Source of the DNA: Thermoleophilia bacterium
GTDB taxonomy: Bacteria > Actinomycetota > Thermoleophilia > RBG-16-64-13
Direction: 5' to 3'
Assembly: GCA_026415615.1 (NCBI GenBank)
Contig: JAOAGT010000002.1
Location: forward strand, 448,545 to 512,544
Length of the DNA stretch: 64,000 bases
In this document: piece by piece, positions 1 through 64,000 of the stretch
Position numbering within the stretch: the first letter of the stretch is position 1
Layout of the letters: each line of letters begins with the position of its first letter
Program-made: the position numbers and the translations under genes
Notes under the pieces: model-generated
The model's database searches: none
Told to the model about the DNA's origin: nothing
Seen by the model: the letters and a program-made list of their open reading frames with translations, nothing else

Positions 1-1
1 C

Positions 2-214
2 TCTCTTCTTGAGTTTCTCGTAGGGTTTATCCGTGACAACGAGATCACCTGCGTTTACGTGACTCACGAACTTACCGAAGCGCTTCAGCTTGCCGATCGG
101 ATTGTAGAGATCGGTGCTGACCGCATCCTTCGCGAGCTCGATCTTAGCGACCGCGCAGCCGTGGCGCGAGAGTGGCTTGCCCGCTCGTTGGGAAGATTAG
201 GGGGCGTGGCGTAG
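2..214 (+). CDS. ABC transporter ATP-binding protein, C-terminal fragment (5' end outside window)
   Basis: Frame 2 is open from the window edge to TAG 212-214. Translation ...NEITCVYVTHELTEALQLADRIVEIG... resembles the H-loop region of ABC ATPases. Confidence 0.55.
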   Translation, partial: SLLEFLVGFIRDNEITCVYVTHELTEALQLADRIVEIGADRILRELDLSDRAAVAREWLARSLGRLGGVA

Positions 215-327
215 ACTGAATCCCCGCCAGCACACGTCCCGCCAACACTAGACTACCGTTGGATCCTTTCCGAGGCCGTGTCGCCCTAGCATAGTCCCAG
301 GCAAACATCTTGGGGAAAGGAGGCACG

Positions 328-786
328 GTGTTCCAGAAGCAGCCGTGGATGCAGCGTGCGGGCGAGTATCCAGCGGACGACCAGGGGTACTTTAGTTTGC
401 TAGCAAGGGCGGTGTTCTCTGCTGGCTTAGGGCCCAAGGTTGTGGAAGCTCGGTGGCCCCACATCTGTGCGGCTTTCCACGACTTTGATCCTAGGCAAGT
501 GGCGGCTATGGGGGAGGCTGATGTAACAAGACTTCTGACCGATCCTCACGTGATTCGGAACCGCAGGAAGATCGAGGCTGTACTGGAGAACGCACGCCGG
601 TTTCTGTCTTGTCTAGAGGAGTCCGGGGTGAATTTCCACGATTACCTGCGTAGTCTTGGAGCAGAAAAAGATCTAGATATTGTTGCAGAGAGACTGTCTC
701 AAACCTTCGTTCACCTTGGCCGACCCTCGGCTCTCTTCTTTCTTTTCAGCGCTGGGTGGCGGCCGCGAGACATGGGCTTCGCGTGA
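328..786 (+). CDS. DNA-3-methyladenine glycosylase I (Tag)-like protein, divergent
   Basis: ORF 310-786. Preferred start is GTG 328, just after GGAAAGGAGG. The core FSLLARAVFSAGLG...FHDFDPRQVAAM...LLTDPHVIRNRRKIEAVLENA fits the Adenine_glyco family pattern. The N-terminal YHDxEWG and zinc-snap residues are not evident. Confidence 0.6.
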   Translation: MFQKQPWMQRAGEYPADDQGYFSLLARAVFSAGLGPKVVEARWPHICAAFHDFDPRQVAAMGEADVTRLLTDPHVIRNRRKIEAVLENARRFLSCLEESGVNFHDYLRSLGAEKDLDIVAERLSQTFVHLGRPSALFFLFSAGWRPRDMGFA

Positions 787-913
787 GTGGTTTGAAGTCG
801 CGATTACCTGGTTAACACACTATTATGTTGTCAGGGGGTGAAATCAGCTGGCACGCCAGCGAGCTCTCCCGGCGGTTGGTTACGACGCCGGGCGGGGTAG
901 GAAAGGAGGCGCT

Positions 914-1189
914 GTGGATCCGGTGATCCTGCAGGAGTACCAACTCAAGCTCGCTAAGTGGCTTGGACAAGGGTATCGACTTCTAGCAGACGACGTGGAC
1001 GGGACACTGCGCATTACGGTGCACTACGTCTCACACGACGGAGCCGTGGGCAGCGAGCGGGATCAGGAGTACTGGCCTATGGCTCCCGAGATAGTGCAGA
1101 TGCTGGAGCAAAACGGTATCGAGATTTCGCGTGCCTTAGCTGGTCCCAGGCCGTGGTCCGGGGGGCCGACTCCTGACGAGCTTGAATAG
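914..1189 (+). CDS. hypothetical small protein (91 aa)
   Basis: GTG start preceded by GGAAAGGAGG. No recognisable motif. Confidence 0.5.
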   Translation: MDPVILQEYQLKLAKWLGQGYRLLADDVDGTLRITVHYVSHDGAVGSERDQEYWPMAPEIVQMLEQNGIEISRALAGPRPWSGGPTPDELE

Positions 1190-1239
1190 GGGGCACTCCG
1201 ATCGGCGCACTCTTCCCGCGCGTGGTGGTATCTTGTCGC

Positions 1240-1267
1240 AGTGCAATTCAGTATGTCGTATTGCACT
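1240..1267. promoter_or_regulatory. 8-bp perfect inverted repeat AGTGCAAT-N12-ATTGCACT upstream of the thiolase gene (candidate operator)
   Basis: Read directly: AGTGCAAT 1240-1247 and ATTGCACT 1260-1267, about 30 nt upstream of the thiolase TTG start. Confidence 0.35.
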
Positions 1268-1296
1268 CAGTGAAGACTTAGGAAAGGAGACCCCCC

Positions 1297-2478
1297 TTGT
1301 CTAGAAATGTTGTTATTGTCAGCGGCGCTCGTACTCCGGTAGGGCGCTTTCTAGGAACTCTGTCCGAAATTCCAGCTCCTAAGCTGGGCGCGATTGCCAT
1401 CCGCGAGGCTGTAAGGCGGGCGGGCATCGAGCCGGGAGAGGTCCAAGAGGTGATCATGGGACATGTGCTCTCGGGAGGCACCGGCCAAGGACCAGCTCGG
1501 CAGGCTGCTCTGATGGCTGGGCTGCCGCAGGAGGTTCCAGCTTGGTCGCTCAACCTGGTGTGCGGATCCGGTATGAAGGCTGTCCACGCCGCGGCCGAGG
1601 CCATTAAGGCTGGAGATGCTGAGGTTATCGTGGCCGGAGGCATGGAGAATATGAGCCTCGGTCCCTATATTGTTCCGAAAGCGCGTACCGGGTACCGCAT
1701 GGGCGACGGTGTGCTGCAGGATTTGATGATTCTGGACGGCCTCTGGTGTGCCATGAACCAGTACCACATGGGCATAACAGCCGAGAATGTGGCTGCCAAG
1801 TATGGCATCACCCGCGAGATGCAGGATCAAATAGCTTACGAGAGCCAAAAGCGGGCGGCTGCAGCTATTGCGGCGGGCAAGTTCAAGGCTGAGATAGTGC
1901 CTGTGGAAATCCCGCAGCGTAAAGGCGAGCCGCTTATCTTCGACACTGACGAGCATCCGCGGCCGGACACGACCCTGGAGGGGCTGGCCAAGCTTAAGCC
2001 AGCTTTCAAGGAAGATGGCACGGTGACCGCCGGGAATGCTTCCGGCATAAACGACGCAGCGGCAGCATTCGTGGTAGCTTCGGAAGAGTGGGCGCAGAGA
2101 AAAGGCATTAAGCCTCTTGCCACGATTGTCGAGTATGCGACTGCCGGTCTTGACCCTGCCTACATGGGTATGGGCCCCTATTACGCTACCAAGAAGGTGC
2201 TGGCCAAAGCGGGTATGAGCTTGGATGAGATGGATATCATCGAGTCCAACGAGGCTTTTGCAGCTCAGTGTGGTGCGGTGGCTAAGGAGCTAGGTCTTGA
2301 CATGTCCAAGACGAACGTATACGGGGGGGCGATCGCGCTTGGACATCCCATCGGGGCCTCCGGTGCTCGCATTCTGCTTACTCTGATCTCTGCGTTGAGG
2401 CAAGAAGGCGGCACTTACGGGCTGGCCACCATGTGCATAGGTGGTGGGCAGGGTATTGCTACCATTGTCAAGGTCTGA
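1297..2478 (+). CDS. acetyl-CoA acetyltransferase (thiolase II)
   Basis: 393 aa. TTG start follows GGAAAGGAG. Thiolase motifs [10 protein letters not shown] (active-site Cys), GNASGIND and CIGGGQG. Confidence 0.95.
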
Positions 2479-2496
2479 GAAGAAAGGAAGAAGGAA

Positions 2497-2721
2497 GTGA
2501 GAGACCGCGTAGAAAAAGCGCTCGAGATGATTCGGCCAGCCCTTCAGAATGATGGAGGAGATGTGGAGCTGGTCGACGTCGACGAGACCACCGGTGTGGT
2601 CAAGCTCAAGCTGGTAGGCGCCTGCGGCAGCTGTCCCATGTCGCAAATGACATTGCGCATGGGTGTGGAGCGCATACTCAAAGAGCAGGTCCCCGAGGTT
2701 GTAGAAGTTCAGGCTGTTTGA
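2497..2721 (+). CDS. NifU C-terminal domain (Nfu-type) Fe-S scaffold protein
   Basis: 74 aa, 18 nt after the thiolase stop. Motif GACGSCPMS plus the typical [21 protein letters not shown]. Confidence 0.85.
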
Positions 2722-2749
2722 AGCTGGCCAGCTTGTGGTCAGAGCTCGC

Positions 2750-3067
2750 CTAGGGCTTGACCCGTAAGAGCCAGCCCAGAGAACGGTCGAACTCGGTTTT
2801 GAGTAGGTTGAGCTGGGCAGCGGCGGCGGAGAGGGCTTGCAGCCTCTCCGCCGCCGCTGCTTGACTTTCCGCGGCCTCTTCCAGTCGCAAGGATACTGTC
2901 TGTGCCTGGCGGACGATGGCTGCTGCTTGCGCTCGGGCCGAAACACCCAGAACTCGGGCCCTTTTTAGTGCTCCTAGTCCTTGGACGACGGCATAAATTG
3001 ATCCGGCCAGCACCAGGATGCAGCCGACCCCCAAGCATATCAACATGATCAGAGTGCTCATGCTCAT
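2750..3067 (-). CDS. hypothetical membrane protein with Ala-rich coiled-coil tail
   Basis: 105 aa. N-terminal hydrophobic segment TLIMLICLGVGCILVLAGSIYAVV. Starts 9 nt after the stop of the P60 gene on the same strand. No clear RBS. Confidence 0.45.
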   Translation of the reverse strand: MSMSTLIMLICLGVGCILVLAGSIYAVVQGLGALKRARVLGVSARAQAAAIVRQAQTVSLRLEEAAESQAAAAERLQALSAAAAQLNLLKTEFDRSLGWLLRVKP

Positions 3068-3076
3068 AGGGCAACT

Positions 3077-4384
3077 CTACCAAAAGGCGGGAGGACCCAC
3101 ACGGGGTTTCAGATCAAACCGCCTGATAAGAGCAAGATCGGAACGTTCGCTTAAGCGGGATATTCTCACCACGTCGCCGGTCCGGGGGGCGTGGATGAAC
3201 AGCCCTTCCCCTATGTAGATCCCTACGTGGTAAACAGGCCACCCGAAGGCCAGCAAGTCACCAGGGCGTATGTCCTGTGGTTGCACAGGAGTGCCCATTT
3301 GAGCCTGGCTGCCGGAGTAGTGGGGCAGATACACGCCATGCTGAGCATAGACGTACGCAGTGAATCCAGAGCAATCAAACCCAGTTGAAGGCCGGTCGCC
3401 AGCCCAAACATACGGAGTACCAAGGTAAGCTGCCGCAGTCTCGAGAAGCTGTGTGACAATGTCAATCTCGCTCTGAGGGGAGCCGGAGAGAGTTACTCGT
3501 GCGCCACTTACGATTGCAGCAAGGGTTGTCCTCAATCGGGCCTGTTCTTCTTCCTGTCGTTTTCGCTCTTGCTCAATGATCTGACGAATCTCGTCATTGA
3601 GTTGATTAAGAACGGTCTCCCGTGCTGCCAGAGCGGTTTGTATCTCTCGCCGCTTGGCCTCGATTTGGGTTCGCAGCTCTACTTGTTCTTGCTTGACCTT
3701 GTCTACCTCTTGGACCAGTTCCTCAAGCCTATCAGTACTCCTCTGCACGCTTTCTAGGGCCCGCTCGTCCTCTTCAGCCAACATCATGCCAAGACGGATC
3801 CGGTAGACGAGGTCGGTAAACCCTTGAGCTTCAAGCACGAGTTGGAAAAAGCGCGAGCGTCCGCCGGACTTGTAAAGGGCGCAGAGGTGCCTTTCCCACT
3901 TTCTCACCTGATAGGCGTGGTCTTTTTCAGCTTGGTCAAGGTCACGCCGAAGCTCAAGCAGCCTCACATTTGTTTCGTCAAGCTTGACCTGAAGCTGGTT
4001 GTAGTTTTCGGTGTAGCGCTCAAGTTCTTGGTCAAGCCTGTCTATCTCACTCTGAATGGCCTTTGCTTGGGCCTCTAGGTTGTCGACTGTAGCCTGTGCA
4101 GAGCGGGATAGCGGCCCGGAGTAGGGACCTACAGGGTAGGCGGCTCTCACGGTAGTTCCTACGAGGAAGACTGGGACAAGGAGGACGAACACAAGGCTCG
4201 TCAGCAGCACGACTTTGGCGACGCTGATTCCTTGGCAGCGCGCGTACTTCTTCGCGTTGGTTGCGTGGGGCGCTTGTCGGACCGCGCTCTGTTGTACGGT
4301 ATTTGTCCGGGTTCGCAAGGGGCTGCCTCTGCCGGTATAGTCTTGTTCGACGATTCGTTTGTCTGCAATGCTATCTTTAAACAA
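3077..4384 (-). CDS. NlpC/P60 (C40) cell-wall hydrolase with N-terminal TM segment and long coiled coil (CwlO/RipA-like architecture)
   Basis: C-terminal YLGTPYVWAGDRPSTGFDCSGF...GDLLAFG..HVGIYIG...FIHAP (catalytic Cys/His). About 230 aa of heptad-like EQ/KR-rich sequence. The TTG start at 4384 is uncertain. Confidence 0.85.
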   Translation of the reverse strand: MFKDSIADKRIVEQDYTGRGSPLRTRTNTVQQSAVRQAPHATNAKKYARCQGISVAKVVLLTSLVFVLLVPVFLVGTTVRAAYPVGPYSGPLSRSAQATVDNLEAQAKAIQSEIDRLDQELERYTENYNQLQVKLDETNVRLLELRRDLDQAEKDHAYQVRKWERHLCALYKSGGRSRFFQLVLEAQGFTDLVYRIRLGMMLAEEDERALESVQRSTDRLEELVQEVDKVKQEQVELRTQIEAKRREIQTALAARETVLNQLNDEIRQIIEQERKRQEEEQARLRTTLAAIVSGARVTLSGSPQSEIDIVTQLLETAAAYLGTPYVWAGDRPSTGFDCSGFTAYVYAQHGVYLPHYSGSQAQMGTPVQPQDIRPGDLLAFGWPVYHVGIYIGEGLFIHAPRTGDVVRISRLSERSDLALIRRFDLKPRVGPPAFW

Positions 4385-4447
4385 TGCTATCTCTAATTAT
4401 CGGCAACATGATATCTAGACTTGTCATGCTTTCGTTCGGCGAAGGTG

Positions 4448-4456
4448 TGGTATACT
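4448..4456 (+). promoter_or_regulatory. candidate extended -10 element (TGGTATACT) for the tRNA gene
   Basis: TGnTATACT lies 16 nt upstream of tRNA position 1. No good -35 at 17-bp spacing (TTGTCA at 4421-4426 is 24 nt away). Confidence 0.4.
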
Positions 4457-4471
4457 ACGCAGCCCATACGG

Positions 4472-4548
<77 letters not shown>

Positions 4549-4552
4549 TAAC

Positions 4553-4584
4553 GAAGCCCTGCTTTTGCAGGGCTTCCTATTTTC
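4553..4584 (+). terminator. rho-independent terminator after the tRNA
   Basis: GAAGCCCTGC-TTTT-GCAGGGCTTC (10-bp stem) followed by CTATTTT. Confidence 0.8.
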
Positions 4585-4669
4585 CGCATGAGTTGCAGCG
4601 GTCTCGCTGACGGGGCTATGGACTAGCATCGCTGTGTAGCAAGATCTTCATACCTTCGCCTCAGGCTCG

Positions 4670-5269
4670 TTACTCTCCCCACTTGGCCTCGATATCGCTA
4701 AAGATATCGCGCTGAAAAACAACGTACGAAGGGGTCGCGTCTTCTGGCATGGCGAAAGCCACCGCCCCTTTGACGGTCTTGCCAGGTAGCACCTGGCCGG
4801 TGCCAAGATCAGGCTTGCTGCAAGGGGCCATCAGCGACTCGTACTTCATGCCCTCAGTGTCGTACATCGTGAAGGCGAGCGCATTGTAGCTGTATGGCTC
4901 ATCGCCGATATTGCTGATGCTGACCATGCAATAAACGGCCTTCTGGTTAGGCTCAAGCAGCATCTCGCGGGTGATTTCGTCAAGATTGGCTGTGTCGTCC
5001 ACTGGGGCTGCTACGGTAATCTCCAGGCCCTTGAGCTTGGCAGTGCCTCCCCAGGGTTCTTCTACGACACCAGAAATCTTGACACCAGAAATCTTGGAAG
5101 TGGTTGTTTGCGGCTCTTTCGTCGGGCTGGGCTTGGCAGAGCTGTCGGTCGGTACTGATGTCTCAGTTGTCTCTGCAGCCGTAATAGTTCCAGTTTCGCT
5201 CACCGTGCAGCCAGCAGTGGCCACTAGCGTCAGACCGACTACGAGCAGGGCTAATAGCAACCTTGGCAT
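4670..5269 (-). CDS. DUF4352-like lipoprotein
   Basis: Preferred start is ATG 5269 after AAGGAGGAAG. Signal peptide plus lipobox MPRLLLALLVVGLTLVATAGC, then a Thr/Ser-rich linker. The C-terminal beta-rich domain (CMVSISNIGDEPYSY...GKTVKGAVAF) resembles DUF4352. Confidence 0.7.
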   Translation of the reverse strand: MPRLLLALLVVGLTLVATAGCTVSETGTITAAETTETSVPTDSSAKPSPTKEPQTTTSKISGVKISGVVEEPWGGTAKLKGLEITVAAPVDDTANLDEITREMLLEPNQKAVYCMVSISNIGDEPYSYNALAFTMYDTEGMKYESLMAPCSKPDLGTGQVLPGKTVKGAVAFAMPEDATPSYVVFQRDIFSDIEAKWGE

Positions 5270-5548
5270 GAGCTTCCTCCTTGTTTTGGAATGTCTGACT
5301 TGTCTTGCTCTGCATGATAGTCGGGCCTGCGGACGGCTAGTTGGCTCGGTCGGGCTATCCATGCTCGCAGGAAGGGTCTTACCTCGAGTCCGTCTGCTTT
5401 GTCATCTCAGTTGCCACGTGGATCGGCTTGACAGCGTAAACAGGGGGCAATCAAAAAGTGACTCGAGACAAGCCGAATAAAGTCTCAGAATCGTAGGTTT
5501 AGCAGGATTATGCAGCGACCTATCTCGATGACCCGCCGCTGGACTAGC

Positions 5549-5926
5549 TCAGGACTGGGTATGAGCTTCTCCTTGCTCCTCAACAGCTCGCCGCGCTGCC
5601 TTTTGTACAAGCCATTGGTCGAGCTTGCTCTGCAACAAACGCCTCTGTTCAGGGCCCATGGCCTGCACAGCTGCTTCAACAATCATTTTTTGCTCGGGTG
5701 AAAGATCTGGAGAAAGCCGGTAGTGCATCCATAGGCCATGGCGAGTGAAATCCACAAGCCCAGCATGATAAAGATACCTAAGATGTCTTGAAACCTTAGA
5801 CTGAGTGAGGCCGAAACTGCCCACAAAATCGCAAACGCAGAGTTCTCCCCGATCATGTAGCAGGGCCACCATCTGGAGCCGAGTCTCCTCGGCCAAGGCC
5901 TTGAGTGTTTCAACAACCTGGTTCAC
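5549..5926 (-). CDS. ArsR/SmtB family transcriptional regulator
   Basis: LKALAEETRLQMVALL...ELCVCDF...LTQSKVSRHLRYLYHAGLV is a winged HTH with the ELCVCD metal(loid)-site motif. GTG start, no obvious RBS. Confidence 0.85.
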   Translation of the reverse strand: MNQVVETLKALAEETRLQMVALLHDRGELCVCDFVGSFGLTQSKVSRHLRYLYHAGLVDFTRHGLWMHYRLSPDLSPEQKMIVEAAVQAMGPEQRRLLQSKLDQWLVQKAARRAVEEQGEAHTQS

Positions 5927-6177
5927 TGGCGATCGCTTGCAAAGGCGCGCTCTGTATTGTCTGCCGCTAGATTGTCAGTTTAGCCTCACATGCGCTGAAT
6001 GATAGCGCTTGAACTAGGGTCTGCAAGGTACTTGCCGACAAAAGCTAGTGTGCGGGAGGCGCGGGTGGCCGAAATCAGCTTACCCGTTGCTACCCCTTTG
6101 GGTTGGGAACTTATCCGAGTGTACTGTGGTCTAGTAACGGGTAGAGTAGTGTCGGTGATGCCAACGTTGGAGGCAGC

Positions 6178-7818
6178 ATGGGAGCCGCCCGCAGCAATCA
6201 CGGAACTAGGGCGCGAGCATCTTGGCGCTCTCTCTGGCACGCGTTGCTTTCTGCAGTTCTTCCGGGTGCAGGTCAGCTTGCGGCTGGGGCGAAAGCTCGA
6301 GGCTTTGCCATGGTGGCTGCAAGTGTTTTTGTGGCTGCAGCGGCTGGGATAGTTGCTGTGGTAGCCGGTCTTGACAACATGCTTGCCTGGGTGATTGCGC
6401 CGTCGGTGCTTTTGCTTCTCATTTTGCTGGATGGGGCCTTACTGGCCTTCAGGGTGTTTGCGGTAGTCGACGCCTACAGAGTCCCGCGTCGGTCAGATAT
6501 AACCTGGCCTCCTCAGGTGGTGGGATCCCGAGTTGAGTTTCGTGCTGCTCAGCGCCAACACCGGGCTTCGTTGGCAGCGGGGCTTCTTCTTGCTCTACTT
6601 GTCTTGTTCACCGCCGTACCCCACCTTGTTGCTGGCTATTACCTGTATGTCTCGCGCGATTTGGTGATGAGTGTATTCTCTAGTGAGGGTATTCCTGGGG
6701 GCTCCACAGACGTATGCACCACTGTAGTGGTCAGCCATACTGAAAGCAGGGGCAGCGGCTCCCTCGCTGTTTCTACAACAGGCTCAAGCGCGACATCCAA
6801 TGGCGGTACTTCGACGACCTATCCAGTTTCTAGTTCTACAGCTGCCTCTACTGGCGCCTCCGAACCGGGCTCTCTAGGTCCGACCTCGTCTGGGGAGGAG
6901 ATACCAGTTGTGGCTGACGATGACGGAAGACTTACGGTCTTGTTGATAGGAACCGATGCTGGATACGGACGCAGTGGCGCTAGAGCGGATAGCATAATGG
7001 TAGCCACTGCAAACCTAGAGACTGGGCGGGTGGCTCTATTTGGAATAGCGCGGAATACAGGTAGTGTTCCTCTAAGCCAACCAGCAGCGAGAGCCTTGGG
7101 CACCAAGGTCTACCTGAACTTAATCAGCTCCCTTTACTCTGACGCACGTGAGCACCCAGAGCTTGCTCCTGAGGGACAGGATCCTGGCGCAGTTGTGCTG
7201 CGCGACACGGTTAGCATGTTGCTTGGGATCCCCATTGACTATTACGCAGTAGTGGATATGGGCGGATTTGTCAAAGTTGTAGACGCTTTGGGTGGAGTTA
7301 CTTTGAATGTGAAAGAGCGGGTGCAAGTGCGTCTTTCGCCGCCTACCCCTGACGAGGAATGGAGGGTCTACGACATTGAGCCGGGTGTACGGCACTTGAG
7401 CGGTCTTGAGGCGCTCGCCTTTGCCCGTTCGCGCACAGGGAGCAGCGACTACGTTCGTATGGGGAGGCAGCGTTGCATACTTGCGGCACTTTTGTATCAG
7501 AATGGAGCAGCAGAATTTCTTCTCAAATTTCCTAAGCTGGCGGAGGTTATAAAAGACAGCGTAAAGACTGATGTCCCGCTTGAGACCATTCAAGCATTGA
7601 TCAAATCCCGTTCGCGCCTGAAGGCGGACGAAATAATAACCGTAGGATTCACTCGGCCAAAATACACCACGGGTATCAATTCCATGGGCTATAACATCTT
7701 GGATGTTGATTTGGTCCAGCGTACTGTGCGTGAGATCATTGAACATCCAGAGGAAGTAATGGCTAAGTCTGGCACCGACCAGTCGCTCGACACTTACGAC
7801 TGTTGGAAGGTCAAGTAG
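6178..7818 (+). CDS. LytR-CpsA-Psr (LCP) family cell-envelope phosphotransferase
   Basis: N-terminal TM segments and a Ser/Thr-rich linker. LCP core LTVLLIGTDAGYGRSGARADSIMVATANLETGRVALFGIARNT...HLSGLEALAFARSR. Confidence 0.85.
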   Translation: MGAARSNHGTRARASWRSLWHALLSAVLPGAGQLAAGAKARGFAMVAASVFVAAAAGIVAVVAGLDNMLAWVIAPSVLLLLILLDGALLAFRVFAVVDAYRVPRRSDITWPPQVVGSRVEFRAAQRQHRASLAAGLLLALLVLFTAVPHLVAGYYLYVSRDLVMSVFSSEGIPGGSTDVCTTVVVSHTESRGSGSLAVSTTGSSATSNGGTSTTYPVSSSTAASTGASEPGSLGPTSSGEEIPVVADDDGRLTVLLIGTDAGYGRSGARADSIMVATANLETGRVALFGIARNTGSVPLSQPAARALGTKVYLNLISSLYSDAREHPELAPEGQDPGAVVLRDTVSMLLGIPIDYYAVVDMGGFVKVVDALGGVTLNVKERVQVRLSPPTPDEEWRVYDIEPGVRHLSGLEALAFARSRTGSSDYVRMGRQRCILAALLYQNGAAEFLLKFPKLAEVIKDSVKTDVPLETIQALIKSRSRLKADEIITVGFTRPKYTTGINSMGYNILDVDLVQRTVREIIEHPEEVMAKSGTDQSLDTYDCWKVK

Positions 7819-7863
7819 GTCAACTAAGGCGCGACGTGCCAACCGTTCGAGGAGAGAACAACG

Positions 7864-9591
7864 ATGGGAACAGGGCGCATTCCCCCTCCATATCTCCCTA
7901 AAGACCACTGGGAATACAACCTTTACGAATATCACAAGGGGCTCCCCGACAAGAGTCACTACGAGTTCATCGCTAACACACCCGGGGTCAAGACGGCCGA
8001 ATATTGGAAGGAATGGTGCCAGGCCATTTTCTACGCTGGCACTACCCTTTGCATGTGGAACGCACTCCCCGAGGTTAAAGCGGCCTTTCTGTCACTGTGC
8101 TCGTTTGAGCCAGGCATGAAGGTATTTCTGGTGGGCAAGTATTTGTGGGAAAGCGGTCTAGCGGACGCGGTTCGCTCCCTTGTCGGAGATTCGGGAACTC
8201 TCGGCATCCTTGACATGACTGATCAAGTTCTCGAGACTGTGCGTGAGCTGGGTCCGCGGCGGACGGTTCAGTATGAGGCTGCGGGGGCTACTGGCAGCCG
8301 GGCGGCTAGGCCGTTAGTTTGGCCCTTGACGTGTTTTGACGGACTACCAGAAGGAAGCCTAGACAGAGTGGTTTTCTTCAATGGCGGCGCGCATGTAGCT
8401 AATTGGGAGCATGTGGCGTCAGAGATAAGCCGCGTTCTTGGGGAGCACGGACGACTGGTGATGGCGGAAGCTCCTCTGGGCGGTAGGGAGTTTGAGAATG
8501 CTTTGCATCTCGATTCCCATTATGAGTCTTTCATTCTCAGGGTACTTTCCGGCCTAGGTCTGTCGGAGAATGAGCTTCCGTATGTGGACCCTCGGGGTCT
8601 AAGCGAGCTTCTGCGGCCGCATTTTGCGTGGACCAGGTGGTGGTCACACCGGGGCATTCTCCTGTTGTACGGAGCCAAGGGGAAGCACGGTCACGAGATT
8701 GCCGTGCCTGGGCCGGCAGCTTCACTTCCCTGTTCAGACGAGGCAAGGGGTCCAGTGAGCGCATTTCTCGCCGTCAAACCGGTGACCAGCAGCTGGGAGC
8801 TAATGACTGAGCGGGAAAGAGAGATCTGGGGTGAGACTGTCGAGGATATTCTCACCCCTCACATGGGGAAATGCGTCACCTGGGGAGGGGGATCTCTTTG
8901 CTGGAATTACCGCAACCAGCGGGAGATCACGGACATCATGTGGAGCAACCTCGCCGCAAAGCCCGGAGACAAAGTAATGGTGATCGGGGAGTTTCTGCAC
9001 GACCTGGGCACCCTTGAGGAAGTCAAGAGGCGAGTGGGACCTACCGGCCAGGTTTTCCCTGTTGATATAACTGCTTCGCCTTGCTCTTATGATTACAAAG
9101 GTTGGCAGGCTAAGCGTAAAGCCTACATGGATCTAGGTTCACCTGAGGAGTGGCCCTACGATTTTGCGGATGACTTTCCGGACGAGTTTTTCGACGTGCT
9201 GTTCCTGCCTCAAGGTGTACACCACTGCAACAACTGGCTTAGGGACGCTCCCAGACTTCTGCGCGCAGTCAAAGTTGGCGGGCAGGTCATGGCGATCGAG
9301 TGTGGAATCAACCGTCCGGAGATGGCGCTAGCCAGAGATTTAAGTGCTCTTGTGCAGGTGGTGGGCGACCGGGTGTTTCGCATCGCGCTGCCTGAATGGC
9401 TCGTGGGGCCGTTGAGCCCCGAAGGGCCTCTCCCAGCAGGTACTGGCTATGGCCACGAGGGTCGCCCGTACCATGATGTGCCGACGGCGCATCTTCGCGA
9501 GGCCTTTGGCGCGGGGCTTACGGACGTTTGCAGTTTGGAGTACAAGGGCTGGATCCTCTTCTGGGGGTATAAGGCGCCGCGGACTGTCTAA
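7864..9591 (+). CDS. uncharacterised protein with two tandem degenerate class-I methyltransferase-like domains (paralog of 29360-30883)
   Basis: 575 aa, ATG after GAGGAGAG. Each half carries G.KV.(L/V)(V/I)G(K/E)(Y/F)L...G in place of the GxGxG SAM loop, followed by FD.V(F/V)...H.....W....(I/L)RV(L/K).GG(R/Q)(L/V)(V/M). Motifs were recognised by eye only. Confidence 0.75.
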   Translation: MGTGRIPPPYLPKDHWEYNLYEYHKGLPDKSHYEFIANTPGVKTAEYWKEWCQAIFYAGTTLCMWNALPEVKAAFLSLCSFEPGMKVFLVGKYLWESGLADAVRSLVGDSGTLGILDMTDQVLETVRELGPRRTVQYEAAGATGSRAARPLVWPLTCFDGLPEGSLDRVVFFNGGAHVANWEHVASEISRVLGEHGRLVMAEAPLGGREFENALHLDSHYESFILRVLSGLGLSENELPYVDPRGLSELLRPHFAWTRWWSHRGILLLYGAKGKHGHEIAVPGPAASLPCSDEARGPVSAFLAVKPVTSSWELMTEREREIWGETVEDILTPHMGKCVTWGGGSLCWNYRNQREITDIMWSNLAAKPGDKVMVIGEFLHDLGTLEEVKRRVGPTGQVFPVDITASPCSYDYKGWQAKRKAYMDLGSPEEWPYDFADDFPDEFFDVLFLPQGVHHCNNWLRDAPRLLRAVKVGGQVMAIECGINRPEMALARDLSALVQVVGDRVFRIALPEWLVGPLSPEGPLPAGTGYGHEGRPYHDVPTAHLREAFGAGLTDVCSLEYKGWILFWGYKAPRTV

Positions 9592-9603
9592 TTGCAGCAA
9601 AGA

Positions 9604-9653
9604 GCTGAGCGCCCCGCTCGCCCGTCGGATCCGGGGCGAGCGGGGCGCTCAGC
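9604..9653. terminator. bidirectional terminator hairpin between convergent genes
   Basis: 20-bp perfect stem GCTGAGCGCCCCGCTCGCCC / GGGCGAGCGGGGCGCTCAGC with a 10-nt loop. Confidence 0.75.
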
Positions 9654-9743
9654 TGTCTCAGAGCTCAAGCTCTCCCGAGGCTTGTCCTAGCTCGGCAATG
9701 AGTTGCGGGCTAGAAAACTCGCTATATGGTTACTTTCCAATAA

Positions 9744-11111
9744 TCACTGCCCCGGCCACGGTGGCTTCGGGTAAATGGGTTTAGCTGTCCGCTTTGGCCC
9801 TGGGTCTATTACCTCGATCACCCCGTTTTGCCACTGGCCGATGAAGCCAGCGTAACAATCGCGGGCAAGAAGCTGGTTCTCAAACCAAGTATCTCCCAGC
9901 ACAGTCTGGAAATGCTCAGTCTTTAGGACCTCAGCCACTTTCTTGTTGTCCAAAGTGCCGGCCTTTTCGATAGCTTGCTTCAACATGTCAAGCGCAGCCA
10001 CAAAGTAGGCATAGCCGTAGTAGTTCATGTTGGCTTCGGTTCCGACTCTTTGCAGCAGCTTGTCGTGGAGTTGAGCAAGAGCAGGTGAGCTATGCACGCT
10101 CCAGACTCCATAGCCGCAGACCCCCTCCACCACTTTGTAGCCTTGTTCTGGTCCTTTGTCGCCTCCCATGGCAAACGGGAAAGCGCCAAAGGTTGCTCCG
10201 GGGCCCATTACCAGCATGCGCGGGTTATAGCCCAGTTGCATCATCTGGGCCACCATCGGGAAGTTCTGATCTGGGTAGCAGGGTACGAAGAAGCAGTCAG
10301 GATCAGCCTGCTGCACCTTTCGTAGTATCTGAGTGAAGTCTGCGGTGTTGGCAGGAATTGCCTCGTCATAAAGCAGCTTGATTCCCGCGTTCTTGGCCTC
10401 CTGGCGCATAACCTCGGAGTACTCTAGCCCGTGGAGGTCATCGAGATACACCATAGCTACGCTCTTAACTCCCACTTCCTTGAATATATCGATGAGGGTT
10501 GGGATGTCGTAGTGATTTGAATAGCTGAGCAAGCCAAAGAACATCGGCAAGTCGGGCAGCACCTCTTCAATGCTCTTGGCCCCTGCTTCCCCCGAGATGA
10601 GCAGATAACCGTGGGAGTTCGCCACATTCGCGGCTGCGAAGACAAATGCTGTACTTGCGGGAGAAAGGATGAAGTCCACCTTGTCCTCGACCATAAGCTT
10701 CTCAAGGAGCCGCATGCAGGTGTCCATATCGCTCTGGTCGTCGTAGACTTTCATCTCGATGGGGAGTTTCTTGCCATACTCAGCTACGTAAATGCCGCCT
10801 TCGGCATTGACCTCTTCTACCCACATCTTATAGATGACACCCAAAGCATTTTGCTCGAAGAAGCTTAGTGGTCCAGAGATGGGACGGGCGGCTCCGATGA
10901 CTATCTTGTCTTTTCCGCCCAGAGTGGTGGCAGTAGAAGTTTCTGTACTAGGAGCAGCAGTAGTCGTAGGTCCGGATGTGGTCGAAGGTCCGGCAGTTGT
11001 GCTGGGTGCTGCCGTTGTAGTTGTCTCCTTCTCGCCACAAGCAGCAACCAGCAAGGCGACCGCGGCGAGTATGCATACAACGGCCAGAATTCGTAAGTGT
11101 TTAGATCTCAT
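9744..11111 (-). CDS. ABC-type substrate-binding lipoprotein, Leu/Ile/Val-binding (type 1 PBP) family
   Basis: 455 aa. Lipobox LLVAACG and a Thr/Ala/Pro/Ser linker. IVIGAARPISGPLSFFE... is typical of Peripla_BP_6. RBS GAGGGGGA. No permease or ATPase gene nearby. Confidence 0.8.
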   Translation of the reverse strand: MRSKHLRILAVVCILAAVALLVAACGEKETTTTAAPSTTAGPSTTSGPTTTAAPSTETSTATTLGGKDKIVIGAARPISGPLSFFEQNALGVIYKMWVEEVNAEGGIYVAEYGKKLPIEMKVYDDQSDMDTCMRLLEKLMVEDKVDFILSPASTAFVFAAANVANSHGYLLISGEAGAKSIEEVLPDLPMFFGLLSYSNHYDIPTLIDIFKEVGVKSVAMVYLDDLHGLEYSEVMRQEAKNAGIKLLYDEAIPANTADFTQILRKVQQADPDCFFVPCYPDQNFPMVAQMMQLGYNPRMLVMGPGATFGAFPFAMGGDKGPEQGYKVVEGVCGYGVWSVHSSPALAQLHDKLLQRVGTEANMNYYGYAYFVAALDMLKQAIEKAGTLDNKKVAEVLKTEHFQTVLGDTWFENQLLARDCYAGFIGQWQNGVIEVIDPGPKRTAKPIYPKPPWPGQ

Positions 11112-11284
11112 TTTTTATTCATCCCCCTCTCTTGCCTGTGCTGTCAGGAACGCACACGTTGCAGAATACAAACGCTAAACCGGATAAGCAATGCCTAGGG
11201 GCTACCGTGACCTGATGAGCAGGTGCTGATCCCCAGCACTGAAAAACCCCGCCCAGGCTTTTCTAAAGGTTAAATGGTGCGACG

Positions 11285-12025
11285 CTAATACTTGTCTGGA
11301 GCCGCACCGGGGGCCACACCGGGAGGAGGCGTCTGTATCGGTCTGCCGGTAACCGGATGAGAGCAGTGAAAAGGCAGAACCTCGTGCTCTGGCCAGCGGA
11401 GCGGCATTTGGTCGGCTAGTTCATCCGGACCATAAGGATCCTCGGGGTATGTGGTAGTGAGCAACGGTACAAAGTTAGGCGGCGCGAAAGCCCATCCATT
11501 CTCAAAAGTGCTAAACCATACCGGCCGATAGTCAAGCTTCTTGATCCGCCAGATGCCGTCGCGCTTGACGTAGACATTTTCATAGAGCGCCCCTTCCCAC
11601 CACTGTCGCGAGATGGTGGTGGGAGAGGGGTTGCGTTCGTAATGAGTGCCCGCCTGCATCAGAAGACGAAACCGGCCCCACGCTGTCTGCCGGTCGGGGG
11701 CGACGTCGATGACGTCCTGCATCATGGGGTGGTCAAGCAAGAAGCCGAACACAGGGCCATTCTTGCCGTTGGTGAACTGCTCGCGAAATCGCCCGCAGTA
11801 GAGACGGCGCGCACCTTCCTTGCCTCGGTAAATACCGCCGAAAAAATGAACTTCGCAATCGTCGTCGTAGCAATCCACGGCCTCGTCGTACATGCATTTG
11901 TCGATGAAGTAGCCGTAGAGATGCTGAAGCCGGCGAATTGCTTGTATGTCCTCAACCACCCCCAGGCGGTATTCGAGTTCTCTTACTCGCTCGCTAAGCT
12001 TCTCAAGCTCTGCAACCGGATCCAT
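11285..12025 (-). CDS. SnoaL-like / NTF2-fold protein (SnoaL_4-type)
   Basis: 246 aa. LEYRLGVVEDIQAIRRLQHLYGYFIDKCMYDEAVDCY..D is the typical N-terminus of SnoaL_4 proteins. RBS GGTGGGGGGG. Confidence 0.65.
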   Translation of the reverse strand: MDPVAELEKLSERVRELEYRLGVVEDIQAIRRLQHLYGYFIDKCMYDEAVDCYDDDCEVHFFGGIYRGKEGARRLYCGRFREQFTNGKNGPVFGFLLDHPMMQDVIDVAPDRQTAWGRFRLLMQAGTHYERNPSPTTISRQWWEGALYENVYVKRDGIWRIKKLDYRPVWFSTFENGWAFAPPNFVPLLTTTYPEDPYGPDELADQMPLRWPEHEVLPFHCSHPVTGRPIQTPPPGVAPGAAPDKY

Positions 12026-12066
12026 CTCGGCCCCCCCACCATTTGACTAGCTTGCTCCTCGATACT

Positions 12067-13092
12067 TCAGCTTGCTCCCCGGTACTTCTCAACACCCACC
12101 CCAATAGGCTGGGACATCAAAAAGAAAACTTGCTTTCTTATGTCTCTGATGATCAAAGGTCCCTGACTTACGTTTGGGGGGATATAGGCGAAGAAACTCT
12201 TGGTAATCACGTGCTTCTCGCCCCCAATCCAGAGCTCGACCTCAGCGCAAAGGTCCGTGATGTCCTCGTAGTTAAGACCCAGCATAGCCAGGGAGGTGCC
12301 GTGAGGAACGGCGTGCTCGTCCATGATCACCAACTCCGCCCTTGTCTCTTTGGTGGGCAGATACCATCTGGTGTCACAGCCAAACTCAGCATCAGGGATC
12401 ACGGTCTCGTCAATATAAGCAGCAGGACGAACGTATTCGGGGTCAAGGGGACGCATGTATTCTGGGCGCTTCACATCCGGAGGCGTGCCGAATACTACAT
12501 ACCGGGCGTATTTGGACTCGGCAGGGTCCACGTGTCTGGCCACTGGCGGCTCTTTCTGTTCCTCCTCTGCCTGTTTGGTTTTTTCGTCTTTCTCCCGTGT
12601 GTAGACCCCGCCTGGCCCCGAAGTCCAATGCACGGTCGGGCGGGAGAAATGATGGCCGGTCACCCCTCCTGAGAACACTGGCATATGAGGGAGCCCGGCT
12701 GGTACGTAGGCTACCCAACTGCTTGGGAGGGGAATAATTTCGTCACCCATCTGAATGGCTGTGGGGTCGGTTTTGCTCGGGTCGTCTGGATCGGTTCCCC
12801 ACCAAGAAAGCAGTTCGGGAAAGTCATGGACATGCGGAAACATGGTGGGTGTCTGGTAGCCCAGCTTGGCCAGGTCTTCCCAGGTTACCTGATTGGGATA
12901 GTCAGGAGGCCAAATCCAGGTGGTTTCCCCATAGTAGGCGCCAGGGATCACGTCGTGGTCGATCCAGTGGACATGCTCCATGCTAATCCGCTTCCCTTGG
13001 GCAGCCAGTTGACGCCTCTGCTCTGGGGTGGGGCCGGGCAAGAGGTGCTGCTTCTGCAATGTGGTGCAAATGTACTTGTCAAACTGACCCAT
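12067..13092 (-). CDS. two-domain cupin-like protein (bicupin), uncharacterised subfamily
   Basis: 341 aa, RBS AAGGGAGGG. The N-domain has HVHDFPELLSWWGTDPDDP...YVPAGLPHMP (HxH..E......G and PxGxxH cupin motifs). The C-domain is a degenerate second barrel (AEVELWIGGEKHVI...YIPPNVSQGP). A Lys/Glu-rich linker joins them. Confidence 0.7.
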   Translation of the reverse strand: MGQFDKYICTTLQKQHLLPGPTPEQRRQLAAQGKRISMEHVHWIDHDVIPGAYYGETTWIWPPDYPNQVTWEDLAKLGYQTPTMFPHVHDFPELLSWWGTDPDDPSKTDPTAIQMGDEIIPLPSSWVAYVPAGLPHMPVFSGGVTGHHFSRPTVHWTSGPGGVYTREKDEKTKQAEEEQKEPPVARHVDPAESKYARYVVFGTPPDVKRPEYMRPLDPEYVRPAAYIDETVIPDAEFGCDTRWYLPTKETRAELVIMDEHAVPHGTSLAMLGLNYEDITDLCAEVELWIGGEKHVITKSFFAYIPPNVSQGPLIIRDIRKQVFFLMSQPIGVGVEKYRGAS

Positions 13093-13136
13093 GGCCTTGT
13101 GCCCTCCCTTGACGTGTATCGCGCAGAACGCGCCGC

Positions 13137-13634
13137 CTATGATGTCCCTTTCCCGTAGGGGATTGTTTCAAAATTCATAACCTTGTGGGGATCGAAGTCC
13201 TTGTCTTGCTCAAAATACGGCTCTCTAGTTCCCTCCGGGCCAGCAAGCATGATCTCAACCTGAATTATGGGCTTGTCCACGCGAGTGACTTCTAACGGGC
13301 AGTGGGGAAGGCCAGGTGGGAGATGGACTAGCGTGGGCCGAGTGAATACGTGTTTTTCCATCTCGGGCCCAAAGTGGAGTACTACCTCAGCCTCAAATTC
13401 ATCGGGGTCTTCGGGATTTCCGCTGTACCAGGCCAGGAACTCGTGAAAATTGTGCGTGTGGCAGGGATTATCTCCTCGAAACGGCTTTCGCACAAACTGC
13501 AGGCCCATAGTAAGGGGAAACCCGAGCTGCTGGTGGCCGATCATAAGACCATCGAAGACTACCGTCCCATCTGACTTCATGCTGAGGCGCAAATGGGGCG
13601 GATGATGAATATATTGGTCATACTTTCCGCTCAT
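13137..13634 (-). CDS. cupin domain protein, same subfamily as 12067-13092 and 33431-33898
   Basis: CHTHNFHEFLAWYSGNPEDPDEFEAEVVLHFG...HLPPGLPHCP. ATG 13634 has GGAG 6 nt upstream. An alternative ATG at 13646 lies 3 nt after the SDR stop. Confidence 0.75.
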   Translation of the reverse strand: MSGKYDQYIHHPPHLRLSMKSDGTVVFDGLMIGHQQLGFPLTMGLQFVRKPFRGDNPCHTHNFHEFLAWYSGNPEDPDEFEAEVVLHFGPEMEKHVFTRPTLVHLPPGLPHCPLEVTRVDKPIIQVEIMLAGPEGTREPYFEQDKDFDPHKVMNFETIPYGKGTS

Positions 13635-13649
13635 GCTCGTCTCCATTGG

Positions 13650-14447
13650 TTACATTACCGATCCGCCTGAGACATGGAACACCTGTCCAGTCACATAGCT
13701 TGTAATGTCCGAGGCGAGGATCGCAATAGCATTTGCCATATCCCGCGCAGTGCCAAACCGGCCAAGCGGAAACTCACCCATGATGGCTGCCTGTCTTCTT
13801 TTCATCTCCTCTGGGGAAATGTTGGGGTCGGGCTCTCTTAGAATGGCTCCGAAGTTAGTGGGCACAGGACCGGGTGCCACACAGTTAACCCGAATTCCGT
13901 TTTTTCCTTCTACATACGCCAACTGCTTGGTGAACAAGTCGACGGCGTATTTGGAGATGGCGTACATACCCACCCCCATTTGGTACTGATGCGTGCTTCC
14001 CGAACCCACGTTCACGATGACCCCGTAGCCTCGTTCGCGCATATGAGGGACCACCGCCTGGGTGACGTTCATCGTGCCAATCAGGTTTAACTTAAGCTGC
14101 TTTTCCCAGACTGTAGGATCTTGCTTTTCGATGGGTACGTTGTCCTTGTGCAGGATAGCTCCGGCCACATTGCAGAGGATGTCAATCCGCCCAAATTCTT
14201 CGAGGACTTTCTGGACCATAGCTTTGACGGCCGCATTGTCAGTGATGTCGGCGCTTAGGGCAATACATCTTGGGCCCAAGCTGCGCACGGTTTCTGCGGT
14301 CTTGGCCAGGTTCTCCTCATCAATGTCTGTTACGGCGATGGCCTCGATCCCTTCCTCGGCCAACACCAAGGCCGTCTCTCTCCCTATCCCCACCTGGCTA
14401 GCTGCGCCCGTTACGAGGGCCACTTTGTTCTTGAAACCCAGATCCAT
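13650..14447 (-). CDS. short-chain dehydrogenase/reductase (SDR)
   Basis: 265 aa. TGAASQVGIG cofactor loop, NVAG and YAISKYAV (YxxxK). Confidence 0.9.
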   Translation of the reverse strand: MDLGFKNKVALVTGAASQVGIGRETALVLAEEGIEAIAVTDIDEENLAKTAETVRSLGPRCIALSADITDNAAVKAMVQKVLEEFGRIDILCNVAGAILHKDNVPIEKQDPTVWEKQLKLNLIGTMNVTQAVVPHMRERGYGVIVNVGSGSTHQYQMGVGMYAISKYAVDLFTKQLAYVEGKNGIRVNCVAPGPVPTNFGAILREPDPNISPEEMKRRQAAIMGEFPLGRFGTARDMANAIAILASDITSYVTGQVFHVSGGSVM

Positions 14448-14472
14448 GTTCGCGACTCCCTGCTTGTAGTGA

Positions 14473-16320
14473 TTATGGCCACAGCACTTGGGCTATGTCA
14501 TCGAGACCCAGCTCAAGCAGTTTGGCCTTGCTCGGCTTGCCCGTCTTCGTATCCCAGTCCATCTCGACCAGGTACTGATCGTAAATCTCCTCGTGCGTGA
14601 AGGTGATGCCGGCTCGTGGGCCCACGGTCTTGGGCGGTACGCCTCTCATCCTATCGGGGTAGAGGAAAGGCGTCTGGACACCCTCTCTAATGTTGAAGGC
14701 CTGCCTGACGTTGGTGATTCTTTCACCGGTCTTAAGCAGCTCGTCTGCGCTGATGTCCTCCCAGCCGGTCAGGGCTCTCAGAGCTTCGAGCAGTTGGTCC
14801 ACATGTGGATATGCTCCAATCACAAACTGGCAAAGCCCCATGGCGCTTGCTGCGTGCATGAAGTTGGTGCTGATCTTGTGGTAAAGGCCACGGCCGGTAC
14901 GTTGCTCGCGTGGTATATCGGGTATATTCAAGCCTGGTGGGTGTTGCCCGCCTCCCTGATTGTGTCTTCCGGGGGTGGGGTCGCAGCCATAACCAATGGC
15001 AAATCCCCAACCGCCACGAGGGTCGTGACCAGCAATCTCTTGACCGCCAATGTGCATGGCATATTTCTCTGCGCCCCGACCAATCTTCTCGGCCGCGCGC
15101 TTTACGCCGTCGGCGATGATGTCGCCAAAGCCCTCACGCTTGGCCATCTTCTCGACCATTGCCACGATAGCCTTGTGATTGCCCCAGGTCATCTCAAGGC
15201 CGTCTGTGTCCGCCTGAGAAAGCACGCCGTTTTCATAACACTCAATGGTGAAGGCGATGCAAGCACCCGCAGAGATGGTGTCTAGGCCATAACGATTGCA
15301 GATGTCGGCGGCCAGGATGATGGAGTCAAGGTTTGAGTTCAGGAGGTTGCTCCCCAGCATAGCAAGCGTCTCGTACTCGGGTTTATGAGCGCCCTCCTCA
15401 TACTTGTATTCGCCTGTTCCGGCTTTCATTAGGCCCCCGCAGGCAATGGGGCAACGCCAGCAGGCAAAGCGGCGCATCTGCTTTTCTAATACCGCTTGCC
15501 CTCCACAAGCTGCGTAGTCGGGAAGATCGACGGTAACCACACCGGCCCAATTCTTGGCTGGAGCGTCGTCGATTATGCAGCACATCTCGAATATGCCGGG
15601 GGTGCCGGTTTCGTGTAGCTGCTCAGCATGGCCGGTAAGGGCGGCCACGTGCTTTTTTCTGAGCTCTTTCATTAACTCGGGGTTGTAGGCCGGCGGGATG
15701 AGATTGCCCTGGGCCACGATAGCCTTTAGACGCTTGGAGCCCATGACCGCGCCGAGACCTGAACGGGCCGCGGCTCGGCCCTTATTGTTGATTACCCCGC
15801 TAATTAGAGCGAGCTTCTCGCTCGCTGGACCGATGCAGGCTACCTCCAGGTTCTTGCCGTGTTTGGCGCGCAAGATATCTTCAGTTTCTACAGTGTCTTT
15901 CCCCCAAATCTCTGCGGCGTCCAGGAGTTGGGCCTCCCCATTGTGAAGGTAAAGGTAGACCGGTTTCTCGGAAATTCCGGTGAAAAAGACGGCGTCGTAA
16001 CCAGCGAACTTAAGCTGCGGGCCAAAGCTCCCTCCCGAGTTGGCGTCCCCCCATCCTCCGGTGAGAGGAGATTTGCCGACTACTGTGTAGCGGGAGCCGC
16101 CGACTACGTCGGTGCCAGTGGTTATGCCGGTCACAAAACCCAACGTGGCGTCGGGGCCTAGGGGATCTACTCCTGGCTTTTGCCGGTCCCAGAGCACTCG
16201 CGCGCCTAGCCCGTATCCGCCCAGGTATTTGCGGGCGGCCTGTTCGTCGAAAGTATCTACGGTTATCTCGTGGGTTGTAAGATCCACCCAGAGGATTTTC
16301 TCCATAGCTCCAAAAGCCAA
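14473..16320 (-). CDS. aor: aldehyde:ferredoxin oxidoreductase family (tungstopterin) enzyme
   Basis: 615 aa, TTG start after AAGGAGGT. N-terminal ILWVDLT...YLGGYGLG...GPLTG...GGWGDAN. [4Fe-4S] ligands CWRCPIAC plus GLCQF. GLDTIS pterin motif. Confidence 0.9.
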   Translation of the reverse strand: MAFGAMEKILWVDLTTHEITVDTFDEQAARKYLGGYGLGARVLWDRQKPGVDPLGPDATLGFVTGITTGTDVVGGSRYTVVGKSPLTGGWGDANSGGSFGPQLKFAGYDAVFFTGISEKPVYLYLHNGEAQLLDAAEIWGKDTVETEDILRAKHGKNLEVACIGPASEKLALISGVINNKGRAAARSGLGAVMGSKRLKAIVAQGNLIPPAYNPELMKELRKKHVAALTGHAEQLHETGTPGIFEMCCIIDDAPAKNWAGVVTVDLPDYAACGGQAVLEKQMRRFACWRCPIACGGLMKAGTGEYKYEEGAHKPEYETLAMLGSNLLNSNLDSIILAADICNRYGLDTISAGACIAFTIECYENGVLSQADTDGLEMTWGNHKAIVAMVEKMAKREGFGDIIADGVKRAAEKIGRGAEKYAMHIGGQEIAGHDPRGGWGFAIGYGCDPTPGRHNQGGGQHPPGLNIPDIPREQRTGRGLYHKISTNFMHAASAMGLCQFVIGAYPHVDQLLEALRALTGWEDISADELLKTGERITNVRQAFNIREGVQTPFLYPDRMRGVPPKTVGPRAGITFTHEEIYDQYLVEMDWDTKTGKPSKAKLLELGLDDIAQVLWP

Positions 16321-16398
16321 CGCCTACCTCCTTAGCTCGATGACGCCGTATTTATGACTATGGTCTTTATGACCCACTCAGACATCCGTTTGGCTTAG

Positions 16399-17715
16399 TT
16401 ACTTGCCGGTCACACTGGGAAGCCATGTCGCTAGCCCCGGGATAAGGAACAGGAGCACTACCATCAGCAGCCCGAGGGCAAAGAACGGCATGGAAGAACG
16501 AAACACCTGCCCCAGGGTAGCATGTGGTGGTGCTATAGCCTTCATAGTGTAAACATCCAGTCCAAACGGCGGAGATATCAGACCAAGCTGGATGTTAAGG
16601 AGAGAAACGACCCCGTACCAGATCAGATCGTACCCGAGGGCCTTAGCCAGCGGGAAGAAGATTGGCACCGTGATCATAACGATGCTGGCCGGATCCATGA
16701 ACATGCCGAGGAAGATAAGAATCACTTGAGTAGCGATGATTATGTAGATGGGGGCAATGTTGGCGCCTGTGGCCATATCGATCAGCTTTTGAATGGCCCC
16801 GGTGGTGGCCAGGATGCGGCTGAAGCTAATTGAGCCCACCACAATGAACATAACCATGACGGTGACGCGTACGCAGCTCATGGCGGATTTCGTTACCGTT
16901 TTCCAGCTTAACTGTCGGTAGAAAGCCGCCAGGACAAAGCAGGCTAACACGCCTAGAGCCGCTGCCTCACTCGGGGTGGCCACACCCAGGTATATGCTTC
17001 CGATCACCGCCAGAATGACAATGCCGATTGGGAGGATGTGGAATGTAAACGTGCGAAGCTTGTCTGTGAGGGAGACCTTTTCCACCTCGTAGGTGGGGGC
17101 AAGCGAAGGATCAAGTTTGCAACGTATCATGATGTAGAGGGCAAAGAGAATGGCCAGAAGCACACCGGGGATGATAATGGCCATGAGCAGCTTCCCTACT
17201 GAAATTTGCCCGATGGCTCCCAAAAAGACGGCAAGCGCGCTCGGTGGGATCAGAATGGCTAGGGTCCCGCTGGTGACGATGGGACCGTAAATCATAGCTG
17301 GTTTGTATCCTCGCGCTTCCATTTCGGGTACTAGTACCCGTCCAAGGATGCCAATCGATCCTCCACTGATGCCAATCATCGTCCCCAGAAGGACGCCGGA
17401 CCCTACGGCGAGTAGGCTTAAGCGGCCGGGCACCTTGCCTAGGAGCTTGTCTACCGCGCCCACTATTCGTGCGCCTGCTCCCGAAGAGAAGATGACGTCT
17501 CCCATCAGCACAAAAAGCGGGATGGGTAAAAACGCATAGTTTGCTACCGCGCTGTAAAAGCTCATTGCCAGCTGATCAAGACCCGGCGCCCCGCCCCAAA
17601 ACAGGACAGAACCAATGATGCACGTGAAGGTGAAAGCGAAACATATGGGCATGCCAGTCATCATGATGACAATGAGGCAACCAAACATGATAAGCAGTGA
17701 CGCCAACCATTCCAT
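16399..17715 (-). CDS. TRAP transporter large permease (DctM family)
   Basis: 438 aa polytopic membrane protein with a typical DctM N-terminus, directly after DctQ (9-nt gap). RBS AGGAGG. Confidence 0.9.
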   Translation of the reverse strand: MEWLASLLIMFGCLIVIMMTGMPICFAFTFTCIIGSVLFWGGAPGLDQLAMSFYSAVANYAFLPIPLFVLMGDVIFSSGAGARIVGAVDKLLGKVPGRLSLLAVGSGVLLGTMIGISGGSIGILGRVLVPEMEARGYKPAMIYGPIVTSGTLAILIPPSALAVFLGAIGQISVGKLLMAIIIPGVLLAILFALYIMIRCKLDPSLAPTYEVEKVSLTDKLRTFTFHILPIGIVILAVIGSIYLGVATPSEAAALGVLACFVLAAFYRQLSWKTVTKSAMSCVRVTVMVMFIVVGSISFSRILATTGAIQKLIDMATGANIAPIYIIIATQVILIFLGMFMDPASIVMITVPIFFPLAKALGYDLIWYGVVSLLNIQLGLISPPFGLDVYTMKAIAPPHATLGQVFRSSMPFFALGLLMVVLLFLIPGLATWLPSVTGK

Positions 17716-17724
17716 GGCTGCCTC

Positions 17725-18273
17725 CTACTCTGCTTTACCAGCTGGAGGCTGGGTCTCCGCTGGGGTCGGGGGACTGGTCTGCCGGTAGGCTTTAAAGTAG
17801 TTGACCGCGTGCCTTACTGCCTGGATTGTCAGCACCAGAAACGATATGGGAATGATCATCTCGATGGGCCACTTAACCGGATTAAGCACAGTAGCCAAGA
17901 TGAAGTGGTTGAGGTAGTCGTTGATAGTTAGCCGCGCGGTCAGAAAAAGACATAGGAGGCACAGGGCAACTACTACGCATGAAGTGGCGAAGTTAAGCAA
18001 GTTCTGGGCTCTCTTTGAAAGCATTCCAAGAATGGATTCCATCCTTACATGCCCGTGGTCGCGGTAGATGGCGGCTGTGCCAAGAAAGGTAAGCCACACC
18101 ATCGTGTAGGTCAGAAGCTCATACAAAGGTGCCCAGGTGAAGTCGACTGTCTTTCTGATGATTACGTCCTGTGCTATGGCCAAAGTGTCGAGAAGGATCA
18201 AGATGGCCGAGAGCAGCAGGAGAAAGTTAACAAGCTTGTCAAAAGCTCGGCCAGCTTTCTGTAAGAAGCGCAT
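17725..18273 (-). CDS. TRAP transporter small permease (DctQ family)
   Basis: 182 aa with four hydrophobic segments. Position between the DctP- and DctM-type genes. Confidence 0.8.
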   Translation of the reverse strand: MRFLQKAGRAFDKLVNFLLLLSAILILLDTLAIAQDVIIRKTVDFTWAPLYELLTYTMVWLTFLGTAAIYRDHGHVRMESILGMLSKRAQNLLNFATSCVVVALCLLCLFLTARLTINDYLNHFILATVLNPVKWPIEMIIPISFLVLTIQAVRHAVNYFKAYRQTSPPTPAETQPPAGKAE

Positions 18274-18322
18274 GTCACTAACCTCTCACAGGTTGGTTGA
18301 AGTACGCGCAAGCAGAGAAGCA

Positions 18323-18364
18323 GAGGGCGCGAAGCGGCCCTGGACAGGGCCGCTTCGCGCCCTC
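18323..18364 (-). promoter_or_regulatory. intercistronic 19-bp perfect hairpin between TRAP SBP and permease genes
   Basis: GAGGGCGCGAAGCGGCCCT-GGAC-AGGGCCGCTTCGCGCCCTC. No U-tract on the mRNA strand. Confidence 0.7.
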
Positions 18365-18458
18365 ACTTGGGTCTTGCCTGGTTCCGCAGGATGGCAAACC
18401 ACCCCGATCCGCCTAGCCTACGACCTGTCTAGCCTATGGCTGGCTAATCCAGGCACCT

Positions 18459-19610
18459 TTACTTGGCGCGCTCAAAGTCTGGATTCACGAGCCATTCCTT
18501 GAGCTTGGGGCCAATCTCGGGCCACCTCGCGATGTCTTCGGCCCACATCGACTCGCGGTACTTCAGATAGAACTGCTTTGACTCCTCAGGCGACAGGTGA
18601 ATGATCTTAATACCCGCAGCTTCAAGATCTGCCTTTACCTTTTCCACTGTCTTGTGGAAGTGGTCCGCCATGTCAATCTCGGTTTGAATCATGGCTTGGG
18701 TGAGCACGGCCTTTTGTTTCTCAGTGAGGCTCTCCCACTTCTTGAGGTTCATGATCATCATGCCGCCGCAGGAGCTGAACGGCTCGTCCAGCATAGCCTT
18801 GGTCACAGGCGTGAGTCCGAAGTCCTGAATGCCGGGGATGCCGATGTTGTAGCCGTCGACTGTCCCGCGCTCCATGGCTGTGAAGTACTCAGTAAAGTCT
18901 ATGGGCACGCAGACTGCGCCGAGGGCCTCAATGAAGGAACGGTTGGAACCGCCGGTGGCTGCGATCTTGAGCCCCTTCAAGTCAGCTAGGCCGTTGATAA
19001 CCTTGCCGAGGTAAATGACCGTCTGCTCCTGGGGACGAGACGAGACAGAGGCCCCCAAGTACTTGATGCCGTTCTTAGCAAATTCTTCCTCGTAGTACTT
19101 AAAGGCTGGGTTGCCGTTGCGCAGCTCTGGCGGGCTGTATTCAGCTCGCCCGATGGTGCTGCATCCGGGGACCATGGTGTCGCAATAGGCGGACATTACG
19201 CTCGCGATATCCATCGTGCCCCTTTGTACTGCAGCTGGCTGGTCCGGGGCGGGGATAGCCTCTGGGCCGTTGAACTTGATGGTCATCTTGCCAGCCGAGT
19301 ATTCCTGGACCTTGTTAATGAAGTCGCGGTGCCAGTCGGCTCCCGGGGGAATATCGGGCAAGAAGCAGGCCATGGAAAGCTCGATAGGCTCTACATCAGC
19401 AATTACCTGAGGCCCCGACGCAGCTGTCGTTTCTGTAGATGGCGCAGTAGTCTCAGTGGGCGCAGCCGTAGTGGTTGTCGCGGGTGCTTGGGTGGTAGCG
19501 GTGGTAGCCGGTGCGGCTGTGGTTGTGGTGGCTTCTTCCTCTCCGCACGATACCGCCAGGATAGACAGCGCAAGTACACAGCAAATGGCTATTATGGCCA
19601 GTTTCCTCAT
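18459..19610 (-). CDS. TRAP transporter substrate-binding lipoprotein (DctP family)
   Basis: Preferred start is ATG 19610 (MRKLAIIAICCVLALSILAVSCG lipobox), followed by a Thr/Ala linker. The body is DctP-like. The ORF-track N-terminal 42 aa were judged non-coding. Confidence 0.85.
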   Translation of the reverse strand: MRKLAIIAICCVLALSILAVSCGEEEATTTTAAPATTATTQAPATTTTAAPTETTAPSTETTAASGPQVIADVEPIELSMACFLPDIPPGADWHRDFINKVQEYSAGKMTIKFNGPEAIPAPDQPAAVQRGTMDIASVMSAYCDTMVPGCSTIGRAEYSPPELRNGNPAFKYYEEEFAKNGIKYLGASVSSRPQEQTVIYLGKVINGLADLKGLKIAATGGSNRSFIEALGAVCVPIDFTEYFTAMERGTVDGYNIGIPGIQDFGLTPVTKAMLDEPFSSCGGMMIMNLKKWESLTEKQKAVLTQAMIQTEIDMADHFHKTVEKVKADLEAAGIKIIHLSPEESKQFYLKYRESMWAEDIARWPEIGPKLKEWLVNPDFERAK

Positions 19611-19839
19611 GGTGCCCCCCAATCCTAAGATTGCCTGATTTTGCCAAGTCTGCCTGCTGACGTGGAAGTCATTTCTCGCAAGTGCCGAGATGTGCTCTGG
19701 TCCGCTCCAACCTCCTTTGCTCCCGTTTGCTGTCAAGCCGGAACCTGTTGATCAGTGCCTCCCGGTATCGCCAAGCGTATAGCGTGGTGCTCCCGGGCCG
19801 AGACTGCTACTCCGGCGCGCCCGACTATGTTAGTGAGGA

Positions 19840-19908
19840 CTACTAGCACACGCTACTAGCGAATGCAACCGGTCTGTGTTATGTAGGACAGGTAATCGAG
19901 TTACTAGA
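19840..19908. promoter_or_regulatory. repeated CTACTAGC / TTACTAGA boxes in the TetR-TRAP divergent region (candidate TetR operator)
   Basis: CTACTAGC at 19840-19847 and 19853-19860 (13-bp period). TTACTAGA at 19901-19908. Confidence 0.35.
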
Positions 19909-19971
19909 CAGCGTTCTTACCAGGGCAAGATGCTTCCCTCGGTACTGGGAATGAAAGGCGTGACACACAAC

Positions 19972-20832
19972 ATGGACTACCTTGACTTGCCCGCGGGCAA
20001 GAAAGAAAACACCAAGAAGGATGACGGTACTGGCCCTGAGGGCAACAGTTCGTCGCCACAGACCGGAACCACCCTCACCACCCACACCCGTGAGATCTCG
20101 GGAACTGTAGCTCGCAGTAGTGAGACCGCGGGAACAAACGGAGGAGGCAGCAAGAGGAGCTCCGTATCTCTGCGGTGGAAGACCATGAAGCCCGAACAAA
20201 AGAAGGAGGCGGTTATCAAAGCCGTACTGCGGGTGATAGCCAAACACGGGGTTCAAGGTACCACCACCGCTCGTATCGCTGCAGCTCTGGGGGTATCTGA
20301 GCCGACCATCTACCGAGTTTTCCCGAGCCGGCGGGAAATGCTTCTGGCTGCGGCGCAAAGTCTATGGCGGCAACGCCGTGAAGAGCTCGAGGCGTTTGTT
20401 CCAGTTGACGCTATGGACTATCTAAGGAAGTTATCTGCGCATCACACCGCTGGCATCCAGAAAACCAGAGTAACCCGGTATCTTTACGAGCTTTCGGTTG
20501 CGCGGCCTTCTGATGGACTCCGTGACTACTTGCGCGGGGAAATGATCGCCGAAGCAGAACGTCTTGCGGCTATTGTGGAGCAAGGACAAAAAGAAGGGTG
20601 CATCCGTGCAGACGTAGACCCCGGGGAAACAGCCTGGCGGATCATGACCGTTTACTGGCTTGAGGCTATGGCCCGGCTCCATGGGCTTGAGGACATTCTT
20701 CTCACCGGGTTTTCCACCCGGTTTTTCGACGGGATCCTAACCGACATTGCTGCCGCGCCTCTAGATGCACCAGGTGAGCAGCAAACTGTAGGGCAAAGTA
20801 GCGTCAAAGCGAGCGGTCTTGAGGGAGTGTGA
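19972..20832 (+). CDS. TetR/AcrR family transcriptional regulator
   Basis: HTH TTARIAAALGVSEPTIYRVFPSRREML. The start is uncertain: candidate starts are the ORF-track start at 19876 and ATG at 19972 and 20185. The HTH begins right after 20185, and the region before it is low-complexity. Confidence 0.8.
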   Translation: MDYLDLPAGKKENTKKDDGTGPEGNSSSPQTGTTLTTHTREISGTVARSSETAGTNGGGSKRSSVSLRWKTMKPEQKKEAVIKAVLRVIAKHGVQGTTTARIAAALGVSEPTIYRVFPSRREMLLAAAQSLWRQRREELEAFVPVDAMDYLRKLSAHHTAGIQKTRVTRYLYELSVARPSDGLRDYLRGEMIAEAERLAAIVEQGQKEGCIRADVDPGETAWRIMTVYWLEAMARLHGLEDILLTGFSTRFFDGILTDIAAAPLDAPGEQQTVGQSSVKASGLEGV

Positions 20833-20836
20833 ATAG

Positions 20837-22093
20837 ATGGATCACCAGTCTCCGCAAGTCTTGTACCAAGAGAGATTAAAGAGGATTGAGGACGCCATAG
20901 CACTGCGCCAGCCGGATAGAGTCCCGATCGTGATGTCTGCCGGATATTTTCTGGCTGATCTGGGAGGCATTACCAAACAGCAGCTGCTTGAGGACCCTGA
21001 ACTTTGCCAACAGCTGCTAGAAAAGGCCGCCCTTGAATTTCAGCCTGATTCAATCTGGGGTCCTATGCCGGCGGATCCAACTCCCTCCCTTATTCTGGGG
21101 GACAGACAGAGCGCTTGGCCCGGACACCAGCTTTCGCCCAACAGCCAGTTCCAGTTCGTTGAAGGCGAATTCATGAAGGAAGACGAGTACGAGGAATTCC
21201 TGGAAGATCCCACCGACTGGACCATCCGCACCTATTTGCCGCGGGTGTTTGGGGCGCTTGAAAGCTTTGCGCAGCTGCCGCCTCCGATTCTGTTCCTGTT
21301 TGGCGGGGGTTTTGGCCTTTCTAATTTTGCAATGCTGACCTCAGGGGCATTCGCGGAGTCTTTCAAAGCTTTTGCCAAGGCCTTACAGGCGGTAGCCGAA
21401 GGCCATGAGCGGGCAGCCAGAAATCATGAGCGCATGGCGGCGTTGGGTTTTCCGCCGAGCTTCATGAACGGTCCGATTCTAACCGCTCCCTTCGACGTGA
21501 TGTCTGATGCGGTTCGTGGGATGCGCGGCATTATGCTCGACGTTATTCGGCGTCCCGACAAGCTGCTTGCGGCGCAAGAAAAGGTGATGCGCTTTGAGCT
21601 TAAGTGGGCTCTTGATTTTTGCCGGGCTACGGGCGCAAAGAGAGCTTTTCTGCCTCTTCACAGGGGGTCGGATGGCTTCATGTCGCTGAAGCAGTTTGAG
21701 ACCTTGTACTGGCCGCAGCTGAAGAAGGTTCTCGAGACCCTCATAGAGAACGGCGTGACCCCCGTGGTGTTCTACGAAGGCTGCTGGAATCAAAGACTGG
21801 AGTATCTAGCGGAGCTACCCAAGGGCAAGAGCGTAGGATGGTTCCAAGCAAGCGACATCTTCAAAGTCAAGGAAGTGCTTGGCGACACCATGTGCATCAT
21901 GGGGGGGATGCCAAACTCGCTGCTTAAGGCTGGTCCTGCCGAGGAGGTGCGTGCGTTCACCAAACGCCTTTGCGAAGAGGTTGGCAAGGGCGGGGGATTC
22001 ATCATGACCACCGCGGTTGGCGAATTGGCTGGCTGCGATCCGGATCTCATCAAGGTGTGGGTGGAGGCGACCAAGGAATTTGGGAAAGCTTAG
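20837..22093 (+). CDS. uroporphyrinogen decarboxylase (URO-D)-like / MtaA-CmuA-type methyltransferase superfamily protein
   Basis: 418 aa, starting 4 nt after the TetR stop, RBS GAGGGAG. Begins ...RLKRIEDAIALRQPDRVPIV... and ends with a URO-D-like barrel. Assignment is by overall pattern only. Confidence 0.6.
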   Translation: MDHQSPQVLYQERLKRIEDAIALRQPDRVPIVMSAGYFLADLGGITKQQLLEDPELCQQLLEKAALEFQPDSIWGPMPADPTPSLILGDRQSAWPGHQLSPNSQFQFVEGEFMKEDEYEEFLEDPTDWTIRTYLPRVFGALESFAQLPPPILFLFGGGFGLSNFAMLTSGAFAESFKAFAKALQAVAEGHERAARNHERMAALGFPPSFMNGPILTAPFDVMSDAVRGMRGIMLDVIRRPDKLLAAQEKVMRFELKWALDFCRATGAKRAFLPLHRGSDGFMSLKQFETLYWPQLKKVLETLIENGVTPVVFYEGCWNQRLEYLAELPKGKSVGWFQASDIFKVKEVLGDTMCIMGGMPNSLLKAGPAEEVRAFTKRLCEEVGKGGGFIMTTAVGELAGCDPDLIKVWVEATKEFGKA

Positions 22094-22123
22094 CAAAGCA
22101 CAGGAAAGCTTAGGAATGAAACC

Positions 22124-22858
22124 ATGGACCTCAAGTTGAAGGATAAAGTTGCGCTCGTTACAGGAGCAGGGAGTCCCATAGGCTATGGCAGGGCAATTGC
22201 TCTCACCCTGGCCGAAGAGGGCTGTCGAGTTGCCTGTGCTGACCTACGACTTGACTGGGCAGAGGAGACCGCTGCCCTAATCAGAGAGGCAGGCGGCGAA
22301 GCCTTCGCAGTCAAGGTTGACGTGACCGACATGGCCCAGGTGGAGGCCATGGTGGAGGCGGTTGTTGCCCGATACGGGCGGATCGACATTCTCGTTAACA
22401 ACGCTGGCAAAAGCAGCATCGACAAACCTTTCATGGAAAAGACCCGGGCAGACTGGGATCTCGATATTCAGGTGAATTTGTATGGCCAAATGAACGTGGC
22501 GCGCGCAGTGATTCCTCACATGGCCAGGCAAGGCTATGGGCGCATCATTAACACTTCCGGCGGGCAGGGCTTGCCGACCGTATCCACTTACGGAGCAGCC
22601 AAAGCAGGGGTGGAAGCATTTACACATTCGTTGGCCATGGAGGTTGCCTCCTTGGGGATCATCGTAAACGCCATTGCCCCGGGGCTGGGGGAGACCGGCC
22701 TGATTTCGGCCAGCGAAGAACACAAAGAGGGGTATCGGCGTATGTCGGCCCTAAAACGCCTTTGCACTCCAGCCGACGTGGCACCTGCGGTGGCGTTTCT
22801 AGCTTCGGATGTTTGTAGCTACATGGTTGGGCAGTGCCTCAGGTTGAGTACCCACTAG
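22124..22858 (+). CDS. short-chain dehydrogenase/reductase (SDR)
   Basis: 244 aa. TGAGSPIGYG, NNAG and YGAAKAGV. Confidence 0.9.
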   Translation: MDLKLKDKVALVTGAGSPIGYGRAIALTLAEEGCRVACADLRLDWAEETAALIREAGGEAFAVKVDVTDMAQVEAMVEAVVARYGRIDILVNNAGKSSIDKPFMEKTRADWDLDIQVNLYGQMNVARAVIPHMARQGYGRIINTSGGQGLPTVSTYGAAKAGVEAFTHSLAMEVASLGIIVNAIAPGLGETGLISASEEHKEGYRRMSALKRLCTPADVAPAVAFLASDVCSYMVGQCLRLSTH

Positions 22859-22873
22859 CAAGGAGTACCAGTC

Positions 22874-23095
22874 ATGGCCATACGTCACTTTAGTCGTGAC
22901 GATTGCACGGGATGCGGGATATGTGTCGCTGCGTGTCCCATGGATGTGCTTCGTCTGGATGAGGAAGCGCAGAAGGCAACCGTAAGCTATCCCGACGACT
23001 GCATCGCCTGCTGGGGTTGCGAGTCGTTCTGTCCGCAGGGTTGTTTCGATATTTCTCCCGAACGGGCCCGCGGGGAGCTACCCGCTCCTTACTGA
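22874..23095 (+). CDS. 2x[4Fe-4S] ferredoxin
   Basis: 73 aa. CTGCGICVAACP and CIACWGCESFCP. Confidence 0.9.
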   Translation: MAIRHFSRDDCTGCGICVAACPMDVLRLDEEAQKATVSYPDDCIACWGCESFCPQGCFDISPERARGELPAPY

Positions 23096-23133
23096 GTCTC
23101 GCGGAGTAACAAAGGCGAGTGGGAAGGAAAGAC

Positions 23134-24849
23134 ATGAGAGGCTGGGATCAAACGCCGGTTAGGATTGCTGCCGATGTGCTGGTGCTGGGAGCGGGCGGTG
23201 CTGGCATGTGTGCGGCGCTTAAAGCGCGGGAAATCGGCGCTGATGTTCTGATGGTAGACAAGTGCGGCATCGGCTACAACGGGCAGGTGCCTATCGGGGG
23301 CGGCATACTCGCGTACATTTACCCCTCCTACGTAGAGACGTGGGTTGAGAAAGTTACCCGCCAGAGCCATTTCTTCAACAACCAGGAATGGACGTATCTC
23401 TTTGGCCGCTCAATGGACCCAGTTACTACTGAGCTTGCGAAGCTAGGGCTCACATTCTTGCGGAAAGAGGGCGAGATCGAGATTCTAACCTGGGGTCCAA
23501 ATATCCATGTGACGCTATTTGACGCGCCCAAGTCCTTAGTGGCCCTAAAAAGAACAGCCGCCGCCCGGGGCGTGCGCATGATGGACAAGATTTTTGCTGT
23601 CGATCTGCTCAAGAAAGACGACCGTGTGGTAGGAGCGGTGGCCTTTGGGTTGGTAGATGGGCGGGTTTATGTTTTTGATGCCAAGGCAGTAATTGTTGCC
23701 ACCGGGAACTGCGGCTACCAGCATGAAAAAACTTACAGCTCCGTCCAAGGCGAGGGCCCAGCTATGGGTTATCGAGCGGGGGCCAAACTCACCAACGCCG
23801 AGTTCAACAGCATGTACGTGTGGGGAGCTAAGGTCCTTGGCAAGGAGTTAATGGGCATCCATTACTACCTGTATCTCGAGAACGCCCGGGGAGAAAAGAT
23901 TATGGGCAAGCACTATCCGGAGCTGATGGTAGGAAAGCATGCCGTCTACACCTTTGATCCTCGGGTTATTGACGCCATGTACAAAGAGGTCCAGGCTGGG
24001 CTAGGACCCATCTATCTAAACCTCACGGGGCTGAGCGAGGAAGAAATTGCAGGGCTTGCCGAAGACGTCGTGGAAGAACTCTCTCATCTTATGGCAAACG
24101 ACTCCATGCGTTTGCTTCGGGAAAAGGCCGGCATTGATCCCACGAAAGAGCGCATCGAAATGTGGCCTCGTCTGTTGTACACGGGGGGCGGCATGCTGGT
24201 GGACACAGAGTGTCGAACGACTGTCCCAGGTCTTTGGGCGGCGGGGGGAGCGTGCAGCACCTTGTGGACTAACGGCGGCGGTGGTCAGGGCGGTCTAGGG
24301 GTACAGAACGCCGCGGTTACTGGATTTGTCGCTGGGGAGAGTGCAGCCAAATGGGCGGCGGAGACAACGCTTGTGCGCGCCGATGATGCCCATGTTGAGC
24401 AAGTTGTGGGGCGGATTATTGAGCCGCTTGTGCGGGAAGGGGCGGGCGACCCGTACGAGGTCACCTACCGAGTACATGAAGCAATAGTTCCCATGAAGTA
24501 CAACCGCATCCGAGAGGCTACTAGGATGCGTGAGGCACTGGGGATCTTGGCGGATGCGCGCGAAAAACTGTCTCGTATAAGCGTCCGCAATTTCCACGAT
24601 CTAGCCCGTTATCACTCAGCAGAAAGCATGCTGATGGCGGCGGAGTTTACCTACCAGGCTGCTTTAATGCGCCAGGAGAGCAGAAGCCAGCACTATAGAG
24701 AAGATTTCCCCGCGCGAGACGACGCAAATTGGCTTAAGTGGATCACGATCGAAAAGGGGGCAAACGGCCCCGAGCTTGGTGTTGTACCCGTGCCCTTGGA
24801 GAAGTACCCGCTCAAACCAGACTGGTGGCCAGCATTGAGCGGGAATTAG
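23134..24849 (+). CDS. FAD-dependent oxidoreductase, fumarate reductase/succinate dehydrogenase flavoprotein-like (FAD_binding_2)
   Basis: DVLVLGAGGAGMCAALKA dinucleotide fold. Late GLWAAGGA motif. ATG 23134 after GGGAAGGAAAG (the ORF-track GTG 23119 is also possible). Confidence 0.8.
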   Translation: MRGWDQTPVRIAADVLVLGAGGAGMCAALKAREIGADVLMVDKCGIGYNGQVPIGGGILAYIYPSYVETWVEKVTRQSHFFNNQEWTYLFGRSMDPVTTELAKLGLTFLRKEGEIEILTWGPNIHVTLFDAPKSLVALKRTAAARGVRMMDKIFAVDLLKKDDRVVGAVAFGLVDGRVYVFDAKAVIVATGNCGYQHEKTYSSVQGEGPAMGYRAGAKLTNAEFNSMYVWGAKVLGKELMGIHYYLYLENARGEKIMGKHYPELMVGKHAVYTFDPRVIDAMYKEVQAGLGPIYLNLTGLSEEEIAGLAEDVVEELSHLMANDSMRLLREKAGIDPTKERIEMWPRLLYTGGGMLVDTECRTTVPGLWAAGGACSTLWTNGGGGQGGLGVQNAAVTGFVAGESAAKWAAETTLVRADDAHVEQVVGRIIEPLVREGAGDPYEVTYRVHEAIVPMKYNRIREATRMREALGILADAREKLSRISVRNFHDLARYHSAESMLMAAEFTYQAALMRQESRSQHYREDFPARDDANWLKWITIEKGANGPELGVVPVPLEKYPLKPDWWPALSGN

Positions 24850-24900
24850 CTGGTAGTTGGATAGGCGGCCCTCAACGGTAAAGGAGGCGGGAAGAGCGCG

Positions 24901-26367
24901 ATGGTAAGCAAAGAAAGACTGGCAGAGATAGTAGGGGCTGCGAATGTCAGCAGCGAGCCGGATGTTCTTGAGCAGTACGCCAGGGACGTGAGTTTTGTCA
25001 ATCATACAAGACCGGCGTACGTGGTTAAGCCCCATACCGCCCAGGAGGTCAAGGACCTTGTCAAACTGGCCAACGAGAGCCGTACGCCTCTGGTGCCAGT
25101 GAGCTCGGGCCCACCGCACTTTCGGGGAGATACGGTGCCCACAGCGGGCGGGGCGGTGGTGGTAGACCTGAGTGAGATGAAACGCATCGTGTTTGTGGAT
25201 CGCCCGCGCAGAGTGGCCATGGTTGAGCCAGGCGTGACCTTTGGAGAACTCATTCCGGCTGCCACCAAGGAAGGGATTAGGCTAAACATGCCTCTCTTGC
25301 CTAGAACGACCAAGACAGTCGTGGGCAGCATGTTAGAGAGGGAACCTGTGGTCATGCCCAAGTATCAGTGGGACATCTCCGATCCCTTGGCGTGCGTTGA
25401 GGTAATCTTCGGCACGGGTGACGACTTCCGCACGGGCCAGGCCGCTGGACCCGGCACCATCGAAGAGCAGTGGCAGGTCGGGGGAGTGCAGAAAGCCCCC
25501 TACGGGCCTCACATTACCGCGTGGCATAGGCTCATTCAGGGAGCTCAGGGAACCATCGGAATCGTGACCTGGGCCTCTTTGCGCTGTGAGCTGCTGCCTC
25601 GGTTACAGGAGCCTTACGTCGTAGCAAGTGCGCAGCTGGGACCTTTGGTGGAGATGGCAGCCTGGTTGATTCGGCTAAGGATGGCCAACGAGTGCTTCAT
25701 TTTGTCGAATGCCAACCTGGCTGCGATCTTTGCCGAAGACTGGCCAAACGATTACGTCAAGCTAAAAGCCTCTCTGCCCTCTTGGACATTGTTCTACGTT
25801 CTGGCCGGCTACGAGTACTTCCCCGAAGAGAGGGTGGCGTCATATCAGAAGCAAGTCGTATCTCTTTGTCAGCGCCTAGCTCTGGAGCCGCTGCGGGCGG
25901 TGGGCGGACTTTCTGCGCGCAGCATCATGAAAGCTGTGCAGAACGTGTGCCCCGAACCCTACTGGAAGCTCCGCTACAAAGGCGCCTCAGAGGACGTGTT
26001 CTTCCTTACCACCAACGACAAGGTGGAAGGATTTGTAAGTACGATGCAGGCTCTTGCTGCCGAGGTAGGGTACGCTGCCTCTGACTTAGGAGTCTATGTC
26101 CAGCCAGTGGTGCAAGGTACGGCTTGTCACGTAGAGTTCAACCTCTTCTACGATCCAGGTGACAGCAAAGAAGTCGAGCGGACTAGATGTCTTGCCGGCA
26201 TTGCCACGAAAGCGTTCTTGGATGATGGCGCCTTCTTCTCTCGTCCATACGGCGAGTATGCCCGGGACATCATGAATCGCGATGCTGCGTCGCTAGATGT
26301 GCTTAAGAAGCTGAAGGGGATCTTTGATCCCAACAACATCATGAACCCGGGCAAGCTTTGCTTCTGA
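24901..26367 (+). CDS. FAD-linked oxidase (FAD_binding_4; GlcD / D-lactate dehydrogenase-like)
   Basis: 488 aa, RBS AAAGGAGG. PHTAQEVKDLVKLANESRTPLVPVSSG... and a C-terminal LKGIFDPNNIMNPGKL. Confidence 0.85.
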   Translation: MVSKERLAEIVGAANVSSEPDVLEQYARDVSFVNHTRPAYVVKPHTAQEVKDLVKLANESRTPLVPVSSGPPHFRGDTVPTAGGAVVVDLSEMKRIVFVDRPRRVAMVEPGVTFGELIPAATKEGIRLNMPLLPRTTKTVVGSMLEREPVVMPKYQWDISDPLACVEVIFGTGDDFRTGQAAGPGTIEEQWQVGGVQKAPYGPHITAWHRLIQGAQGTIGIVTWASLRCELLPRLQEPYVVASAQLGPLVEMAAWLIRLRMANECFILSNANLAAIFAEDWPNDYVKLKASLPSWTLFYVLAGYEYFPEERVASYQKQVVSLCQRLALEPLRAVGGLSARSIMKAVQNVCPEPYWKLRYKGASEDVFFLTTNDKVEGFVSTMQALAAEVGYAASDLGVYVQPVVQGTACHVEFNLFYDPGDSKEVERTRCLAGIATKAFLDDGAFFSRPYGEYARDIMNRDAASLDVLKKLKGIFDPNNIMNPGKLCF

Positions 26368-26429
26368 GCTTTGCTTCTGAGGCGAGGCCTGTTGGTGAGA
26401 CATTGGTCGTAGCAGAAGGAAGGAGCGAG

Positions 26430-27704
26430 ATGGCATTAGAAGATTACGCCGGTGACATGAACATGTGTTGCCGCTGCTCGGCATGCAAGTTCATACCACT
26501 GCAGATGATCAAAGGGTATAAGCATGCCTATGTGTGCCCCAGCATCTCCCGGTACAACTTCCACTTCTTCTCTGGCGGCGGCAGACTGAACCTGGGGGTG
26601 GCGGGGCTGGAGCAGGGGTTCAAATACACGCCCTGGTACCTCTCCAGTGTCTATAACTGTCAGCAATGCGGCGCCTGCGACGTGTCCTGCAAGTACGGCA
26701 TGGACATGGAGGTCCTGCTTCCCATCCAGGAGCTTCGCATCAAGGCAGTGGAAGACGGGCATGCGCATCCGGCTCTGGCGCGCGTGGTGGAGCGGATGAA
26801 CAAGACCGGGAGCATGGTCCCCATGGAAGGGGCAAGCCGTGGGGACTGGGCTGCGGACTTGGGCCTCAAAGACGCCACCCAAGAGAAGGTGGAGGTTCTC
26901 TACCACGTAGGGTGCCTGACCAGCTTTGATAAGGATATGCAGGCGGTGGCTCGGGCGACGGCCAAGGTACTTGGCGCGGCCGGGATTGACTTTGGCATCC
27001 TGGGCGATGCCGAGACCTGCTGTGGGGGGCGCGCCTACGAGATGGGCCACAAGAATGACTTCATGACTCAGGCCAAGAAGAGCATGGAGGTCATCCGGTC
27101 CACTGGGGCAAAATTCCTGGTCACGAGCTGCGCCGAGTGCTACCAGGCCTACAAGGTTCTCTACGATCGTTTTGGCCTACGGAATGATTCGGAGCTTAAG
27201 GTTCTCCATACCTCTCAGCTTCTAGACGAGGTGATAAGCCAGGGCAACCTCAAGCTAAGTGGCCGGGTCGATCTGTGTGTTACTTATCACGATCCTTGCC
27301 ATCTGGGCAGACTAGGAGAGCCCTGGATCCACTGGCAGGGTAAAAAAGTGCCGGGCGACCGCTTCATCTTTGACCCGCCGAAGCCTTACCGCCGCGGCAC
27401 TAACGGGGTATACGAGCCGCCGCGCCGGGTGCTAAAAAGCGTACCCGGGGTGATTCTCGAGGAGATGGACCGCATAAAGGAATACGCGTGGTGCGCTGGT
27501 TCGTGCGGTGGTGTTACCGACTCCAATCCGGAGTTTGCCGAATGGACCGCCGAGCAGCGTCTCGAAGAGGCGCTCTGCACAGGCGCGGAGGCGATTGTCT
27601 CGGCTACCCCGTGGGGCGAGAAGCTCCTGCGCGATGTCGCAAAGAAGAACGACGTGCAGCTCGAGGTTTATGACCTTGTTGAACTGGTCGCCCAGGCTAT
27701 CTAG
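26430..27704 (+). CDS. Fe-S oxidoreductase with two CCG domains (GlcF / heterodisulfide-reductase-D-like)
   Basis: ATG 26430 after GAAGGAAGGAG. CCRCSACKFIP and CQQCGACDVSC cluster motifs. CCGG...YHDPCHLGR CCG-domain signatures. Confidence 0.85.
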   Translation: MALEDYAGDMNMCCRCSACKFIPLQMIKGYKHAYVCPSISRYNFHFFSGGGRLNLGVAGLEQGFKYTPWYLSSVYNCQQCGACDVSCKYGMDMEVLLPIQELRIKAVEDGHAHPALARVVERMNKTGSMVPMEGASRGDWAADLGLKDATQEKVEVLYHVGCLTSFDKDMQAVARATAKVLGAAGIDFGILGDAETCCGGRAYEMGHKNDFMTQAKKSMEVIRSTGAKFLVTSCAECYQAYKVLYDRFGLRNDSELKVLHTSQLLDEVISQGNLKLSGRVDLCVTYHDPCHLGRLGEPWIHWQGKKVPGDRFIFDPPKPYRRGTNGVYEPPRRVLKSVPGVILEEMDRIKEYAWCAGSCGGVTDSNPEFAEWTAEQRLEEALCTGAEAIVSATPWGEKLLRDVAKKNDVQLEVYDLVELVAQAI

Positions 27705-27721
27705 GAAGGAGGTCGAAAGCC

Positions 27722-29212
27722 TTGGCACTTACTAAGGAAATGTATGAGGCGTTCGCAGGGGTAGTGGGGGAAGAGAATCTCTGCGACGATCCCGCCATGA
27801 TGGCTGCTTATTTCCGCACGGATTTTGCGGCGGTGGTGATGCCCAAGGACACTGCCGAAGTCCAAGCGGTCGTCAGATTGTGCAATAAGTTCAAGCTAAA
27901 GTTTAGGCCCATATGTACAGGCTGGACGGGAGTCTTCCAGCCGGGCAGCGTTCTGCTTGATCTGCGGCGGATGAACCGCATCATCGAGATCAACGAAAAG
28001 AACATGTATGCGGTAGTGGAGCCGTACGTGACTTCTGCCCAGCTGCAGGCTGAGCTGTTTAAGCGAGGGCTGAACACCAACATGAAGGGGGCAGGAGCCC
28101 AGTGTTCGGCCATGCTTCGGGGCCACGGACATCTCGATCAGTCGTGTGGCGCTGACGATCGCAATCACCTAGCTGTGGAGTGGGTGACTCCCGAGGGCGA
28201 GCTGGTCAAGATGGGATCCTGGGGCGCCATCGGTGAGTGGTTCTGTGGCGATGGGCCAGGCCCCTCTTTGCGCTCCCTTGTGTCCAGTGTGGTTCCGCCG
28301 AGCACCACTCCGGGCGTCTTCACCAAGGTGGCGATGAAGCTTTATCACTGGCCGGGGCCTGATAAGTACGCGCTGGAGGGCTACTCTCCCAAATATACGT
28401 TGCGGGAGTTTCCGCCCAACATGATGGCTCGGTACTACAGCTTCCCCACGCTTGAGAAGATGTGGCAGGCGGAGATTGCCATCGGCGAGGCGGAGATCGC
28501 TCTTGAGCTCATGGGCTTCAACGCGGCCATGGTGGCGGCGAATATCACCACCTGCAACGAAGAAGAAATGGCCATGTTTGAACGCCTCTCTAAGGAGGTG
28601 CAGGGGCCGGGCTTCTTTGTGATCATAGCTGGCGATTCTCCAGAAGACTTTGCCTACAAGAAAAAGGTCCTTGAGACTATCGTCAAGGAAAATGACGGGC
28701 AGTCGCTTAAGACAGTCGAAGATCCGGAGCTTGAGGGTATCCTGCTTACGCAGTGCACAAGAATCAGTGCATCAGTTCGGGAGACGTTCCGACCGGGTGG
28801 GTACTTCAAGTCGATTCCCATCATGGGTCAACGTGACCTTACTATTCGTTGGGCTGTAGGTGCTGGCAAGGCCAAGCTCCCGCTTATTGAGCAGGGTCTT
28901 ATTGCCGATGACGGTGGCGGATTCTTCGGCTGGGGAGTGGAGCACGGTCATCTCGGCAAGACGGAGATCTTCTGCAAGTTCAGTCCGCTTAATCCCGAGG
29001 CCTGGAAAGCGGTTAACAAGTGGCACCAGGAGCAGGTCCAGCGGGCGCTTGACGAAAAGTACTTTGCTCTCACCATGGGGCCGCAGGAAGAGATCGACAA
29101 GAAGGTTGGGCCCGCTCTCTCGAACTATCACTTGTGGTGGTACAAGGTGCTCGACGCCTTAGACCCCAACGGAGTGGTGCCTGACAAGGGCCTGAGCAAT
29201 CTTACGCCGTAG
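27722..29212 (+). CDS. FAD-linked oxidase-like protein (FAD_binding_4, GlcE-like position, divergent)
   Basis: 496 aa, TTG start after GGAAGGAGG. PKDTAEVQAVVRLCNKFKLKFRPICTGWTG... resembles the FAD_binding_4 N-terminus with a non-canonical Gly loop. Confidence 0.7.
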   Translation: MALTKEMYEAFAGVVGEENLCDDPAMMAAYFRTDFAAVVMPKDTAEVQAVVRLCNKFKLKFRPICTGWTGVFQPGSVLLDLRRMNRIIEINEKNMYAVVEPYVTSAQLQAELFKRGLNTNMKGAGAQCSAMLRGHGHLDQSCGADDRNHLAVEWVTPEGELVKMGSWGAIGEWFCGDGPGPSLRSLVSSVVPPSTTPGVFTKVAMKLYHWPGPDKYALEGYSPKYTLREFPPNMMARYYSFPTLEKMWQAEIAIGEAEIALELMGFNAAMVAANITTCNEEEMAMFERLSKEVQGPGFFVIIAGDSPEDFAYKKKVLETIVKENDGQSLKTVEDPELEGILLTQCTRISASVRETFRPGGYFKSIPIMGQRDLTIRWAVGAGKAKLPLIEQGLIADDGGGFFGWGVEHGHLGKTEIFCKFSPLNPEAWKAVNKWHQEQVQRALDEKYFALTMGPQEEIDKKVGPALSNYHLWWYKVLDALDPNGVVPDKGLSNLTP

Positions 29213-29217
29213 GGGGT

Positions 29218-29253
29218 GGGCGGGCGCAGGCCCTGCAGGGCCTGCGCCCGCCC
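29218..29253 (+). terminator. terminator hairpin ending the plus-strand operon
   Basis: Perfect 18-bp palindrome GGGCGGGCGCAGGCCCTG/CAGGGCCTGCGCCCGCCC followed by CCTTT. Confidence 0.75.
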
Positions 29254-29359
29254 CCTTTCAGTACCCGTCCAATACGTGGGCCGGGAGTGTAGACTTTCTA
29301 GCCTGCTTCGCGCAGCGCTTCTCTCTTGTTTGTTTCGATAACGGCAAGGAGGTTGCGGT

Positions 29360-30883
29360 TTGACAGCCCTACCCGAGAGAACAGCAAGCTGGTGCCAAGC
29401 GTTGTTCTTTGCTGGATCCACGACCTACATGTGGAATCAGGCGCCGGAGCTTAAAGCGCTTTTCTTGACGGCCTGCTCCTTCGAGGAAGGTATGGACGTA
29501 CTCCTTATAGGCAAGTTCTTGGAGGAAAGCGGTCTTGTTTCGGCCGTTGAGTCGATCCTACGGAGCTGGGGCAATCTGCGGGTAGTGGACTTGGCTCCCC
29601 AGGTTGTGGCTGCATGGCGGGCGGCGGGTGTGGCAGATGAGCAGCCTTCTTTCAAATGGGATCTTGATTGTTTTGATGAGCTCAGAGATGGGAGTCTCGA
29701 CCGTGTCGTGTTGTTTAACGCGGCCTCCCACGTTGCGGACTGGGAACATCTGTCTGCTCAAATCGGCCGGGTTCTTTGTCGAGGAGGCCGGGTTGTAGTC
29801 GCAGAGGCTCCACTGGGCGGGGCTGCTTTTAAACGCGCCCTTGCCTTTCACGCAGGATGGCGAGCAACGGTCGAAGGATTGCTTAGCGGCTTGGATCTAG
29901 AAGAAAGGGCAGTTGCTCCGCCAGAACCGGAGGATCTCAGGGCTCTGCTTGCCCAGCATATGACTTGGGCTCGTGTGCATGAGTGGCAGGGAATCTTTAT
30001 TTGCTACGGACAAAAAGGTCTCACAGAAAGGGAGGAGCTGGAAGCGTCCACAGCTGCCGAGATGGCCGGTCTGGGGGAGAATGATCTGGTCTACGTACCC
30101 GGTCCGGACACGTTTACAGCTTTTCCGCCGGCCAACATCTGGGTGCGCAGTTTCTTGAAGGTGCGTCCAGTGCGCACCACGTGGAGCCTTATGAGCGAGC
30201 TTGAGAAGGAAATTTGGGCAGACACCGCTGTAGAACTAGTGACACACTCAGGTGGCGATCTGTCAACAAATAAGGTGCTGGGGCTTAGCTTGATCGTCGA
30301 GTCGCCACAATCTGAGTTGGCGTCGCAGACACTGGTTTTGACGAAGCCTGCTGCAATAGGAGATGCGCTAGGAGGCTTTTCTCATCACTGGGCTTCTGGG
30401 CTTGTCGGCGCGTTTCTGGAATGCTTCCTGGGTCCAGATGATGGCCACCTTGCAAAGGTTGGAGAAACGCATGGTCCTTCTGAGCTGGGAAGTCTTGTTG
30501 CCAGACACTCGGCAGACGAGCTTGATCTTCTTTTTGTTGACGCCAGACTGGGTGACAGACACTACTGGAAGGAAACAATATCCCTCCTGTTGCCGGTTCT
30601 AAAACCCGGGGGCCGGCTTGTGTTATTTGCGGAAGATGGCGATGCTATCCAGCTGCTGTCGTTTCACAGCGCCTTCGCGCGCCTGCTTCTGGCAAGACTA
30701 GTGACTCCAGCAGACCCACTCGCTGCAGACTCCGCGGACGCGCTCTGTAACCGACTGACGGGCGGCATAAATATGGACCCCGAGTTGCTGCGCCAAGTGC
30801 TTGCAGGGTTCTTTGATGAGATCTCTGTGGCAGGACACGGCGGCTTCGTATTTGTGTCTGGCCGAAAACCTATGCGTCTTTAG
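29360..30883 (+). CDS. uncharacterised degenerate methyltransferase-like protein, paralog of 7864-9591
   Basis: 507 aa, TTG start after AAGGAGG. The N-terminal ~200 aa align with 7864-9591 by eye (WCQALFFAG..MWN..PE.KA.FL..CSFE.GM.V.L(I/V)GK(F/Y)L.ESGL...SLDRVV(L/F)FN...HVA(D/N)WEH....I.RVL...GR.V(V/M)AEAPLGG). The C-terminal half is diverged. Confidence 0.75.
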   Translation: MTALPERTASWCQALFFAGSTTYMWNQAPELKALFLTACSFEEGMDVLLIGKFLEESGLVSAVESILRSWGNLRVVDLAPQVVAAWRAAGVADEQPSFKWDLDCFDELRDGSLDRVVLFNAASHVADWEHLSAQIGRVLCRGGRVVVAEAPLGGAAFKRALAFHAGWRATVEGLLSGLDLEERAVAPPEPEDLRALLAQHMTWARVHEWQGIFICYGQKGLTEREELEASTAAEMAGLGENDLVYVPGPDTFTAFPPANIWVRSFLKVRPVRTTWSLMSELEKEIWADTAVELVTHSGGDLSTNKVLGLSLIVESPQSELASQTLVLTKPAAIGDALGGFSHHWASGLVGAFLECFLGPDDGHLAKVGETHGPSELGSLVARHSADELDLLFVDARLGDRHYWKETISLLLPVLKPGGRLVLFAEDGDAIQLLSFHSAFARLLLARLVTPADPLAADSADALCNRLTGGINMDPELLRQVLAGFFDEISVAGHGGFVFVSGRKPMRL

Positions 30884-30900
30884 ACAACCTATGCGTCTTT
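30867..30900. repeat. 19-bp tandem duplication spanning both convergent stop codons
   Basis: AACCTATGCGTCTTT at 30867-30881 and again at 30886-30900, with the units separated by AGAC. The plus-gene stop TAG is at 30881-30883 and the minus-gene stop at 30889-30891. Confidence 0.85.
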
Positions 30901-31200
30901 GGGCTCGCTGGGGCTGTTCTGTGGGCTGTCAGAGAAGAGACTCTCAAACCGACGCGCGGCTTTTTCTTTTTCTGCCTCCTGAGCAGCTCTTACTTTCGAT
31001 GCGGCTTCTTCCAGGGCCACTTTGTGTTGCTCTGCCCGGGCAAGCAGAGTGTCAAGCGAGACCTCCGGCTGCTCCTTCGCCACTTGCTTTAGGATAAAGA
31101 GCACTTCCTCTTGCAGCGTCCGCTGATTGTATGCCGCTCGCATGCGCAAGGCCCGGACTACTTCGTCGGGTACGTTTTTTATGGTCAGGGTGGTAGCCAT
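30889..31200 (-). CDS. ribbon-helix-helix (Arc/FitA/VapB-type) antitoxin-like protein, no cognate toxin adjacent
   Basis: Preferred start is ATG 31200. MATTLTIKNVPDEVVRALRMRAAYNQRTLQEEVLFILK is the classic plasmid-stability/RHH N-terminus. Confidence 0.7.
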   Translation of the reverse strand: MATTLTIKNVPDEVVRALRMRAAYNQRTLQEEVLFILKQVAKEQPEVSLDTLLARAEQHKVALEEAASKVRAAQEAEKEKAARRFESLFSDSPQNSPSEPKDA

Positions 31201-31219
31201 TACATTGACGCTCCTGCGT

Positions 31220-31768
31220 TCAAAGCCTAAGTACCAACAAGCGGGCTCGCTCTTCAATTCGCCTTAGCTCCGCTTCATCAGGAAGACCTTTGATGTTGCC
31301 CATTCTTCCTCTTGTGCTCAGTTCCTCAGACCCATGGAACTCAGAAAGCACATACCATTCATCTAGCACAGCGAACCCTAGGTGCTCAAAAAACTGCGCA
31401 GCGTACATGCCAGCTGGGATGGCCTCTCTGAGCCCCGTGTGTGGTCCCGAGAAAGTGCAGAAAATTAAGGCATTTCTGTTAGGCAGGCGCGGTGCTCCTG
31501 GCAAGACCCTGCCTTGATGGCGATACTGTTCAAACTTGCTCTTTAGATAATCATCCATGGCCCGGGGCGGATGCCAGTTGTAAGACGGAAACCCCAGGCA
31601 GACAAGATCAAAATCAAAGAAGTCAAGATCTCCAGCCTCTTCTACTGGACGCAAGGTAGTGGCCATTCCTCCGGCGCGGAGTCCTGCTTCGATGGCCCGA
31701 GCTACCTTGGCTGTATTTCCTGTGCGTGACCAATAAAGCACCAGGGCAGTTCTTGGCGCGTTGGTCAT
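31220..31768 (-). CDS. flavodoxin family protein
   Basis: 182 aa. LVLYWSRTGNTAKVA FMN phosphate loop. RBS GAGGTAGAGGA. Confidence 0.8.
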   Translation of the reverse strand: MTNAPRTALVLYWSRTGNTAKVARAIEAGLRAGGMATTLRPVEEAGDLDFFDFDLVCLGFPSYNWHPPRAMDDYLKSKFEQYRHQGRVLPGAPRLPNRNALIFCTFSGPHTGLREAIPAGMYAAQFFEHLGFAVLDEWYVLSEFHGSEELSTRGRMGNIKGLPDEAELRRIEERARLLVLRL

Positions 31769-31882
31769 TCCTCTACCTCTTATCTTGTGCTCGCGGTTGT
31801 TCCTGCCGTAATTTTGCTACCGACTAACAGAAGCCTACCATGACAACAGGCGGTGGCAAGAGGTTCCCAAAGGAGGCTGCAC

Positions 31883-32236
31883 GTGATTGTCAAGCGAGCA
31901 AGCGACGTGGAGCAAGTAGAGGTAGCCGGGTGTCCTGGGGTAACAAAACAAATTGTCCTGGGCCCAGCCGATGGTTCAGAGGAGATAGTGCTCCGTTACT
32001 TTAAGGTAGAAAAAGGCAGCGCTACGCCCCGGCATGCTCATGATTTTCCTCACCTCGTGAAGATTGAAGCTGGCCAGGGAGTAGCGGTATGTGCTGATGG
32101 GACCGAGAAGCCTCTGGGCGCCGGCGACTACGTGTTTGTTCCAGCCAATGAGCTGCACAGCTTCAGGAACACAGGGGAAAAGACCTTTGAGTTCGTGTGT
32201 ATAGTGCCGGGGCGCGGCGAGCCGCCCGGAGCCTAG
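31883..32236 (+). CDS. cupin domain protein (classical small cupin)
   Basis: GTG 31883 after AAAGGAGG. GSATPRHAHDFPHLVKIEAGQG...VPANELHSFRNTG (both cupin motifs). Confidence 0.8.
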   Translation: MIVKRASDVEQVEVAGCPGVTKQIVLGPADGSEEIVLRYFKVEKGSATPRHAHDFPHLVKIEAGQGVAVCADGTEKPLGAGDYVFVPANELHSFRNTGEKTFEFVCIVPGRGEPPGA

Positions 32237-32251
32237 GCCGGGCGGCTCGCC
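32216..32251. terminator. bidirectional terminator hairpin overlapping the cupin stop codon
   Basis: GGCGAGCCGCCCGG-AGCCTAGG-CCGGGCGGCTCGCC (14-bp stem). Confidence 0.65.
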
Positions 32252-32272
32252 GCCTAAATCCTGTCTAGCCTT

Positions 32273-33049
32273 TTACCGCACTATCCGGTAGACGACTGTC
32301 ACCGAAGCTGTTACCTGGATGTTCTGCGGAATGATCGGCGGCGGTGTTACCGAACCTGTCTCTTGGGCGCCAGCATAAGCTCTTGCATCCATTCCCGGGA
32401 ACCAGTTGTAGCTCTGGTTCTCACTGATGCTGACAACTTCTCCCAGACGAAGACCCTGGTCTTGTGCGATAGCTTCGGCTTTGAGCTGAGCGTTGGCAAG
32501 CGCCTTTGAAAGGGCCTTGGCGACTGCCGAACTGTCCTCTCTTAGTTGCCAAGCGGGACCGTTTATGTTGTCCGCTCCTGCGTCGCTAGCTGCAGCGAAA
32601 ACCTGTCCTATCTGGGCGAAATCCGTGATCCTGACACTTACCGTGTTCTGTGCCCGGTAGCCGGTGGTTTTCTCCTGGCCCGTTGCAGAGTCATAGTAAC
32701 GGTTGGGGTAGACTGTAACTCCTGCGGTCTCAATCTTGTCCTGCGAGATGCCCTCAGCCTTCAAGCGATCAAGGACCTTCTGTGTTTCCTTTGAGTTCGC
32801 GTCAAGTGCCGCGGCCGCGGTTTTCCCATCCGTTTCGACACCGATTTGGATCGTGGCCTCATCTGGAGCGGTGGTGACCGTGCCAGTGCCGGTGACGACG
32901 ATAGTGTTGGCTCCCTGGGCTTCAGGGCTCTCTGCTTGAGCGGCTGGCTGCTCCTGGCTGCATCCGGCTAATGTTCCTGCCAGGATAATCGTTAGACCCA
33001 CCAGAACTGCTGCAATGAGCCTCCCCGTGCTCCGTTTGGAGTGCGTCAT
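32273..33049 (-). CDS. SIMPL (DUF541) domain lipoprotein
   Basis: 258 aa. Lipobox LAGTLAGCS. TIVVTGTGTVTTAPDEATIQIGVE...KAEGI...I.T..V.V.P is the typical SIMPL pattern. RBS AAAGGAGA. Confidence 0.8.
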   Translation of the reverse strand: MTHSKRSTGRLIAAVLVGLTIILAGTLAGCSQEQPAAQAESPEAQGANTIVVTGTGTVTTAPDEATIQIGVETDGKTAAAALDANSKETQKVLDRLKAEGISQDKIETAGVTVYPNRYYDSATGQEKTTGYRAQNTVSVRITDFAQIGQVFAAASDAGADNINGPAWQLREDSSAVAKALSKALANAQLKAEAIAQDQGLRLGEVVSISENQSYNWFPGMDARAYAGAQETGSVTPPPIIPQNIQVTASVTVVYRIVR

Positions 33050-33430
33050 TGTATTCTCCTTTCCACTCTGAGCCGTGGTCTAGCTTCGTTGTGCCCATGA
33101 GTGGGACGCACCCTGGGACGGTTTGGTTCCGTTGCGAAGTCCAAGAGGGTACCGATCGGATCGGAGGCTGCGTACACATCTTGGCGGACCGCACCCCCTT
33201 CTGGCAACTGCTAGAGGTTGGCAGTCGCTTGGCGCGACATGCGTCTCGGGTTAAGCGGGAACGTGGAGGGAAAGACGTGCGGGGACGACTGCAGCTTGAA
33301 GATCACTGCTTGTTCTGTGAACGAGAGATATCTTCCTATGTGGCCAGCTACCTCTATACTTGCAGGCGGTGCTTTGGAAGCGCCTGGAACTAAGCTTCAT
33401 TTGACGGAACCGGGCCAGAAAGGAAAACCC

Positions 33431-33898
33431 ATGTGCGCAGACGACGTTTCGAGGTATCTAGTTGATCACCCTCCCTACGAAGTGACGCCGCCCGCTGTCG
33501 AGGGTCGCACTTCTCCCATGACTCTGATGAGTCGCAACCTTGTCCCCGAAGCCAATGTCTACGTGGAGGGCGGCTGGATCTTCGGTCCCCCAGATCCAAA
33601 TCCCCACATTCTTGAGCACACTCACAACTACGATGAGCTGGTCATACACGTTGGGTCCGACCCAGAGAACCCCGAGGACCTCGGAGCCGAAATAGAGTTC
33701 ATGCTTGACGGCAAGCCTCTTCTCATTAGCCGGACGTCTTGTGTCTTTGTGCCCAAGGGTATGAAGCACGGCCCGCTTACCTGGAAGCGGTTCACGCGCC
33801 CGCATATCGAACTAACGGTCATGTTAGGAGCAGGCACTCTCGCTGAGGCTGATCCCGGAGGCCATCTGGCTGCCTCAGAGCAGAAGGACACTCCCTAA
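33431..33898 (+). CDS. cupin domain protein, third member of the HxH(N/D)(F/Y).E...G.(D/N)P(E/D)(D/N)P subfamily
   Basis: ATG 33431 after GAAAGGAAAA. EHTHNYDELVIHVGSDPENPEDLGAEIEFMLDG...FVPKGMKHGP. The in-frame upstream extension to 33218 was judged non-coding. Confidence 0.7.
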   Translation: MCADDVSRYLVDHPPYEVTPPAVEGRTSPMTLMSRNLVPEANVYVEGGWIFGPPDPNPHILEHTHNYDELVIHVGSDPENPEDLGAEIEFMLDGKPLLISRTSCVFVPKGMKHGPLTWKRFTRPHIELTVMLGAGTLAEADPGGHLAASEQKDTP

Positions 33899-33944
33899 TC
33901 AGCTCCTAGTGAGCTCGCGCCGCGCTTGTCAGGCTCGCTGCGCA

Positions 33945-34382
33945 CTAGTGCGCCCGGGTAAGGGGCGGCACGATAACAACTGGGCAGGGAGCGTGGTCGG
34001 CCACATGTCTGCTTACAGAGCCTAGCAACAATGAGGCTAGCGCTCCCTGCCCTCGTCTGCCTACTACCAACATCTCCGCCTCTTTGGCCTCTTCCACGAG
34101 CACTTCAGGGGGCCAACCGTTAATGGCTCGCCCCTCACGGGCCAAGGTGGGTTCGAGTTCTCTTACTCTCTCAAGGGCTTCGGCGACAACAGCCTCTGCT
34201 CCCTCCCTGATCACATCAAAAAGCCCGGCGGCTGTGAGGGCGTCTTGCTGGCCCAAGCTTGGACTCTCCCAGACGCAGATCACGCGCAGTAAGGCGTTTC
34301 GTATCTTGGCTTCCTCCACTGCAAACTCAAGAGCCACCCCCGATGCCTCAGAGCCATCTACGCCAACCAATATGAGCCCCAC
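33945..34382 (-). CDS. universal stress protein (UspA family)
   Basis: 145 aa, GTG start after GGGAGG. ILVGVDGSEAS..AL.FA..EA...LRV..V.......VVGRRGQGALASLLLGSVS..V..HAPCPVVIV. Confidence 0.9.
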   Translation of the reverse strand: MGLILVGVDGSEASGVALEFAVEEAKIRNALLRVICVWESPSLGQQDALTAAGLFDVIREGAEAVVAEALERVRELEPTLAREGRAINGWPPEVLVEEAKEAEMLVVGRRGQGALASLLLGSVSRHVADHAPCPVVIVPPLTRAH

Positions 34383-34486
34383 CTTCAGCCTCCCGCCAAG
34401 TCTGGTCTTGTGCTAGTCGCGCGCAGTTCCCAAGCGGTGAATCTGCGCGAAAATAGGTTTGCGCGGAAATGGGTCTGCCTGAGTAA

Positions 34487-34912
34487 CTAGATGCCCTGCG
34501 ACAGCACTTCAACCACGCGGTTGGCGTCTTCTGCCGAGTCAAGCCCTACGTGAGCAACGAACCGTGTTCCTAGTGCCGCAGCGGAGAAGCCGCGCATGTT
34601 TATGCCTGCATCTGCCACCTTTTGCGCGATCTTAGACGCTACACCCGGTTCGTTTTGGCCCTCCACCCGAACCGAGTGAAGAGTAGAGGTTGCCGAGAAA
34701 CCCAGAGTAGTGGCGGCTCTAATTTCCCGGTCGCCGCGAATCGGGGTCACGAAAATCACACCTGTGCCAGGTTTCTCTGGCGCTCGCCGCACAATGATGA
34801 AATCCAAGTCAGCTCCTGCTGCAGCCAACCCTTGTAGAACTGCGGCTAGGGCTCCCGGTTTATCCTCAAGACTTGCAGCCCACACTTCTTCCTTTTCCAC
34901 CAGGAGTTCCAT
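34487..34912 (-). CDS. ACT domain-containing (amino-acid-binding) protein
   Basis: 141 aa. Two ACT-like halves (LEDKPGALAAVLQGLAAAGADLDFI...; NEPGVASKIAQKVADAGINMRGF). RBS AAGGGGGA. Confidence 0.65.
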   Translation of the reverse strand: MELLVEKEEVWAASLEDKPGALAAVLQGLAAAGADLDFIIVRRAPEKPGTGVIFVTPIRGDREIRAATTLGFSATSTLHSVRVEGQNEPGVASKIAQKVADAGINMRGFSAAALGTRFVAHVGLDSAEDANRVVEVLSQGI

Positions 34913-35106
34913 GAATTCCCCCTTCGTAACGTAAGAGCGCTTTCCCTAAGAGTAGGCTTGTTCGACGGCCTATGAGCCGCTCTCTTGTTGCGAAGTTACC
35001 CAGAATAAGCCTTGTCTAAGCCCCCTCGTCGTCCTTAAGTTGGCGGCAAGACCACGCACGAGAGCGCGTGGTGGGGAGGGCAGATCGCAGCAGGCGCGCG
35101 TGGCAT

Positions 35107-36336
35107 TTATGGGGTGGTCTGTGGGGCGGTCCCTGAGAGTTTCTTGGCCAGAGCCGGGAGACCTATGACGTCAAGCGTACGAATCTCTGAGCGGTTGGTT
35201 TCAAACAGAGTGGCAAAACCTGTGGGTAGCTCTCCGTTTCTCGCTAGGAGCAAAATGCCGTTGTCCTGCGCAAGACACGCGCTAGCTACCAAGGCATCGG
35301 CAAAGCTATCGCCACTCGCAATACAAGTGTGCGCGAAGCTCAACCCGTTCCGTGAGGCGTAACTCACTACGGCAGCGGCGGTGGTGAATGGGTCAGTCTC
35401 GTTAATAGTCTCCACAGTAGCAAGAGAGAGCTTGGTCTGTGTTCCCACTATGAGTGCCGATGTCACTCCAGCCTGGTCCAGAAATGAGGTTACCTGTGCA
35501 GGTAACTTGGCGTCGCGTCTGGTAAGAACCACAGGCCACTTGTGCGCGCCAGCGAGCGGGCCAACGGCGACCGCTTCAACAAAGTCATCCGAGGGGACAA
35601 CCACGACCCGAGCAATGGTCTCCAATTTGCCGGCTAGCGTCTGCGCTATAAGCACTGCGGTTTGGTAGGCGTCATCGCCAGTTATCGTGGTGACCTGGGG
35701 CTTGTCCAGTATTTCTCTTAGTCGAGAAGCGGTCGCTTTAGCCTTTGGAACTCCCACCAGGAAGACCTGGACTGGGTCAAGCCTCTTGAGCTCCGTCTCT
35801 AAATCACCGCGCAGCCCCGAGGGGGGCATCAGCAGCACGGGTCCCCCGTAAGCAGCTGCTAAGGGAGGGACGCAGATACCATGCTCGAAGCTCTCCCCAG
35901 AAACCAAGACTACGCTCGGCGCTCCTGTGGGGAAGTTTAGCCGCGAAACAGCTATGGCTGTGGCGTAGCGGTCTTCGCCAGCGGGGATGTTGTTTACTAT
36001 GAGAGGTTCAGTGGTAGTGGTGGTGGACGTCTCTTCTACATAAGGGGTCGTGCTAGGTACGGTGTAGGCTGTTTCCGTTGTATTGGAGGCAAACAACGGG
36101 AACACAAGTCGCTCCGCGGTGTAGTAGAGAGCGTATGCAATTGCCGCTATCACACCGAGAGAAAAAAGCCACTTAACAACTTGTGCTCCCACGCGGATGT
36201 AAGTGGTCCCGCCGAGCAAACCCAGGTGAACCCGGGGAAGACGCGCCCCGCAGTACCAGCAATACTTGCTTCCGCGAGTGTTGGTTCCACCGCACTCGCG
36301 ACACTCGATGCCCTGATCTTGCTTCTCAGCAGCCAC
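35107..36336 (-). CDS. membrane-anchored protein with N-terminal zinc ribbon and cell-wall-binding repeat 2 (CWB2) domains
   Basis: CRECGGTNTRGSKYCWYCG, then a TM segment and a Thr-rich linker. Three repeats follow of the type G.DRY.TA..V......AP.VVLVSG..F.D....PLAA..G.P(V/I)LL. Confidence 0.7.
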   Translation of the reverse strand: MAAEKQDQGIECRECGGTNTRGSKYCWYCGARLPRVHLGLLGGTTYIRVGAQVVKWLFSLGVIAAIAYALYYTAERLVFPLFASNTTETAYTVPSTTPYVEETSTTTTTEPLIVNNIPAGEDRYATAIAVSRLNFPTGAPSVVLVSGESFEHGICVPPLAAAYGGPVLLMPPSGLRGDLETELKRLDPVQVFLVGVPKAKATASRLREILDKPQVTTITGDDAYQTAVLIAQTLAGKLETIARVVVVPSDDFVEAVAVGPLAGAHKWPVVLTRRDAKLPAQVTSFLDQAGVTSALIVGTQTKLSLATVETINETDPFTTAAAVVSYASRNGLSFAHTCIASGDSFADALVASACLAQDNGILLLARNGELPTGFATLFETNRSEIRTLDVIGLPALAKKLSGTAPQTTP

Positions 36337-36380
36337 GTTTCCCCCCGCTTGGCAGCTCCAATCTACTACATTAGCCCTAT

Positions 36381-37895
36381 TTAAAGCAGTAGGGATCTAG
36401 TCGGAAACTGGGGATCGCTGGTGGCGTTTAGACCGAGTCTGCGCAAGCCCGCCTCATCGCCTGCTGTGGGCATGTGAGTGGTATGAAACTCGCAGCCGGC
36501 GAGTTCTCTTAGGTGTCCCATGGCCAGCTGAGCTGCGGGATTGGTAGCCGCGCTTATCCCCAGAGCTATTAACGTTTCGTCGAGATCCAAACTTACGGAG
36601 TTCATCCGCAGGATGTCTTTTTTCATGTTGGCTATTGATTCAAGGACGTTGGGGGTAAGCAGAGGCAACTCGTCCGGAATATGGGAAAGATACTTGACGG
36701 CGTTCAGCACGGCTGCGGACGCGGCGTGCATCAAAGGAGAGTTCTTGCCGGTGACAATATGGCCGTCTGAAAGTTCGATGGCGGCGCCGCAGTATATCCC
36801 GTTGTTGCCCTTGCCTTTAGCTTCTGCCTCTTGAGCTGCCTGCCTTGCGGGCTGCACGACGCTGCGCTGACTCTCGTCAAGCCCAAGCTCTTTCATAAGA
36901 AGCAAGGCGCGCTCGGCATCTTCTTTTTCCACCAAACCCAGCGCATATTCGCATGCATAGCGGAAATAGCGACGGATAACCTCCTGCTCGGCGGCTCGGC
37001 ACACTACCTCCTCGTCAACAATGGCGAAACCGGCCCGGTTGACTCCCATATCCGTTGGAGAGCGGTATAAGGTTGGGGCGCCTATGCGCTCGAGGATCCG
37101 AGCCAGCAACGGGAAAGCCTCTATATCTCGATTGTAGTTCACGGCTTGCACCCCATAGGCCGCCAAGTGGAAGGGGTCGATCTGGTTGACGTCCCGTAGC
37201 TCCACCGTGGCGGCCTCATAAGCGACGTTTACTGGATGCTTAAGGGGAAGATTCCATATTGGAAAAGTTTCAAACTTGGCATACCCTGCTTTGTTCCCCC
37301 TGAGATTTTCGTGGTAAAGCTGCGAGAGACATGTGGCCAACTTGCCGCTGCCAGGGCCGGGTCCCACTACTACCACCACCGGGCGCTCGGTCGGAATGTA
37401 GCTGTTGGCCCCATACCCTTCCTCGCTCACGATCCGGTCCACGTCGGTTGGGTAGCCGCGAGTAGAAGCGTGGGTATACACGGGAATGCCACGGCGCTCA
37501 AGCCGAGACTTGAAAATCCGGGCCGAAGGCTGTCCGTCAAAACGTGTGATGACAACCGCACGAACCAACAATCCCCAGTCTTGTAGATCGTCAATGAGTT
37601 TAAGAGCGTCCAGATCGTAAGGAATGCCGAAATCCGCCCGTATCTTGCGACGTTCGATCGCTCCTGCGTAGATGCAAACGATGATCTCAGCCTGGTCTCG
37701 CAACAGCTGAAGCAGCCGGACTTTCACGTTTGGGTCGTAGCCGGGTAACACCCGCGCCGCGTGGTAGTCATAGGCCACCTTCCCCCCAAATTCAAGATAC
37801 AGTCGCCCCCCGGTCCGCTCGGCTCTCTCGATTATGGCTCGGCTCTGTTCCTCCAGATACTTCTCGTTATCAAAACCGATCTTCTTTTGCGCCAA
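36381..37895 (-). CDS. DUF1846 (UPF0371) family protein
   Basis: 504 aa. KIGFDNEKYLEEQSRAIIERAE..GGRLYLEFGGKVAYDYHAARVLPGYDPN matches the remembered UPF0371 N-terminal signature. Confidence 0.8.
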   Translation of the reverse strand: MAQKKIGFDNEKYLEEQSRAIIERAERTGGRLYLEFGGKVAYDYHAARVLPGYDPNVKVRLLQLLRDQAEIIVCIYAGAIERRKIRADFGIPYDLDALKLIDDLQDWGLLVRAVVITRFDGQPSARIFKSRLERRGIPVYTHASTRGYPTDVDRIVSEEGYGANSYIPTERPVVVVVGPGPGSGKLATCLSQLYHENLRGNKAGYAKFETFPIWNLPLKHPVNVAYEAATVELRDVNQIDPFHLAAYGVQAVNYNRDIEAFPLLARILERIGAPTLYRSPTDMGVNRAGFAIVDEEVVCRAAEQEVIRRYFRYACEYALGLVEKEDAERALLLMKELGLDESQRSVVQPARQAAQEAEAKGKGNNGIYCGAAIELSDGHIVTGKNSPLMHAASAAVLNAVKYLSHIPDELPLLTPNVLESIANMKKDILRMNSVSLDLDETLIALGISAATNPAAQLAMGHLRELAGCEFHTTHMPTAGDEAGLRRLGLNATSDPQFPTRSLLL

Positions 37896-37928
37896 GGCTG
37901 TCTCCCCGTGCTCCTTTCCGCTCTGTCT

Positions 37929-38783
37929 TTAGAGGTCTTCTCGCCAGTTCCAGTCCCGGCCTCCTTTGAAAACATTGGCGTTCATCTCATTGCTGAGGTG
38001 CACAAGGTTGGCTTCGGGGAAACGCTCAGCCATAGCGTAGTAGAACCCTGCCACAGTGTCGTGTCTGGCAAGCTCTTCTTCGGTTGCGATTAAGTACTCG
38101 CGTGTGAAGTCGAGGGAGCTACGATCAAAAGGCATGCCAGGCTTCTGGTGCCCCGGAATGATTATCTCGGCACCCATCTTTTCTATCTTGTCGATTTCCT
38201 CTATCCACTGCTTGCGCTCTTCGGCGGTAAGCTCGCAGGTGAACGGGTGCGCCTGGTTGAAAAGCACGTCGCTCGCATAGAGCGTCTTCATGCAGGGAAT
38301 CCACACCATGGTGTTGTACTTCATGTCGCCCATAACGCGCGGGATGATCTCGATCCGTTCGCCTTCAAGCTCTAGGTAGTCTTGCTCAAGCGGCTCCACC
38401 GGGACGGTCTGCCGACACACGTTGTGGGAACCGATGATGCTTTCCCAGTGCTCGATCTTGCCGAAGAACTGCTTGTTTATGATGTTTGCCTCCGACGGAA
38501 CAGCAACAACTCTAGCTTTGGGGAAAGCTGCGGCTATGGTGCCTGCGCCAAAGTAGTGGTCTGGGTGGGCGTGGGTGAGATAGATTGTATGCAGGTTCTT
38601 GCCTGTCTCGAGAATCTCCGCAATAACTCTGTAAGCGTTGGAAAGAGTCCACTGGGCGTCGATTAGGATGGCGTCCCTCTCGCCCATTATGATAACCGAG
38701 GCAACTTCAAAGCCCTTCTCATCGCTGAATAGCACCTTGGCTGTGAGGGGGCTGGTGGCGACTCCGGCGTGTCTAATCTCCAT
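37929..38783 (-). CDS. MBL-fold metallo-hydrolase
   Basis: 284 aa. YLTHAHPDHYFG (HxHxDH). RBS AAGGAGGA. Confidence 0.85.
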   Translation of the reverse strand: MEIRHAGVATSPLTAKVLFSDEKGFEVASVIIMGERDAILIDAQWTLSNAYRVIAEILETGKNLHTIYLTHAHPDHYFGAGTIAAAFPKARVVAVPSEANIINKQFFGKIEHWESIIGSHNVCRQTVPVEPLEQDYLELEGERIEIIPRVMGDMKYNTMVWIPCMKTLYASDVLFNQAHPFTCELTAEERKQWIEEIDKIEKMGAEIIIPGHQKPGMPFDRSSLDFTREYLIATEEELARHDTVAGFYYAMAERFPEANLVHLSNEMNANVFKGGRDWNWREDL

Positions 38784-38855
38784 CGCGTGATCCTCCTTGA
38801 CTAGTGTTTCTCTCCGTTCTCACGTTCGGCGCGTGCTTAGTGTAGGGGTTACTTT

Positions 38856-39818
38856 TTAGACCGCTTCAATAGTGGAAGGCGGCTTGGGAGCAATGTTGTA
38901 CGTCACGCTGACCACTCCAGGCACTTCCTGCACGATCTCTCGAGCCAGGCGCTCAAGAACATCAAATGGCAGGCGGGTGGGAGTGGCCGTGCGGGCATCT
39001 ACACTGTCCCAACACCTCACTTCGATTTGCTGACCAAACTCCCGTTTGCCGTTGCGCATGCCCGTGACCCGATCCTCGTGCAGAATAGCCAGGTACTGGA
39101 ATGCTCCGTACCCGGAGAGCATGCGCTCTACAATCTCGGTGGCTTGGCGAACGGTCTCTATTCGCTCGGGTGTGACCTCGCCAATAACTCGGGCAGCTAG
39201 AGCGGGACCTGGGAAGGGAATGCGTTCGAAAACTTCGGGTGGTAACCCAAGAGCTTCCCCGACCTTGCGCACCCCGTCCTTGCGCAGTTGGACCAGGGGC
39301 TCAATGATTTTGTATCCAAAAGCGGCTTCAGGGTCTATGCCAAGCTGCTCAAAAACGTTGTGTTGGCGTTTTATACCAGCCGCCGTTTCTTCCACGTCGG
39401 TTAGAATTGTGCCCTGCAGGAGGAACCTCGCTCCGCTTTCGCGCACGATGCGTCCAAATACGTCCCGGTAGAACGTTTGCGTGATGGCCTCGCGCTTGGC
39501 CTCGGGATCCGTAACGCCGCGCAGGGCATTGAAAAACTCCTCTCGGGCATCGACGAGCTCTACAGGTATGCCAAGATCTCGGAACAGGCCAACCACTTGC
39601 TCGGGCTCCCCGGCCCGCATGAGTCCGTTGTTAATGAAGACTGTGCGCAGCCGGTCTCCCAAGGCTCGATGACCTAGCATGGTCACGGTTGAGGAGTCAA
39701 CCCCTCCAGACAGGGCGTTGATGGCATGTCCGTCGCCAACCAGCTCCCTTATTTCTCTAACCTTTTCGTCGATAAAACGCTGTGGATCGAGCTCCGACGC
39801 CGGAATTTCCTTGATCAT
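38856..39818 (-). CDS. guaA: GMP synthase ATP-pyrophosphatase subunit (GuaA C-terminal half as a stand-alone protein)
   Basis: ATG 39818 after AAAGGAGA. PP-loop ALSGGVDSS, FINNGLMR, PFPGP.LA.R and a C-terminal KPPSTIE. No glutamine amidotransferase domain in the ORF or in the neighbouring genes. Confidence 0.85.
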   Translation of the reverse strand: MIKEIPASELDPQRFIDEKVREIRELVGDGHAINALSGGVDSSTVTMLGHRALGDRLRTVFINNGLMRAGEPEQVVGLFRDLGIPVELVDAREEFFNALRGVTDPEAKREAITQTFYRDVFGRIVRESGARFLLQGTILTDVEETAAGIKRQHNVFEQLGIDPEAAFGYKIIEPLVQLRKDGVRKVGEALGLPPEVFERIPFPGPALAARVIGEVTPERIETVRQATEIVERMLSGYGAFQYLAILHEDRVTGMRNGKREFGQQIEVRCWDSVDARTATPTRLPFDVLERLAREIVQEVPGVVSVTYNIAPKPPSTIEAV

Positions 39819-40143
39819 CCAGTTGTCTCCTTTAGCCTTCACATATGTGGTCTTGCGATCGGCCAAACCATAGGTCCTGATCAAGCTTCCATTATCCAGG
39901 ATTGGCTAGCTGTTTGAAGGCTCTTTTGTGACCGTAGTTGATCATCCAGTTAACGCGGGCGTACACTAGGCAAAGACCAGCCTGCGAAGGTGCAGAGCAA
40001 TCCAAGCGGTCTGCCGTGTCGAGCTCTTCTTGTCGTCTTGAGCTCTTCTATTGCCTGCCGGCGCGTAAGAATATCGACCGGCTGGTAGGGTTCCCGTAGT
40101 AAGATGGCCGGAGCTAAAAACACCGAAAGGAAGGTTCCAAGAG

Positions 40144-40554
40144 ATGCCGGTTGATGTAATTACCGCTGACACCCTCAACAAAGAGACCATTAAAGAAGCA
40201 CTGGACCCAGACTTTCCCAACGTCTTTGTTGACGAAGACGGGGATTTGGGGGTGAGGGACCTTTGCATCTGCTACCTGCTTCCGAACGTGGAGCAGAAGA
40301 GGCTGAGACTGCTCACTCTTTGGCATTTTAGGAAAGAGGTAGGGGAGCTCGAGAAGTATCTTTGCGCAAACCGCATAAATGTAGACTATGCCATCGTGCG
40401 GGCGGCTGTGGTGGGGAATAACCTTGCCATGACATACGATGTTTCTTTGGAGGGAGACGGAATATCTCGTCGGTCTCTGGTTCTTTTGATAAAGCGTTTC
40501 TGCTCTGCAGCCCTGGCTTCTGCCATGGAGTATGGGCAAGGTCTGCTTTCCTGA
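40144..40554 (+). CDS. YbjN-like (putative sensory transduction regulator / T3SS-chaperone-fold) protein
   Basis: 136 aa, RBS GAAAGGAAGG. Pattern ...F.VDEDGDL.V...........L....F...........N.....A......... is reminiscent of YbjN domains. GC content looks lower by eye than the flanks. Confidence 0.55.
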   Translation: MPVDVITADTLNKETIKEALDPDFPNVFVDEDGDLGVRDLCICYLLPNVEQKRLRLLTLWHFRKEVGELEKYLCANRINVDYAIVRAAVVGNNLAMTYDVSLEGDGISRRSLVLLIKRFCSAALASAMEYGQGLLS

Positions 40555-40650
40555 GATAGACAGAGGGAAAGAGCTCATCTGGCCGGGTATAAGAGCCCGA
40601 GGGAGGTTTGAAAAGAAAGGGCGCTGCGTAGCCAAGAGAGCGGCGCCGGC

Positions 40651-40690
40651 AAAGAGGAGCGGCCCGCCGATGGCGGGCCGCTCCTCTTTG
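40651..40690. terminator. bidirectional terminator hairpin
   Basis: AAAGAGGAGCGGCCCGCC-GATG-GGCGGGCCGCTCCTCTTT (18-bp stem with A/T-rich flanks on both strands). Confidence 0.85.
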
Positions 40691-40735
40691 GTCTTAAGCC
40701 TTTTCCCGAGCCTCGGGACCGAAGGCTCCAGAGTT

Positions 40736-41587
40736 CTACTTGCTAAGCACAATGTCGCCCAGGTTGACAGACGTGAAAGTCCTTGCCTCTAGCACCTGGT
40801 CCTTGTAACCAGCCATTGAAACCGTGAGCTTGTACTTGGTATTGGCTGGCAGCCCGTCGAACTCAAAATCGCCGAAGCCGTCGGTGACTTTGGTTTGCTT
40901 GGCGCCAGTCGGATTCCCGTCCACATCAAGCTCCTCAAGCGTCACCGTCGCTCCCTTGGCGCACTCATCGGTGTCGCCAAGGACTACGCACCCGGCTATG
41001 AAGCTCTTGGGCAACCCGATATAGCGGACCTTCTCTTTTAGACCAAATTCGGGATGAAGCACCTCGGTCTGGCTTGAGGCAAGCAGTTTCGAGATGGCGC
41101 TGTTTGGATCATCCAGGTCGCCAAAGACAAGAGCTCCGGTGGGGCATGCCTCCACGCAGCGAGGCTCCTTCCACCCAGCATCCAGAAGGTGGGCACAGAA
41201 CGTGCATTTCTGGGGTAGCTGGGACTCCTCGTTCCAGAAGATCACCCTGTACGGGCAACGGTTAACGAGTTCCTTTTGGCCCTTGGCCTTGACGGGATCA
41301 ATGATCACTATGCCGTCGTCACGCTTGTAGACGGCGCCATCTCGCGAAGCCGCCACACAGGGGGCGTCATCGCAGTGCATGCAAGGGATGGCCGTATAGT
41401 CAACCTTGACCTTGGGGTACTGGCCCCGCTGGGTCTCAATGACGTTCATCCAAGTCTGCCCGGTCAGAGGCTGGGCCGCCGCATACGGGCTGTGATCATT
41501 GCCGCAATGCTCGTCCTTGCAGGCAATGAAGCAGTTGTAGCACCCAATACAGTGGGCGACGTCGATCACCATTCCGTACCTGGTCAT
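40736..41587 (-). CDS. Fe-S subunit of a pyrogallol-transhydroxylase-type molybdoenzyme (BthL-like): 4Fe-4S ferredoxin domains plus a C-terminal beta-sandwich domain
   Basis: 283 aa. CIGCYNCFIACKDEH, CMHCDDAPC and CTFCAHLLDAGWKEPRCVEACP. The C-terminal ~85 aa (GATVTLEELDVDGNPTG..TKVTDGFGDFEFDGLPANTKYKLTVSMAGY) are carboxypeptidase-regulatory-like. RBS GGGAGG lies inside the upstream gene end, with a 1-nt gap. Confidence 0.8.
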   Translation of the reverse strand: MTRYGMVIDVAHCIGCYNCFIACKDEHCGNDHSPYAAAQPLTGQTWMNVIETQRGQYPKVKVDYTAIPCMHCDDAPCVAASRDGAVYKRDDGIVIIDPVKAKGQKELVNRCPYRVIFWNEESQLPQKCTFCAHLLDAGWKEPRCVEACPTGALVFGDLDDPNSAISKLLASSQTEVLHPEFGLKEKVRYIGLPKSFIAGCVVLGDTDECAKGATVTLEELDVDGNPTGAKQTKVTDGFGDFEFDGLPANTKYKLTVSMAGYKDQVLEARTFTSVNLGDIVLSK

Positions 41588-41588
41588 C

Positions 41589-44093
41589 TTAGGCCTCCCA
41601 TCTGGTTATCTCGATCAAGCACGAGTTGGGTGCCATGCCCGGTGCATTCTTAGAGAGCAGTCTCGCCGGCGTGAGCAGGTTGACGCATCCGCCTCTGTCA
41701 ATGGCGCCAGGCTTACCGGGCTCCAGCGGGTCGTACTTGGCCGATCCTTCATATGAGTGAACAACGCCAGGCCGAACTCTCTCGGTAACTTCGGCGGCGC
41801 ACAGCACCGCAGCGCGGTCGTTAAACAGCTTCACGATGTCACCGTTCTTGATGCCTCTGGCCTCAGCGTCCCGCGGATGGATGCGCACGATCCAGTAGTC
41901 GTAGCCGTTCTTGCGCATCCGGTGGATGGGGATCTCTGACAGCCACGGCACATGGGTGTCGTGGTGAGTATGGAAGCTAAACCGCGGATGCGGGGATATG
42001 AGCTGCAACGGGTACTTCTTGGCTAGCTCAGAGGTATGCCCCTCCCAGCTTGGGATGTACTTGGGCATTGGCGCCCGCTCAGTGTCATCCGGGGTATGCG
42101 CCAGCAAGCTTTGCGACACGAACTCGATCTTACCGCTGTAGGTGCCAAGCTCGTGCGCCTTCTCGGTGCCGCGCTTGGGATTGGCAAAGTCAGGCGTGTC
42201 GCAAGGTCTGCCCTCGTAGAACCACCGCAGGGCTGGAGTGGGCTTGTAGTTCTCGATCTGCGGGACCACAAAGTAGCCCTTGCGCTTGAACTCCTCGAAG
42301 GATATGTACTTGGGCAGATCCGAGGCGTAGAACATCTTCTCGATCCACTCCTCGATGGTCTTGCCTTCGGTGTAATCCTCGAGGAAGCCAAGGCGTTCAG
42401 CAAGTCCGCAGAAGATGTCCCAGTCAGAACGTGACTCACCAAGCGGCTCGATGCACTTCTGCTGGTAAATAATGACGCGGTGGTTGCAGCTACCAGAAGC
42501 GTGGAGGGAGTATCCGCCCGAGCTTGCCCACTCGCTAATGTCGTTGCGCTCCAAGTTGGTGCACGCCGGCAGAATGACGTCAGCAAAGCGAGTCTCCGTG
42601 GACCACCAGCAGTCCTGGTTGACCACAAACTCCAACTTCGGGCTCTGATACATCCGGACCCAGCGGTTGGTCTCGGTCATAGTGGCGATGAATGCGCCCC
42701 CATACCGATAGAACATCTTCACCTCAGAGTGTCCCGGCAGCGGGTACACAAATTTGGTGAACTGCTGTTCGAGCGATCCGCCGCAGAAGCCCTCGCCCAT
42801 CCATTCGATGTGCCCATCAAGGATTGCTTCCGGCACAAGCAAGCGGTACACGCGCTGCTTAACCGGGTTAATCGCCTTCTTCTCAGCGATGAGGTTAAAC
42901 CCGCCGCTGGCGTATCCCGGGAAGTCAAGCTCGTAGTTGTACGGCGGCCCGTTAGTGGTGCCCCATATGCTGACTCCGGGCTTGCCCAAGCCTTGCATAG
43001 CTTGCAGGAAGACCAGCATCCGGTCGTGCTCGGTAGCGTAGGCTTGACGGCAGTGACCACCCTCGCCGCCTTTGGTGCCGCCTGCCAGGCAAGTGCGGTT
43101 GGCGGCCCACTCGCGAGCCAACGCAACGATGGTGCGGGCCTCGACTCCGGTGATCTCAGCTGCCCATCTGGGGTCCTTAGGTACGCCGTCTTCTTCGCCG
43201 AGCACATACTTCTTGAACTCATCAAAGCCAATAGTGCGATTGGCGATGTAGTCCTTGTCGTAAGTGCCCTCGGTAAGCCAGACATAGGCGATGCCCAGAG
43301 CCAACGCTCCCGTGGTGCCGGGCCGGTAAGCGATCCACTTATCTCCTACCGCAGCGCCGGTGTAGTTGTAGAACGGGTCGATGATAATCTGCCGAATGCC
43401 CTTTTCTTTGAACCAATAACGCCAGAGTGCGGACTCATTACCCCCGTAGATGCCGTGGGTGGAGTCGGCGTCGTTTCCCCAGTGGATAATGAGCGTGGTA
43501 TGCCTCAGTGTTTCCTCGAGCATGTCGTAATGCTCGGGGTTGCCGAGGCGCCAGTAGAAGCCCCAGGCGTGTGTGGCTCCCCAGTGCCAGCCTTCCCAGC
43601 TGTCTGGGTTGTCCAGGATGTCGGTAAAGCCGAGCATGTTGAAGAAGCGAGCCCACGCCCCGGTGCGATAGCCCAGGTTACCCCAGTTGTGATGCGAGGA
43701 AGCGCGGGACATGATGGCTTCGGGACCATAGGTCTCCCGAATCCGCTTCATCTCATTCGCAACTAGGTCCAGCGCCTCGTCCCAGCTGATCCTCACATAT
43801 CCGGACTTGCCCCGGTTTTGGGGATTGCGCTCACCGTTTGGATCGAAGTCAACCCGCTTCATGGGGTAGAGGATCCGGTCCTCAGAGTAGACGCGGGCTT
43901 TTTCCGTCAAGGTGAAAGGCGCAACACAGGCTTTACGTGGAGGCGTGTACTTCTTGCCTTCAACATCGATTACCCAAGACGGGGCGTCCGTCTCGTCAAA
44001 GACGAGCGGACGCACCCGTACTATCTTTCCATCCTTGACATGGACTCGGATTGGGCCGCCGGCAGTGCAGTTAATAAATGTCTGCTCCGACAT
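41589..44093 (-). CDS. molybdopterin (bis-MGD) large subunit, pyrogallol-phloroglucinol transhydroxylase / resorcinol hydroxylase family (AthL-like)
   Basis: 834 aa. No N-terminal Cys cluster and no twin-arginine leader. Blocks YPMKRVDFDPNGERNPQNRG, SSHHNWGNLGY, DSWEGWHWG, RLGNPEHYD, ILPACTNLERNDIS and SPHPRFSFHTHHD match my recollection of the Pelobacter acidigallici enzyme. Confidence 0.8.
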   Translation of the reverse strand: MSEQTFINCTAGGPIRVHVKDGKIVRVRPLVFDETDAPSWVIDVEGKKYTPPRKACVAPFTLTEKARVYSEDRILYPMKRVDFDPNGERNPQNRGKSGYVRISWDEALDLVANEMKRIRETYGPEAIMSRASSHHNWGNLGYRTGAWARFFNMLGFTDILDNPDSWEGWHWGATHAWGFYWRLGNPEHYDMLEETLRHTTLIIHWGNDADSTHGIYGGNESALWRYWFKEKGIRQIIIDPFYNYTGAAVGDKWIAYRPGTTGALALGIAYVWLTEGTYDKDYIANRTIGFDEFKKYVLGEEDGVPKDPRWAAEITGVEARTIVALAREWAANRTCLAGGTKGGEGGHCRQAYATEHDRMLVFLQAMQGLGKPGVSIWGTTNGPPYNYELDFPGYASGGFNLIAEKKAINPVKQRVYRLLVPEAILDGHIEWMGEGFCGGSLEQQFTKFVYPLPGHSEVKMFYRYGGAFIATMTETNRWVRMYQSPKLEFVVNQDCWWSTETRFADVILPACTNLERNDISEWASSGGYSLHASGSCNHRVIIYQQKCIEPLGESRSDWDIFCGLAERLGFLEDYTEGKTIEEWIEKMFYASDLPKYISFEEFKRKGYFVVPQIENYKPTPALRWFYEGRPCDTPDFANPKRGTEKAHELGTYSGKIEFVSQSLLAHTPDDTERAPMPKYIPSWEGHTSELAKKYPLQLISPHPRFSFHTHHDTHVPWLSEIPIHRMRKNGYDYWIVRIHPRDAEARGIKNGDIVKLFNDRAAVLCAAEVTERVRPGVVHSYEGSAKYDPLEPGKPGAIDRGGCVNLLTPARLLSKNAPGMAPNSCLIEITRWEA

Positions 44094-44107
44094 GCGCTAT
44101 AGCCCTC

Positions 44108-45331
44108 CTAGTCGACTGGTGCTGCGTTCAGCAAGGCCATGTCCGTCGTTGCAAATCCATGCAGGAAGCTGTAGACGTCCCTTAGATGCTTGCTGAAGGG
44201 CACGTCGTCATCAGTTGTACCGTATCCGCCGAAGATGCCGCACGCGTGGTTGACAAACTCCACGCCGATTTGGTCGACAAAGGCCTTGACCAGCATTCCG
44301 ATCTTCGGATTGTAGTCGTGCTTTGTCTGGTACGACCAGGCACCCTTCCAGAGCAGCGCCCGAGCCGCCTCAAGCTTGGCCTGCATGTCGGCGATCTTCA
44401 TGGCGACATGGTGATGCTGAATGATGGGCTTTCCGCCCTGCACCCGCTTCTTAGCGTAGTCCAGAGCCTCTTCATAAATTGCCCTCACCGTGCCCAGGTT
44501 GGCAGCAGCGCCCAGGAGCCCAAACGGCGGTGGAACTCCTTGCGGGGTCTTGGACCAGTCTTTCTGCGGGCCTCCCCACTCGCCTTCGGTTCCCCAAGCC
44601 TCGCCTTCCTTACCTACGAGGTAGCGGGCCGGAATCCGAGCGTTCTCGAAAACTAGCTCAGCGTTGGCAAGCAGCCTCCTACCCAACTTGTTGTGGAACC
44701 GGCCGATCCGCAACCCTGGGGTGTCGTGCGGCACGAGGAAGCAGCTCAGGCTGGTGGAGATGGGGCCCTTCCTGTCGGTACGGGCATACAGGAAATAAAG
44801 CTTGGCGATGCCGCCGCAGGAAATGTAATGCTTAGTGCCGTTAATAATGTATTCGTCGCCTACTCTTTCGGCATAGGTTTGAATTGAGGCTCCCGGCTCG
44901 TCGTAGAGGAAGTGAGAGTCGGTTCCCGCCTCCGGCTCGGACCGCGCCAGACCCAGGAGGAAGGTGTCGTCTTCCAGGAACTTTGGCAACCACTCGTCGC
45001 GCTGTTCAGGTGTGAGCTCCCCGACAAGTCGTGGAGACTCGGTGTAGCAGCCGCGGATGATGGTGGCAAAGCCCTGGTCTGCCACTCCCAGTTCCTCGAG
45101 GACGATGCAGAGAGTAAGGTAATCCGCGCCTCCGCCTCCCCACTTCTCAGGGATGGCAAGAGTACGAAGACCAAGCTGCGAAGCCTTCTTGATCAGGTCC
45201 CACGGGACACAGTCAATCGGGTTCGGCCGCCGGTCGTACTCCATGGCCACGGGCTTCACCTCGTTCTCGGCGAAATCCCGCACCATGTCGCGGATCATCT
45301 GTTGTTCTTCGGTTAGATAAAAATCAACCAT
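44108..45331 (-). CDS. acyl-CoA dehydrogenase-fold flavoprotein, atypical
   Basis: 407 aa, RBS GGAAGGAGGA. N-terminus LTEEQQMIRDMVRDFAENEVKP is classic ACAD. C-terminus RDVYSFLHGFATTD sits where IYEGT (catalytic Glu) is expected. There is a Gly/Trp/Pro-rich insertion in the middle. Confidence 0.8.
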   Translation of the reverse strand: MVDFYLTEEQQMIRDMVRDFAENEVKPVAMEYDRRPNPIDCVPWDLIKKASQLGLRTLAIPEKWGGGGADYLTLCIVLEELGVADQGFATIIRGCYTESPRLVGELTPEQRDEWLPKFLEDDTFLLGLARSEPEAGTDSHFLYDEPGASIQTYAERVGDEYIINGTKHYISCGGIAKLYFLYARTDRKGPISTSLSCFLVPHDTPGLRIGRFHNKLGRRLLANAELVFENARIPARYLVGKEGEAWGTEGEWGGPQKDWSKTPQGVPPPFGLLGAAANLGTVRAIYEEALDYAKKRVQGGKPIIQHHHVAMKIADMQAKLEAARALLWKGAWSYQTKHDYNPKIGMLVKAFVDQIGVEFVNHACGIFGGYGTTDDDVPFSKHLRDVYSFLHGFATTDMALLNAAPVD

Positions 45332-45605
45332 GCAATTCCTATCCTCCTTCCAGCACCGAGAGGCTGCCGCCGACGTTGGCTAGATCACCGGAGGTCCGGT
45401 GGTTGCTGTAGCTGAAGACCAGCCCAGCAACTAGCTCCATCATAGTACTTGTTGTTGCTGCGCGGGCCGTTTTAAGTCAACTTGTCATGACTTGGCCAAA
45501 CTATTACGGGAAGGTATGAATCCGGACCGCTGCCAGAGCTAGACGAATCTGGACTGCCGTCAGCACCAGATCAAGGTGGAATGTTGCCGCCACGAGACAC
45601 TCGGG

Positions 45606-46490
45606 CTAGCCCCGCTGGACAATGGCGCTCTTTATGTGGAGCATTAGGGCGCGGGCCGCTGCCGGGAGGGGCCGGTCGCGGGGATAGATAAGAGTAAGGT
45701 CTCGGTAGAGAGGACGTTCAAACGGGACCACTACCAGATCTTCAGCATTATCTGCGGTGGCAAGCATTTTTGGCATGGGAGCAACCCCAAAACCTTTGCT
45801 TACCAAAGCCTTGATCAGCTCTGGGTAATTGGCACGATAGGAGAAGCGAGGCTCCACGCCTGCTCGCCGCAGGGCGTCGGCTGCAATGTTCCCCGCATTC
45901 ATGGTGGTACGCGGGAGAAGTATCGATTCTCCAGCAAGCATCTTGAGCGGAACGCGGGGGAGGCGAGCCAACCGGTGGTTTCGCGGCACCACAAGCACTA
46001 TTTCTTCTGTAAGAAGATGCTGCGCAGCAGTGCGTGACGAACCCCAGGGAGTTATTACCGCGCAGTCGAGTTCCCCACGAATGACTGCCTCTTCGAGCTG
46101 AGCGTCATCCTTTTCCACGAGGTCTACACTGACATGGGGATAGGCTTCCAAGAACGAAACTAGAATAGGAGTAAGAAGCAGTGCCATGACGTTGCCGACG
46201 GCGCCAAAACGCACCGAACTGGATGTGGCTCCGGCCTGTTCGCGTATGAGAGCGATGGCCTCCTCGGTTCGGGCGACGATTGCTTGGGCCAAGGGCAATA
46301 AGAGCTGGCCGGCTGCGGTGCATTCCACGTGCCGTCCGTATCGCTCAAAGAGCTGAGCTCCCAGCTCACGCTCTAGTCGCGCTATCTGCCTGCTCAGGGT
46401 AGGCTGCGTGGAGTGCATAGCGCGAGCCGCCCGGCTGAAACTTCGGGCTTCGGCTACGGCAAGAAAGGATTTGAACAGCTCCAGGTCCAT
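45606..46490 (-). CDS. LysR family transcriptional regulator
   Basis: 294 aa. FLAVAEARSFSRAARAMHSTQPTLSRQIARLERELGAQLFER. Confidence 0.95.
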   Translation of the reverse strand: MDLELFKSFLAVAEARSFSRAARAMHSTQPTLSRQIARLERELGAQLFERYGRHVECTAAGQLLLPLAQAIVARTEEAIALIREQAGATSSSVRFGAVGNVMALLLTPILVSFLEAYPHVSVDLVEKDDAQLEEAVIRGELDCAVITPWGSSRTAAQHLLTEEIVLVVPRNHRLARLPRVPLKMLAGESILLPRTTMNAGNIAADALRRAGVEPRFSYRANYPELIKALVSKGFGVAPMPKMLATADNAEDLVVVPFERPLYRDLTLIYPRDRPLPAAARALMLHIKSAIVQRG

Positions 46491-46640
46491 CTATGCAATA
46501 TGGTAATACTTCTTGCTAGCCATGAAAAGTTCCATACAAAACTCAACTTGCTGTTGGCATAGGGCTATCATGTATAAAGCCCGTTTCTGCGGGCGGGGGT
46601 CGTTTCCAGGTATGCCTTGAAAAAAAGGAATGGATGACTC

Positions 46641-47417
46641 ATGAACATTGTAGTTTGCGTGAAACAAGTTATCGACACCGAAGCCGAAAACAGGCTCAAC
46701 CCGGAGACGTGGCGCGTAGACCGCAGCGTCAATTGCATTCTCAACCCCTATGACGAGTATGCAGTGGAAGAAGCGCTAAGGCTTCAAGAGGCGCACGGCG
46801 GCCAGGTTACTGTGGTTTGCATGGGACCAGAGAAGGCTGCTGAGGCCGTGCGGAAGGCTCTGGCCATGGGAGCAGACAGCGCCGTGCTGGTGAGCGACGA
46901 AGCTTTGGCCGGTTCCGATGTGCAGGGTACCGCGTATGCGCTGGCGGAAGCTCTCAAGGGGCTAACCTTTGATCTCCTGATTTTCGGCAACCGTTCCACC
47001 GACGGCGAAACAGGGTGCGTACCTGCAGCTGTGGCCGAGCGACTGGGCATTCCGTTCTTGTCTTGCTTGTCCAAGGTCGAGGTCAACGGGAACACCCTAT
47101 CTGTCCATCGGGAAACAGACCAAGGCCATGTTGCGTATGAATGCCCGCTGCCGGCTGCCATTTCGGTGGTCAAGGGAATCAATGAGCCTCGGTATCCAAG
47201 CATCAAGGGCATCATGACCGCAAAGAAAAAGCCGCTCGACGTCAAGAATGTGGCGGCTCTTGGTCTGGACGCTGGCCAAGTAGGGGCTGCCGGGGCAAAG
47301 ACCAAGGTCCTGACAGCAACCGTTCCAGAGCCACGCAAGGCTGGGGTCAAGATTGAGGACGACGGTTCAGGCGGCAAGCGCATAGCTGAGTTCTTGGCTG
47401 GCGCCAAGCTCATCTAG
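46641..47417 (+). CDS. etfB: electron transfer flavoprotein beta subunit
   Basis: 258 aa. MNIVVCVKQV.D.......NPYDEYAVEEALRL. Followed by etfA. Confidence 0.95.
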   Translation: MNIVVCVKQVIDTEAENRLNPETWRVDRSVNCILNPYDEYAVEEALRLQEAHGGQVTVVCMGPEKAAEAVRKALAMGADSAVLVSDEALAGSDVQGTAYALAEALKGLTFDLLIFGNRSTDGETGCVPAAVAERLGIPFLSCLSKVEVNGNTLSVHRETDQGHVAYECPLPAAISVVKGINEPRYPSIKGIMTAKKKPLDVKNVAALGLDAGQVGAAGAKTKVLTATVPEPRKAGVKIEDDGSGGKRIAEFLAGAKLI

Positions 47418-47434
47418 GAAGGGGAGATAGAACC

Positions 47435-48424
47435 GTGAGCAACAAGACTGGGATCCTGGTTGTAGCTGAGCCCGGCCAAGGCCGGCTGGCTAACGTTACT
47501 CTCGAAAGCATTACTCAAGCTCGGGTGCTTGCGGCGTCCCTGGGCGGGCCCGTGAGTGTGGCCGTGATCTCCTCTGAAGCGGCTCCTCTGGTGGCTCAGG
47601 CTGGACGGTTTGGGGCAGACAAAGTCTACGTGGTAGAGAGCCCCGAACTTAGCGTATTCCGGTCCGGCACGTTTGCTGATGCTGCCACGGCGGCGATCAA
47701 AGCGGCAGACCCGGCGGTGGTGCTCTTTTCTAATTCGAACGATGGTCGGGATGTGGCAGCAGCGTGTGCTGCTCGTCTGGGCGTAGGACTCTTGGTGGAC
47801 GTCACCGATTTGCAGGTGAAAGACGGGACGCTTCGAGCTTATCATCCGTGCTTTGGTGGGCGGATGATTGCTGAAAAAGAGGCCACTTCCGTTCCCGTCA
47901 TGGTCACGGTCCGGCCAAGCGCGTTTGCGCGCGAAGAGGCTCCTAAGGAACCCGAGGTTGTCCCGCTTGCTGTTGATTTTGGGCCGACAAGCCTCGCTGC
48001 AAAGATAGTGGATGTGGTCACCGAGAGTCTCGGGGAAATTGCCCTCGAGGAGGCTTCGGTCATCGTAGCCGGTGGACGCGGAGTGGGAAGCGCAGAGGGA
48101 TTTGGCGTCTTGCGCGAATTGGCCAAAGAGCTGGGGGCTGCGGTGGCAGCGAGCCGAGCTGTGGTGGATCTCGGTTGGATGCCTCACCAGAGCCAGGTTG
48201 GCCAGACGGGCAAGACCGTTTCGCCGCAGCTTTATATTGCCTGCGGGATTTCCGGGTCCATCCAGCACCGAGCTGGTATGCAGACTTCCAAATGCATCGT
48301 GGCCATCAACAAAGACCCCGAGGCGCCCATCTTTTCCATTGCCGACTTTGGCGTGGTGGGAGATCTCTTTGCTGTCGTGCCGGCGCTGACCGAGGAAATT
48401 CGTCGTCGCAAAGCGGGAGCCTAA
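47435..48424 (+). CDS. etfA: electron transfer flavoprotein alpha subunit
   Basis: 329 aa, GTG start after GGAAGGGGAG. C-terminal FAD site [19 protein letters not shown]. Confidence 0.95.
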
Positions 48425-48488
48425 AGCAATGTGCGCGAAAGCCCTCGCAGCGGTTAAGGTTTGGTCCTTAGAGTAGGAGGGTGCGCCG

Positions 48489-50180
48489 ATGACTCAAGAA
48501 CGAGAGGTAATGGAGGTCGATGTCCTCTATGTGGGCGGAGGCGTTGCCTCTCTAAGTAGCGCTCTTCACCTGTCAAATCTTATTAATGCTCACAACGCCA
48601 AGGGCGAGGGCAAGAAGCTTGATGAGGTTATGGTAGCGGTCCTCGAGAAGGGGGCCTACTTTGGAGCTCACGGCATTTCCGGAGCAGTGATGGCTCCTGG
48701 CCCGCTTAAAGAGCTGATACCCGACTACTTAGACAAAGGCGCCCCCATTGAGGGAGAGGTAACAAAAGAATCCATCTACCTTCTGACCGAGCGGGGCAAG
48801 ATTAAGTCTCCCATTACTCCTCCTCCACTTAATAACCACGGCAACGTCGTCATATCCATGGCGAAGATGAATCAATGGCTGGCTGGCCTAGTGGAGGAGA
48901 ACGGCGTTTACATGTTCCCCAGCTTTGCTGGAGTTGAGCTTCTCTACGACGGGGACAGGGTCATTGGAGTTCGCACTGGAGACAAGGGAGTTGGCCCCGA
49001 CGGGCAAAAGAAGCCCAACTATGAACCGGGAGCCGACGTCATCGCCCGGGTGGTCGTGTTAGGCGAGGGTTCGCGTGGAAGCTTGACCAAAGAGGTCATA
49101 AAGCGTTTCGGGCTTGATCGCGGCAAGAACCCGCCAGGATTTGAGGTTGGTGTAAAAGAGGTTTGGGAGATACCTGCTGGTCGTATCGAGCCTGGCGAAG
49201 TAATCCACACCATGGGGTATCCGCTCAAGAGCGATACTTTTGGCGGGGGCTTCATCTACGGTATGAAAGACAATCTGGTGTGCCTCGGCCATCTCACCAG
49301 TCTGGATTATTCAGATCCTTTCATTGATCCCCACCGCGAGTTCCAGCGTTTTAAGCTTCATCCTTTGGTGAGAGGACTACTGGAGGGCGGCAAGCTTGTC
49401 CAGTACGGGGCCAAGACTGCGCCAGTGGGTGGATATTACTCGATTCCCAAGCTCACCTTCCCTGGCGGTTTGCTAATTGGTGACGGCGCCAACCTCTTCA
49501 ACGCCCAGAAAATCAAAGGCGTGGATATAGCTATGCGGTCAGGAATGCTGGCTGCAGAGGTTATTTTCGCTGCACTGGTTAACGACGATTTTTCTGAGTC
49601 CCGCCTTGCGGCGTACGAGCAGGCCATGGCTGAGACCAAGGAAATGAAGGACCTGTACAAGGTGCGGAATTTCCATCAAGCCATGACGCGCGGGCTGTAT
49701 TTGGGCCTGCTTACCGCGGCTGCTCAGTATGTTCTGGGAGGGCGAGTACTTAAGAACAGGTTGCCTGCTACTCCGGATCATACCCACCTGAAAACTGTCG
49801 CGGAGAAGTACGGCACAACTACCCCGAGCCCCGAGGCGGTGCGCGACTTCAAGTATGACGGCAAGCTCACTTTTGACAAAGAGACAGACGTTTACTACTC
49901 GGGAACGGTTCACGAAGAAGCTCAGCCCTCTCATCTCAAGATAAAGAGCTTGGACATTTGCTACGGGGAGTGCGCTACACGTTATCAATATCCTTGCGTC
50001 AGGTTCTGTCCAGCCGGGGTCTATGAGATTGAGGTGGACGAGTCTACCGGGCAGAAGTCGCTCAAGATTAACTTCTCAAACTGCGTTCATTGCAAGACGT
50101 GTGATGTGAAGGATCCTTTCGAGAACATCCAATGGGTGCCCCCGGAAGGAGGAGGAGGTCCCAAGTACACAGTCGTGTAG
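48489..50180 (+). CDS. electron transfer flavoprotein:quinone oxidoreductase (ETF dehydrogenase, FixC-FixX fused type)
   Basis: 563 aa. VLYVGGGVASLSSA FAD fold. C-terminal ferredoxin-like CPAGVYE...CVHCKTCD...I.W..PEGG.GP.Y. Confidence 0.9.
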   Translation: MTQEREVMEVDVLYVGGGVASLSSALHLSNLINAHNAKGEGKKLDEVMVAVLEKGAYFGAHGISGAVMAPGPLKELIPDYLDKGAPIEGEVTKESIYLLTERGKIKSPITPPPLNNHGNVVISMAKMNQWLAGLVEENGVYMFPSFAGVELLYDGDRVIGVRTGDKGVGPDGQKKPNYEPGADVIARVVVLGEGSRGSLTKEVIKRFGLDRGKNPPGFEVGVKEVWEIPAGRIEPGEVIHTMGYPLKSDTFGGGFIYGMKDNLVCLGHLTSLDYSDPFIDPHREFQRFKLHPLVRGLLEGGKLVQYGAKTAPVGGYYSIPKLTFPGGLLIGDGANLFNAQKIKGVDIAMRSGMLAAEVIFAALVNDDFSESRLAAYEQAMAETKEMKDLYKVRNFHQAMTRGLYLGLLTAAAQYVLGGRVLKNRLPATPDHTHLKTVAEKYGTTTPSPEAVRDFKYDGKLTFDKETDVYYSGTVHEEAQPSHLKIKSLDICYGECATRYQYPCVRFCPAGVYEIEVDESTGQKSLKINFSNCVHCKTCDVKDPFENIQWVPPEGGGGPKYTVV

Positions 50181-50224
50181 TGCTGTTGGACGGTCAAATC
50201 AACAAGAAGTAAAGGAGTGGTCAG

Positions 50225-50680
50225 ATGGCACGGCCCGAAGAACAGAAAATTGTGGAGATTTTTAAGGCCGCTAAGACCGGCGAAGATATTCTCGCAGCGT
50301 GGGCTGCTCAGCGGCCAGGGTACAAGCCCAGCGGCGCCGGCGACCCGAGCCTGGATTTCTGGGTAAAGCGCAGACCGGACATGCTGCATACCTTTGCCCA
50401 TAACCAGCTCACCCAGCTGCTTGATCGCGGCATCCTCGATCCGAAGACCCGTTACCTCCTGCTCGTGGGTCTCTACATGATGCAGGGTCATTACGACGGG
50501 GTTCTGCCGCAGGCCTGCAACGCCAAGGCTGCTGGTGCTACCGAGGAAGAGCTCATGGAAGTGGCTTTCTGCGTTTGCTACTCCGTGGGCAAGGCCAAAC
50601 TCCAGGAGACTGGCGCCTGCCTGGACAAGGTTTTCTCCAATCCGATGTTCCAGCAGATCAAGCGGGTCGGCGAGGAGTAA
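50225..50680 (+). CDS. carboxymuconolactone decarboxylase (AhpD-like) family protein
   Basis: 151 aa. LDPKTRYLLLVGLYMMQG......H...A...GATEEELMEV pattern. RBS AAAGGAG. Confidence 0.7.
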   Translation: MARPEEQKIVEIFKAAKTGEDILAAWAAQRPGYKPSGAGDPSLDFWVKRRPDMLHTFAHNQLTQLLDRGILDPKTRYLLLVGLYMMQGHYDGVLPQACNAKAAGATEEELMEVAFCVCYSVGKAKLQETGACLDKVFSNPMFQQIKRVGEE

Positions 50681-50716
50681 TCTCTCCCAAGAAAGCCGAT
50701 CTTGGTTTGGAAGTGC

Positions 50717-50754
50717 GCAAGAGGAGGCCCCGTCCATGCGGGGCCTCCTCTTGC
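50717..50754 (+). terminator. terminator hairpin after the etf-ETFQO-CMD operon
   Basis: GCAAGAGGAGGCCCCG-TCCATG-CGGGGCCTCCTCTTGC (16-bp stem). Confidence 0.75.
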
Positions 50755-50836
50755 TTAACGGCTCGGCAGGGCGGCAGGAGTCTTGCTGTTAGCCGGTCCG
50801 TCTTGACCAGTGTAAGAGAAGGGTCTGCGTGCAGGC

Positions 50837-51580
50837 ATGGTTGTGCGGGAAAAGCAAGTAAAGAGCATTTTGTCTCCCTCCAAGGTCTACGACTATGCGC
50901 TTAACCCGTACGTAGGATGTGAGCACGCATGCGCATACTGCTATGCCCGCTTCATGCGCCGGTTTACTGGTCACCGGGAGCCGTGGGGCGAGTTTGTGGA
51001 CGTGAAAACCAATGCGCCAGATTTGCTTCGCCGGGAAATTATGCGAAAGCCTGTGGGTACAGTGTGGGTGAGCGGGGTTTGTGATCCCTATCAGCCGCTT
51101 GAGCGCCAATACAGGCTCACGCGCCAGTGCCTTGAAATCTTGGTGGAGAACCAGTGGCCCATCTGTGTTCAGACTCGGTCTCCTCTCGTGTTGCGAGATC
51201 TGGACGTTTTGCGTCTGGGATCACGGTTGGAGGTCGGTTTTACGATCACCACCGGTGACGACGAAATCAGGCGCCTGTTTGAGCCTCGTGCATCGAGCGT
51301 GCAAGAGCGGCTGGAAGGTCTTGCAGTGCTACACGAGGCGGGAATAAAGACCTTCGCCATGATTGCTCCTATCTTGCCCGGCGCCGAGAAACTGCCCAAG
51401 TTACTCGCTGGCAAGGTAGATCACATTCTTGTGGACCGGCTAAACTACGACTACGGCAATTGGGTCTACAAACAGCACGAACTTGAGTACGCTCGCACAG
51501 ACGCTTACTTCGAGTCCGTTGCCAGAGAACTCGCGGCTGATTGCGCACGACTAGGCATTCCGTGCCGAGTGGTGTTCTAG
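50837..51580 (+). CDS. radical SAM protein (SPL / DNA-photolyase-like subfamily)
   Basis: 247 aa. LNPYVGCEHACAYCYA (CxxxCxxC). Confidence 0.8.
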   Translation: MVVREKQVKSILSPSKVYDYALNPYVGCEHACAYCYARFMRRFTGHREPWGEFVDVKTNAPDLLRREIMRKPVGTVWVSGVCDPYQPLERQYRLTRQCLEILVENQWPICVQTRSPLVLRDLDVLRLGSRLEVGFTITTGDDEIRRLFEPRASSVQERLEGLAVLHEAGIKTFAMIAPILPGAEKLPKLLAGKVDHILVDRLNYDYGNWVYKQHELEYARTDAYFESVARELAADCARLGIPCRVVF

Positions 51581-51643
51581 TCGAACTCTAGCGGCTGTTA
51601 TGATGCCGGAGATGTCGAACAAACTGTGATGGAGAGTGGGGGT

Positions 51644-54199
51644 ATGATCGCGCGCACTACGGCCTGGTCAGCGGGCCCCGGCTGCCACGGAGGGTGCGGG
51701 GTTCTAGCTTATGTTGAGGACGGCAGACTGGTAAAGGTGGAAGGGGATCCGGATCATCCCATCAACCGGGGACGGCTCTGCGCCCGGTGTCTGGCGATGC
51801 CCCAGTACATCTATCACCCGGATCGCCTACGCAGTCCCAGGATTAGAGTTGGCGAGCGCGGCGAGGGAAAGTGGAAAGACATCTCTTGGGAGGAGGCCTT
51901 CGACTATATAGAGGAAAGAATGAAGGCCATCCGAGACAAGCATGGGGCCGAAAGCGTGCTGTTTGCTATGGGCACCGGTCGTGATGTCGGGGCCTGGATC
52001 TGTTTGCTTGCTTACAACTATGGGAGTCCCAACGTAGTTTTTGCCCTATCCGGAATCGGATGCTACACGCCTCGTATTGTGGCCTCCGAGACAGTGTTGG
52101 GTGACTACTGCGTGTTTGACGGTGGGCAGTGGCTTCCGCAGGGACACGATGATCCGGCGTACCGAGTGCCGGAGTGCATCGTTATCTGGGGTTACAACAT
52201 TAACGCCTCTTGCCCAGACAATATCTTTGGTCACTGGGTGACCGATCTCATGAAAAAGGGCTCCAAGCTCATCACGATCGATCCCCGTCTTACCTTTTTT
52301 GCTTCGCGAGCCGACAAGTGGCTTCAGCTTAGGCCTGGTACAGATGGTGCCCTGGCTATGGGCTTTCTCAATGTGATCATCGAAGAAGGACTCTACGACA
52401 AGGAGTTTGTAGAGAAGTGGACAAATGCTCCCCATCTGATCCGGACCGACACAGGTACGCTCTTGCGCGCTTCGCACCTGGTTGCTGATGGCTCGCCTGA
52501 CGACTTTGTGGTCTGGGATCTTGCCGGTGGACGTCCTGCTATATGGGATTCGGCCAACGTGGAGTTTCGCAGTCCTGGGGTGACTCCTGCGTTGGAAGGA
52601 AGCTTTACCGTGCGTCTGGCTGACGGTTCCTCGGTTACCACTGAGACGGTGTGGTCGCTGTTCTGCAGGGAAGTCGCCAAGTATCCTGTGGAGGAGGTTG
52701 CGAGAATCACCTGGCTCAAGCCGGACGATATCAGAGAAGCTGCCCGTCTATATGCCACGAGCAAACCCGCCACCATCCAGTGGGGCGTGGCAATTGATAT
52801 GACTCCGGCCATAACTCCCACCTCAATGGCTATTGCCGACCTTTGGTGCATTACCGGCAACCTTGACGTGCCGGGGGGAAATGTGATTGCGCGCCCGGCT
52901 TTTGGGGCAGTGCCGTACGCTCTACCTGGGCAAAGGGGGCCTATCCGGCTGCCCGATGAAAGCATCGACGAAAAGCGCATAGGTCGAGACCGTTACGGAG
53001 CTCTAAGAGAGTTCATTTGGCGGGCCCACACCGATCTTGCGTTGGAACAGATCTTTACCGGAGATCCGTACCCGATTAAGGGAATGTGGATTCAGTGCTG
53101 CAACTTGGTAGGAGGCATAGGGTACGACCCGGAGCGATGGGTGAGGGCTTTGAAGAAGCTCGACTTTGTCGCTGTGGTGGACACTTTCATGACGCCTACT
53201 GCGGAGCTTGCGGACATCGTGCTACCCGCGGCTACTTTCTTAGAAAAGAACGGAGTGCGCAGCTGGTGGACTCCGCTTGAGGCCATTGTCAAGGTTGTTG
53301 AAGTGGAAGGGTGCAAACCGGACAACGAAATCAACTTTGAGCTTGCCAGGCGCTTTAATCCAAACATGAAGTGGAAGTCCTGCGATGAGCTTCTGGACGA
53401 GATCGTAAGTCCAGCGGGCGTGACCTTCAAAGAGCTTGCCGAGAAGGGCTGGATTCTTCCTCCTGATGGTCATCCGAGCGCTCCCTACCGCCGACACGAG
53501 CGCGGTTTACTTCGGCCCGACGGAAAGCCTGGCTTTAAAACTCCATCGGGCAAGGTAGAGCTCTACTCAGTCTTGCGGGAAAAATGGGGGTTTGAGCCCT
53601 TGCCACACCACGAGGAGCCGCCTTTTAGTCCGGTGGCGAGCCCAGACCTCTTCCAGCGATATCCGCTTATTCTCACCACTGGGAGGCGCTCTCCCGTGTA
53701 CTTTAACTCCGAGCATCGCAATATCCCTTGGCTTCGTGAGGCCGACCCCGACCCAGTGGTTGAACTTCATCCTGAGACTGCCGCTGCCCTAGGCATCGGC
53801 GATGGCGAGTGGGTCTGGATAGAGAACATGTTTGGGCGGTGTCGACTGAAAGCCAAGCTCACGCGTGTAGTGCCGCGCTGGCTAGCCTCTGCTACGCATG
53901 GATGGTGGTACCCAGAGAGAGAAGGTGCCGAGCCGTCGCTGCGGGGAGTTTGGGACTCAAGCACAAATCAACTGCTTCCTATGGGCTATCAGGGCAAAGA
54001 CGGATTGGGGACCCATGCCAAGTGCACCATCTGCCGGGTCTATCGGGCCCACACCGCTCCTCCCAGCGCCTATGCCATGCCAGAGGGCGGTGTCATTGGT
54101 GGAGTACTAAAGCCGAGATCGGTGCCTCATGGTGCGGCTCCAGGCCACGCCTCGGCGCCGGCCGGATCGGCGGGGCGGGAAGACAGAGAGGAGAAGTAA
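51644..54199 (+). CDS. molybdopterin oxidoreductase (DMSO reductase superfamily), cytoplasmic, substrate unknown
   Basis: ATG 51644 after GGAGAGTGGGGG (the ORF-track start at 51626 is also possible). N-terminal Cys pattern GCHGGCG-x26-CARC, then typical MopB blocks (ISWEEAFDYI, GYN, LRPGTDGALA, C-terminal barrel). No twin-arginine signal and no in-frame TGA. Confidence 0.85.
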   Translation: MIARTTAWSAGPGCHGGCGVLAYVEDGRLVKVEGDPDHPINRGRLCARCLAMPQYIYHPDRLRSPRIRVGERGEGKWKDISWEEAFDYIEERMKAIRDKHGAESVLFAMGTGRDVGAWICLLAYNYGSPNVVFALSGIGCYTPRIVASETVLGDYCVFDGGQWLPQGHDDPAYRVPECIVIWGYNINASCPDNIFGHWVTDLMKKGSKLITIDPRLTFFASRADKWLQLRPGTDGALAMGFLNVIIEEGLYDKEFVEKWTNAPHLIRTDTGTLLRASHLVADGSPDDFVVWDLAGGRPAIWDSANVEFRSPGVTPALEGSFTVRLADGSSVTTETVWSLFCREVAKYPVEEVARITWLKPDDIREAARLYATSKPATIQWGVAIDMTPAITPTSMAIADLWCITGNLDVPGGNVIARPAFGAVPYALPGQRGPIRLPDESIDEKRIGRDRYGALREFIWRAHTDLALEQIFTGDPYPIKGMWIQCCNLVGGIGYDPERWVRALKKLDFVAVVDTFMTPTAELADIVLPAATFLEKNGVRSWWTPLEAIVKVVEVEGCKPDNEINFELARRFNPNMKWKSCDELLDEIVSPAGVTFKELAEKGWILPPDGHPSAPYRRHERGLLRPDGKPGFKTPSGKVELYSVLREKWGFEPLPHHEEPPFSPVASPDLFQRYPLILTTGRRSPVYFNSEHRNIPWLREADPDPVVELHPETAAALGIGDGEWVWIENMFGRCRLKAKLTRVVPRWLASATHGWWYPEREGAEPSLRGVWDSSTNQLLPMGYQGKDGLGTHAKCTICRVYRAHTAPPSAYAMPEGGVIGGVLKPRSVPHGAAPGHASAPAGSAGREDREEK

Positions 54200-54200
54200 G

Positions 54201-54617
54201 GTGTCGGATCACAGAGTGAATTCAGACGCCAGCGTCAGCCAGGGTGCACCCACGAGTGGTGAAACAAAGCCGCGTCGTGACAAGCAACCCGAGTATGGCC
54301 TTCTCATTGACTATGAATTCTGCACCGGGTGTTTTGCTTGTCAGGTGGCCTGTCAGCAAGAGCACCGCTGGCCGTCGGGATTGGGAGGCATTCGGGTGCA
54401 GGAGATAGTCCAAAATTTGCCGAATGATCGGGCCTACCTTACATATCTCCCCTTTCCGACCGAGCTCTGTGTCCTGTGTGCTGCACGCACTCGTAAAGGG
54501 CTTCAACCCGCATGCGTCCAGCACTGCATGGCTCGCTGCATGAAATATGGGCGACTGGAGGATCTCGTCAAGGAGATGACGAAGCCGCGGATGGTGTTAT
54601 GGGCGCCTCGCGCGTGA
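54201..54617 (+). CDS. small 4Fe-4S cluster protein (electron-transfer partner of the molybdoenzyme)
   Basis: GTG 54201 one nt after the upstream stop, RBS GAGAGGAGAAG. CTGCFACQVACQQEH and CVLCAARTRKGLQPACVQHCMARC. Confidence 0.75.
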   Translation: MSDHRVNSDASVSQGAPTSGETKPRRDKQPEYGLLIDYEFCTGCFACQVACQQEHRWPSGLGGIRVQEIVQNLPNDRAYLTYLPFPTELCVLCAARTRKGLQPACVQHCMARCMKYGRLEDLVKEMTKPRMVLWAPRA

Positions 54618-54662
54618 TTTGCGCCTAAGTAATTCGCGCTTAGCTCGGTAATTCGCGCTCAA

Positions 54663-55247
54663 TTAGTTGTGGCAGTTGTGGCGAGTTGGGGCATCCCGCC
54701 AGGCAACTCTCTCGGACGAGATTGGTCGGGCTGGCACTCCACCCACAAAGCTTCCCGGTGCCACGTCCGCGTTAACCAAGCTACAAGCGGAGATCACAGC
54801 ACGATCTCCGATCTTTACTCCTGGCAGAATGGTCACGTTGGCGCCTATCATCACCCGCTGACCAATCGTGACCGGTCCAACTCGCAGCTCGTCAACTAGG
54901 AACTCGTGAGCGAGGATTACCGTGTTGTAGCCAATAATAGAGTTATCGCCAACGGTTATAAGTTGGGGGAAGAATATGTCCAAGACGGATCCGAGGCCAA
55001 ACGATACTTGATTCCCGATACGTGCTCCTAGTGCCCGGTAGAGGAAGTTTTTCCAGGACAGGAAAGGCAAGTACCGGCAAAGGTATATCACGACAAAATT
55101 AAGAGCTACCCTACGCAGCGGTACCCACTTTCGCCAGACCCACAGGGAATTAGAGTCTGGCGGCGCCGGCATAACTGACAGTCTAGCAGTTCGTGATGTC
55201 TGTCCGTCCATCCAAGAGTGCTCGCTTATTGCCGTGCATCCTACCAA
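54663..55247 (-). CDS. hexapeptide-repeat (LbH) acyltransferase with N-terminal hydrophobic segment
   Basis: IGNQVSFG...ITVGDNSIIGYNTVI....VTIGQRVMIGANVTILPGVKIGDRAVISACSLV. The start is uncertain (Met codons at 55247, 55211 and 55172). Confidence 0.8.
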   Translation of the reverse strand: MVGCTAISEHSWMDGQTSRTARLSVMPAPPDSNSLWVWRKWVPLRRVALNFVVIYLCRYLPFLSWKNFLYRALGARIGNQVSFGLGSVLDIFFPQLITVGDNSIIGYNTVILAHEFLVDELRVGPVTIGQRVMIGANVTILPGVKIGDRAVISACSLVNADVAPGSFVGGVPARPISSERVAWRDAPTRHNCHN

Positions 55248-55327
55248 GTATTGTAAAGCGGGCGCGGCAGTGGTCTACTCTACTGCGTAGGAGTAGTTGT
55301 AAAGCAGCAGTAGTTCGTAAAGCAGCA
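55248..55327. repeat. three copies of a GTA(G)TT(C)GTAAAGC motif (two as an 18-bp tandem) plus a hairpin in the acyltransferase/DUF1405 divergent region
   Basis: AGTATTGTAAAGCG 55247-55260, AGTAGTTGTAAAGCAGCA 55292-55309 and GTAGTTCGTAAAGCAGCA 55310-55327. Hairpin CTACTCTAC-TGC-GTAGGAGTAG at 55275-55296. Confidence 0.7.
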
Positions 55328-55357
55328 CCTAACGGGTTCTCAACTGGGTAAGCCGCA

Positions 55358-56026
55358 ATGGTATCGTTGCTCTCTTCACAGCCACACGAGTACCGGATCT
55401 TGCGGCATGCCGTGAGGGCTTGGACCTGTTTTGCTCGCTGGGCGGTCTACAGTCCCGTCGTCTGGGTCTTGGTTGCGGTTAACCTCGGTAGTGCAGTTCC
55501 GGGTTACCTTTTTTGGTATGGCGGAACGCTACAGCGTTCTCCCTGGTACCTGTGGGTTTTCGTTCCTGACAGCCCCCTGTCTGTCAGCCTTATGGGCGTG
55601 GCGCTTGTGGCCTTGCATTACCGCAAACGGTGGGAAGTACTGTATATGTTGGCCTCCGTTAGCTGTATGAAATATGGAATGTGGACTGTCTTGGTCTGGC
55701 TTACCCACTACCTCTCGGGCGGAAGTTACGACTTTACCGCTATCCTAATGAGCGCGACCCACGGCGGAATGGTGATCGAGGGCTTTATAGTTGCTGTCCT
55801 CATGCGACGCGTTCTTTTATCTCTTGTTGTCTCTGCTTGCTACCTAGTGGTCAATGACGTGGTCGACTACGTGCTCGGTCACCATCCGCGAGTTCCCAAT
55901 CCTCAAGACTTGCCGCTAATAGGCATCTTAACGGCTCTTCTGTCCGTCCTCATCATCGTCGGGTGGGTGGTTGTTCTGGTCAAACAAGGGGCACTTCATC
56001 GCCAGTCCGCGTTGATGGGCAAGTGA
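55358..56026 (+). CDS. DUF1405 family integral membrane protein
   Basis: 222 aa. NLGSAVPGYLFWYG..L......YLWVFVPDSPLSV matches the remembered DUF1405 signature. Multiple TM segments. Confidence 0.7.
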   Translation: MVSLLSSQPHEYRILRHAVRAWTCFARWAVYSPVVWVLVAVNLGSAVPGYLFWYGGTLQRSPWYLWVFVPDSPLSVSLMGVALVALHYRKRWEVLYMLASVSCMKYGMWTVLVWLTHYLSGGSYDFTAILMSATHGGMVIEGFIVAVLMRRVLLSLVVSACYLVVNDVVDYVLGHHPRVPNPQDLPLIGILTALLSVLIIVGWVVVLVKQGALHRQSALMGK

Positions 56027-56095
56027 GGCGGGGCGTGTCCAGCGCTGGCACTTCGGCCGAGCCTCCAGATTTCAAATAGCATCTTGGGACTTAAT

Positions 56096-56137
56096 GGCTG
56101 AGATTTGACGGCTGAGATTTGATAGGTGGGATTTGAT
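56096..56137. repeat. three phased 14-bp direct repeats (GGCTGAGATTTGAC / GGCTGAGATTTGAT / AGGTGGGATTTGAT) upstream of ftsH
   Basis: Read directly. Related half-sites AGATTTCAA at 56067-56075 and CTTGATTG at 56142-56149. Confidence 0.8.
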
Positions 56138-56215
56138 GCGCTCTTGATTGGGGTAGTGTTAAATAGCAGCGGCGGCGTGAGAAATAGCCGATGCCAACAT
56201 GTGAAGGGTGTGTAT

Positions 56216-58282
56216 ATGGTTCTTGGCGCAGTCGAGAACAACGACCAGTCGGTGAAGGCCGAGAAGAGCTTGGAGTCCGGTGAGCGTGCTGGAGTAGGGC
56301 AGAGCAACTCGCGTTCTGCTCGCTCCAATCGGCAGGCCCAAAGGCCTCTTCGCTCGCCCACAACTCGGGGAGAGGGCGACGCCGACGGGCGTCAGCCTCG
56401 CGGGCGGCACCTTTGGCACTTTGTGGCCTACGTCATTGTGGCTCTGGTGGCCCTGTATCTGTTTCAGCAGTTTATCCTTGGTCCTCTAACCAGTCCCTCG
56501 GTTGAGCTCGACTACAGCACATTCAAGGCTAAGCTTGCTGAGGGGCAGATACTTACCGCCACCATTGGGGACAACCAGATAACCGGGACGATGAAGGATC
56601 CCACAGGGGCTACCAAGAAGGGAGTCGAGTTTCGAACCTACGCCAAGCTGGGTGCAGACAGCAATCTTGTCAAGGAGCTGCAGGACGCCGGAGTCCACTA
56701 CAAGTTCAGCAGCCCGAGCAGTCCCGTGGTGAACATTCTCATTAGCCTGTTGCCTTTTGTGCTGATCGGGGTGTTCTGGTACTTGATGTACGGCCGGATC
56801 ATGGGCGGCGCGAGGGGCGCGGGGGGCATATTTGGCGTGGGAAAGAGCAAAGCTACCCGCGTTATGCCTGAGCAGGTAGGGGTGACGTTTAAAGACGTGG
56901 GCGGAGCCGACGAGGCTATTGCTGAATTGCGGGAGATCATCGAATTTCTCAAGAATCCTGAGCAGTTCGCTCGTTTGGGCGGCCGAATTCCGAAAGGTGT
57001 GTTGCTGGTGGGTCCGCCGGGAACGGGTAAGACCCTGTTGGCAAAGGCGACGGCTGGCGAGGCTGGTGTACCTTTCTTTGAAAGTAGCGGGTCTGAGTTT
57101 GTTGAGATGTTCGTCGGAGTGGGAGCAGCCCGCGTGCGCGATCTGTTTGAGCAAGCGCGCAAAGTGGCTCCGGCAATCGTTTTCATCGATGAGATTGATG
57201 CCATCGGAAAGAGTCGCGCGATGGGCATCACGCTGGGAGGGGCCAATGACGAGCGCGAGCAAACTTTGAACCAGTTGCTTGCTGAAATCGACGGTTTTAG
57301 CAGCGACACTGGTCGTCCGGTAATCATAATGGCGGCAACTAACCGTCCCGAGGTTCTCGACCCTGCGTTGCTGCGTCCCGGGCGATTTGACCGGCAGATC
57401 GAGGTAGGCAATCCGGATCTTCACGGGCGTATACAGATCCTTAAGATTCATAGCCGCGGAATTAAACTTGCCCCCGACTTTGACATCGAGCGGGCAGCCA
57501 GAATAACCCCTGGTTTTAGCGGCGCCGACTTGGCCAACACCATGAACGAAGCAGCGCTTCTTGCGGCCAGACGTAACGCTCGTGCGGTGACTATGGCCGA
57601 CTTCGAAGCGGCTATGGAGCGAGTCATAGCAGGGCTGGAAAAGAAAACTCGAGCCATGAACGAACACGAGCGCAGAATCGTTGCCTACCACGAAGCGGGC
57701 CACGCTTTGGTTGCCGGACTTCTGCCGCATGCCGATCCGGTTGCCAAAATAAGCATCATTCCGCGTGCCCGCGGTGCTCTGGGTTACACGCTTCAGATGC
57801 CAGCCGAAGATCGATACATTCTGACTCGAGAGGAGCTTCTTGATCGTATCGCTGTGATGCTTGGGGGTAGGGCTGCGGAGAAATTAGTTGTAGGGACGAT
57901 TAGCACCGGAGCGACTGATGATATCCAAAAAGCAACGGAGCTAGCTCGCCGCATGGTGGTTGAGTTTGGCATGAGCGAGGCTCTAGGCTCGGTACGTTAT
58001 GCTGGGCAGCAACTGCAGTATCTCGGGGGAGGGATACAAGAAGCGGGCGTTATTAGTCCCAGTACCCAAGAGCTAATAGACCGCGAAGTCAAGAATTTAG
58101 TAACTGAGCAGTATGAGCGGGCTGTCACCTTGCTCACCGAGCATCGGCAGGCATTGGAATATCTCGCCAACAAACTGCTGCGTGAGGAAACGCTCGAGGG
58201 TTCTGTTGTGCAAGAGGCCCTAGAGGTCGAGGGTCAGGGATCAAACGCGACCGCCGCCGAGGCGATAAGCCCGGCGCCGTAG
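56216..58282 (+). CDS. ftsH: ATP-dependent zinc metalloprotease FtsH
   Basis: Walker A GPPGTGKT, Walker [13 protein letters not shown] and zinc site HEAGHA. Start ATG 56216 preferred over the ORF-track 56126. About 80 aa of Arg/Ser/Gly-rich N-terminal extension before TM1. Confidence 0.95.
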
Positions 58283-58305
58283 GATATGAGGGAAGCGAGA
58301 CTGCT

Positions 58306-59142
58306 ATGACATCTGTGGGCGTGATAGGGGCTGGCAATATGGGTTCTGCCATGGTTCGAGGTTGGGCCCGTGACCCCGCGAGCAACCTCGAGGTAGTTGT
58401 CTGGGACAAAGTCGAAAGCGCGGTTCGGCAATTTGACGCCTTTCCTCGTGTACGGCTCGCGGCTGGCCTGGAGGATGTCATCAAAGACGTAGACTTTGTT
58501 TTTCTGGTGGTAAAGCCCAAGGACGCCATCCAGGTGCTTCGAGAACTTCGCTCGTGCTTGAATGCGGTGCAGACTGTTGTTTCGGCCATGGCGGGGGTCA
58601 CTCTTGCCTGGCTGCGGGAGGGGCTTGGACCCGGCCCTGGGTTGATCCGCATCATGCCCAATCTTGCGGTTGAGTTTGGAGTGGGCACGATTGGTCTAGC
58701 TCCCGAGTGGGGCACAAGTGAGGAAATGATTGCGGCCTGCCGGCGAATCCTTAGTCCGCTGGGCTTGGTTGAGATGGTACCGGAGGACTGTATGGATGCC
58801 GTCACCGCGGTGGCCGGCTCGGGGCCTGCTTTCTTTGCTATTGCCATGGAGGCGCTCGAAGACGGCGCTGTTTCAGCAGGGTTGAGTAGGGCTGCGGCTA
58901 GAGCACTCGTGTTGCGGGTTGCCGCCCGTGTGGGCGAGGAACTCATGCTTCTCCATGACGAAATGCGAGAAGGTTTATCCGGAATTGACGACAGGGAACA
59001 ACAAATGTCAGCTGTTGCGAGGGCCGCGGCTTTGGTCGAGCAGCGCGCAGTGCGGGAAGCTTTTCGCCAAGCCGTGGTGGCGGCAGTCGAGCGTGGGCGC
59101 GCGATGCTCTTGCATCAGCCCCGTCCTAGTGCTGTAGACTGA
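58306..59142 (+). CDS. proC: pyrroline-5-carboxylate reductase
   Basis: 278 aa. VGVIGAGNMGSAM and a typical P5CR C-terminal dimerisation region (AVTAVAGSGPAFFA..MEAL.DGAV..GL). Confidence 0.85.
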   Translation: MTSVGVIGAGNMGSAMVRGWARDPASNLEVVVWDKVESAVRQFDAFPRVRLAAGLEDVIKDVDFVFLVVKPKDAIQVLRELRSCLNAVQTVVSAMAGVTLAWLREGLGPGPGLIRIMPNLAVEFGVGTIGLAPEWGTSEEMIAACRRILSPLGLVEMVPEDCMDAVTAVAGSGPAFFAIAMEALEDGAVSAGLSRAAARALVLRVAARVGEELMLLHDEMREGLSGIDDREQQMSAVARAAALVEQRAVREAFRQAVVAAVERGRAMLLHQPRPSAVD

Positions 59143-59185
59143 AAGACAGTGGCAAATTTCGGGTCACAAGGAGAGGGAGGGAAAA

Positions 59186-59818
59186 ATGCTAGTCAGGGAT
59201 CGGATGTCAAAACACCCCGTCACGATTCGACCCGATGCATCAGTTCCGGATGCGCTGAAGGTGATGCAGGGTAGCAAGGTCCGTCAGCTTCCCGTAGTCA
59301 CCGACAAAGGGGAGCTGGTTGGAATAGTCTCCTTGGTAGACCTGTTCAGAGTCTCGCCTTCCCCAGCTACGTCACTTAGCGTTTGGGAAGTGGACTACTT
59401 GCTTGAGAAGATCACCATCGAGCAAATCATGACTCGAGAGGTGATCACCGTCACCGAAGATACGGCAGTGGAGGAGGCGGGTCGGATCATGGCTGACAAC
59501 AAGATCAGCGGCCTGCCAGTTATGCGCGGTGACGAGCTTGTCGGCATGTTTACTGAGAGCCACGTTTTCAACATCTTGCTCGAACTATTTGGGGCGTGGA
59601 CTTCCGGCGTCAGGGTCACAGCCAAGATTGCTCATGAGCAGGGGATGTTGGCCAAGATCACCGGCGCTATCGCCAGCATAGGAGGGCAAATCGAGGCGCT
59701 TGGTCTTCACGGAGATTCGCAGACCGTCACTTTTAAGGTGGTGAATCTCCCGCGGGAGGAAATCATCAAGGCTATTGAGCCTCTTGTGATAGAGATCCTG
59801 GACGTAAGAGAAACCTGA
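59186..59818 (+). CDS. CBS-pair plus ACT domain protein (AcuB-like)
   Basis: 210 aa, RBS AAGGAGAGGGAGG. Two CBS motifs (MSKHPVTIRPD..., MTREVITVTED...) and a C-terminal ACT-like segment. Confidence 0.8.
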   Translation: MLVRDRMSKHPVTIRPDASVPDALKVMQGSKVRQLPVVTDKGELVGIVSLVDLFRVSPSPATSLSVWEVDYLLEKITIEQIMTREVITVTEDTAVEEAGRIMADNKISGLPVMRGDELVGMFTESHVFNILLELFGAWTSGVRVTAKIAHEQGMLAKITGAIASIGGQIEALGLHGDSQTVTFKVVNLPREEIIKAIEPLVIEILDVRET

Positions 59819-59844
59819 AGCACCTTTCATTGCTTCTGAAATCG

Positions 59845-59881
59845 GCGGGGCGGGGGCTTGTCTTGCAAGCCCCCGCCCCGC
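59845..59881. terminator. bidirectional terminator hairpin
   Basis: GCGGGGCGGGGGCTTG-TCTTG-CAAGCCCCCGCCCCGC (16-bp stem) between convergent genes. Confidence 0.75.
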
Positions 59882-59945
59882 AGTTTCTCTCCAGGACTCC
59901 CGCGCGAAGATACTTCCGCGCTTAAGCTAGATCTACGAAATACGT

Positions 59946-60884
59946 CTACGAAGTTTTTCTCGCCGGCTGGGCTTGTTTGCGCAGGTAGATGAACCAGTAC
60001 ATGAATCCCACCAAGACGGCCCCGCCAATAATGTTGCCAATTGTTACGGGGATGAGATTGTTCACGAAGAAGTTTCCCCAGGTAAGGTCGGGATAGTCGG
60101 CAGCAGTCTTGCCGATCGCCGTCCAGAAGGACTCCGGGGCAAGTGCTTTGATCGCTAGGCCCAGAGGAATGAAGTACATGTTTGCAATGCTGTGCTCGAA
60201 GCCTGCAGCGACGAAAGCAGTTATGGGCGGAATTATGGCCAATATACGGTCAGTAGTGCTGCGGGCGCTGTAGGTAAGCCAGACTGCCAAGCAGACAAGG
60301 GCATTACACATGATGCCCAAGACAAGAGCTTGGAAGAAATCTAGACCGGACTTGGTGTTGGCTATAGCAAGTGCTGTTGCGCCCACGACTCCGGACCCAA
60401 AGCGGTACTGCCCGGTGGCTAGCATGAGGCCCACGGTAGCCAGGGAGCCCACAAAATTTCCCACCCAGACGACCAGCCAGTTCCACAGTAGTCGCCGGGT
60501 GCTTACTTTTCGCCGGGCCCAAGCCATTACGATCAAATTGTTTCCCGTAAAAAGCTCGGCTCCGCCGATCACTACCAGCATGAGCCCGAGGCTAAAAGCT
60601 AGACCGCCGAGCAGTTTCACTATCCCATATGGTAGGGCGCCAGTAAGCCCGGCGGATCCGTCAACCGAGCGGAAATCCAAAGTGCCTGAGATTACGGTGG
60701 TTGAGAAAACTGCTCCCAGAGCAATAAAGGCGCCAGCTAGCACGGAAAGAGCAAACATCCGGGGGAAATCCATGTTTGCCTTAGACACGCCTATCTGTTC
60801 GGCCTTAGTTGCCATCTGTGAGGGGAGAAGGGCGTCAAAGGAAACGGCACCATGGCCGGGATGATTCCCCTGTGGTCTTCTCAT
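59946..60884 (-). CDS. formate/nitrite transporter (FNT) family channel
   Basis: Six TM helices with FNT blocks (FALSVLAGAFIALG, GAELFTGN, GNFVGS, FEHSIANMY, NLIPVTIGNIIGG). Preferred ATG 60884 overlaps the upstream stop (ATGA). Confidence 0.9.
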   Translation of the reverse strand: MRRPQGNHPGHGAVSFDALLPSQMATKAEQIGVSKANMDFPRMFALSVLAGAFIALGAVFSTTVISGTLDFRSVDGSAGLTGALPYGIVKLLGGLAFSLGLMLVVIGGAELFTGNNLIVMAWARRKVSTRRLLWNWLVVWVGNFVGSLATVGLMLATGQYRFGSGVVGATALAIANTKSGLDFFQALVLGIMCNALVCLAVWLTYSARSTTDRILAIIPPITAFVAAGFEHSIANMYFIPLGLAIKALAPESFWTAIGKTAADYPDLTWGNFFVNNLIPVTIGNIIGGAVLVGFMYWFIYLRKQAQPARKTS

Positions 60885-61534
60885 GCGCGGCTGAGCTTCT
60901 CGAGTGCTTGTTGGCACAGTCTTACTCCCTCCATTGCGTCGTTGGTCCAAAGGTCAGCGCCTATGTAGCGCGCGGTAGCTTCGTCGATAGTTCCCCCGCC
61001 TACGACTAACAGCGGCAAGTGTTCAAACTCCGAGGCGTGCTGACGGAAGAGCGCCACGGTTTCGTGCATAGAAGCAAAAGCAGCTGTGAGGAGACCGGAC
61101 ATGCCCACGATGTCGGGCTTGGACTCCCGTGCCGCTTCGAGAAACTCCTCTGGGGGTATGTTTACGCCAAGGTCACGGACAGAGAAGCCAAACATGCGAA
61201 ATGCCAAAGCTGCCATGTTCTTGCCGATATCGTGGATATCCCCAGCTACAGTACCAAGCAGCACTTTCCCCGAGGCTTCCCCAGTCCACTCGGCTTCGAG
61301 CCCTGGTCTTACCAGTTCCATAACGGTCCGGAAGATTTCGCCGGCCATTATGAGCCCGGACAAGTAGATTTCTTTTTGCTCGTACCTTTCTCCAACGCGG
61401 CGCATGCCTGCCTGCACAGCTCGCACCACCTCGACCGGGCTGGTGCCCTCTTTGAGGGCTTGTTCCACAAGGTCGAGGACTCGCTTGTCGTCTAGCTCCT
61501 CGACTGCGCCGCTTATCTGTTCCAAGACAAGCAT
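60881..61534 (-). CDS. corrinoid (cobalamin-binding) protein, MtaC/MtbC-like
   Basis: 217 aa. N-terminal helical cap, then DxHxxG (GDIHDIGKN), MSGLLT and VVGGG motifs. Confidence 0.9.
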   Translation of the reverse strand: MLVLEQISGAVEELDDKRVLDLVEQALKEGTSPVEVVRAVQAGMRRVGERYEQKEIYLSGLIMAGEIFRTVMELVRPGLEAEWTGEASGKVLLGTVAGDIHDIGKNMAALAFRMFGFSVRDLGVNIPPEEFLEAARESKPDIVGMSGLLTAAFASMHETVALFRQHASEFEHLPLLVVGGGTIDEATARYIGADLWTNDAMEGVRLCQQALEKLSRA

Positions 61535-61591
61535 CTACTCCTCCCGCAGCTTCCCCCTCCACGTCACCACGATGTCACCGCGCTGCGATGA

Positions 61592-62491
61592 TCATTTCCT
61601 GGCGCGAGCAAGCGGCGCCGATCGAGGTTCACGTGGTGGCACGGGACCTAGGTGGCTTGTTAGCTGAAATTGATCAGGCCGGCAGAGGAAACGGCCCCAA
61701 CTTAGCGGTCTGCCGTCAAAATCGTGGAACAAACTCTCTAAACACAACGCAGGCGAGCCAACGGGCAGCTCTAGATTAGCCGCGGCTTCGCTGTCCAGAC
61801 TGACAGCGCGTATGGTGAGCCAACCTCCGGGCAAGCCTTCGGCTCTGGCAGATCGCAGCAGGCCGGCAAGGGATGTAATCTGGAGTTCAACCTCAACTAG
61901 AGGTCGATGCTCATCGTAGAGTATGTAGGCCAGCTGGTAAATCAGGGGAGTTTGTTCCCGCTTCACTAGACGGCGTAAGTAGACAGTGGGCGTTCCCGTC
62001 TCGACCTCAAGCACGGCCGCCACCTCTTCGTCAGCCGGTTTGATCCTTGCCTCGAGCAATAGGACTTCGGCAGAGTCGTCCTCGGTCCACGACTCGGTAA
62101 TTTCTTGGAGGCGAAAGATCGCCTCTCCCATGTCAAGAGCACGCACGAACGTGCCCTTGCCCTGTACCGTGGTGACTAGACCTCTGTCGAGGAGCAGGCC
62201 GATGGCTCTGCGGACAGTCATAGGACTAACTCTGTACTGTGCCCGCAGCTGGGGCTCGGTCGGGAGTTGGTCCCCGGGGCGAAATACTCCGGCCGCAATC
62301 TGCTCCGAAAGAGCGTTTGCGATACGCACATAGGCCGGCTCATAAGAACGTTCTGATGGGTAACGAGGGCGACCTCGCTCAGACGCGGCTGGCGGAACAG
62401 GTTCCAAGTTCCCCTGCATGCCGCCATATCCCGCCTGCTGGCTTCGTCTTTGAGTCGGCGGGCCCGAAGCGTTGTTGAAGGGCTCTACCAC
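61592..62491 (-). CDS. GntR family transcriptional regulator (HutC/UTRA subfamily)
   Basis: YVRIANALSEQIAAGVFRPGDQLPTEPQLRAQYRVSPMTVRRAIGLLLDRGLVTTVQGKGTFV plus a C-terminal UTRA-like domain. GTG 62491 with GAGGAGG 13 nt upstream. The ~50-aa N-terminal extension leaves the start uncertain. Confidence 0.85.
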   Translation of the reverse strand: MVEPFNNASGPPTQRRSQQAGYGGMQGNLEPVPPAASERGRPRYPSERSYEPAYVRIANALSEQIAAGVFRPGDQLPTEPQLRAQYRVSPMTVRRAIGLLLDRGLVTTVQGKGTFVRALDMGEAIFRLQEITESWTEDDSAEVLLLEARIKPADEEVAAVLEVETGTPTVYLRRLVKREQTPLIYQLAYILYDEHRPLVEVELQITSLAGLLRSARAEGLPGGWLTIRAVSLDSEAAANLELPVGSPALCLESLFHDFDGRPLSWGRFLCRPDQFQLTSHLGPVPPREPRSAPLARARK

Positions 62492-62518
62492 TTATGTCCC
62501 ACAACCTCCTCGAACAAC

Positions 62519-62547
62519 TTGCACATTTATCTATATAACTATACAAT
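62519..62547 (+). promoter_or_regulatory. sigma-70-type promoter for fhs (-35 TTGCAC, 17-bp spacer, -10 TACAAT)
   Basis: TTGCAC 62519-62524 and TACAAT 62542-62547, read directly. About 105-nt leader to ATG 62658. Confidence 0.6.
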
Positions 62548-62565
62548 ACATCCCCGGACTGTCAA
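62538..62565 (-). promoter_or_regulatory. sigma-70-type promoter for the gntR-corrinoid-FNT operon (-35 TTGACA, 16-bp spacer, -10 TATAGT)
   Basis: Minus-strand TTGACA is the complement of 62560-62565 and TATAGT is the complement of 62538-62543. Its -10 overlaps the fhs -10 region. Confidence 0.6.
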
Positions 62566-62578
62566 ACCAAGTAGTTGT

Positions 62579-62625
62579 GAGAACTTGCGGGCTCGACTGA
62601 CGGCGAAGTTCTCCCGCATGTTCTC
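62579..62625 (+). promoter_or_regulatory. hairpin in the fhs 5' leader with a competing internal pairing
   Basis: GAGAACTTGCGGG (62579-62591) pairs with CCCGCATGTTCTC (62613-62625), 12 bp with 1 mismatch. The loop contains AAGTTCTC, which can alternatively pair with GAGAACTT. Confidence 0.5.
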
Positions 62626-62657
62626 GGGCGTACAAGCGTCGTAATGGAGCATAGCTG

Positions 62658-64000
62658 ATGAAGACGGAGTCGAGGATCAAGACTGACATCGAGATTGCTC
62701 ACGAAGCCACCCTGGTTCCCATCACTGAAATAGCTGCTGATCTAGGTCTATCTGCTGACGACATCGACCAGTATGGCAAATACAAAGCCAAGATACATCT
62801 GGATGTCCTTGAGCGTCTAAGCGACAGACCCGACGGCAAGCTCGTTCTCTGCACAGCGATCACCCCCACTCCGGCAGGAGAGGGAAAAACGACTACCAAC
62901 ATTGGCCTCTCCATGGCTCTGAACAAACTGGGCCGCAAAGCTGTATGCACTCTGCGCGAGCCGTCCTTGGGGCCCTGCTTTGGGATTAAAGGCGGTGCGG
63001 CTGGCGGCGGCTATGCCCAGGTTGTGCCCATGGAAGACATCAACCTTCATTTTACTGGAGATATTCACGCTATCGGAGCTGCGCACAATCTGTGTGCTGC
63101 GGTTCTGGACAACCACCTTTTCCAAGGAAACGAGCTTGACATTAATCCCAACGACATCCCCTGGCCTCGCGTGGTTGACTTGAACGACCGTGCGCTTCGT
63201 GACATTACCATCGGCCAGGGTGGCCAAGGCGTCGAGCGCAAGACTCGCTTCGACATCACTGTGGCCTCCGAAGTGATGGCTATCCTCTGCTTGGCTAACG
63301 ACTATGACGACCTGAAGGCCCGCCTTGAGCGTACCGTAGTAGCTTGGACCCACTCGGGTCAGCCTGTCACGGCCAAGGATCTCAAGGTTTCGGGGTCTAT
63401 GGCTGTTCTCTTGCGTGACGCACTCATGCCCAACCTGGTGCAGACGCTGGAAAATACTCCGGCGATTATTCATGGTGGTCCCTTCGCCAACATCGCTCAC
63501 GGATGCAATTCGGTGCAGGCTACCAAGATCGGTCTCAAGCTAGGTGACTACTGCGTCACCGAGGCCGGCTTTGGGGCTGATCTCGGGGCCGAGAAGTTCT
63601 TCGACATTAAGTGCCGCTACGCTGGTTTATCGCCAGACTGCGTAGTCTTGGTGGCAACCATTCGGGCTCTTAAGATGCACGGTGGTGTTCCGTTGGCGGA
63701 TCTTAAGACCGAGAATCTTGAGGCGCTCAGCCTCGGCATCGAGAACCTTGAAAAGCACCTCGAGAACATTCAGGGCTTTGGTATGCCGGTGGTTGTGGCC
63801 ATTAACCGCTTCCCCGATGACACCGAAGCGGAGCTTGAGCTTTTGCGGCAGAGAGTGGCTGCCATGGGAGCCAATGTAGTGCTATCTGAAGTCTGGGCCC
63901 ACGGCGGAGATGGCGGGCTTGAGCTGGCGGAGGAAGTCATTCGGTTGTGCGAGTCAGGAGAAAAACCACAGCTAAAGTTTACGTATGACCTTGAGGACAG
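62658..64000 (+). CDS. fhs: formate-tetrahydrofolate ligase (3' end outside window)
   Basis: Open to the window edge. [13 protein letters not shown]-loop, [39 protein letters not shown] and [15 protein letters not shown]. Confidence 0.95.

Follow-up and report, generated by a model that had tools for sequence, protein, structure and literature searches.

Two anciently diverged paralogs of a rare methyltransferase-like family flank a catabolic gene cluster in a Thermoleophilia bacterium

Results

The window analyzed here, a 64,000-nucleotide stretch of a Thermoleophilia bacterium contig, carries two members of one protein family, both on the plus strand. Gene A (7864–9591) encodes a full-length, two-domain member of 575 aa. 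Gene B (29360–30883) encodes 507 aa from a TTG start and is a truncated, degenerate paralog of the same two-domain methyltransferase-like family. A tblastn search of the window returned only these two copies. The 19.77 kb between them holds a divergent, TetR-centered gene set, in agreement with the shared strand and the interval of about 19.8 kb given in the original prediction. The leftmost gene of this set (9744–11111, minus strand) encodes a Peripla_BP_6 solute-binding protein (Pfam E 6e-46). The catabolic cluster at 11285–29212, assigned by Pfam, has the same gene order in the comparison contig L001. Its minus-strand genes encode SnoaL_4, two proteins with no assigned function, an SDR, AFOR, and TRAP DctMQP. 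Its plus-strand genes encode TetR, a URO-D-like protein, an SDR, FAD_binding_2, FAD_binding_4, CCG/Fe-S, and a further FAD_binding_4 protein.

On the right, B converges with a FitA-like RHH gene and a flavodoxin-like gene (30889–31768, minus strand; Pfam). This right-hand context is conserved, as the pair also adjoins B in L001 and L004 (identity in L004, 81% and 87%). The stop codons of B and RHH meet at a 19-nt tandem duplication (AACCTATGCGTCTTT twice, 30867–30900), which is missing in L001 and L004, where the 3′ ends of the two genes overlap.

Two strong, GC-rich hairpins mark the gene junctions. Between the convergent A and Peripla_BP_6 genes, a perfect 21-bp inverted repeat (9603–9654, z −6.4) begins 11 nt after the stop codon of A and folds on both strands (ΔG −54.6 and −55.8 kcal/mol), as had been anticipated for the end of A. 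The second, a GC-rich hairpin on the plus strand and a putative terminator (29213–29256, ΔG −47.4 kcal/mol, z −4.6), lies between the plus-strand operon and B. It starts directly after the stop codon (29212) of the last operon gene, and the TTG of B lies 103 nt beyond it, close to the predicted spacing of about 105 nt. This hairpin is whole in the window and in L001; in L004 only its 3′ half falls within the contig, at the contig start. Neither hairpin has a clear T-run, which is why a simple terminator scan missed both. A 39-aa “gene” upstream of B in L004 overlies the conserved hairpin; we regard it as spurious and, for that reason, not as evidence for translational coupling to B.

The TTG start of B is supported by a Shine–Dalgarno sequence, AAGGAGG (29346–29352, plus strand), read directly 7 nt ahead of it, and by an in-frame stop codon 21 nt upstream. 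L001 keeps AAGGAGG, and L004 has the similar AAGGGAGG. Domain 1 of B (residues 1–225, 29360–30034) comprises cap helices and a Rossmann-like domain, with a predicted structure of pLDDT >90. The interdomain linker (residues 226–300, 30035–30259) bears the motif FLKVRPVRTTWSLMSELEKEIW, common to the A-type proteins (A, P0004–P0007, and P0112–P0130). Domain 2 (residues 301–507, 30260–30880) is a vestigial second methyltransferase-like domain in which residues 380–507 form a confident fold, and both halves of B are confidently predicted to fold. The AF2 model of A contains two Rossmann-like domains, and its best Foldseek matches are tandem phosphoethanolamine methyltransferases. The predicted structures of A and B have the seven-stranded, Rossmann-like α/β fold of class I methyltransferases.

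The similarity between the two proteins is highly significant when properly computed. By BLASTP, B (29360–30880) and A (7864–9588) share 126 of 312 positions (40%, E 2e-66), with B6–303 opposite A46–339. The alignment therefore covers about 300 aa, including the domain 1 and linker homology to the A-type family, and exceeds the ~200 aa first noted. The C-terminal halves are also homologous, as a profile comparison indicates (hhalign probability 98.5%, E 3e-15, 227 columns, 22% identity). At the DNA level, the best block is 71% identical over 152 nt, against a by-eye estimate of about 60%. Over the aligned domain 1, identity is ~51–53%, with only ~30% at third codon positions. Synonymous sites are hence saturated, and the duplication is old, as had been proposed.

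The divergence is unevenly distributed. In domain 1, B is 46% identical to A, while A-type orthologs are 52% identical among themselves. In domain 2, the corresponding values are 16% and 75%, which bears out the predicted loss of second-domain motifs. B does not match the conserved domain 2 motifs (KPGDKVMxIxEF..., YDFADxYPD, PQGVHHCNNW, WLVGPLxPxGPLP, and GWILFWGYK), with homology still detectable. The N-terminal 45 aa, 73% identical among A-type orthologs, are deleted in B, and the conserved segment IPxPYPPKxHWEYNLYEYHKGLPDQSHY is missing from B and its two orthologs. To judge from these alignments, B has lost the two best-conserved parts of the A-type proteins.

In the family tree, B is placed inside the A-type clade. 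A first neighbor-joining tree put B as the sister of A, a placement that we dropped on the basis of raw identities and denser sampling. With that sampling, the sister of B is P0006/P0125 in 65% of bootstrap replicates and A in 29%; a subclade holding A, B, P0006, and P0125 has 76% support. On these sequences, A and B are genuine paralogs of ancient divergence, located on either side of the cluster, and A is not clearly the nearest relative of B.

Relative to L001, B has a dN/dS of 0.27 overall, with 0.20 in domain 1, 0.08 in the linker (its most constrained part), and 0.43 in domain 2. The neighboring genes have values of 0.004–0.07; compared with the operon genes, B is higher by a factor of 4 to 70. 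Each segment of B shows significantly lower pN than pS (p 2.7e-20 overall; C-terminal half, p 1e-5). All three known B-bearing contigs, from lineages separated by a dS of ~1.7–2, carry an intact reading frame. B is fast-evolving and degenerate, yet under purifying selection. That B is a functionless remnant heading toward a pseudogene is suggested by the highest dN/dS in its neighborhood, the N-terminal truncation, the decayed domain 2 motifs, and the non-ATG start. We consider this quite unlikely in view of the intact frame in three lineages, the deficit of nonsynonymous change in each segment, the strong Shine–Dalgarno sequence, and the confident predicted folding of both halves.

The family is very rare. 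An exhaustive HMMER search of 1.84 billion proteins yielded 58 cluster representatives, and a word-indexed search gave 5 matches. It comes in two-domain, single-domain, and signal-peptide-bearing forms and recurs beside solute receptors in catabolic gene clusters from anaerobic Actinomycetota and Chloroflexota. A profile scan of a genome collection that did not include the source genome gave no match with a six-sequence alignment; with a broader alignment, the same type of scan found two loci, neither with a B-type gene. No NCBIfam model came near its cutoff for A or B; the corrinoid-associated methyltransferase CpaM, considered as a candidate identity, was rejected at 14.5 bits against a 180-bit cutoff. 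Pfam Methyltransf_11 clears its gathering threshold of 21.2 bits in both proteins, but the matches omit motif I: 33.6 bits in A at profile positions 55–95 only, and 32.2 bits in B at positions 12–95 only. A PDB sequence search with the two-domain profile likewise gave a match confined to the region after motif I. Literature searches on pseudo-methyltransferase/Rossmann proteins and on Thermoleophilia/AFOR/TRAP found nothing relevant.

Discussion

The most distinctive feature of the family is its cofactor loop. The glycine-rich motif I (E/D-x-G-x-G-x-G) is absent from both domains of A and from domain 1 of B, where the corresponding sequences are VGKYLWESG, IGEFLHDLG, and IGKFLEESG, respectively. 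In all three, Y or F stands in place of the second glycine of GxGxG. Family-wide, the loop has the pattern G-[K/E]-[F/Y or small]-[L/I]-x. The family profile aligns to RebM and MitM free of indels, with G-C-G-[I/V]-G in these enzymes opposite G-E-x-[L/I]-x. By its sequence, “pseudo-methyltransferase” seems a reasonable label for this loop. We infer that the family may bypass canonical SAM use, and the terms “non-SAM” and “pseudoenzyme” are used here in that inferred sense. The signal peptides found in one subclade argue against SAM use in that subclade.

Two considerations count against the non-SAM reading. Strand 2 still ends in the acidic residue that would contact the ribose hydroxyls (ILD117 in A, VVD in B, as located by alignment and predicted secondary structure only), and almost every family member has D or E at this position. 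An irregular motif I is also tolerated by some bona fide class I methyltransferases, such as TPMT and COMT. A and B might then be conventional SAM-dependent methyltransferases, active on small molecules despite an unusual motif I. We find this unlikely, since Phe/Tyr in place of the second glycine and an acidic or polar residue in place of the third form a pattern conserved throughout the family, no NCBIfam model fits, one subclade is signal-peptide-bearing, and the structural neighbors include the nonmethylating anamorsin and SpnF.

Among the closest known systems are the Methyltransf_11/UbiE–Coq5 class I methyltransferases (RebM, 3bus; MitM, 8zc8; Coq5, 4obw). The A/B family differs from them in its loop, in the hydrophobic residue that takes the place of the acidic one before it, in an N-terminal cap bearing PW-x-Y and W-N motifs, in the tandem arrangement of its domains, and in the signal peptides of some members. 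Didomain methyltransferases with one vestigial domain, namely nematode PMT-1/PMT-2 (4krh, 4kri, and 4ine) and RsmC (2zwv), are also close. However, these keep one canonical SAM-binding domain, whereas A and B lack the canonical loop in either domain, and sequence identity to the A/B family is only 9–17%. The N-terminal domain of anamorsin/CIAPIN1 (4m7r and 2yui) and the SpnF cyclase (4pne), both among the structural matches, share the fold but use the cofactor in an altered way or not at all. Beyond the fold, no sequence relationship to A and B is detectable, and their biology is different (eukaryotic Fe–S assembly and polyketide cyclization).

In the window, and also at five other loci spread over six contigs (L007/L008, L013, L006, L034, and L035), a Peripla_BP_6 gene lies directly beside an A-type gene; the binding protein of L034 is 30% identical to that of the window (E 2e-56). 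Elsewhere, a TctC receptor adjoins a distant family member in L014. Family members sit beside extracytoplasmic solute receptors (Peripla_BP_6, TctC, and DctP) and genes of organic- or aromatic-acid catabolism. A and the gene at 9744–11111 most likely form a conserved module. Homologs of PadR, of a 348-aa protein, and of a SnoaL protein, which are neighbors of A-type genes elsewhere, were not found in the window. An apparent 106-aa gene following the A-type gene in L003 proved to be an antisense ORF inside the latter. B has neither of the recurrent neighbors, Peripla_BP_6 or a PadR/MarR regulator. It is flanked by the hairpin and FAD_binding_4 upstream and by the RHH and flavodoxin-like genes downstream. 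It is known in three contigs only (window, L001, and L004), each time after the operon-end hairpin. Because the source organisms of these contigs are related, the gene order they have in common says little in either direction.

The original prediction took the two paralogs to bracket the cluster in a meaningful way and offered two origins for the arrangement. What stands is that ancient paralogs flank the cluster and that A is linked to its left-edge Peripla_BP_6 gene; neither proposed origin is upheld. The first, an ancestral tandem A–B pair split by insertion of the 19.8 kb cluster, would account for two genes on the same strand, only 20 kb apart, in an extremely rare family and in one subclade with P0006 and P0125. 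Such a split should leave adjacent copies where the cluster is absent, the synteny comparison proposed at the outset, yet two adjacent copies occur at none of ~20 distinct family loci. The features of a mobile island are also missing: no integrase family is represented among the annotated genes, the two flanks are not similar to each other, no repeat flanks the cluster, and G+C is flat through the region (0.55–0.58). The only tRNA (4472–4548) lies 3.3 kb upstream of the start of A, not at a border. Moreover, the Peripla_BP_6 gene, which would be the edge of the insert, is the usual neighbor of A-type genes in other genomes. The junction of B with the operon is older than the split of the three B-bearing lineages, and only 29% of bootstrap replicates join B to A. 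Together, these observations make a split pair very unlikely.

The second origin, one functional partner per operon boundary, would make both proteins working accessories of the cluster, A for the minus-strand arm and B for the plus-strand arm. Several findings are compatible with it: the family recurs in catabolic and transport clusters with SnoaL, SDR, UbiD, Amidohydro_2, AFOR, and solute-binding proteins; the operon adjoins B at all three B loci; and B is under purifying selection. However, B is set apart from the operon by the hairpin and a leader of ~100 nt, its evolution is far faster than that of the operon genes, and it no longer has the most conserved modules of the family. Elsewhere, A-type genes are not accompanied by TetR, TRAP, AFOR, or GlcDEF-like genes, with two exceptions. 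In L008, a gene 7 kb away from the A-type member encodes a homolog (35% identity, E 7e-71) of the URO-D-like protein of the cluster, and this speaks for a cluster accessory; in L022, AFOR and DctP are near a distant family member. On balance, we consider such a role for both proteins rather unlikely.

We lean, with modest confidence, toward B as an intact, separately translated, degenerating paralog and toward the bracketing as two separate local histories, not bookends or an insertion scar. According to this proposal, B would descend from an old duplication inside the family's Thermoleophilia/Actinomycetota branch. Its first 45 residues and the motifs of domain 2 would have been lost afterward, while domain 1 and the linker were kept under purifying selection. 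B would occupy a slot of its own, with the hairpin closing the plus-strand operon on one side and the convergent RHH–flavodoxin pair on the other. With A in a module with Peripla_BP_6, the bracketing would follow from two separate local histories. A may work with the binding protein on an imported acid; B, if it acts at all, may be a pseudoenzyme that binds or scaffolds by means of domain 1 and the linker.

Some observations count against separate histories. B adjoins the operon at every known B locus, and the neighborhoods of L008 and L022 described above recall the cluster. Chance alone would also seldom place two paralogs of so rare a family within 20 kb, so that a local duplication or a functional link may have a part in the arrangement.

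A broader idea, to which we give little credence, is that a class of methyltransferase-fold proteins, some of them extracellular, has abandoned canonical SAM chemistry and partners solute-binding-protein uptake in anaerobic organic- or aromatic-acid catabolism. B would then be a lineage-specific pseudoenzyme retained to regulate or scaffold the GlcDEF-like oxidoreductase operon next to it.

As the bracketing probably reflects no mechanism, the observation that drew attention to the locus is of limited importance in itself. It exposed, however, a very rare family with no characterized member, in which the commonest methyltransferase fold has its cofactor loop replaced in a conserved way. If the family is SAM-independent, it would be a further case of the methyltransferase fold reused for a different job, and the blanket annotation of its members as “SAM-dependent methyltransferase” would be corrected. 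B itself offers a clean natural case of a tandem protein in which one domain decays and constraint persists on the other one and on the linker.

Results and Discussion

Gene A (7864-9591, plus strand), a full-length member of a two-domain methyltransferase-like family, and its shorter paralog B (29360-30883, plus strand) flank a TetR-centred catabolic cluster, one at each end, as the original prediction had it; ORF listing and Pfam annotation bear out the shared strand and the cluster between them. By ORF listing and translation, A encodes 575 aa from an ATG and B 507 aa from a TTG, with AAGGAGG 7 nt and an in-frame stop 21 nt upstream of the latter. The proposed similarity is significant once computed: BLASTP aligns A46-339 with B6-303 at 40% identity over 312 aa (E 2e-66). 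A weaker match of A342-520 to B18-191 (22%, E 1e-6) shows A to consist of an internal tandem repeat of a single domain type. No third family copy was found in the 64 kb window by tblastn. The best DNA block shared by A and B is 71% identical over 152 nt; across the aligned first domain, identity is about 52%, and about 30% at third codon positions. Synonymous sites are thus saturated and the duplication is old, in line with the earlier claim.

NJ analysis of domain 1 puts the B clade (100% bootstrap) within the Actinomycetota group of A-type proteins, the two-domain members resembling A. B is sister to A in a 30-sequence NJ tree, at a bootstrap of only 39%. When 23 sequences and 268 columns are used, 76% of replicates support a clade of B, A and the database proteins P0006 and P0125; B joins P0006/P0125 in 65% and A in 29%. 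The raw identity of B is 0.39-0.44 to A versus 0.44-0.45 to P0006, P0125 and P0112. The long branch of B makes its placement unreliable, and duplication of A within the genome is a possible origin, not a demonstrated one.

The C-terminal half of B is homologous over its whole length to A-type domain 2 (hhalign probability 98.5%, E 3e-15, 22% identity). This indicates a full-length paralog and rules out a fusion protein. Domain 2 is 75% identical among A-type orthologs and 16% between B and A, which substantiates the claimed loss of second-domain motifs. The N-terminal 45 aa, 73% identical among the orthologs, are deleted in B; domain 1 is 52% identical among the orthologs and 46% between B and A. 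B has lost precisely the two modules under the strongest constraint in the family, and retains the one under the weakest. We propose that the functional core of A would comprise domain 2 and the N-terminal segment, and that any action of B would be limited to domain 1 and the linker.

Such losses could be read as those of a dying gene. Relative to its ortholog on contig L001 (81% amino-acid identity), B has a dN/dS of 0.27 as a whole, 0.20 in domain 1, 0.08 in the linker and 0.43 in domain 2. Against L001 orthologs, other window genes give 0.004 and 0.047 (FAD_binding_4, 27722-29212 and 24901-26367), 0.019 (SDR, 22124-22858), 0.045 (CCG/Fe-S), 0.065 (flavodoxin-like) and 0.068 (URO-D-like). 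Between contig L004 and the window, B is 59-62% identical, and the adjoining RHH and flavodoxin proteins 81% and 87%. In every segment of B, pN is significantly below pS (overall p 2.7e-20; C-terminal half 1e-5), the reading frame remains intact in three lineages with a dS of about 1.7-2 between them, and the second domain is still folded in the AF2 prediction. These observations argue against a pseudogene; B is a relaxed yet maintained gene.

B and its orthologs have been found on three contigs only: that of the window, L001, and L004, which is one and the same as L021. In each, the hairpin precedes B and convergent RHH and flavodoxin genes follow it; in L001 the match extends over the entire plus-strand operon. 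The hairpin has been retained in L001, and the L004 contig opens with its 3' half. Because the B-bearing organisms are related, the shared arrangement is ordinary conservation of synteny. No A ortholog in the database is more than 65% identical, so none represents the L001 or L004 organism. At L033 10389-10697, about 2.4 kb downstream of an A-type gene and likewise convergent, lies a homolog of the RHH protein convergent with B (30889-31257; 52% identity, 103 aa, E 8e-24). It may be left over from a common ancestral context or be there by chance.

On the minus strand, the cluster carries Peripla_BP_6, SnoaL_4, two genes without a Pfam family (12067-13092, 341 aa, with no match even at E 0.01, and 13137-13646, 169 aa), SDR, AFOR and TRAP DctM/Q/P; on the plus strand, TetR, URO-D-like, SDR, FAD_binding_2, FAD_binding_4, CCG/Fe-S and FAD_binding_4. 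Peripla_BP_6 directly adjoins the A-type gene in the window (7864-11111) and at five other loci on six contigs (L007/L008, L013, L006, L034, L035). The binding protein nearest to the window's is that of L034 (30% identity, E 2e-56), and eight binding-protein queries find a single such gene in the 64 kb window by tblastn. An A-type gene and Peripla_BP_6 form a conserved module. A's usual partner is thus the outermost gene on the left of the "island", and the boundary first drawn on that side divides a conserved pair.

The flanking had been explained either by insertion of the cluster into an ancestral tandem pair or by two accessories functionally tied to it. The bracketing idea has only partial support: the paralogs do occupy the two ends of the cluster. 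Among about 20 distinct loci with A-type or more distant members, no two family copies are adjacent, and no locus carries the window's TetR, TRAP, AFOR or GlcDEF-like set. Marks of mobility were not found either: G+C is flat, the flanks lack mutual similarity, and the only tRNA found lies 3.3 kb upstream of the A start, which argues against an inserted island. We propose that A belongs with the neighboring binding protein, that B is an old, lineage-restricted, degenerating paralog in its own transcriptional slot, and that the flanking is historical.

Links to cluster families elsewhere are loose and inconsistent between loci. L008 encodes a URO-D-like protein (9836-11146; 35% identical to that at 20837-22093 in the window, E 7e-71) 7 kb from its A-type gene, and L022 has AFOR and DctP near a distant member. 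A PFL-like glycyl radical enzyme (L008 6149-8683) lies, with the URO-D-like protein, 3-7 kb downstream of the A-type gene. After Peripla_BP_6, the second recurrent neighbor of family genes is a PadR or MarR regulator (L002, L003, L005/L010/L011, L012, L032 and L033), and Peptidase_S15/PepX_C hydrolases lie next to them at L034, L035 and L022. Distant members adjoin a TctC receptor, UbiD and Amidohydro_2 (L014) or lie inside a Liv-type ABC, SnoaL_4 and SDR cluster (L030). In the window, a molybdopterin oxidoreductase (41589-44093, minus strand) whose first domain resembles AhtL, the pyrogallol hydroxytransferase large subunit, suggests that the region at large serves the anaerobic breakdown of aromatic or polyphenolic compounds.

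Family members are very scarce: a word-indexed protein search with B returned 5 proteins, and exhaustive HMMER searching of 1.84 billion cluster representatives gave 58 hits at E<=1e-3, of which 12 reached E<=1e-30. Members are two-domain proteins of 460-590 aa or single-domain proteins of about 240 aa, annotated at source only as "SAM-dependent methyltransferase"; no NCBIfam model comes near its cutoff. In fold and in some of its motifs, the family matches class I methyltransferases. When a profile of the single-domain relatives is aligned to RebM and MitM, their G-C-G-[I/V]-G corresponds, without any indel, to G-E-x-[L/I]-x. The second glycine is replaced by Tyr or Phe (VGKYLWESG and IGEFLHDLG in A domains 1 and 2, IGKFLEESG in B domain 1), and the acidic residue following strand 2 is kept. 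Conservation of this replacement across the family points to a selected feature rather than decay. As the defining glycine loop is absent, we do not file A and B as ordinary, canonical SAM methyltransferases.

In one subclade (P0010, P0084-86, P0133, L016 526-2505, L019 4295-6070, L020 2681-4399), a Ser/Thr/Pro-rich linker follows an N-terminal signal peptide, an arrangement that is hard to reconcile with SAM-dependent chemistry. Its members also share the C-terminal tail YPMADWWHxYPYxQKFVP. Secretion is unusual for a protein of the methyltransferase fold. Given the loop replacement and this subclade, "pseudo-methyltransferase" is a fair working label rather than a proven one. A is probably a non-canonical binding or catalytic methyltransferase-fold protein with an imported organic or aromatic acid as its target. 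A tandem protein with one decayed domain, as B is, has parallels in the nematode PMT enzymes and RsmC, but in the present family neither domain is canonical. In L006 (10001-11588; Chloroflexia MAG CAVVVB010000023.1), the A-type gene gives two tblastn segments, split by a frameshift near 11299 with the ORF ending at 11320; either the gene is a pseudogene or the long-read assembly is in error.

Both predicted hairpins are real. That beyond A (9603-9654; perfect 21-bp stem, dG -54.6 kcal/mol, z -6.4) begins 11 nt past the stop, and that before B (29213-29256; dG -47.4 kcal/mol, z -4.6) comes straight after the stop of the final gene in the plus-strand operon, B starting 103 nt later. Directly upstream of A (5549-7818) are a minus-strand ArsR-family regulator and LytR_cpsA_psr, a 546-aa protein; the other A-type loci do not show this neighbor. 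A gap of 45 nt separates the end of the LytR gene from the A start, so the two may be co-transcribed. Where the stops of B and the convergent RHH gene meet, the window has a 19-nt tandem duplication at 30867-30900 (AACCTATGCGTCTTT twice, period 19). In L001 and L004, which lack it, these genes overlap by 11-14 nt; in the window the repeat has pulled their 3' ends apart, so that each gene has a copy to itself.

Follow-up and report, generated by a model that had tools for sequence, protein, structure and literature searches.

A putative LysR-controlled regulon linking a transhydroxylase-family molybdoenzyme to an ETF–quinone electron chain in a Thermoleophilia bacterium

What does an acyl-CoA dehydrogenase (ACAD)-fold protein do when its gene lies in one operon with a molybdoenzyme resembling pyrogallol-phloroglucinol transhydroxylase? 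This question is raised by a locus of an uncultured soil/sediment actinobacterium of the Thermoleophilia, which was analyzed within a stretch of 64,000 nucleotides, hereafter the window. Three minus-strand genes form the operon: the ACAD-fold gene (407 aa, 44108–45331), which comes first and encodes all three ACAD Pfam domains, and the large (834 aa, 41589–44093) and small (283 aa, 40736–41587) subunits of the molybdoenzyme. Gaps of 14 nt and 1 nt separate the genes, and GGAGG/GGGAGG precedes every start codon; the reading frames, coordinates, gaps, and ribosome-binding sites listed in the first-pass annotation were all recovered. The terminator reported there after the small-subunit gene is also real, although its stem measures 19 bp rather than 18 bp. 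This minus-strand, GC-rich hairpin (40650–40690) lies 46 nt past the stop codon, with a dG of −45.6 kcal/mol and a z of −6.4, and none of 200 shuffles was equally stable; as it has no long T-tract, it is missed by a simple terminator scan. Directly upstream of the operon and on the same strand lies a LysR-type regulator gene (45606–46490; Pfam HTH_1 and LysR_substrate). Divergent from these genes, the plus strand carries etfB (46641–47417; small subunit of the electron transfer flavoprotein, ETF; Pfam ETF), etfA (47435–48424; large subunit; ETF and ETF_alpha), an ETF:quinone oxidoreductase (ETF-QO) gene (48489–50180; ETFQO_UQ-bd and Fer4_ETF_QO), and a gene for a small CMD/AhpD-fold protein (50225–50680), assigned from a sub-threshold Pfam CMD match (20.8 bits) and a predicted structure. 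A plus-strand terminator-like hairpin, a perfect 16-bp inverted repeat with a 6-nt loop (50717–50754), closes this second operon. Elsewhere, the window carries markers of anaerobes, namely, aldehyde:ferredoxin oxidoreductase and other Mo/Fe-S enzymes.

Judged by sequence, both molybdoenzyme subunits are members of the pyrogallol-phloroglucinol transhydroxylase (AthL/BthL) family. The large subunit, an AthL-like bis-MGD protein, matches PDB 4v4c_A, the transhydroxylase itself, with E=2.1e-277 and contains the Pfam domains AhtL-like_1st, Molybdopterin, and Molydop_binding, while residues 1–266 of the BthL-like small subunit match 4v4c_B with E=1.9e-62. The family assignment made at first pass is thus upheld by Pfam, by the PDB matches, by the active-site residues, and by placement in an AthL clade, and every sequence block quoted in its favor is present in the alignment to Pelobacter acidigallici AthL. 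The large subunit has no Fe4S4 domain in Pfam and no twin-arginine leader (N-terminus MSEQTFINCTAGG), and it is cytoplasmic. A Thermoleophilia metagenome-assembled genome encodes a protein with 100% identity to it. The alignment shows that the molybdenum-ligand serine is retained (Ser175), together with His144, Arg153, Asp174, Tyr404, and Tyr560. All the active-site residues checked, whose roles we take to be those assigned in the transhydroxylase literature, are identical to those of the non-redox transhydroxylase. The small subunit, with Pfam domains Fer4_11 and CarboxypepD_reg, is predicted to hold three [4Fe-4S] clusters and a C-terminal beta-sandwich, and all 12 cluster cysteines are conserved across 72 homologues. 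A DmsA/PsrA-type reductase identity for the large subunit is excluded by its membership in the transhydroxylase family. A relationship between this family and the catechol dehydroxylases from gut Coriobacteriia had also been put forward; a published phylogeny contradicts it, placing those enzymes beside acetylene hydratase and away from transhydroxylase (PMC7028382).

The ACAD-fold protein can be aligned with medium-chain acyl-CoA dehydrogenase (MCAD) end to end. The catalytic Glu376 of MCAD is faced by His391, and the alternative base position of IVD and LCAD is occupied by Thr, which bears out the earlier suggestion that the usual glutamate is missing. Histidine replaces glutamate in 115 of 116 homologues and, in a separate comparison, in every homologue with at least 37% identity, and this exchange marks a distinct ACAD-fold family, here called His-ACAD. 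The Gly/Trp/Pro-rich insertion noticed previously was also found. Across the family, 8 residues are inserted after the GTD loop, and a clade-specific insertion of 14 residues lies ahead of helix G; both sites fall in regions that we take to line the CoA site in MCAD. The AlphaFold model (pLDDT 90) matches MCAD and SCAD best in the PDB (TM 0.84–0.86), and on this model the protein is assigned a true ACAD fold rather than the monooxygenase branch. DszC and the C2 component of p-hydroxyphenylacetate hydroxylase combine an ACAD fold with a C-terminal active-site His. The Glu-to-His exchange resembles this histidine of the group-D enzymes and, together with weak, partial NCBIfam matches to SfnB and DszC, could point to a two-component flavin monooxygenase that hydroxylates a phenol with O2. 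However, these matches score far below those to true ACADs and leave the C-terminal domain uncovered, and the top structural matches are all acyl-CoA dehydrogenases. Furthermore, a flavin reductase is missing from the regulon, where an ETF and its quinone oxidoreductase are co-regulated instead; a 59%-identical relative is encoded between a glycyl-radical enzyme and the activase of that enzyme, a strictly anoxic system; and the window has the anaerobe markers mentioned above. An oxygen-dependent hydroxylase is therefore highly improbable.

The two operons share an operator of 39 bp, ATRC-N6-GTMATASTT-N10-ATGAMAAGTT. Exactly two matches occur in the 64-kb window, with none expected from shuffles: copy 1 (45479–45517, minus strand) lies 5' of the ACAD gene, and copy 2 (46493–46531, plus strand) lies between lysR and etfB, abutting the lysR start codon as in the usual divergent-promoter layout of LysR regulators. 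The operator is conserved in 11–17 related loci, copy 1 in 17 and copy 2 in 13 of 14 aligned loci, the remaining one missing the first box; in another locus, L021, an additional copy precedes a displaced CMD gene. Predicted −10-like hexamers were located by cross-locus alignment, TACTAT for the ACAD operon (45442–45447, minus strand; within the block G..CTA..ATG conserved in 17 upstream regions) and TATCAT for the etf operon (46566–46571, plus strand; within ATCAT.TA in 14 loci). The lysR gene itself holds the equivalent position in 12 related loci. Since the same operator stands before both operons and is conserved in related loci, the genes appear to form one LysR regulon, and LysR, previously proposed as the regulator, is likely to control both operons. 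Collectively, these features delineate a predicted self-contained regulon: two divergent operons with eight genes in all.

Conservation across loci delimits the same unit. In 15 actinobacterial loci, only the eight regulon genes are shared, and the flanks differ completely. All 16 members of a single monophyletic AthL clade keep the ACAD–AthL–BthL linkage (ACAD identity 66–93%), so chance does not account for the adjacency; a further 60 species-level AthL loci with enough upstream sequence lack it. The suggested survey of neighborhoods thus gave a divided answer, as the linkage recurs but is confined to one actinobacterial lineage. Because all linked loci come from one phylum, their conservation partly reflects shared ancestry. 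Both facts would suit an ancestral landing of transhydroxylase genes beside a general beta-oxidation ACAD/ETF cluster, with no shared function. Nevertheless, one operator serves both operons and the separated CMD gene of L021, the unit remains intact although the flanks differ and identity has fallen to 66% for the ACAD and 75% for AthL, one ETF acceptor has given way to another with the unit unbroken, and an ACAD without the catalytic Glu is not of the housekeeping type. Mere inherited adjacency is accordingly very unlikely.

The exchange of the acceptor also speaks to the electron route. In four of the 15 loci, the ETF-QO slot is taken by an EtfD-type protein with 4Fe-4S and two CCG domains, for which a NarI-like membrane domain was detected weakly and in L021 alone. 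This swap for a membrane Fe-S protein indicates that the function of the slot is electron transfer from ETF to quinone, as first proposed for etfBA and ETF-QO; the slot holds either of two unrelated types of ETF:quinone oxidoreductase. The best PDB matches of EtfB are the ETFs of A. fermentans and C. difficile and the CarD ETF (147–160 bits), compared with 124 bits for the Paracoccus and 99 bits for the human ETF. EtfB is thus nearer to bifurcating than to classical ETFs, which makes the direction of electron flow tentative.

These relationships bear on whether the His-ACAD acts on a CoA thioester as an acyl-CoA-type dehydrogenase or reductase with His replacing Glu as the base. The substrate could be a CoA ester downstream of ring cleavage or a phenolic acyl-CoA, by analogy with caffeyl-CoA reductase CarC and crotonobetainyl-CoA reductase CaiA (with FixABCX). 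The nearest relatives in sequence (about 30% identity) and structure are true acyl-CoA dehydrogenases of the short- and medium-chain types, the top partial NCBIfam match is the acryloyl-CoA reductase AcrC, the ETF is closest to those of enoyl-CoA reductase complexes, and ADP-forming CoA ligases (acyl-CoA synthetases) lie near two distant family members. However, Pfam and the 15-locus comparison revealed no CoA ligase, CoA transferase, thiolase, or hydratase in the eight-gene unit, the Glu-to-His change is invariant, and the 8- and 14-residue insertions would sit at the presumed CoA site. In addition, the known phloroglucinol pathway needs no C–C desaturation (PMC10470551). We consider a CoA-ester role unlikely, and the first-pass proposal of a CoA-thioester substrate for the module finds nothing that points there.

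The His-ACAD is not restricted to molybdoenzymes as partners. The family occurs without Mo enzymes in many contexts, among glycyl-radical enzyme, aldehyde dehydrogenase, and transporter genes, and in one locus directly downstream of etfBA. Its commonest recurring partner is the small CMD-fold protein, whose gene adjoins His-ACADs in seven loci; this protein (AlphaFold pLDDT 93) matches TTHA0727 best and gamma-CMD next and has no CxxC motif. A direct redox partnership would have the His-ACAD, without an organic substrate, dock on BthL and pass Fe-S electrons through FAD and ETF to quinone, the transhydroxylase then acting as a net hydroxylase; in one variant, oxidative hydroxylation of pyrogallol generates or regenerates the 1,2,3,5-tetrahydroxybenzene co-substrate. 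The position of the gene immediately 5' of AthL–BthL in all 16 loci, the loss of the catalytic base, and an ETF-to-quinone route with no other obvious ETF reductase would fit, as would the retention of all 12 Fe-S cysteines when the classical reaction reportedly requires no electron transfer. In contrast, the family is widespread without a Mo or Fe-S partner, its His staying invariant and its pocket residues conserved, and clades without an ETF link conserve the Fe-S cysteines just as well. Moreover, ACAD–AthL gaps of 14–89 nt, against 1–10 nt for AthL–BthL, give no sign of tight coupling, and a co-regulated ETF/ETF-QO operon is hardly necessary for mere priming. Such docking is improbable. 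A non-dehydrogenase role, raised at first pass, is weakened by co-regulation with the ETF-to-quinone chain.

The reading that we tentatively prefer, at somewhat less than even confidence, is a variant of the pyrogallol pathway that is oxidative and linked to quinone. The regulon would couple the cytoplasmic AthL/BthL molybdoenzyme to a flavoprotein–ETF–quinone chain in which the His-ACAD is the ETF-reducing dehydrogenase. With His391 as the base, it would oxidize a (hydro)aromatic polyphenol intermediate, probably not an acyl-CoA, and two electrons would pass to EtfAB, to ETF-QO (or EtfD), and to menaquinone. The CMD-fold protein would assist it as an accessory enzyme, for which decarboxylase or tautomerase activity is most plausible. 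Since the proposed oxidation is linked to ETF and quinone, the molybdoenzyme would feed, or be fed by, an oxidative respiratory step. If true, this suggests respiratory degradation of plant polyphenols by an undescribed route.

The order of steps may be sketched by analogy. Denitrifiers degrade resorcinol and alpha-resorcylate by routes that can serve as a model: the CMD-like protein would decarboxylate a trihydroxybenzoate, the molybdoenzyme would form, by hydroxyl transfer or net hydroxylation, a tri- or tetrahydroxybenzene that contains a para-diol, and the His-ACAD would oxidize the para-diol to a hydroxybenzoquinone. We favor this order, doubtful as it is. Alternatively, the His-ACAD and the CMD-like protein might supply pyrogallol from a hydroaromatic acid by aromatization and decarboxylation.

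The oxidative variant must also be set against the reductive route known from relatives. In other AthL clades, the neighboring genes are those for SDR, cyclase, 3HCDH, BKACE, and thiolase, which match the gene types of the C. scatologenes phloroglucinol pathway (PMC10470551). In other phyla, orthologues lie next to phloroglucinol-pathway genes for SDR, cyclase, and BKACE, and in no case next to a His-ACAD. The AthL/BthL described here falls inside a clade where the other members adjoin phloroglucinol-pathway genes, and phloroglucinol-reductase-type genes are linked to the clade that is sister to its own. This linkage and the active-site identity to the non-redox transhydroxylase mean that the molybdoenzyme may simply make phloroglucinol. 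In the ACAD-linked loci, homologues of the cyclase and of BKACE are absent, and all SDRs present are generic (about 35% identical); a reductive pathway may sit elsewhere in the genome, the window covering 64 kb of a 517-kb contig. As we infer it, this lineage would join the enzyme to an oxidative respiratory step, whereas in other phyla the same enzyme stands beside an NADPH-dependent reductive phloroglucinol route.

The ACAD operon of the window is read from the minus strand and consists of three ORFs, namely, an ACAD-fold flavoprotein with histidine at the catalytic glutamate position (His-ACAD; 44108–45331, 407 aa), an AthL-like large subunit (41589–44093, 834 aa), and a BthL-like small subunit (40736–41587, 283 aa). 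The ORFs are separated by 14 nt (TAG-14 nt-ATG) and 1 nt (TAA-1 nt-ATG), and each start codon is preceded by GGAGG or GGGAGG. Forty-six nucleotides past the BthL stop begins a minus-strand hairpin (40650–40690; 19-bp GC-rich stem, dG −45.6 kcal/mol, z −6.4) that ends the operon. The lysR gene (45606–46490, minus strand) is located directly upstream, and etfB, etfA, the gene for ETF:quinone oxidoreductase (ETF-QO), and a gene for a CMD-like protein of 151 aa (46641–50680, plus strand) diverge from it and end at a plus-strand hairpin with a 16-bp perfect stem (50717–50754). Both hairpins lack T-tracts and were detected by folding and inverted-repeat searches, not by a simple terminator scan. The ORFs, spacing, ribosome-binding sites, terminator, and LysR and etf/CMD layout described in the first-pass annotation are all present in the window at these positions.

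In 17 loci, the sequence preceding the ACAD gene contains the conserved blocks TATRCG-N5-GTMATASTT and ATGAMAAGTT and a −10-like TACTAT, and identical blocks lie upstream of etfB in 13 of 14 aligned loci. The composite pattern ATRC-N6-GTMATASTT-N10-ATGAMAAGTT has exactly two matches in the 64-kb window, where none is expected by chance: one upstream of the ACAD gene (45479–45517, minus strand) and one upstream of etfB (46493–46531, plus strand). The latter abuts the lysR start codon; an operator abutting the start of a divergent lysR is the classical LysR layout. In L021 (L-numbers denote homologous loci in other genomes or contigs), the CMD-like gene is split off from the etf genes and has a third operator copy in front. 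By this sequence pattern, etfBA is co-regulated with His-ACAD through a shared operator. Collectively, the patterns indicate that one regulon unites a transhydroxylase-family enzyme, His-ACAD, EtfAB, ETF-QO, and the CMD-like protein.

A species-level scan (one genome per species) gave 80 loci whose AthL is 62–80% identical to the window protein. In nine of these, the gene directly preceding AthL-BthL encodes His-ACAD, as it does in seven further contigs (L001, L086–L089, L105, and the window itself). In a simple neighbor-joining (NJ) tree of 104 AthL homologs, RhL and DbhL not being among them, the 16 linked AthLs group together as a single monophyletic clade, whose members are all Actinomycetota (Thermoleophilia, Gaiellales, and unclassified members). 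A His-ACAD is missing from this position in all 60 other AthL loci whose sequence extends at least 1.3 kb upstream. The ACAD-AthL linkage is therefore lineage-specific; all linked loci belong to one phylum, and our conclusions draw on sequence and gene context. Upon ORF clustering of 15 linked loci, only eight genes were conserved (lysR, His-ACAD, AthL, BthL, etfB, etfA, the CMD-like gene, and an ETF acceptor), and the flanks of this unit differ between loci. The window EtfB, EtfA, and ETF-QO (UQ-binding and 4Fe-4S domains) match Pfam well above the cut-offs. The acceptor slot holds a canonical ETF-QO in seven loci and, in L006, L021, L042, and L088, a protein of ~680 aa with a 4Fe-4S dicluster and two CCG domains, presumably the EtfD/EMO-type ETF:menaquinone oxidoreductase known from mycobacteria and syntrophs; the L021 protein gives a weak match to a NarI-like membrane domain. 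Such a non-homologous replacement of the ETF acceptor argues that the job of the slot is ETF-to-quinone transfer. An adjacency that was simply inherited, with no shared function, is very unlikely, since the shared operator, the conserved eight-gene unit, and the acceptor swap point to a functional linkage. With the 16-member monophyletic clade added to the operator and the conserved unit, the ACAD adjacency singled out in the first-pass annotation is not a product of chance. We found no report in the literature of a transhydroxylase linked to an ACAD or ETF.

The AthL-like subunit matches the AthL-specific N-terminal domain PF21423 (80 bits), PF00384 (Molybdopterin), and PF01568 (Molydop_binding) in Pfam. 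The Pfam Fe4S4 domain PF04879 is absent from it, as is an N-terminal Cys cluster, and its N-terminus, MSEQTFINCTAGG, has no RR motif and no Tat leader. In the PDB, its best match is the large subunit of the pyrogallol hydroxytransferase of Pelobacter acidigallici (4v4c, E = 2.1e-277), and the next-best are DMSO and TMAO reductases at ~1e-84. Similarly, the BthL-like subunit matches the transhydroxylase beta chain 4v4c_B (E = 1.9e-62) and contains Fer4_11 and a C-terminal beta-sandwich CarboxypepD_reg domain. The large subunit keeps His144, Tyr152, Arg153, Asp174, Ser175, Tyr404, and Tyr560 (4v4c numbering), and Ser175, His144, Arg153, Asp174, and Tyr404 are conserved in the window protein and in 16 of 16 ACAD-linked homologs. 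Ser175 is the Mo ligand, and the other four are substrate-site residues. All 12 cluster cysteines of BthL are kept, corresponding to three [4Fe-4S] clusters. As a discriminator between the ETF-linked and reductive-pathway clades these cysteines fail, all 12 being conserved in every clade. Judging from these alignments, the Mo enzyme is a transhydroxylase-family member whose active site and Fe-S chain are intact. In the classical transhydroxylase reaction, pyrogallol becomes phloroglucinol, 1,2,3,5-tetrahydroxybenzene serves as co-substrate, and there is no net redox change; we know of no explanation of the role of the enzyme's Fe-S subunit since the crystal structure.

The large AthL clade that holds the window protein in the NJ tree has members 62–91% identical to it. 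The P. acidigallici AthL lies outside this clade and groups with second copies (50–54% identical to the window protein) from genomes having both types, such as Neomoorella L054. In this topology, the window Mo enzyme sits in the sister clade to the crystallized transhydroxylase. The AthL-BthL flanks in Desulfobacterota, some Dehalococcoidales, Neomoorella, and others contain SDR, "cyclase", 3HCDH-like, BKACE, thiolase, and TRAP genes; one or more SDR, cyclase, 3HCDH, or BKACE homologs adjoin AthL-BthL in at least 24 of the 71 other AthL loci. The phloroglucinol pathway demonstrated in Clostridium scatologenes (PGR, DPGC, TfD, and TAL; PMC10470551) draws on these enzyme families, and the large clade is therefore very likely to consist of genuine transhydroxylases. 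That many of its members stand beside such genes argues for the P. acidigallici-type reaction. The window sub-clade is sister to Dehalococcoidales loci with phloroglucinol-pathway-type neighbors.

Two further groups of AthL-like genes were observed. In Dehalococcoidales/Dehalococcoidaceae MAGs (L017, L019–L040, and L043–L048), a large clade of AthL homologs (66–72% identical, active-site residues kept) has no adjacent BthL and lies amid housekeeping genes (UvrC, Exo_endo_phos nuclease, HAD, DUF72, and GTPase); the ORF that follows AthL there, of 181 aa, shows no relationship to BthL. Very divergent second and third AthL/BthL-like pairs (35–39% identical) stand beside the regulon in several related genomes (L001 17824–21221, L008 15775–22498, L014 56–3393, L016 13363–22501, and L042 13347–16858). 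These pairs have lost Tyr152, Arg153, and Tyr560 and kept His144, Asp174, and Ser175, one of those in L001 adjoins an OYE-type Fe-S flavoprotein, and they are probably other phenol-modifying Mo enzymes.

His-ACAD contains the Pfam domains Acyl-CoA_dh_N, _M, and _1 and aligns end to end with MCAD at ~30% identity. Its AlphaFold model (pLDDT 90) superimposes on MCAD, SCAD, and Bcd with TM scores of 0.84–0.86, and all of its top 50 structural matches are acyl-CoA dehydrogenases. In the MCAD alignment, however, His391 occupies the position of the catalytic Glu376, and Thr occupies the alternative base position on helix G (IVD-254/LCAD-261), which bears out the earlier reading that the catalytic Glu is missing. 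His is found at this position in 115 of 116 full-length homologs (45–92% identity). Among metagenomic alignments spanning the site, matches at 37% identity or more have His, with one exception (Pro), whereas Glu occurs in matches at 36% or less; the His-type ACADs thus form a defined family, of which we found no description in the literature. His-ACAD has the ACAD fold but lacks the catalytic Glu that defines the family and is therefore not filed as an acyl-CoA dehydrogenase. The FAD-site residues (Ser171 for Thr168, Tyr169 for Trp166, and Ser/Thr for Thr136/Ser142) appear compatible with FAD binding. The whole family shares an 8-residue insertion following the "GTD" loop. The Gly/Trp/Pro-rich insertion before helix G, noticed at first pass, is present but less widespread: only the clade with at least 66% identity has it in full, and the 57–60% clade has a shorter version. 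Both insertions have lower AlphaFold confidence and presumably fall in regions that line the CoA site in MCAD.

The group D monooxygenases (DszC, SfnB, and HpaH-C2) were considered for His-ACAD and rejected: SfnB scores 62 and DszC 35 bits (partial) against 150–206 for true ACAD models, none is among the top 50 structural matches, and the unit has no flavin reductase gene. An O2-dependent monooxygenase activity of His-ACAD is extremely improbable in view of the fold neighbors, the link to ETF, and the glycyl-radical context of one relative. At the locus of that relative (L002 6937–12396, Chloroflexota GCA_042582865.1), the gene for a glycyl-radical enzyme is followed by those for the CMD-like protein, His-ACAD, and the glycyl-radical activase, in that order. 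The glycyl-radical enzyme has 7e7l ("hydroxyphenylacetic acid decarboxylase", 600 bits) as its best PDB match and is below all NCBIfam equivalog cut-offs; the locus looks like an uncharacterized glycyl-radical system using the His-ACAD/CMD-like pair. No report of a combination of CMD, ACAD, and glycyl-radical enzyme was found in the literature.

Relatives of His-ACAD at 40–70% identity occur without any Mo enzyme. The neighbors of the distant ones include TctABC or ABC transporters and DHDPS-like, creatinase/M24, LarA-like, OYE-like, arginase-like, and FAD_binding_4/CCG genes; two lie near genes for ADP-forming CoA ligases, and in L106, His-ACAD directly follows etfBA. Beyond the CMD-like gene, these distant members have no single common context. 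Outside the regulon, the CMD-like gene is the only recurrent neighbor of His-ACAD (L002, L004, L005, L090, L098, L100, and L166). In L166 (5150–8873) and L090 (2004–6766), a second conserved context runs in the order CMD-like gene, aldehyde dehydrogenase gene, 145-aa ORF without a Pfam match, and His-ACAD gene (69% identical), and no Mo enzyme is present. These contexts suggest that His-ACAD is an enzyme with its own substrate that partners the CMD-like protein and, at least sometimes, ETF. That it is a pure redox adaptor for BthL is unlikely, as it is widespread without Fe-S partners.

The CMD-like protein (~150 aa) scores 20.8 bits against Pfam CMD, below the cut-off of 23, and its model (pLDDT 93) is an all-helical CMD/AhpD fold. 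The family has the motifs KxAKT, SW.Q.PG, DRGILD.KTR, and NAKAAG..EE.ME.A and no conserved AhpD-type CxxC; it is very small, with 66 representatives at E up to 1e-3 among 1.84 billion. CMD-like genes were also seen beside GlcDEF-like (FAD_binding_4, FAD-oxidase_C, and CCG) and TRAP genes, sometimes without a nearby His-ACAD (L001 1003–5857, L167 3458–9444, and the JGI contig of P0332). The window has a similar GlcDEF-like set at 24901–29212 and TRAP genes at 16399–19736.

Nothing else in the unit could reduce ETF, and His-ACAD would thus be the ETF reductase of the regulon. If His-ACAD reduces ETF, the regulon would perform a net oxidation with electrons passing to menaquinone. The direction of flow toward quinone is our inference, and EtfB is closer to bifurcating than to classical ETFs, its FAD-site motif being partly kept (DGETGCVP vs. 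DGDTAQVGP). As a general model, which we put forward tentatively and at somewhat less than even confidence, the substrate would be (hydro)aromatic and CoA-independent, His391 would act as the base of His-ACAD, the CMD-like protein would be a decarboxylase or tautomerase, and electrons would reach menaquinone. A CoA-independent (hydro)aromatic substrate is favored because CoA-activating enzymes are absent from the unit and desaturation is not required in the known phloroglucinol pathway. The option raised at first pass, a CoA-ester dehydrogenase or reductase, appears doubtful; the regulon lacks a CoA-activating gene and the insertions lie in regions lining the MCAD CoA site, neither of which is decisive.

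Within the CoA-independent model, the order of the steps is constrained. Oxidation after phloroglucinol is chemically unlikely because phloroglucinol has no ortho or para diol; since, moreover, quinol-driven reduction of phloroglucinol would be uphill, two orders remain. In the first, His-ACAD and the CMD-like protein would act ahead of the Mo enzyme and supply pyrogallol. In the second, the Mo enzyme would make a para-diol (tetra- or trihydroxybenzene), which His-ACAD would oxidize to a hydroxyquinone; this order, the one we favor, parallels the oxidative resorcinol and alpha-resorcylate routes of denitrifiers, and we give it a rather low probability. Even less probable, in our estimation, is a redox-active transhydroxylase in which electrons would pass from the Fe-S subunit to His-ACAD, either directly or through a pool of shared substrate, and from there reach ETF and menaquinone, so that the eight genes, including that for the CMD-fold protein, would make up a complete new respiratory pathway oxidizing trihydroxybenzenes via tetrahydroxybenzene and hydroxyquinone. 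If this were true, an ACAD-fold enzyme would serve as a CoA-independent hydroquinone or (hydro)aromatic dehydrogenase, and the cellular source of the co-substrate tetrahydroxybenzene would be explained.

The analysis covered 64 kb of a 517-kb contig from a Thermoleophilia MAG, and the AthL-like subunit is 100% identical to a protein encoded on that contig. The window also encodes an aldehyde:ferredoxin oxidoreductase (AOR), a TRAP transporter, URO-D-like and B12-binding proteins, and GlcDEF-like genes, which suggests an anaerobic or facultative host handling organic acids and perhaps methoxylated aromatics. The URO-D-family protein (20837–22093) and the B12-binding-domain protein (60881–61534) are 39 kb apart; such proteins are typical parts of corrinoid-dependent methyltransferase (O-demethylase) systems, and a system of this type could produce trihydroxybenzenes from methoxylated aromatics. 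AOR genes (tungsten-type) are found near the regulon or His-ACADs in the window (14473–16320, minus strand), L021 (1624–3477, between the EtfD-type and CMD-like genes), and L166 (13831–14596). Past the CMD terminator, 50837–54617 (plus strand) encodes a PA0069-like radical-SAM protein, a bis-MGD enzyme of 857 aa that carries an Fe4S4 domain at its N-terminus, and a small 4Fe-4S protein; this set adjoins the CMD gene in L015 and L086 only. The second Mo enzyme (51626–54199) was rejected as part of the unit, with the terminator between it and the CMD gene, no operator in front, and conservation in only two of 15 loci. Its best solved relative is acetylene hydratase (2e7z, 280 bits). Gut catechol dehydroxylases adjoin acetylene hydratase in the published phylogeny (PMC7028382), which does not support the relationship to the AthL family claimed in the first-pass annotation; given this tree and the acetylene hydratase match, the 857-aa enzyme, not AthL, is the catechol-dehydroxylase-class candidate.

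Pyrogallol and phloroglucinol are funnel intermediates of anaerobic tannin and flavonoid breakdown, which bears on the storage of carbon in peat and wetland soils. To our knowledge, the only established route past the transhydroxylase is the NADPH-dependent reductive one. The conserved, co-regulated transhydroxylase-flavoprotein-ETF-quinone link points to abundant, uncultured Actinomycetota of soils having a respiratory variant and offers a testable handle on two old questions, namely, the purpose of the transhydroxylase Fe-S subunit and the source of its tetrahydroxybenzene co-substrate. Additionally, a sizeable uncharacterized branch of the ACAD superfamily, now annotated as ordinary acyl-CoA dehydrogenase, is defined by the Glu-to-His change, a family-specific insertion, and a small CMD-fold partner.

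Compared with the P. acidigallici AthL/BthL (4v4c; EC 1.97.1.2), the window enzyme is likewise a two-subunit cytoplasmic bis-MGD protein with the AthL-type N-terminal domain in place of an Fe-S domain; both have the Ser Mo ligand, His144, Arg153, Asp174, Tyr404, and Tyr560, and the small subunits share 12 Cys for three [4Fe-4S] clusters and the C-terminal beta-sandwich. In contrast, the window AthL is only ~57% identical (read off the alignment), lacks ~22 residues near positions 408–440, and has Glu for Trp354, Tyr for His362, and Asp for His171, and its gene appears to share a transcript with that of a His-type ACAD and its regulation with the genes of an ETF-to-quinone chain. Similar to MCAD, SCAD, and Bcd, His-ACAD has the three-domain fold, and like ACADs that use ETF and ETF-QO, it is genomically partnered with EtfAB and an ETF-QO- or EtfD-type oxidoreductase; other ACAD/ETF systems are EtfAB-EtfD of Mycobacterium tuberculosis and CaiA with FixABCX of E. 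coli. It differs from MCAD, SCAD, and Bcd in its invariant His for the catalytic Glu, the lack of Glu at the alternative base position, its family-wide 8-residue and clade-specific Gly/Trp/Pro-rich insertions, a recurrent small CMD-fold partner, and a unit without a CoA-activating enzyme. The best structural matches of the CMD-like protein are TTHA0727 (TM 0.63/0.74) and gamma-CMD (2af7); unlike CMD/AhpD proteins, it falls below the Pfam threshold, lacks CxxC, and has extra N-terminal helices.

In other phyla, the orthologous transhydroxylase has a downstream gene context like the phloroglucinol cluster of C. scatologenes. In contrast, the Actinomycetota loci have no cyclase or BKACE neighbor and only generic SDRs, and they have His-ACAD, the CMD-like protein, EtfAB, and ETF-QO/EtfD instead. 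The routes of Azoarcus anaerobius and Thauera aromatica AR-1 proceed through an RhLS/DbhLS hydroxylase, decarboxylation, and hydroxyhydroquinone dehydrogenase. Their components match those of the proposed pathway: a Mo enzyme of the AthL/BthL family, a decarboxylation step, and a dehydrogenase of the hydroquinone type, with the electrons ending up in the respiratory chain. However, their dehydrogenase is a membrane enzyme unrelated to ACADs and no ETF is known to take part, whereas the window enzyme lies within a group of transhydroxylases that are linked to the reductive pathway.

Follow-up and report, generated by a model that had tools for sequence, protein, structure and literature searches.

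Three genes on the minus strand of the window (the whole 64-kb stretch of DNA analyzed here) encode a GntR/HutC-type regulator, a B12-binding protein, and a FocA-type channel of the formate/nitrite family (FNT), and they form one tightly packed, co-directional operon. On balance, the gene identities, the linkage of the first two genes in relatives, and a conserved palindrome in front of them suggest that the regulator and the B12-binding protein make up a two-protein corrinoid-sensing repressor module. This module would control a methyl/formate one-carbon (C1) supra-operon, with FocA as formate-handling cargo. We hold this reading with modest confidence.

The layout of the locus (Table 1) agrees with an earlier sequence-only reading, which had described three minus-strand genes in a single operon, a 57-nt gap between gntR and the B12-binding gene (61535-61591), an ATGA overlap between the latter and focA, a hairpin with a 16-bp stem behind the operon, and a divergent fhs. 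The fhs gene is the first gene of a C1 operon whose 3' part lies beyond the end of the window. The hairpin has a perfect 16-bp G+C stem (z = -5 for the region compared with shuffled sequence), is common to focA and the convergent CBS-domain gene, and on the FNT strand lacks a good U-tract. Its probable role is that of a bidirectional terminator. Horizontal insertion of focA was considered in a composition test and set aside in view of the uniform G+C content (54 to 59%).

TABLE 1 Features of the gntR-focA locus and its surroundings in the window
Feature	Position	Strand	Basis or remark
G+C-rich hairpin between convergent focA and CBS-domain genes	59845-59881	.	Stem of 16-17 bp
focA-type formate/nitrite-family channel gene	59946-60884	-	PF01226, TIGR04060; 312 aa from ATG 60884
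ATGA overlap of B12-binding gene stop and focA start	60881-60884	-	Direct sequence reading
GntR-linked ("R-type") B12-binding protein gene	60881-61534	-	PF02607 + PF02310; 217 aa
Alternative focA start, GTG 60917-60915, with SD-like GGAGGGAG at 60932-60925	60915-60932	-	Within B12-binding gene
GntR/HutC-subfamily regulator gene gntR	61592-62491	-	PF00392 + PF07702; GTG start
Candidate operator/promoter element, conserved, 27 nt, GTATAGTTATATAGATAAATGTGCAAG	62518-62544	-	Palindromic core CTATAnTTATATAG
Predicted fhs-directed promoter, weaker, TGCACA-16-TACAAT	62520-62547	+	Consensus match only, 9/12
Predicted gntR-operon promoter, TTGACA-16-TATAGT	62538-62565	-	Consensus match, 11/12
fhs (formate-tetrahydrofolate ligase)	62655-64000	+	Translation; cut by window end

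The regulator consists of a winged helix-turn-helix domain (wHTH; PF00392, 71.8 bits) and a UTRA domain (PF07702, 71.7 bits). Its nearest NCBIfam models are PhnF and HutC, and it scores below every named equivalog cutoff (for PhnF, 126 against 157); among solved structures, it is closest to DasR and NagR/YvoA. A GAGGAGG stretch (62505-62511) lies ahead of the gntR start codon. The 27-nt element in the spacer between gntR and fhs has one copy in the window, against a chance expectation of 0.03 to 0.2. Upstream of gntR, such an element with an invariant TTATATAG is found in 46 loci overall, and it occupies the gntR-fhs spacer of every fhs-type locus. The -10 boxes predicted for the two divergent promoters overlap the palindrome, and that of the gntR operon lies inside it, so that GntR bound there would repress both promoters. 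Cobalamin, ZTP, and THF riboswitches were sought at the locus with Rfam, and none was found even at an E value of ≤1. That no riboswitch turned up as another explanation for control by B12 or C1 compounds counts in favor of the repressor-module reading.

The B12-binding protein has a four-helix cap (PF02607) followed by a Rossmann B12 domain (PF02310). Its ligand motifs DxHxxG, SxL, and GG are kept, and the alignment shows no variation at D99, H101, G104, S146, L148, G179, and G180. Nevertheless, the protein falls under all NCBIfam corrinoid-protein cutoffs: it reached 124.4 against 215.3 for TIGR02370, 128 against 310 for the MtgC model, 113 against 350 for MtbC, and 84 to 90 against 420 to 450 for MtaC. 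The AlphaFold2 model (pLDDT, 87.8) found its best folds in 4JGI, MttC, and MetH, with a TM score of 0.79 to MtmC (3EZX), and the protein is 32 to 41% identical to 4JGI and 1Y80. The R-type copies share a signature of changed positions (Y51, G60, F68, M107, W196, G203, and C207), with every B12 ligand retained. In the cap helix over the upper corrin face, the carrier motif "F-x-PELI" is replaced by "YL(S/A)GLI". In relatives, the same loci also encode separate carrier corrinoid proteins, which are 33 to 36% identical to the R-type protein.

We surveyed about 90 loci from Actinomycetota, Chloroflexota, Bacillota, and Desulfobacterota. A scan of a genome collection with the family alignment and generic patterns, in which the best among the matches listed had 50 to 54% identity, contributed distant, O-demethylase-type loci. 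Every assessable B12 homologue (47 to 99% identity, with enough DNA upstream) follows a GntR+UTRA gene of the same orientation (87 of 87 clade members), and roughly 80 of the gene pairs are distinct. The spacing between the two genes is -4 in many loci and below 20 nt in most. In a neighbor-joining tree of 176 corrinoid proteins, 87 of the 89 GntR-linked copies lie on one side of a split, where none of the 79 unlinked copies is found; the O-demethylase carrier 4JGI and 1Y80 fall outside the R-type clade. Sampling for this tree was centered on the query, and a broader sample could make the edge of the clade less sharp. A mirror-tree comparison of GntR with the B12-binding protein gave a partial r of 0.61 (19 taxa), with a Spearman coefficient no higher than in the controls, and is only suggestive of coevolution. 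A search for genuine GntR-B12 fusions with a concatenated query found none. Three apparent fusions from one species (P0173, P0181, and P0184) are frameshift artifacts, as judged from their Arg-rich, out-of-frame junctions, and in another (locus L154) a TAG codon separates the genes. The module is carried by anaerobes that come from sediments, bioreactors, and subsurface metagenomes; one locus (L012) belongs to the cultured Desulfosarcina variabilis.

The constancy of the gntR-B12 pair contrasts with the gene that follows it. The third position holds focA in several lineages, and in others a formate dehydrogenase gene, an ABC transporter gene, or nothing. The order gntR-B12-FNT recurs in loci L165, L166, L173, and L174, whose B12-binding proteins are 99, 86, 69, and 67% identical to that of the window, and at least 10 contigs are apparently common to the FNT and B12 match lists. 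The sequence-only reading was to be given up if no relative conserved this adjacency, and several do, so that objection falls away. Its idea that the corrinoid gene and the channel form a meaningful pair fared worse: FNT linkage is confined to a minority of loci, whereas linkage to gntR is found in all assessable ones. The divergent operon of relatives runs fhs-fchA-folD-metV-metF-lpd, followed by a carrier corrinoid protein and methyltransferases of the URO-D or pterin-binding type. The separate carrier and methyltransferases are placed divergently in some loci and at the end of the fhs operon in others. The window itself contains a URO-D-family methyltransferase-like gene (20837-22093) that is an orphan, without a neighboring corrinoid protein. 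Loci without fhs carry no formate genes at all. With FocA or formate dehydrogenase in the downstream slot of relatives, the locus is a formate-linked C1 locus, as first proposed, and the corrinoid-dependent step that was also proposed is matched by the carrier and methyltransferases that end the fhs operon of relatives. The part of that proposal in which formate import feeds Fhs holds only as one option, since export after methyl-group oxidation fits equally well.

The channel itself is a full-length FNT protein (PF01226, 266 bits, profile positions 2 to 240 of 240). It lies barely over the cutoff of the FocA model TIGR04060 (292.1 against 290.1 bits) and below that of the enterobacterial FocA model PRK10805 (280 against 440). 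Among its homologues, the pore motifs "ELFTGNN" and "GFEHS" are invariant; their LFTG and FEHS parts presumably carry the conserved pore Thr and His (T91 and H209 in E. coli FocA). An N-terminal "DALLP..MA" motif is also conserved. The protein is 100% identical to an NCBI entry annotated as FocA of a Thermoleophilia bacterium (P0232), and translation from ATG 60884, with no other start codon lying between the preceding stop and the N-terminal motif, gives the same 312-aa product as that annotation. Both the motif and the annotation thus bear out the earlier preference for the ATG that overlaps the B12 stop codon. In L166 the overlap reads GTGA, so that a start codon is kept there; the gap is 3 nt in L174 and 45 nt in L173. 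Gene callers preferred a GTG 33 nt farther upstream (window position 60917) in L165 to L168. The SD-like run ahead of this GTG may be coincidental because it encodes the conserved AMEGV residues of the B12-binding protein. With either start, focA overlaps the B12-binding gene. FocA is best read as the product of a variable third ("cargo") gene with an accessory role in formate handling, interchangeable with formate dehydrogenase.

Under the repressor-module reading, gntR, the gene for the B12 sensor, and focA would be an autoregulated operon divergent from the C1 operon that starts with fhs. The GntR/HutC-type protein would bind the palindrome and hold both promoters in check. The B12-binding protein, made at a fixed ratio to the regulator, would serve as its signal-input partner and not as the methyl carrier of the pathway. 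Its corrinoid state, either apo versus holo or methyl-Co(III) versus demethylated, would alter the grip of the regulator on the operator, and expression of the methyl/formate pathway would be limited to conditions with cofactor or methyl flux. FocA would carry formate across the membrane as a substrate or product of Fhs. A more specific form of such sensing, which we consider unlikely, makes the R-type protein a decoy paralogue of the methyl carrier. In the presence of any methyl donor, be it a methoxylated substrate or methyl-THF, this protein would receive a methyl group from the pathway methyltransferases, and the change between the methyl-Co(III) and demethylated states would toggle the HutC-type repressor. 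If true, methyl flux could be sensed generically, with no need to recognize each substrate, and the same device would recur in different phyla, serving O-demethylase operons as well as the folate C1/formate operon.

The main rival to the repressor-module reading takes the B12-binding protein for an ordinary methyl carrier that shares a transcript with the regulator and the channel, while GntR alone senses a small molecule through UTRA. The protein could then be a second carrier for another methyltransferase or could act on the methyl-THF side of the pathway. We find this doubtful but worth serious weight. The domains are canonical, and a complete DxHxxG-SxL-GG set suits a catalytic carrier equally well; moreover, its closest solved relatives are the corrinoid modules of O-demethylase, MttC, and MetH, which are not known sensors. 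The locus is devoted to methyl/C1 metabolism, and the orphan URO-D-family gene lacks a neighboring corrinoid protein. Two further points count against the repressor-module reading: regulators are frequently cotranscribed with a pathway gene, and UTRA could respond to an ordinary small molecule, in which case no protein partner would be needed. An ordinary carrier is nonetheless hard to reconcile with a score under every curated corrinoid-protein cutoff, an altered cap-helix motif over the corrin, and membership in a clade of its own, every assessable member of which has gntR beside it. In loci with annotated flanks, the R-type gene is never next to a methyltransferase gene, whereas the distinct carrier is. 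The frequent overlap of the gntR stop codon with the following start codon across phyla is likewise hard to explain by shared transcription alone.

Two other roles for the B12-binding protein seem very improbable. It might act on the FocA channel as a partner, gate, or sensor, much as PflB does on the FocA N terminus, a role that the sequence-only reading had offered as an alternative. The ATGA and GTGA overlaps in the window and L166, the short gaps in L173 and L174, and the conserved N-terminal helix of FocA are compatible with such a role. Nothing in the comparison favors gating, however: most loci of the B12 clade have no FNT gene, and the link to gntR is universal. The gntR-B12 pair might instead be a light sensor of the CarH/LitR/AerR type that works through photolysis of the upper cobalamin ligand, and to this we give hardly any credence. 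A B12-binding protein is indeed encoded beside a transcription factor, and the fold search also matched the B12 domains of CarH/LitR photoreceptors, with about 20% identity. Against this, the CarH model NF052513 gave 34 bits (cutoff, 400), the best matches are methyl-transfer modules, and the cap region, as read in the alignment, lacks W...EH, the photoreceptor signature published for CarH. The hosts, moreover, are anaerobic, and the genes that would be under control are C1 or methyltransferase genes.

To our knowledge, little is known about the control of corrinoid methyltransferase systems and of the folate C1 branch in anaerobes outside a few methanogens. The loci described here point to an undescribed B12-dependent switch for C1 metabolism in anaerobes: a module conserved in at least four phyla, with a HutC-type putative repressor, a dedicated B12-binding partner, and a recognizable operator motif. 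In the literature on GntR/HutC regulators with corrinoid or B12-binding proteins, we found no functional study of such a module. Genome papers (PMC4791908, PMC9303578) mention in passing a clustering of GntR regulators and B12-binding genes with genes for methyltransferases, and a repressor module of this kind, if true, would account for these remarks. It would also join the CarH/LitR and AerR light sensors as a second family of proteins through which B12 controls transcription. Annotators would gain a rule that separates regulatory from catalytic corrinoid proteins, and the operator motif could be used to predict C1 regulons in Actinomycetota, Chloroflexota, and Bacillota that have not been cultured. 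The outcome for the channel is more ordinary, that of accessory cargo.

Among known systems, the regulator resembles DasR, NagR/YvoA, PhnF, and HutC in its wHTH and UTRA domains and in an AT-rich palindromic candidate operator that lies over a promoter. Autoregulation together with divergent target operons is typical of the GntR/HutC subfamily. The members known to us answer to small molecules bound by UTRA and need no protein partner, whereas the GntR clade of the window is invariably followed by a B12-binding gene. As in enterobacterial focA-pflB and methanogen fdhC-fdhAB, the FNT channel is encoded with genes of formate metabolism: fhs lies opposite, and fdh takes the same slot in sister lineages. 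There is no pfl here, however; the channel gene closes a regulator operon and at its start overlaps the B12-binding gene.

The B12-binding protein shares its architecture, size, and His-on DxHxxG motif with MtaC, MtbC, MtgC, MttC, and 4JGI, and it differs from them in its scores below the cutoffs, its separate clade, its altered cap, and its gntR neighbor. With CarH/LitR it has in common the cap and Rossmann fold and the proposed use of a B12 domain as input to a repressor at a promoter-overlapping operator. Those regulators are single-chain MerR fusions that respond to photolysis of AdoCbl, whereas the proteins of the window are separate. The closest parallel in organization is AerR-CrtJ (PpaA-PpsR) of purple bacteria, for which one study (PMC9144470) offers a precedent of a B12-binding coregulator of a transcription factor: a small B12 protein is encoded beside the factor, as two proteins with no fusion. 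An AerR-like role, in which the B12-binding protein would set the DNA binding of the regulator, is what we propose from the genes of this locus. The partner here is a GntR/HutC protein with wHTH and UTRA domains and not a PAS-HTH protein like PpsR/CrtJ, and the B12-binding protein comes from the methyltransferase-carrier lineage, as its identity to 4JGI and 1Y80 indicates. The targets of the module would be C1 and methyltransferase operons of anaerobes and not photosystem genes, and no role for light is expected.

The B12-binding gene lies between gntR and focA in a run of three tightly packed minus-strand genes. The sequence-only reading had proposed a single operon here, and this was borne out: the genes, the 57 nt separating gntR from the B12 gene, the ATGA that combines the B12-gene stop with the FNT start, the 16-bp hairpin, and the divergent fhs are all present. 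The sequence from the focA stop to this large hairpin contains a smaller 7-bp one (GCGCGGA...UCCGCGC-like). No Rfam family matched the locus region, even at an E value of ≤1; the sole match of the entire window at the gathering threshold was one tRNA gene.

Coordinates of features in the window and, where a locus handle is given, in relatives
Feature	Position	Strand	Details
tRNA gene	4472-4545		
Aldehyde:ferredoxin oxidoreductase block	14473-19736		oxidoreductase gene adjoins TRAP transporter genes (DctM, DctP)
TetR regulator	19876-20832		start of block 19876-22858
URO-D-family methyltransferase-like gene	20837-22093		orphan
SDR	22124-22858		end of block 19876-22858
Fumarate-reductase-type flavoprotein block	23119-29212		also holds two FAD_binding_4 oxidases and one CCG-domain protein
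Molybdopterin oxidoreductase	40736-44093		pyrogallol-hydroxytransferase-like N-terminal domain; 4Fe-4S subunit
Acyl-CoA dehydrogenase cluster	44108-50180		LysR regulator, ETF beta and alpha, ETF-quinone oxidoreductase (ETF-QO)
Second molybdopterin oxidoreductase	50837-54199		Fe4S4 domain; after radical-SAM gene
16-bp hairpin	59845-59881		G+C stem; between focA and convergent CBS-domain gene
7-bp hairpin	59902-59921		
focA-type FNT channel	59946-60884	-	PF01226 full length; TIGR04060 292.1 bits (cutoff, 290.1)
ATGA overlap	60881-60884		
B12-binding protein, 217 aa	60881-61534	-	PF02607 cap and PF02310 Rossmann domain; D99-x-H101-x-x-G104
GntR/HutC-type regulator	61592-62491	-	wHTH and UTRA domains
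Candidate operator	62518-62544		
fhs	start 62655	+	divergent; extends past window end
fhs-operon continuation	L171:121-2519; L172:1-2682; L174:1-1931		

Between the upstream stop and the N-terminal motif shared by FocA homologues (DALLP..MA), the sole start codon is ATG 60884. It yields a 312-aa protein, the same as in the NCBI annotation of the 100%-identical database protein P0232, "FocA [Thermoleophilia bacterium]." The start codon is retained in an 86%-identical relative, since the overlap there reads GTGA. Other gene callers output an alternative GTG start 33 nt upstream (equivalent to window position 60917); its SD-like GGAGGGAG is weak evidence for this start because it lies within B12-gene codons for the conserved AMEGV motif. 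Overlap with the B12 gene holds for both candidate starts.

We gathered ~170 loci by looking up individual database matches and by metagenome and genome scans (matches listed), and the window proteins were mapped onto them. More than 120 database proteins are related to the window B12 protein at 60 to 99% identity. A co-directional gene encoding a GntR regulator with a UTRA domain precedes every homologue of 47 to 99% identity that has enough upstream DNA. The two genes are <20 nt apart in most loci, with a 4-nt overlap of gntR stop and B12 start in many. At least four phyla are represented among the hosts of the matches listed in the genome scan; these hosts include Actinomycetota MAGs labelled "Actinomycetia" or "Thermoleophilia," Anaerolineae and Chloroflexia, Syntrophomonadaceae and other Bacillota, and Desulfosarcina variabilis. 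The B12 protein adjoining focA is the constant companion of the regulator, not of the channel. Three database proteins of one species (P0173, P0181, and P0184), considered as natural GntR-UTRA-B12-binding fusions, were rejected on their Arg-rich, out-of-frame junction stretches; they are artefacts produced by frameshifts in error-prone assemblies.

A neighbour-joining tree built from the 176 corrinoid proteins of all loci has a split with 87 of the 89 GntR-linked copies on one side (the 89 comprise 81 distinct sequences at <95% identity) and none of the 79 unlinked copies there; because locus sampling centred on the query, the sharpness of this boundary may be overstated. Neither 4JGI, the solved corrinoid protein of an O-demethylase, nor 1Y80 from Moorella belongs to the clade. 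GntR-linked proteins keep all cobalamin-binding residues and differ systematically at seven positions (Y51 for F, G60 for E, F68 for M, M107 for I, W196 for Y, G203 for A, and C207 for A). Because of such differences, the cap motif F-x-P-E-L-I of methyl-carrier corrinoid proteins becomes Y-L-(S/A)-G-L-I. The window protein scores under every curated corrinoid-protein cutoff. Its AF2 model is confident (pLDDT, 87.8) and best resembles methyl-transfer corrinoid modules (4JGI, MttC, MetH, and MtmC), with photoreceptor B12 domains resembling it at only ~20% identity. By descent, the protein belongs with methyltransferase corrinoid proteins.

Every gntR-fhs spacer contains CTATA(G/T)TTATATAG(A/T/C)TAAAT..GCAAG in the gntR orientation; the spacers are otherwise unalignable. 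In 46 loci, the 500 nt upstream of gntR contain the palindromic core (≤2 mismatches); among these 46 are roughly half of the methyltransferase-type loci of other phyla, in which the core reads TTATACACTTATATAGGGAAGT..CAAG. The window copy is unique in the 64 kb (0.03 to 0.2 copies expected by chance) and overlaps both the -10 box of a strong predicted gntR-directed promoter (TTGACA-16-TATAGT, 11/12) and a weaker predicted fhs-directed promoter. An operator over divergent promoters is the usual geometry of HutC-family repressors, and the palindrome is a candidate operator of such a repressor, placed as would fit control of divergent promoters. Some loci (L001, in its gntR-fhs spacer, L097, and L161) have two operator-like copies ~100 to 150 nt apart, an arrangement suggestive of looping or of cooperative binding.

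Within the lineage to which the window belongs, gntR-B12 and fhs-fchA(FTCD_C)-folD-metV(DUF5981)-metF-lpd are oriented divergently. Longer flanks show the fhs operon running past lpd into a different, carrier-type corrinoid protein and then methyltransferase genes, namely, in L171, DUF1638 and a pterin-binding methyltransferase and, in L172 and L174, a pair of URO-D-family methyltransferases. In these Actinomycetota, the "Wood-Ljungdahl methyl branch" cluster is therefore physically joined to a corrinoid methyltransferase system. In more distant loci, a second corrinoid protein and a URO-D-family methyltransferase are encoded divergently from gntR-B12 or next to it, accompanied by MFS or ABC transporters, DUF1638, or a pterin-binding enzyme. 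In both kinds of locus, the separate carrier adjoins the methyltransferases; it is only 33 to 36% identical to the GntR-linked protein, which was never found beside a methyltransferase gene among loci with annotated flanks.

Elsewhere in the window, the orphan URO-D-family gene has no adjoining corrinoid protein and is flanked by the TetR and SDR genes. A Pfam scan of the 30 largest remaining window ORFs revealed no acs, CFeSP, or pfl. The second molybdopterin oxidoreductase is just 28% identical to the formate dehydrogenase subunit of relatives. Relatives L169 and L170 also have ETF-QO close to the locus.

The third gene of the operon is variable cargo. focA lies downstream of the B12 gene in the window and in L165, L166, L173, and L174 (B12-protein identities of 99, 86, 69, and 67%), with gaps of 45 nt in L173 and 3 nt in L174, and at least six further contigs are common to the B12 and FNT match lists. 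Other downstream arrangements are a multi-subunit formate dehydrogenase (~11 loci), a Peripla_BP_6 ABC transporter, and no gene at all before the convergent CBS-proC-ftsH block (~10 loci). The ftsH-proC-CBS flanking synteny in relatives matches that of the window; focA therefore sits in an insertion slot, one that sister lineages fill with formate dehydrogenase. Across the region, G+C content is uniform. The corrinoid-channel pairing singled out by the sequence-only reading is recurrent, yet secondary to the gntR-B12 link. That reading's suggestion of a formate-linked C1 module is supported, and relatives do have a corrinoid-dependent step, as it envisaged, within the system. FocA may bring in formate for use by Fhs; alternatively, it may export formate from methyl-group oxidation via a reversed folate branch.

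The best explanation, which we regard as somewhat more probable than even, is a two-protein regulatory module of a HutC-type repressor and a corrinoid signal partner; beyond the gene context, we infer its steps. The repressor would sit on the palindrome, the co-translated corrinoid protein would provide the signal (cofactor availability or methylation state), and the two would jointly regulate both the methyl/folate/formate operon and the operon that encodes them together with FocA. That the B12 protein is instead an ordinary methyl carrier, cotranscribed with its regulator, is possible but rather doubtful: the intact B12 site and carrier-like fold agree with it, but the clade separation, the sub-threshold family scores, the separate carriers in the loci, and the universal, often overlapping gntR linkage argue against it. 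A role as gate partner of FocA is very improbable, given that FNT is absent from most loci, and a CarH-like light sensor is just as hard to credit in view of the sequence and host ecology.

Eubacterium methyltransferase genes have been described as "usually associated with" B12-binding proteins, transporters, and GntR regulators (PMC4791908, PMC9303578). Such co-occurrence remarks were all that a literature search of incomplete coverage returned on the GntR-B12 pair, with no functional study found. The notable feature of the locus is a conserved, apparently uncharacterised module of GntR/HutC regulator, B12-binding partner, and candidate operator. In the light-driven CarH/LitR, the B12 domain is fused. 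The closest functional analogue of the GntR-B12 pair is AerR-CrtJ, in which a stand-alone B12-binding protein acts as coregulator of a transcription factor (PMC9144470). By sequence, the window protein lies outside both the CarH/LitR and the AerR-type families; only the principle is in common.
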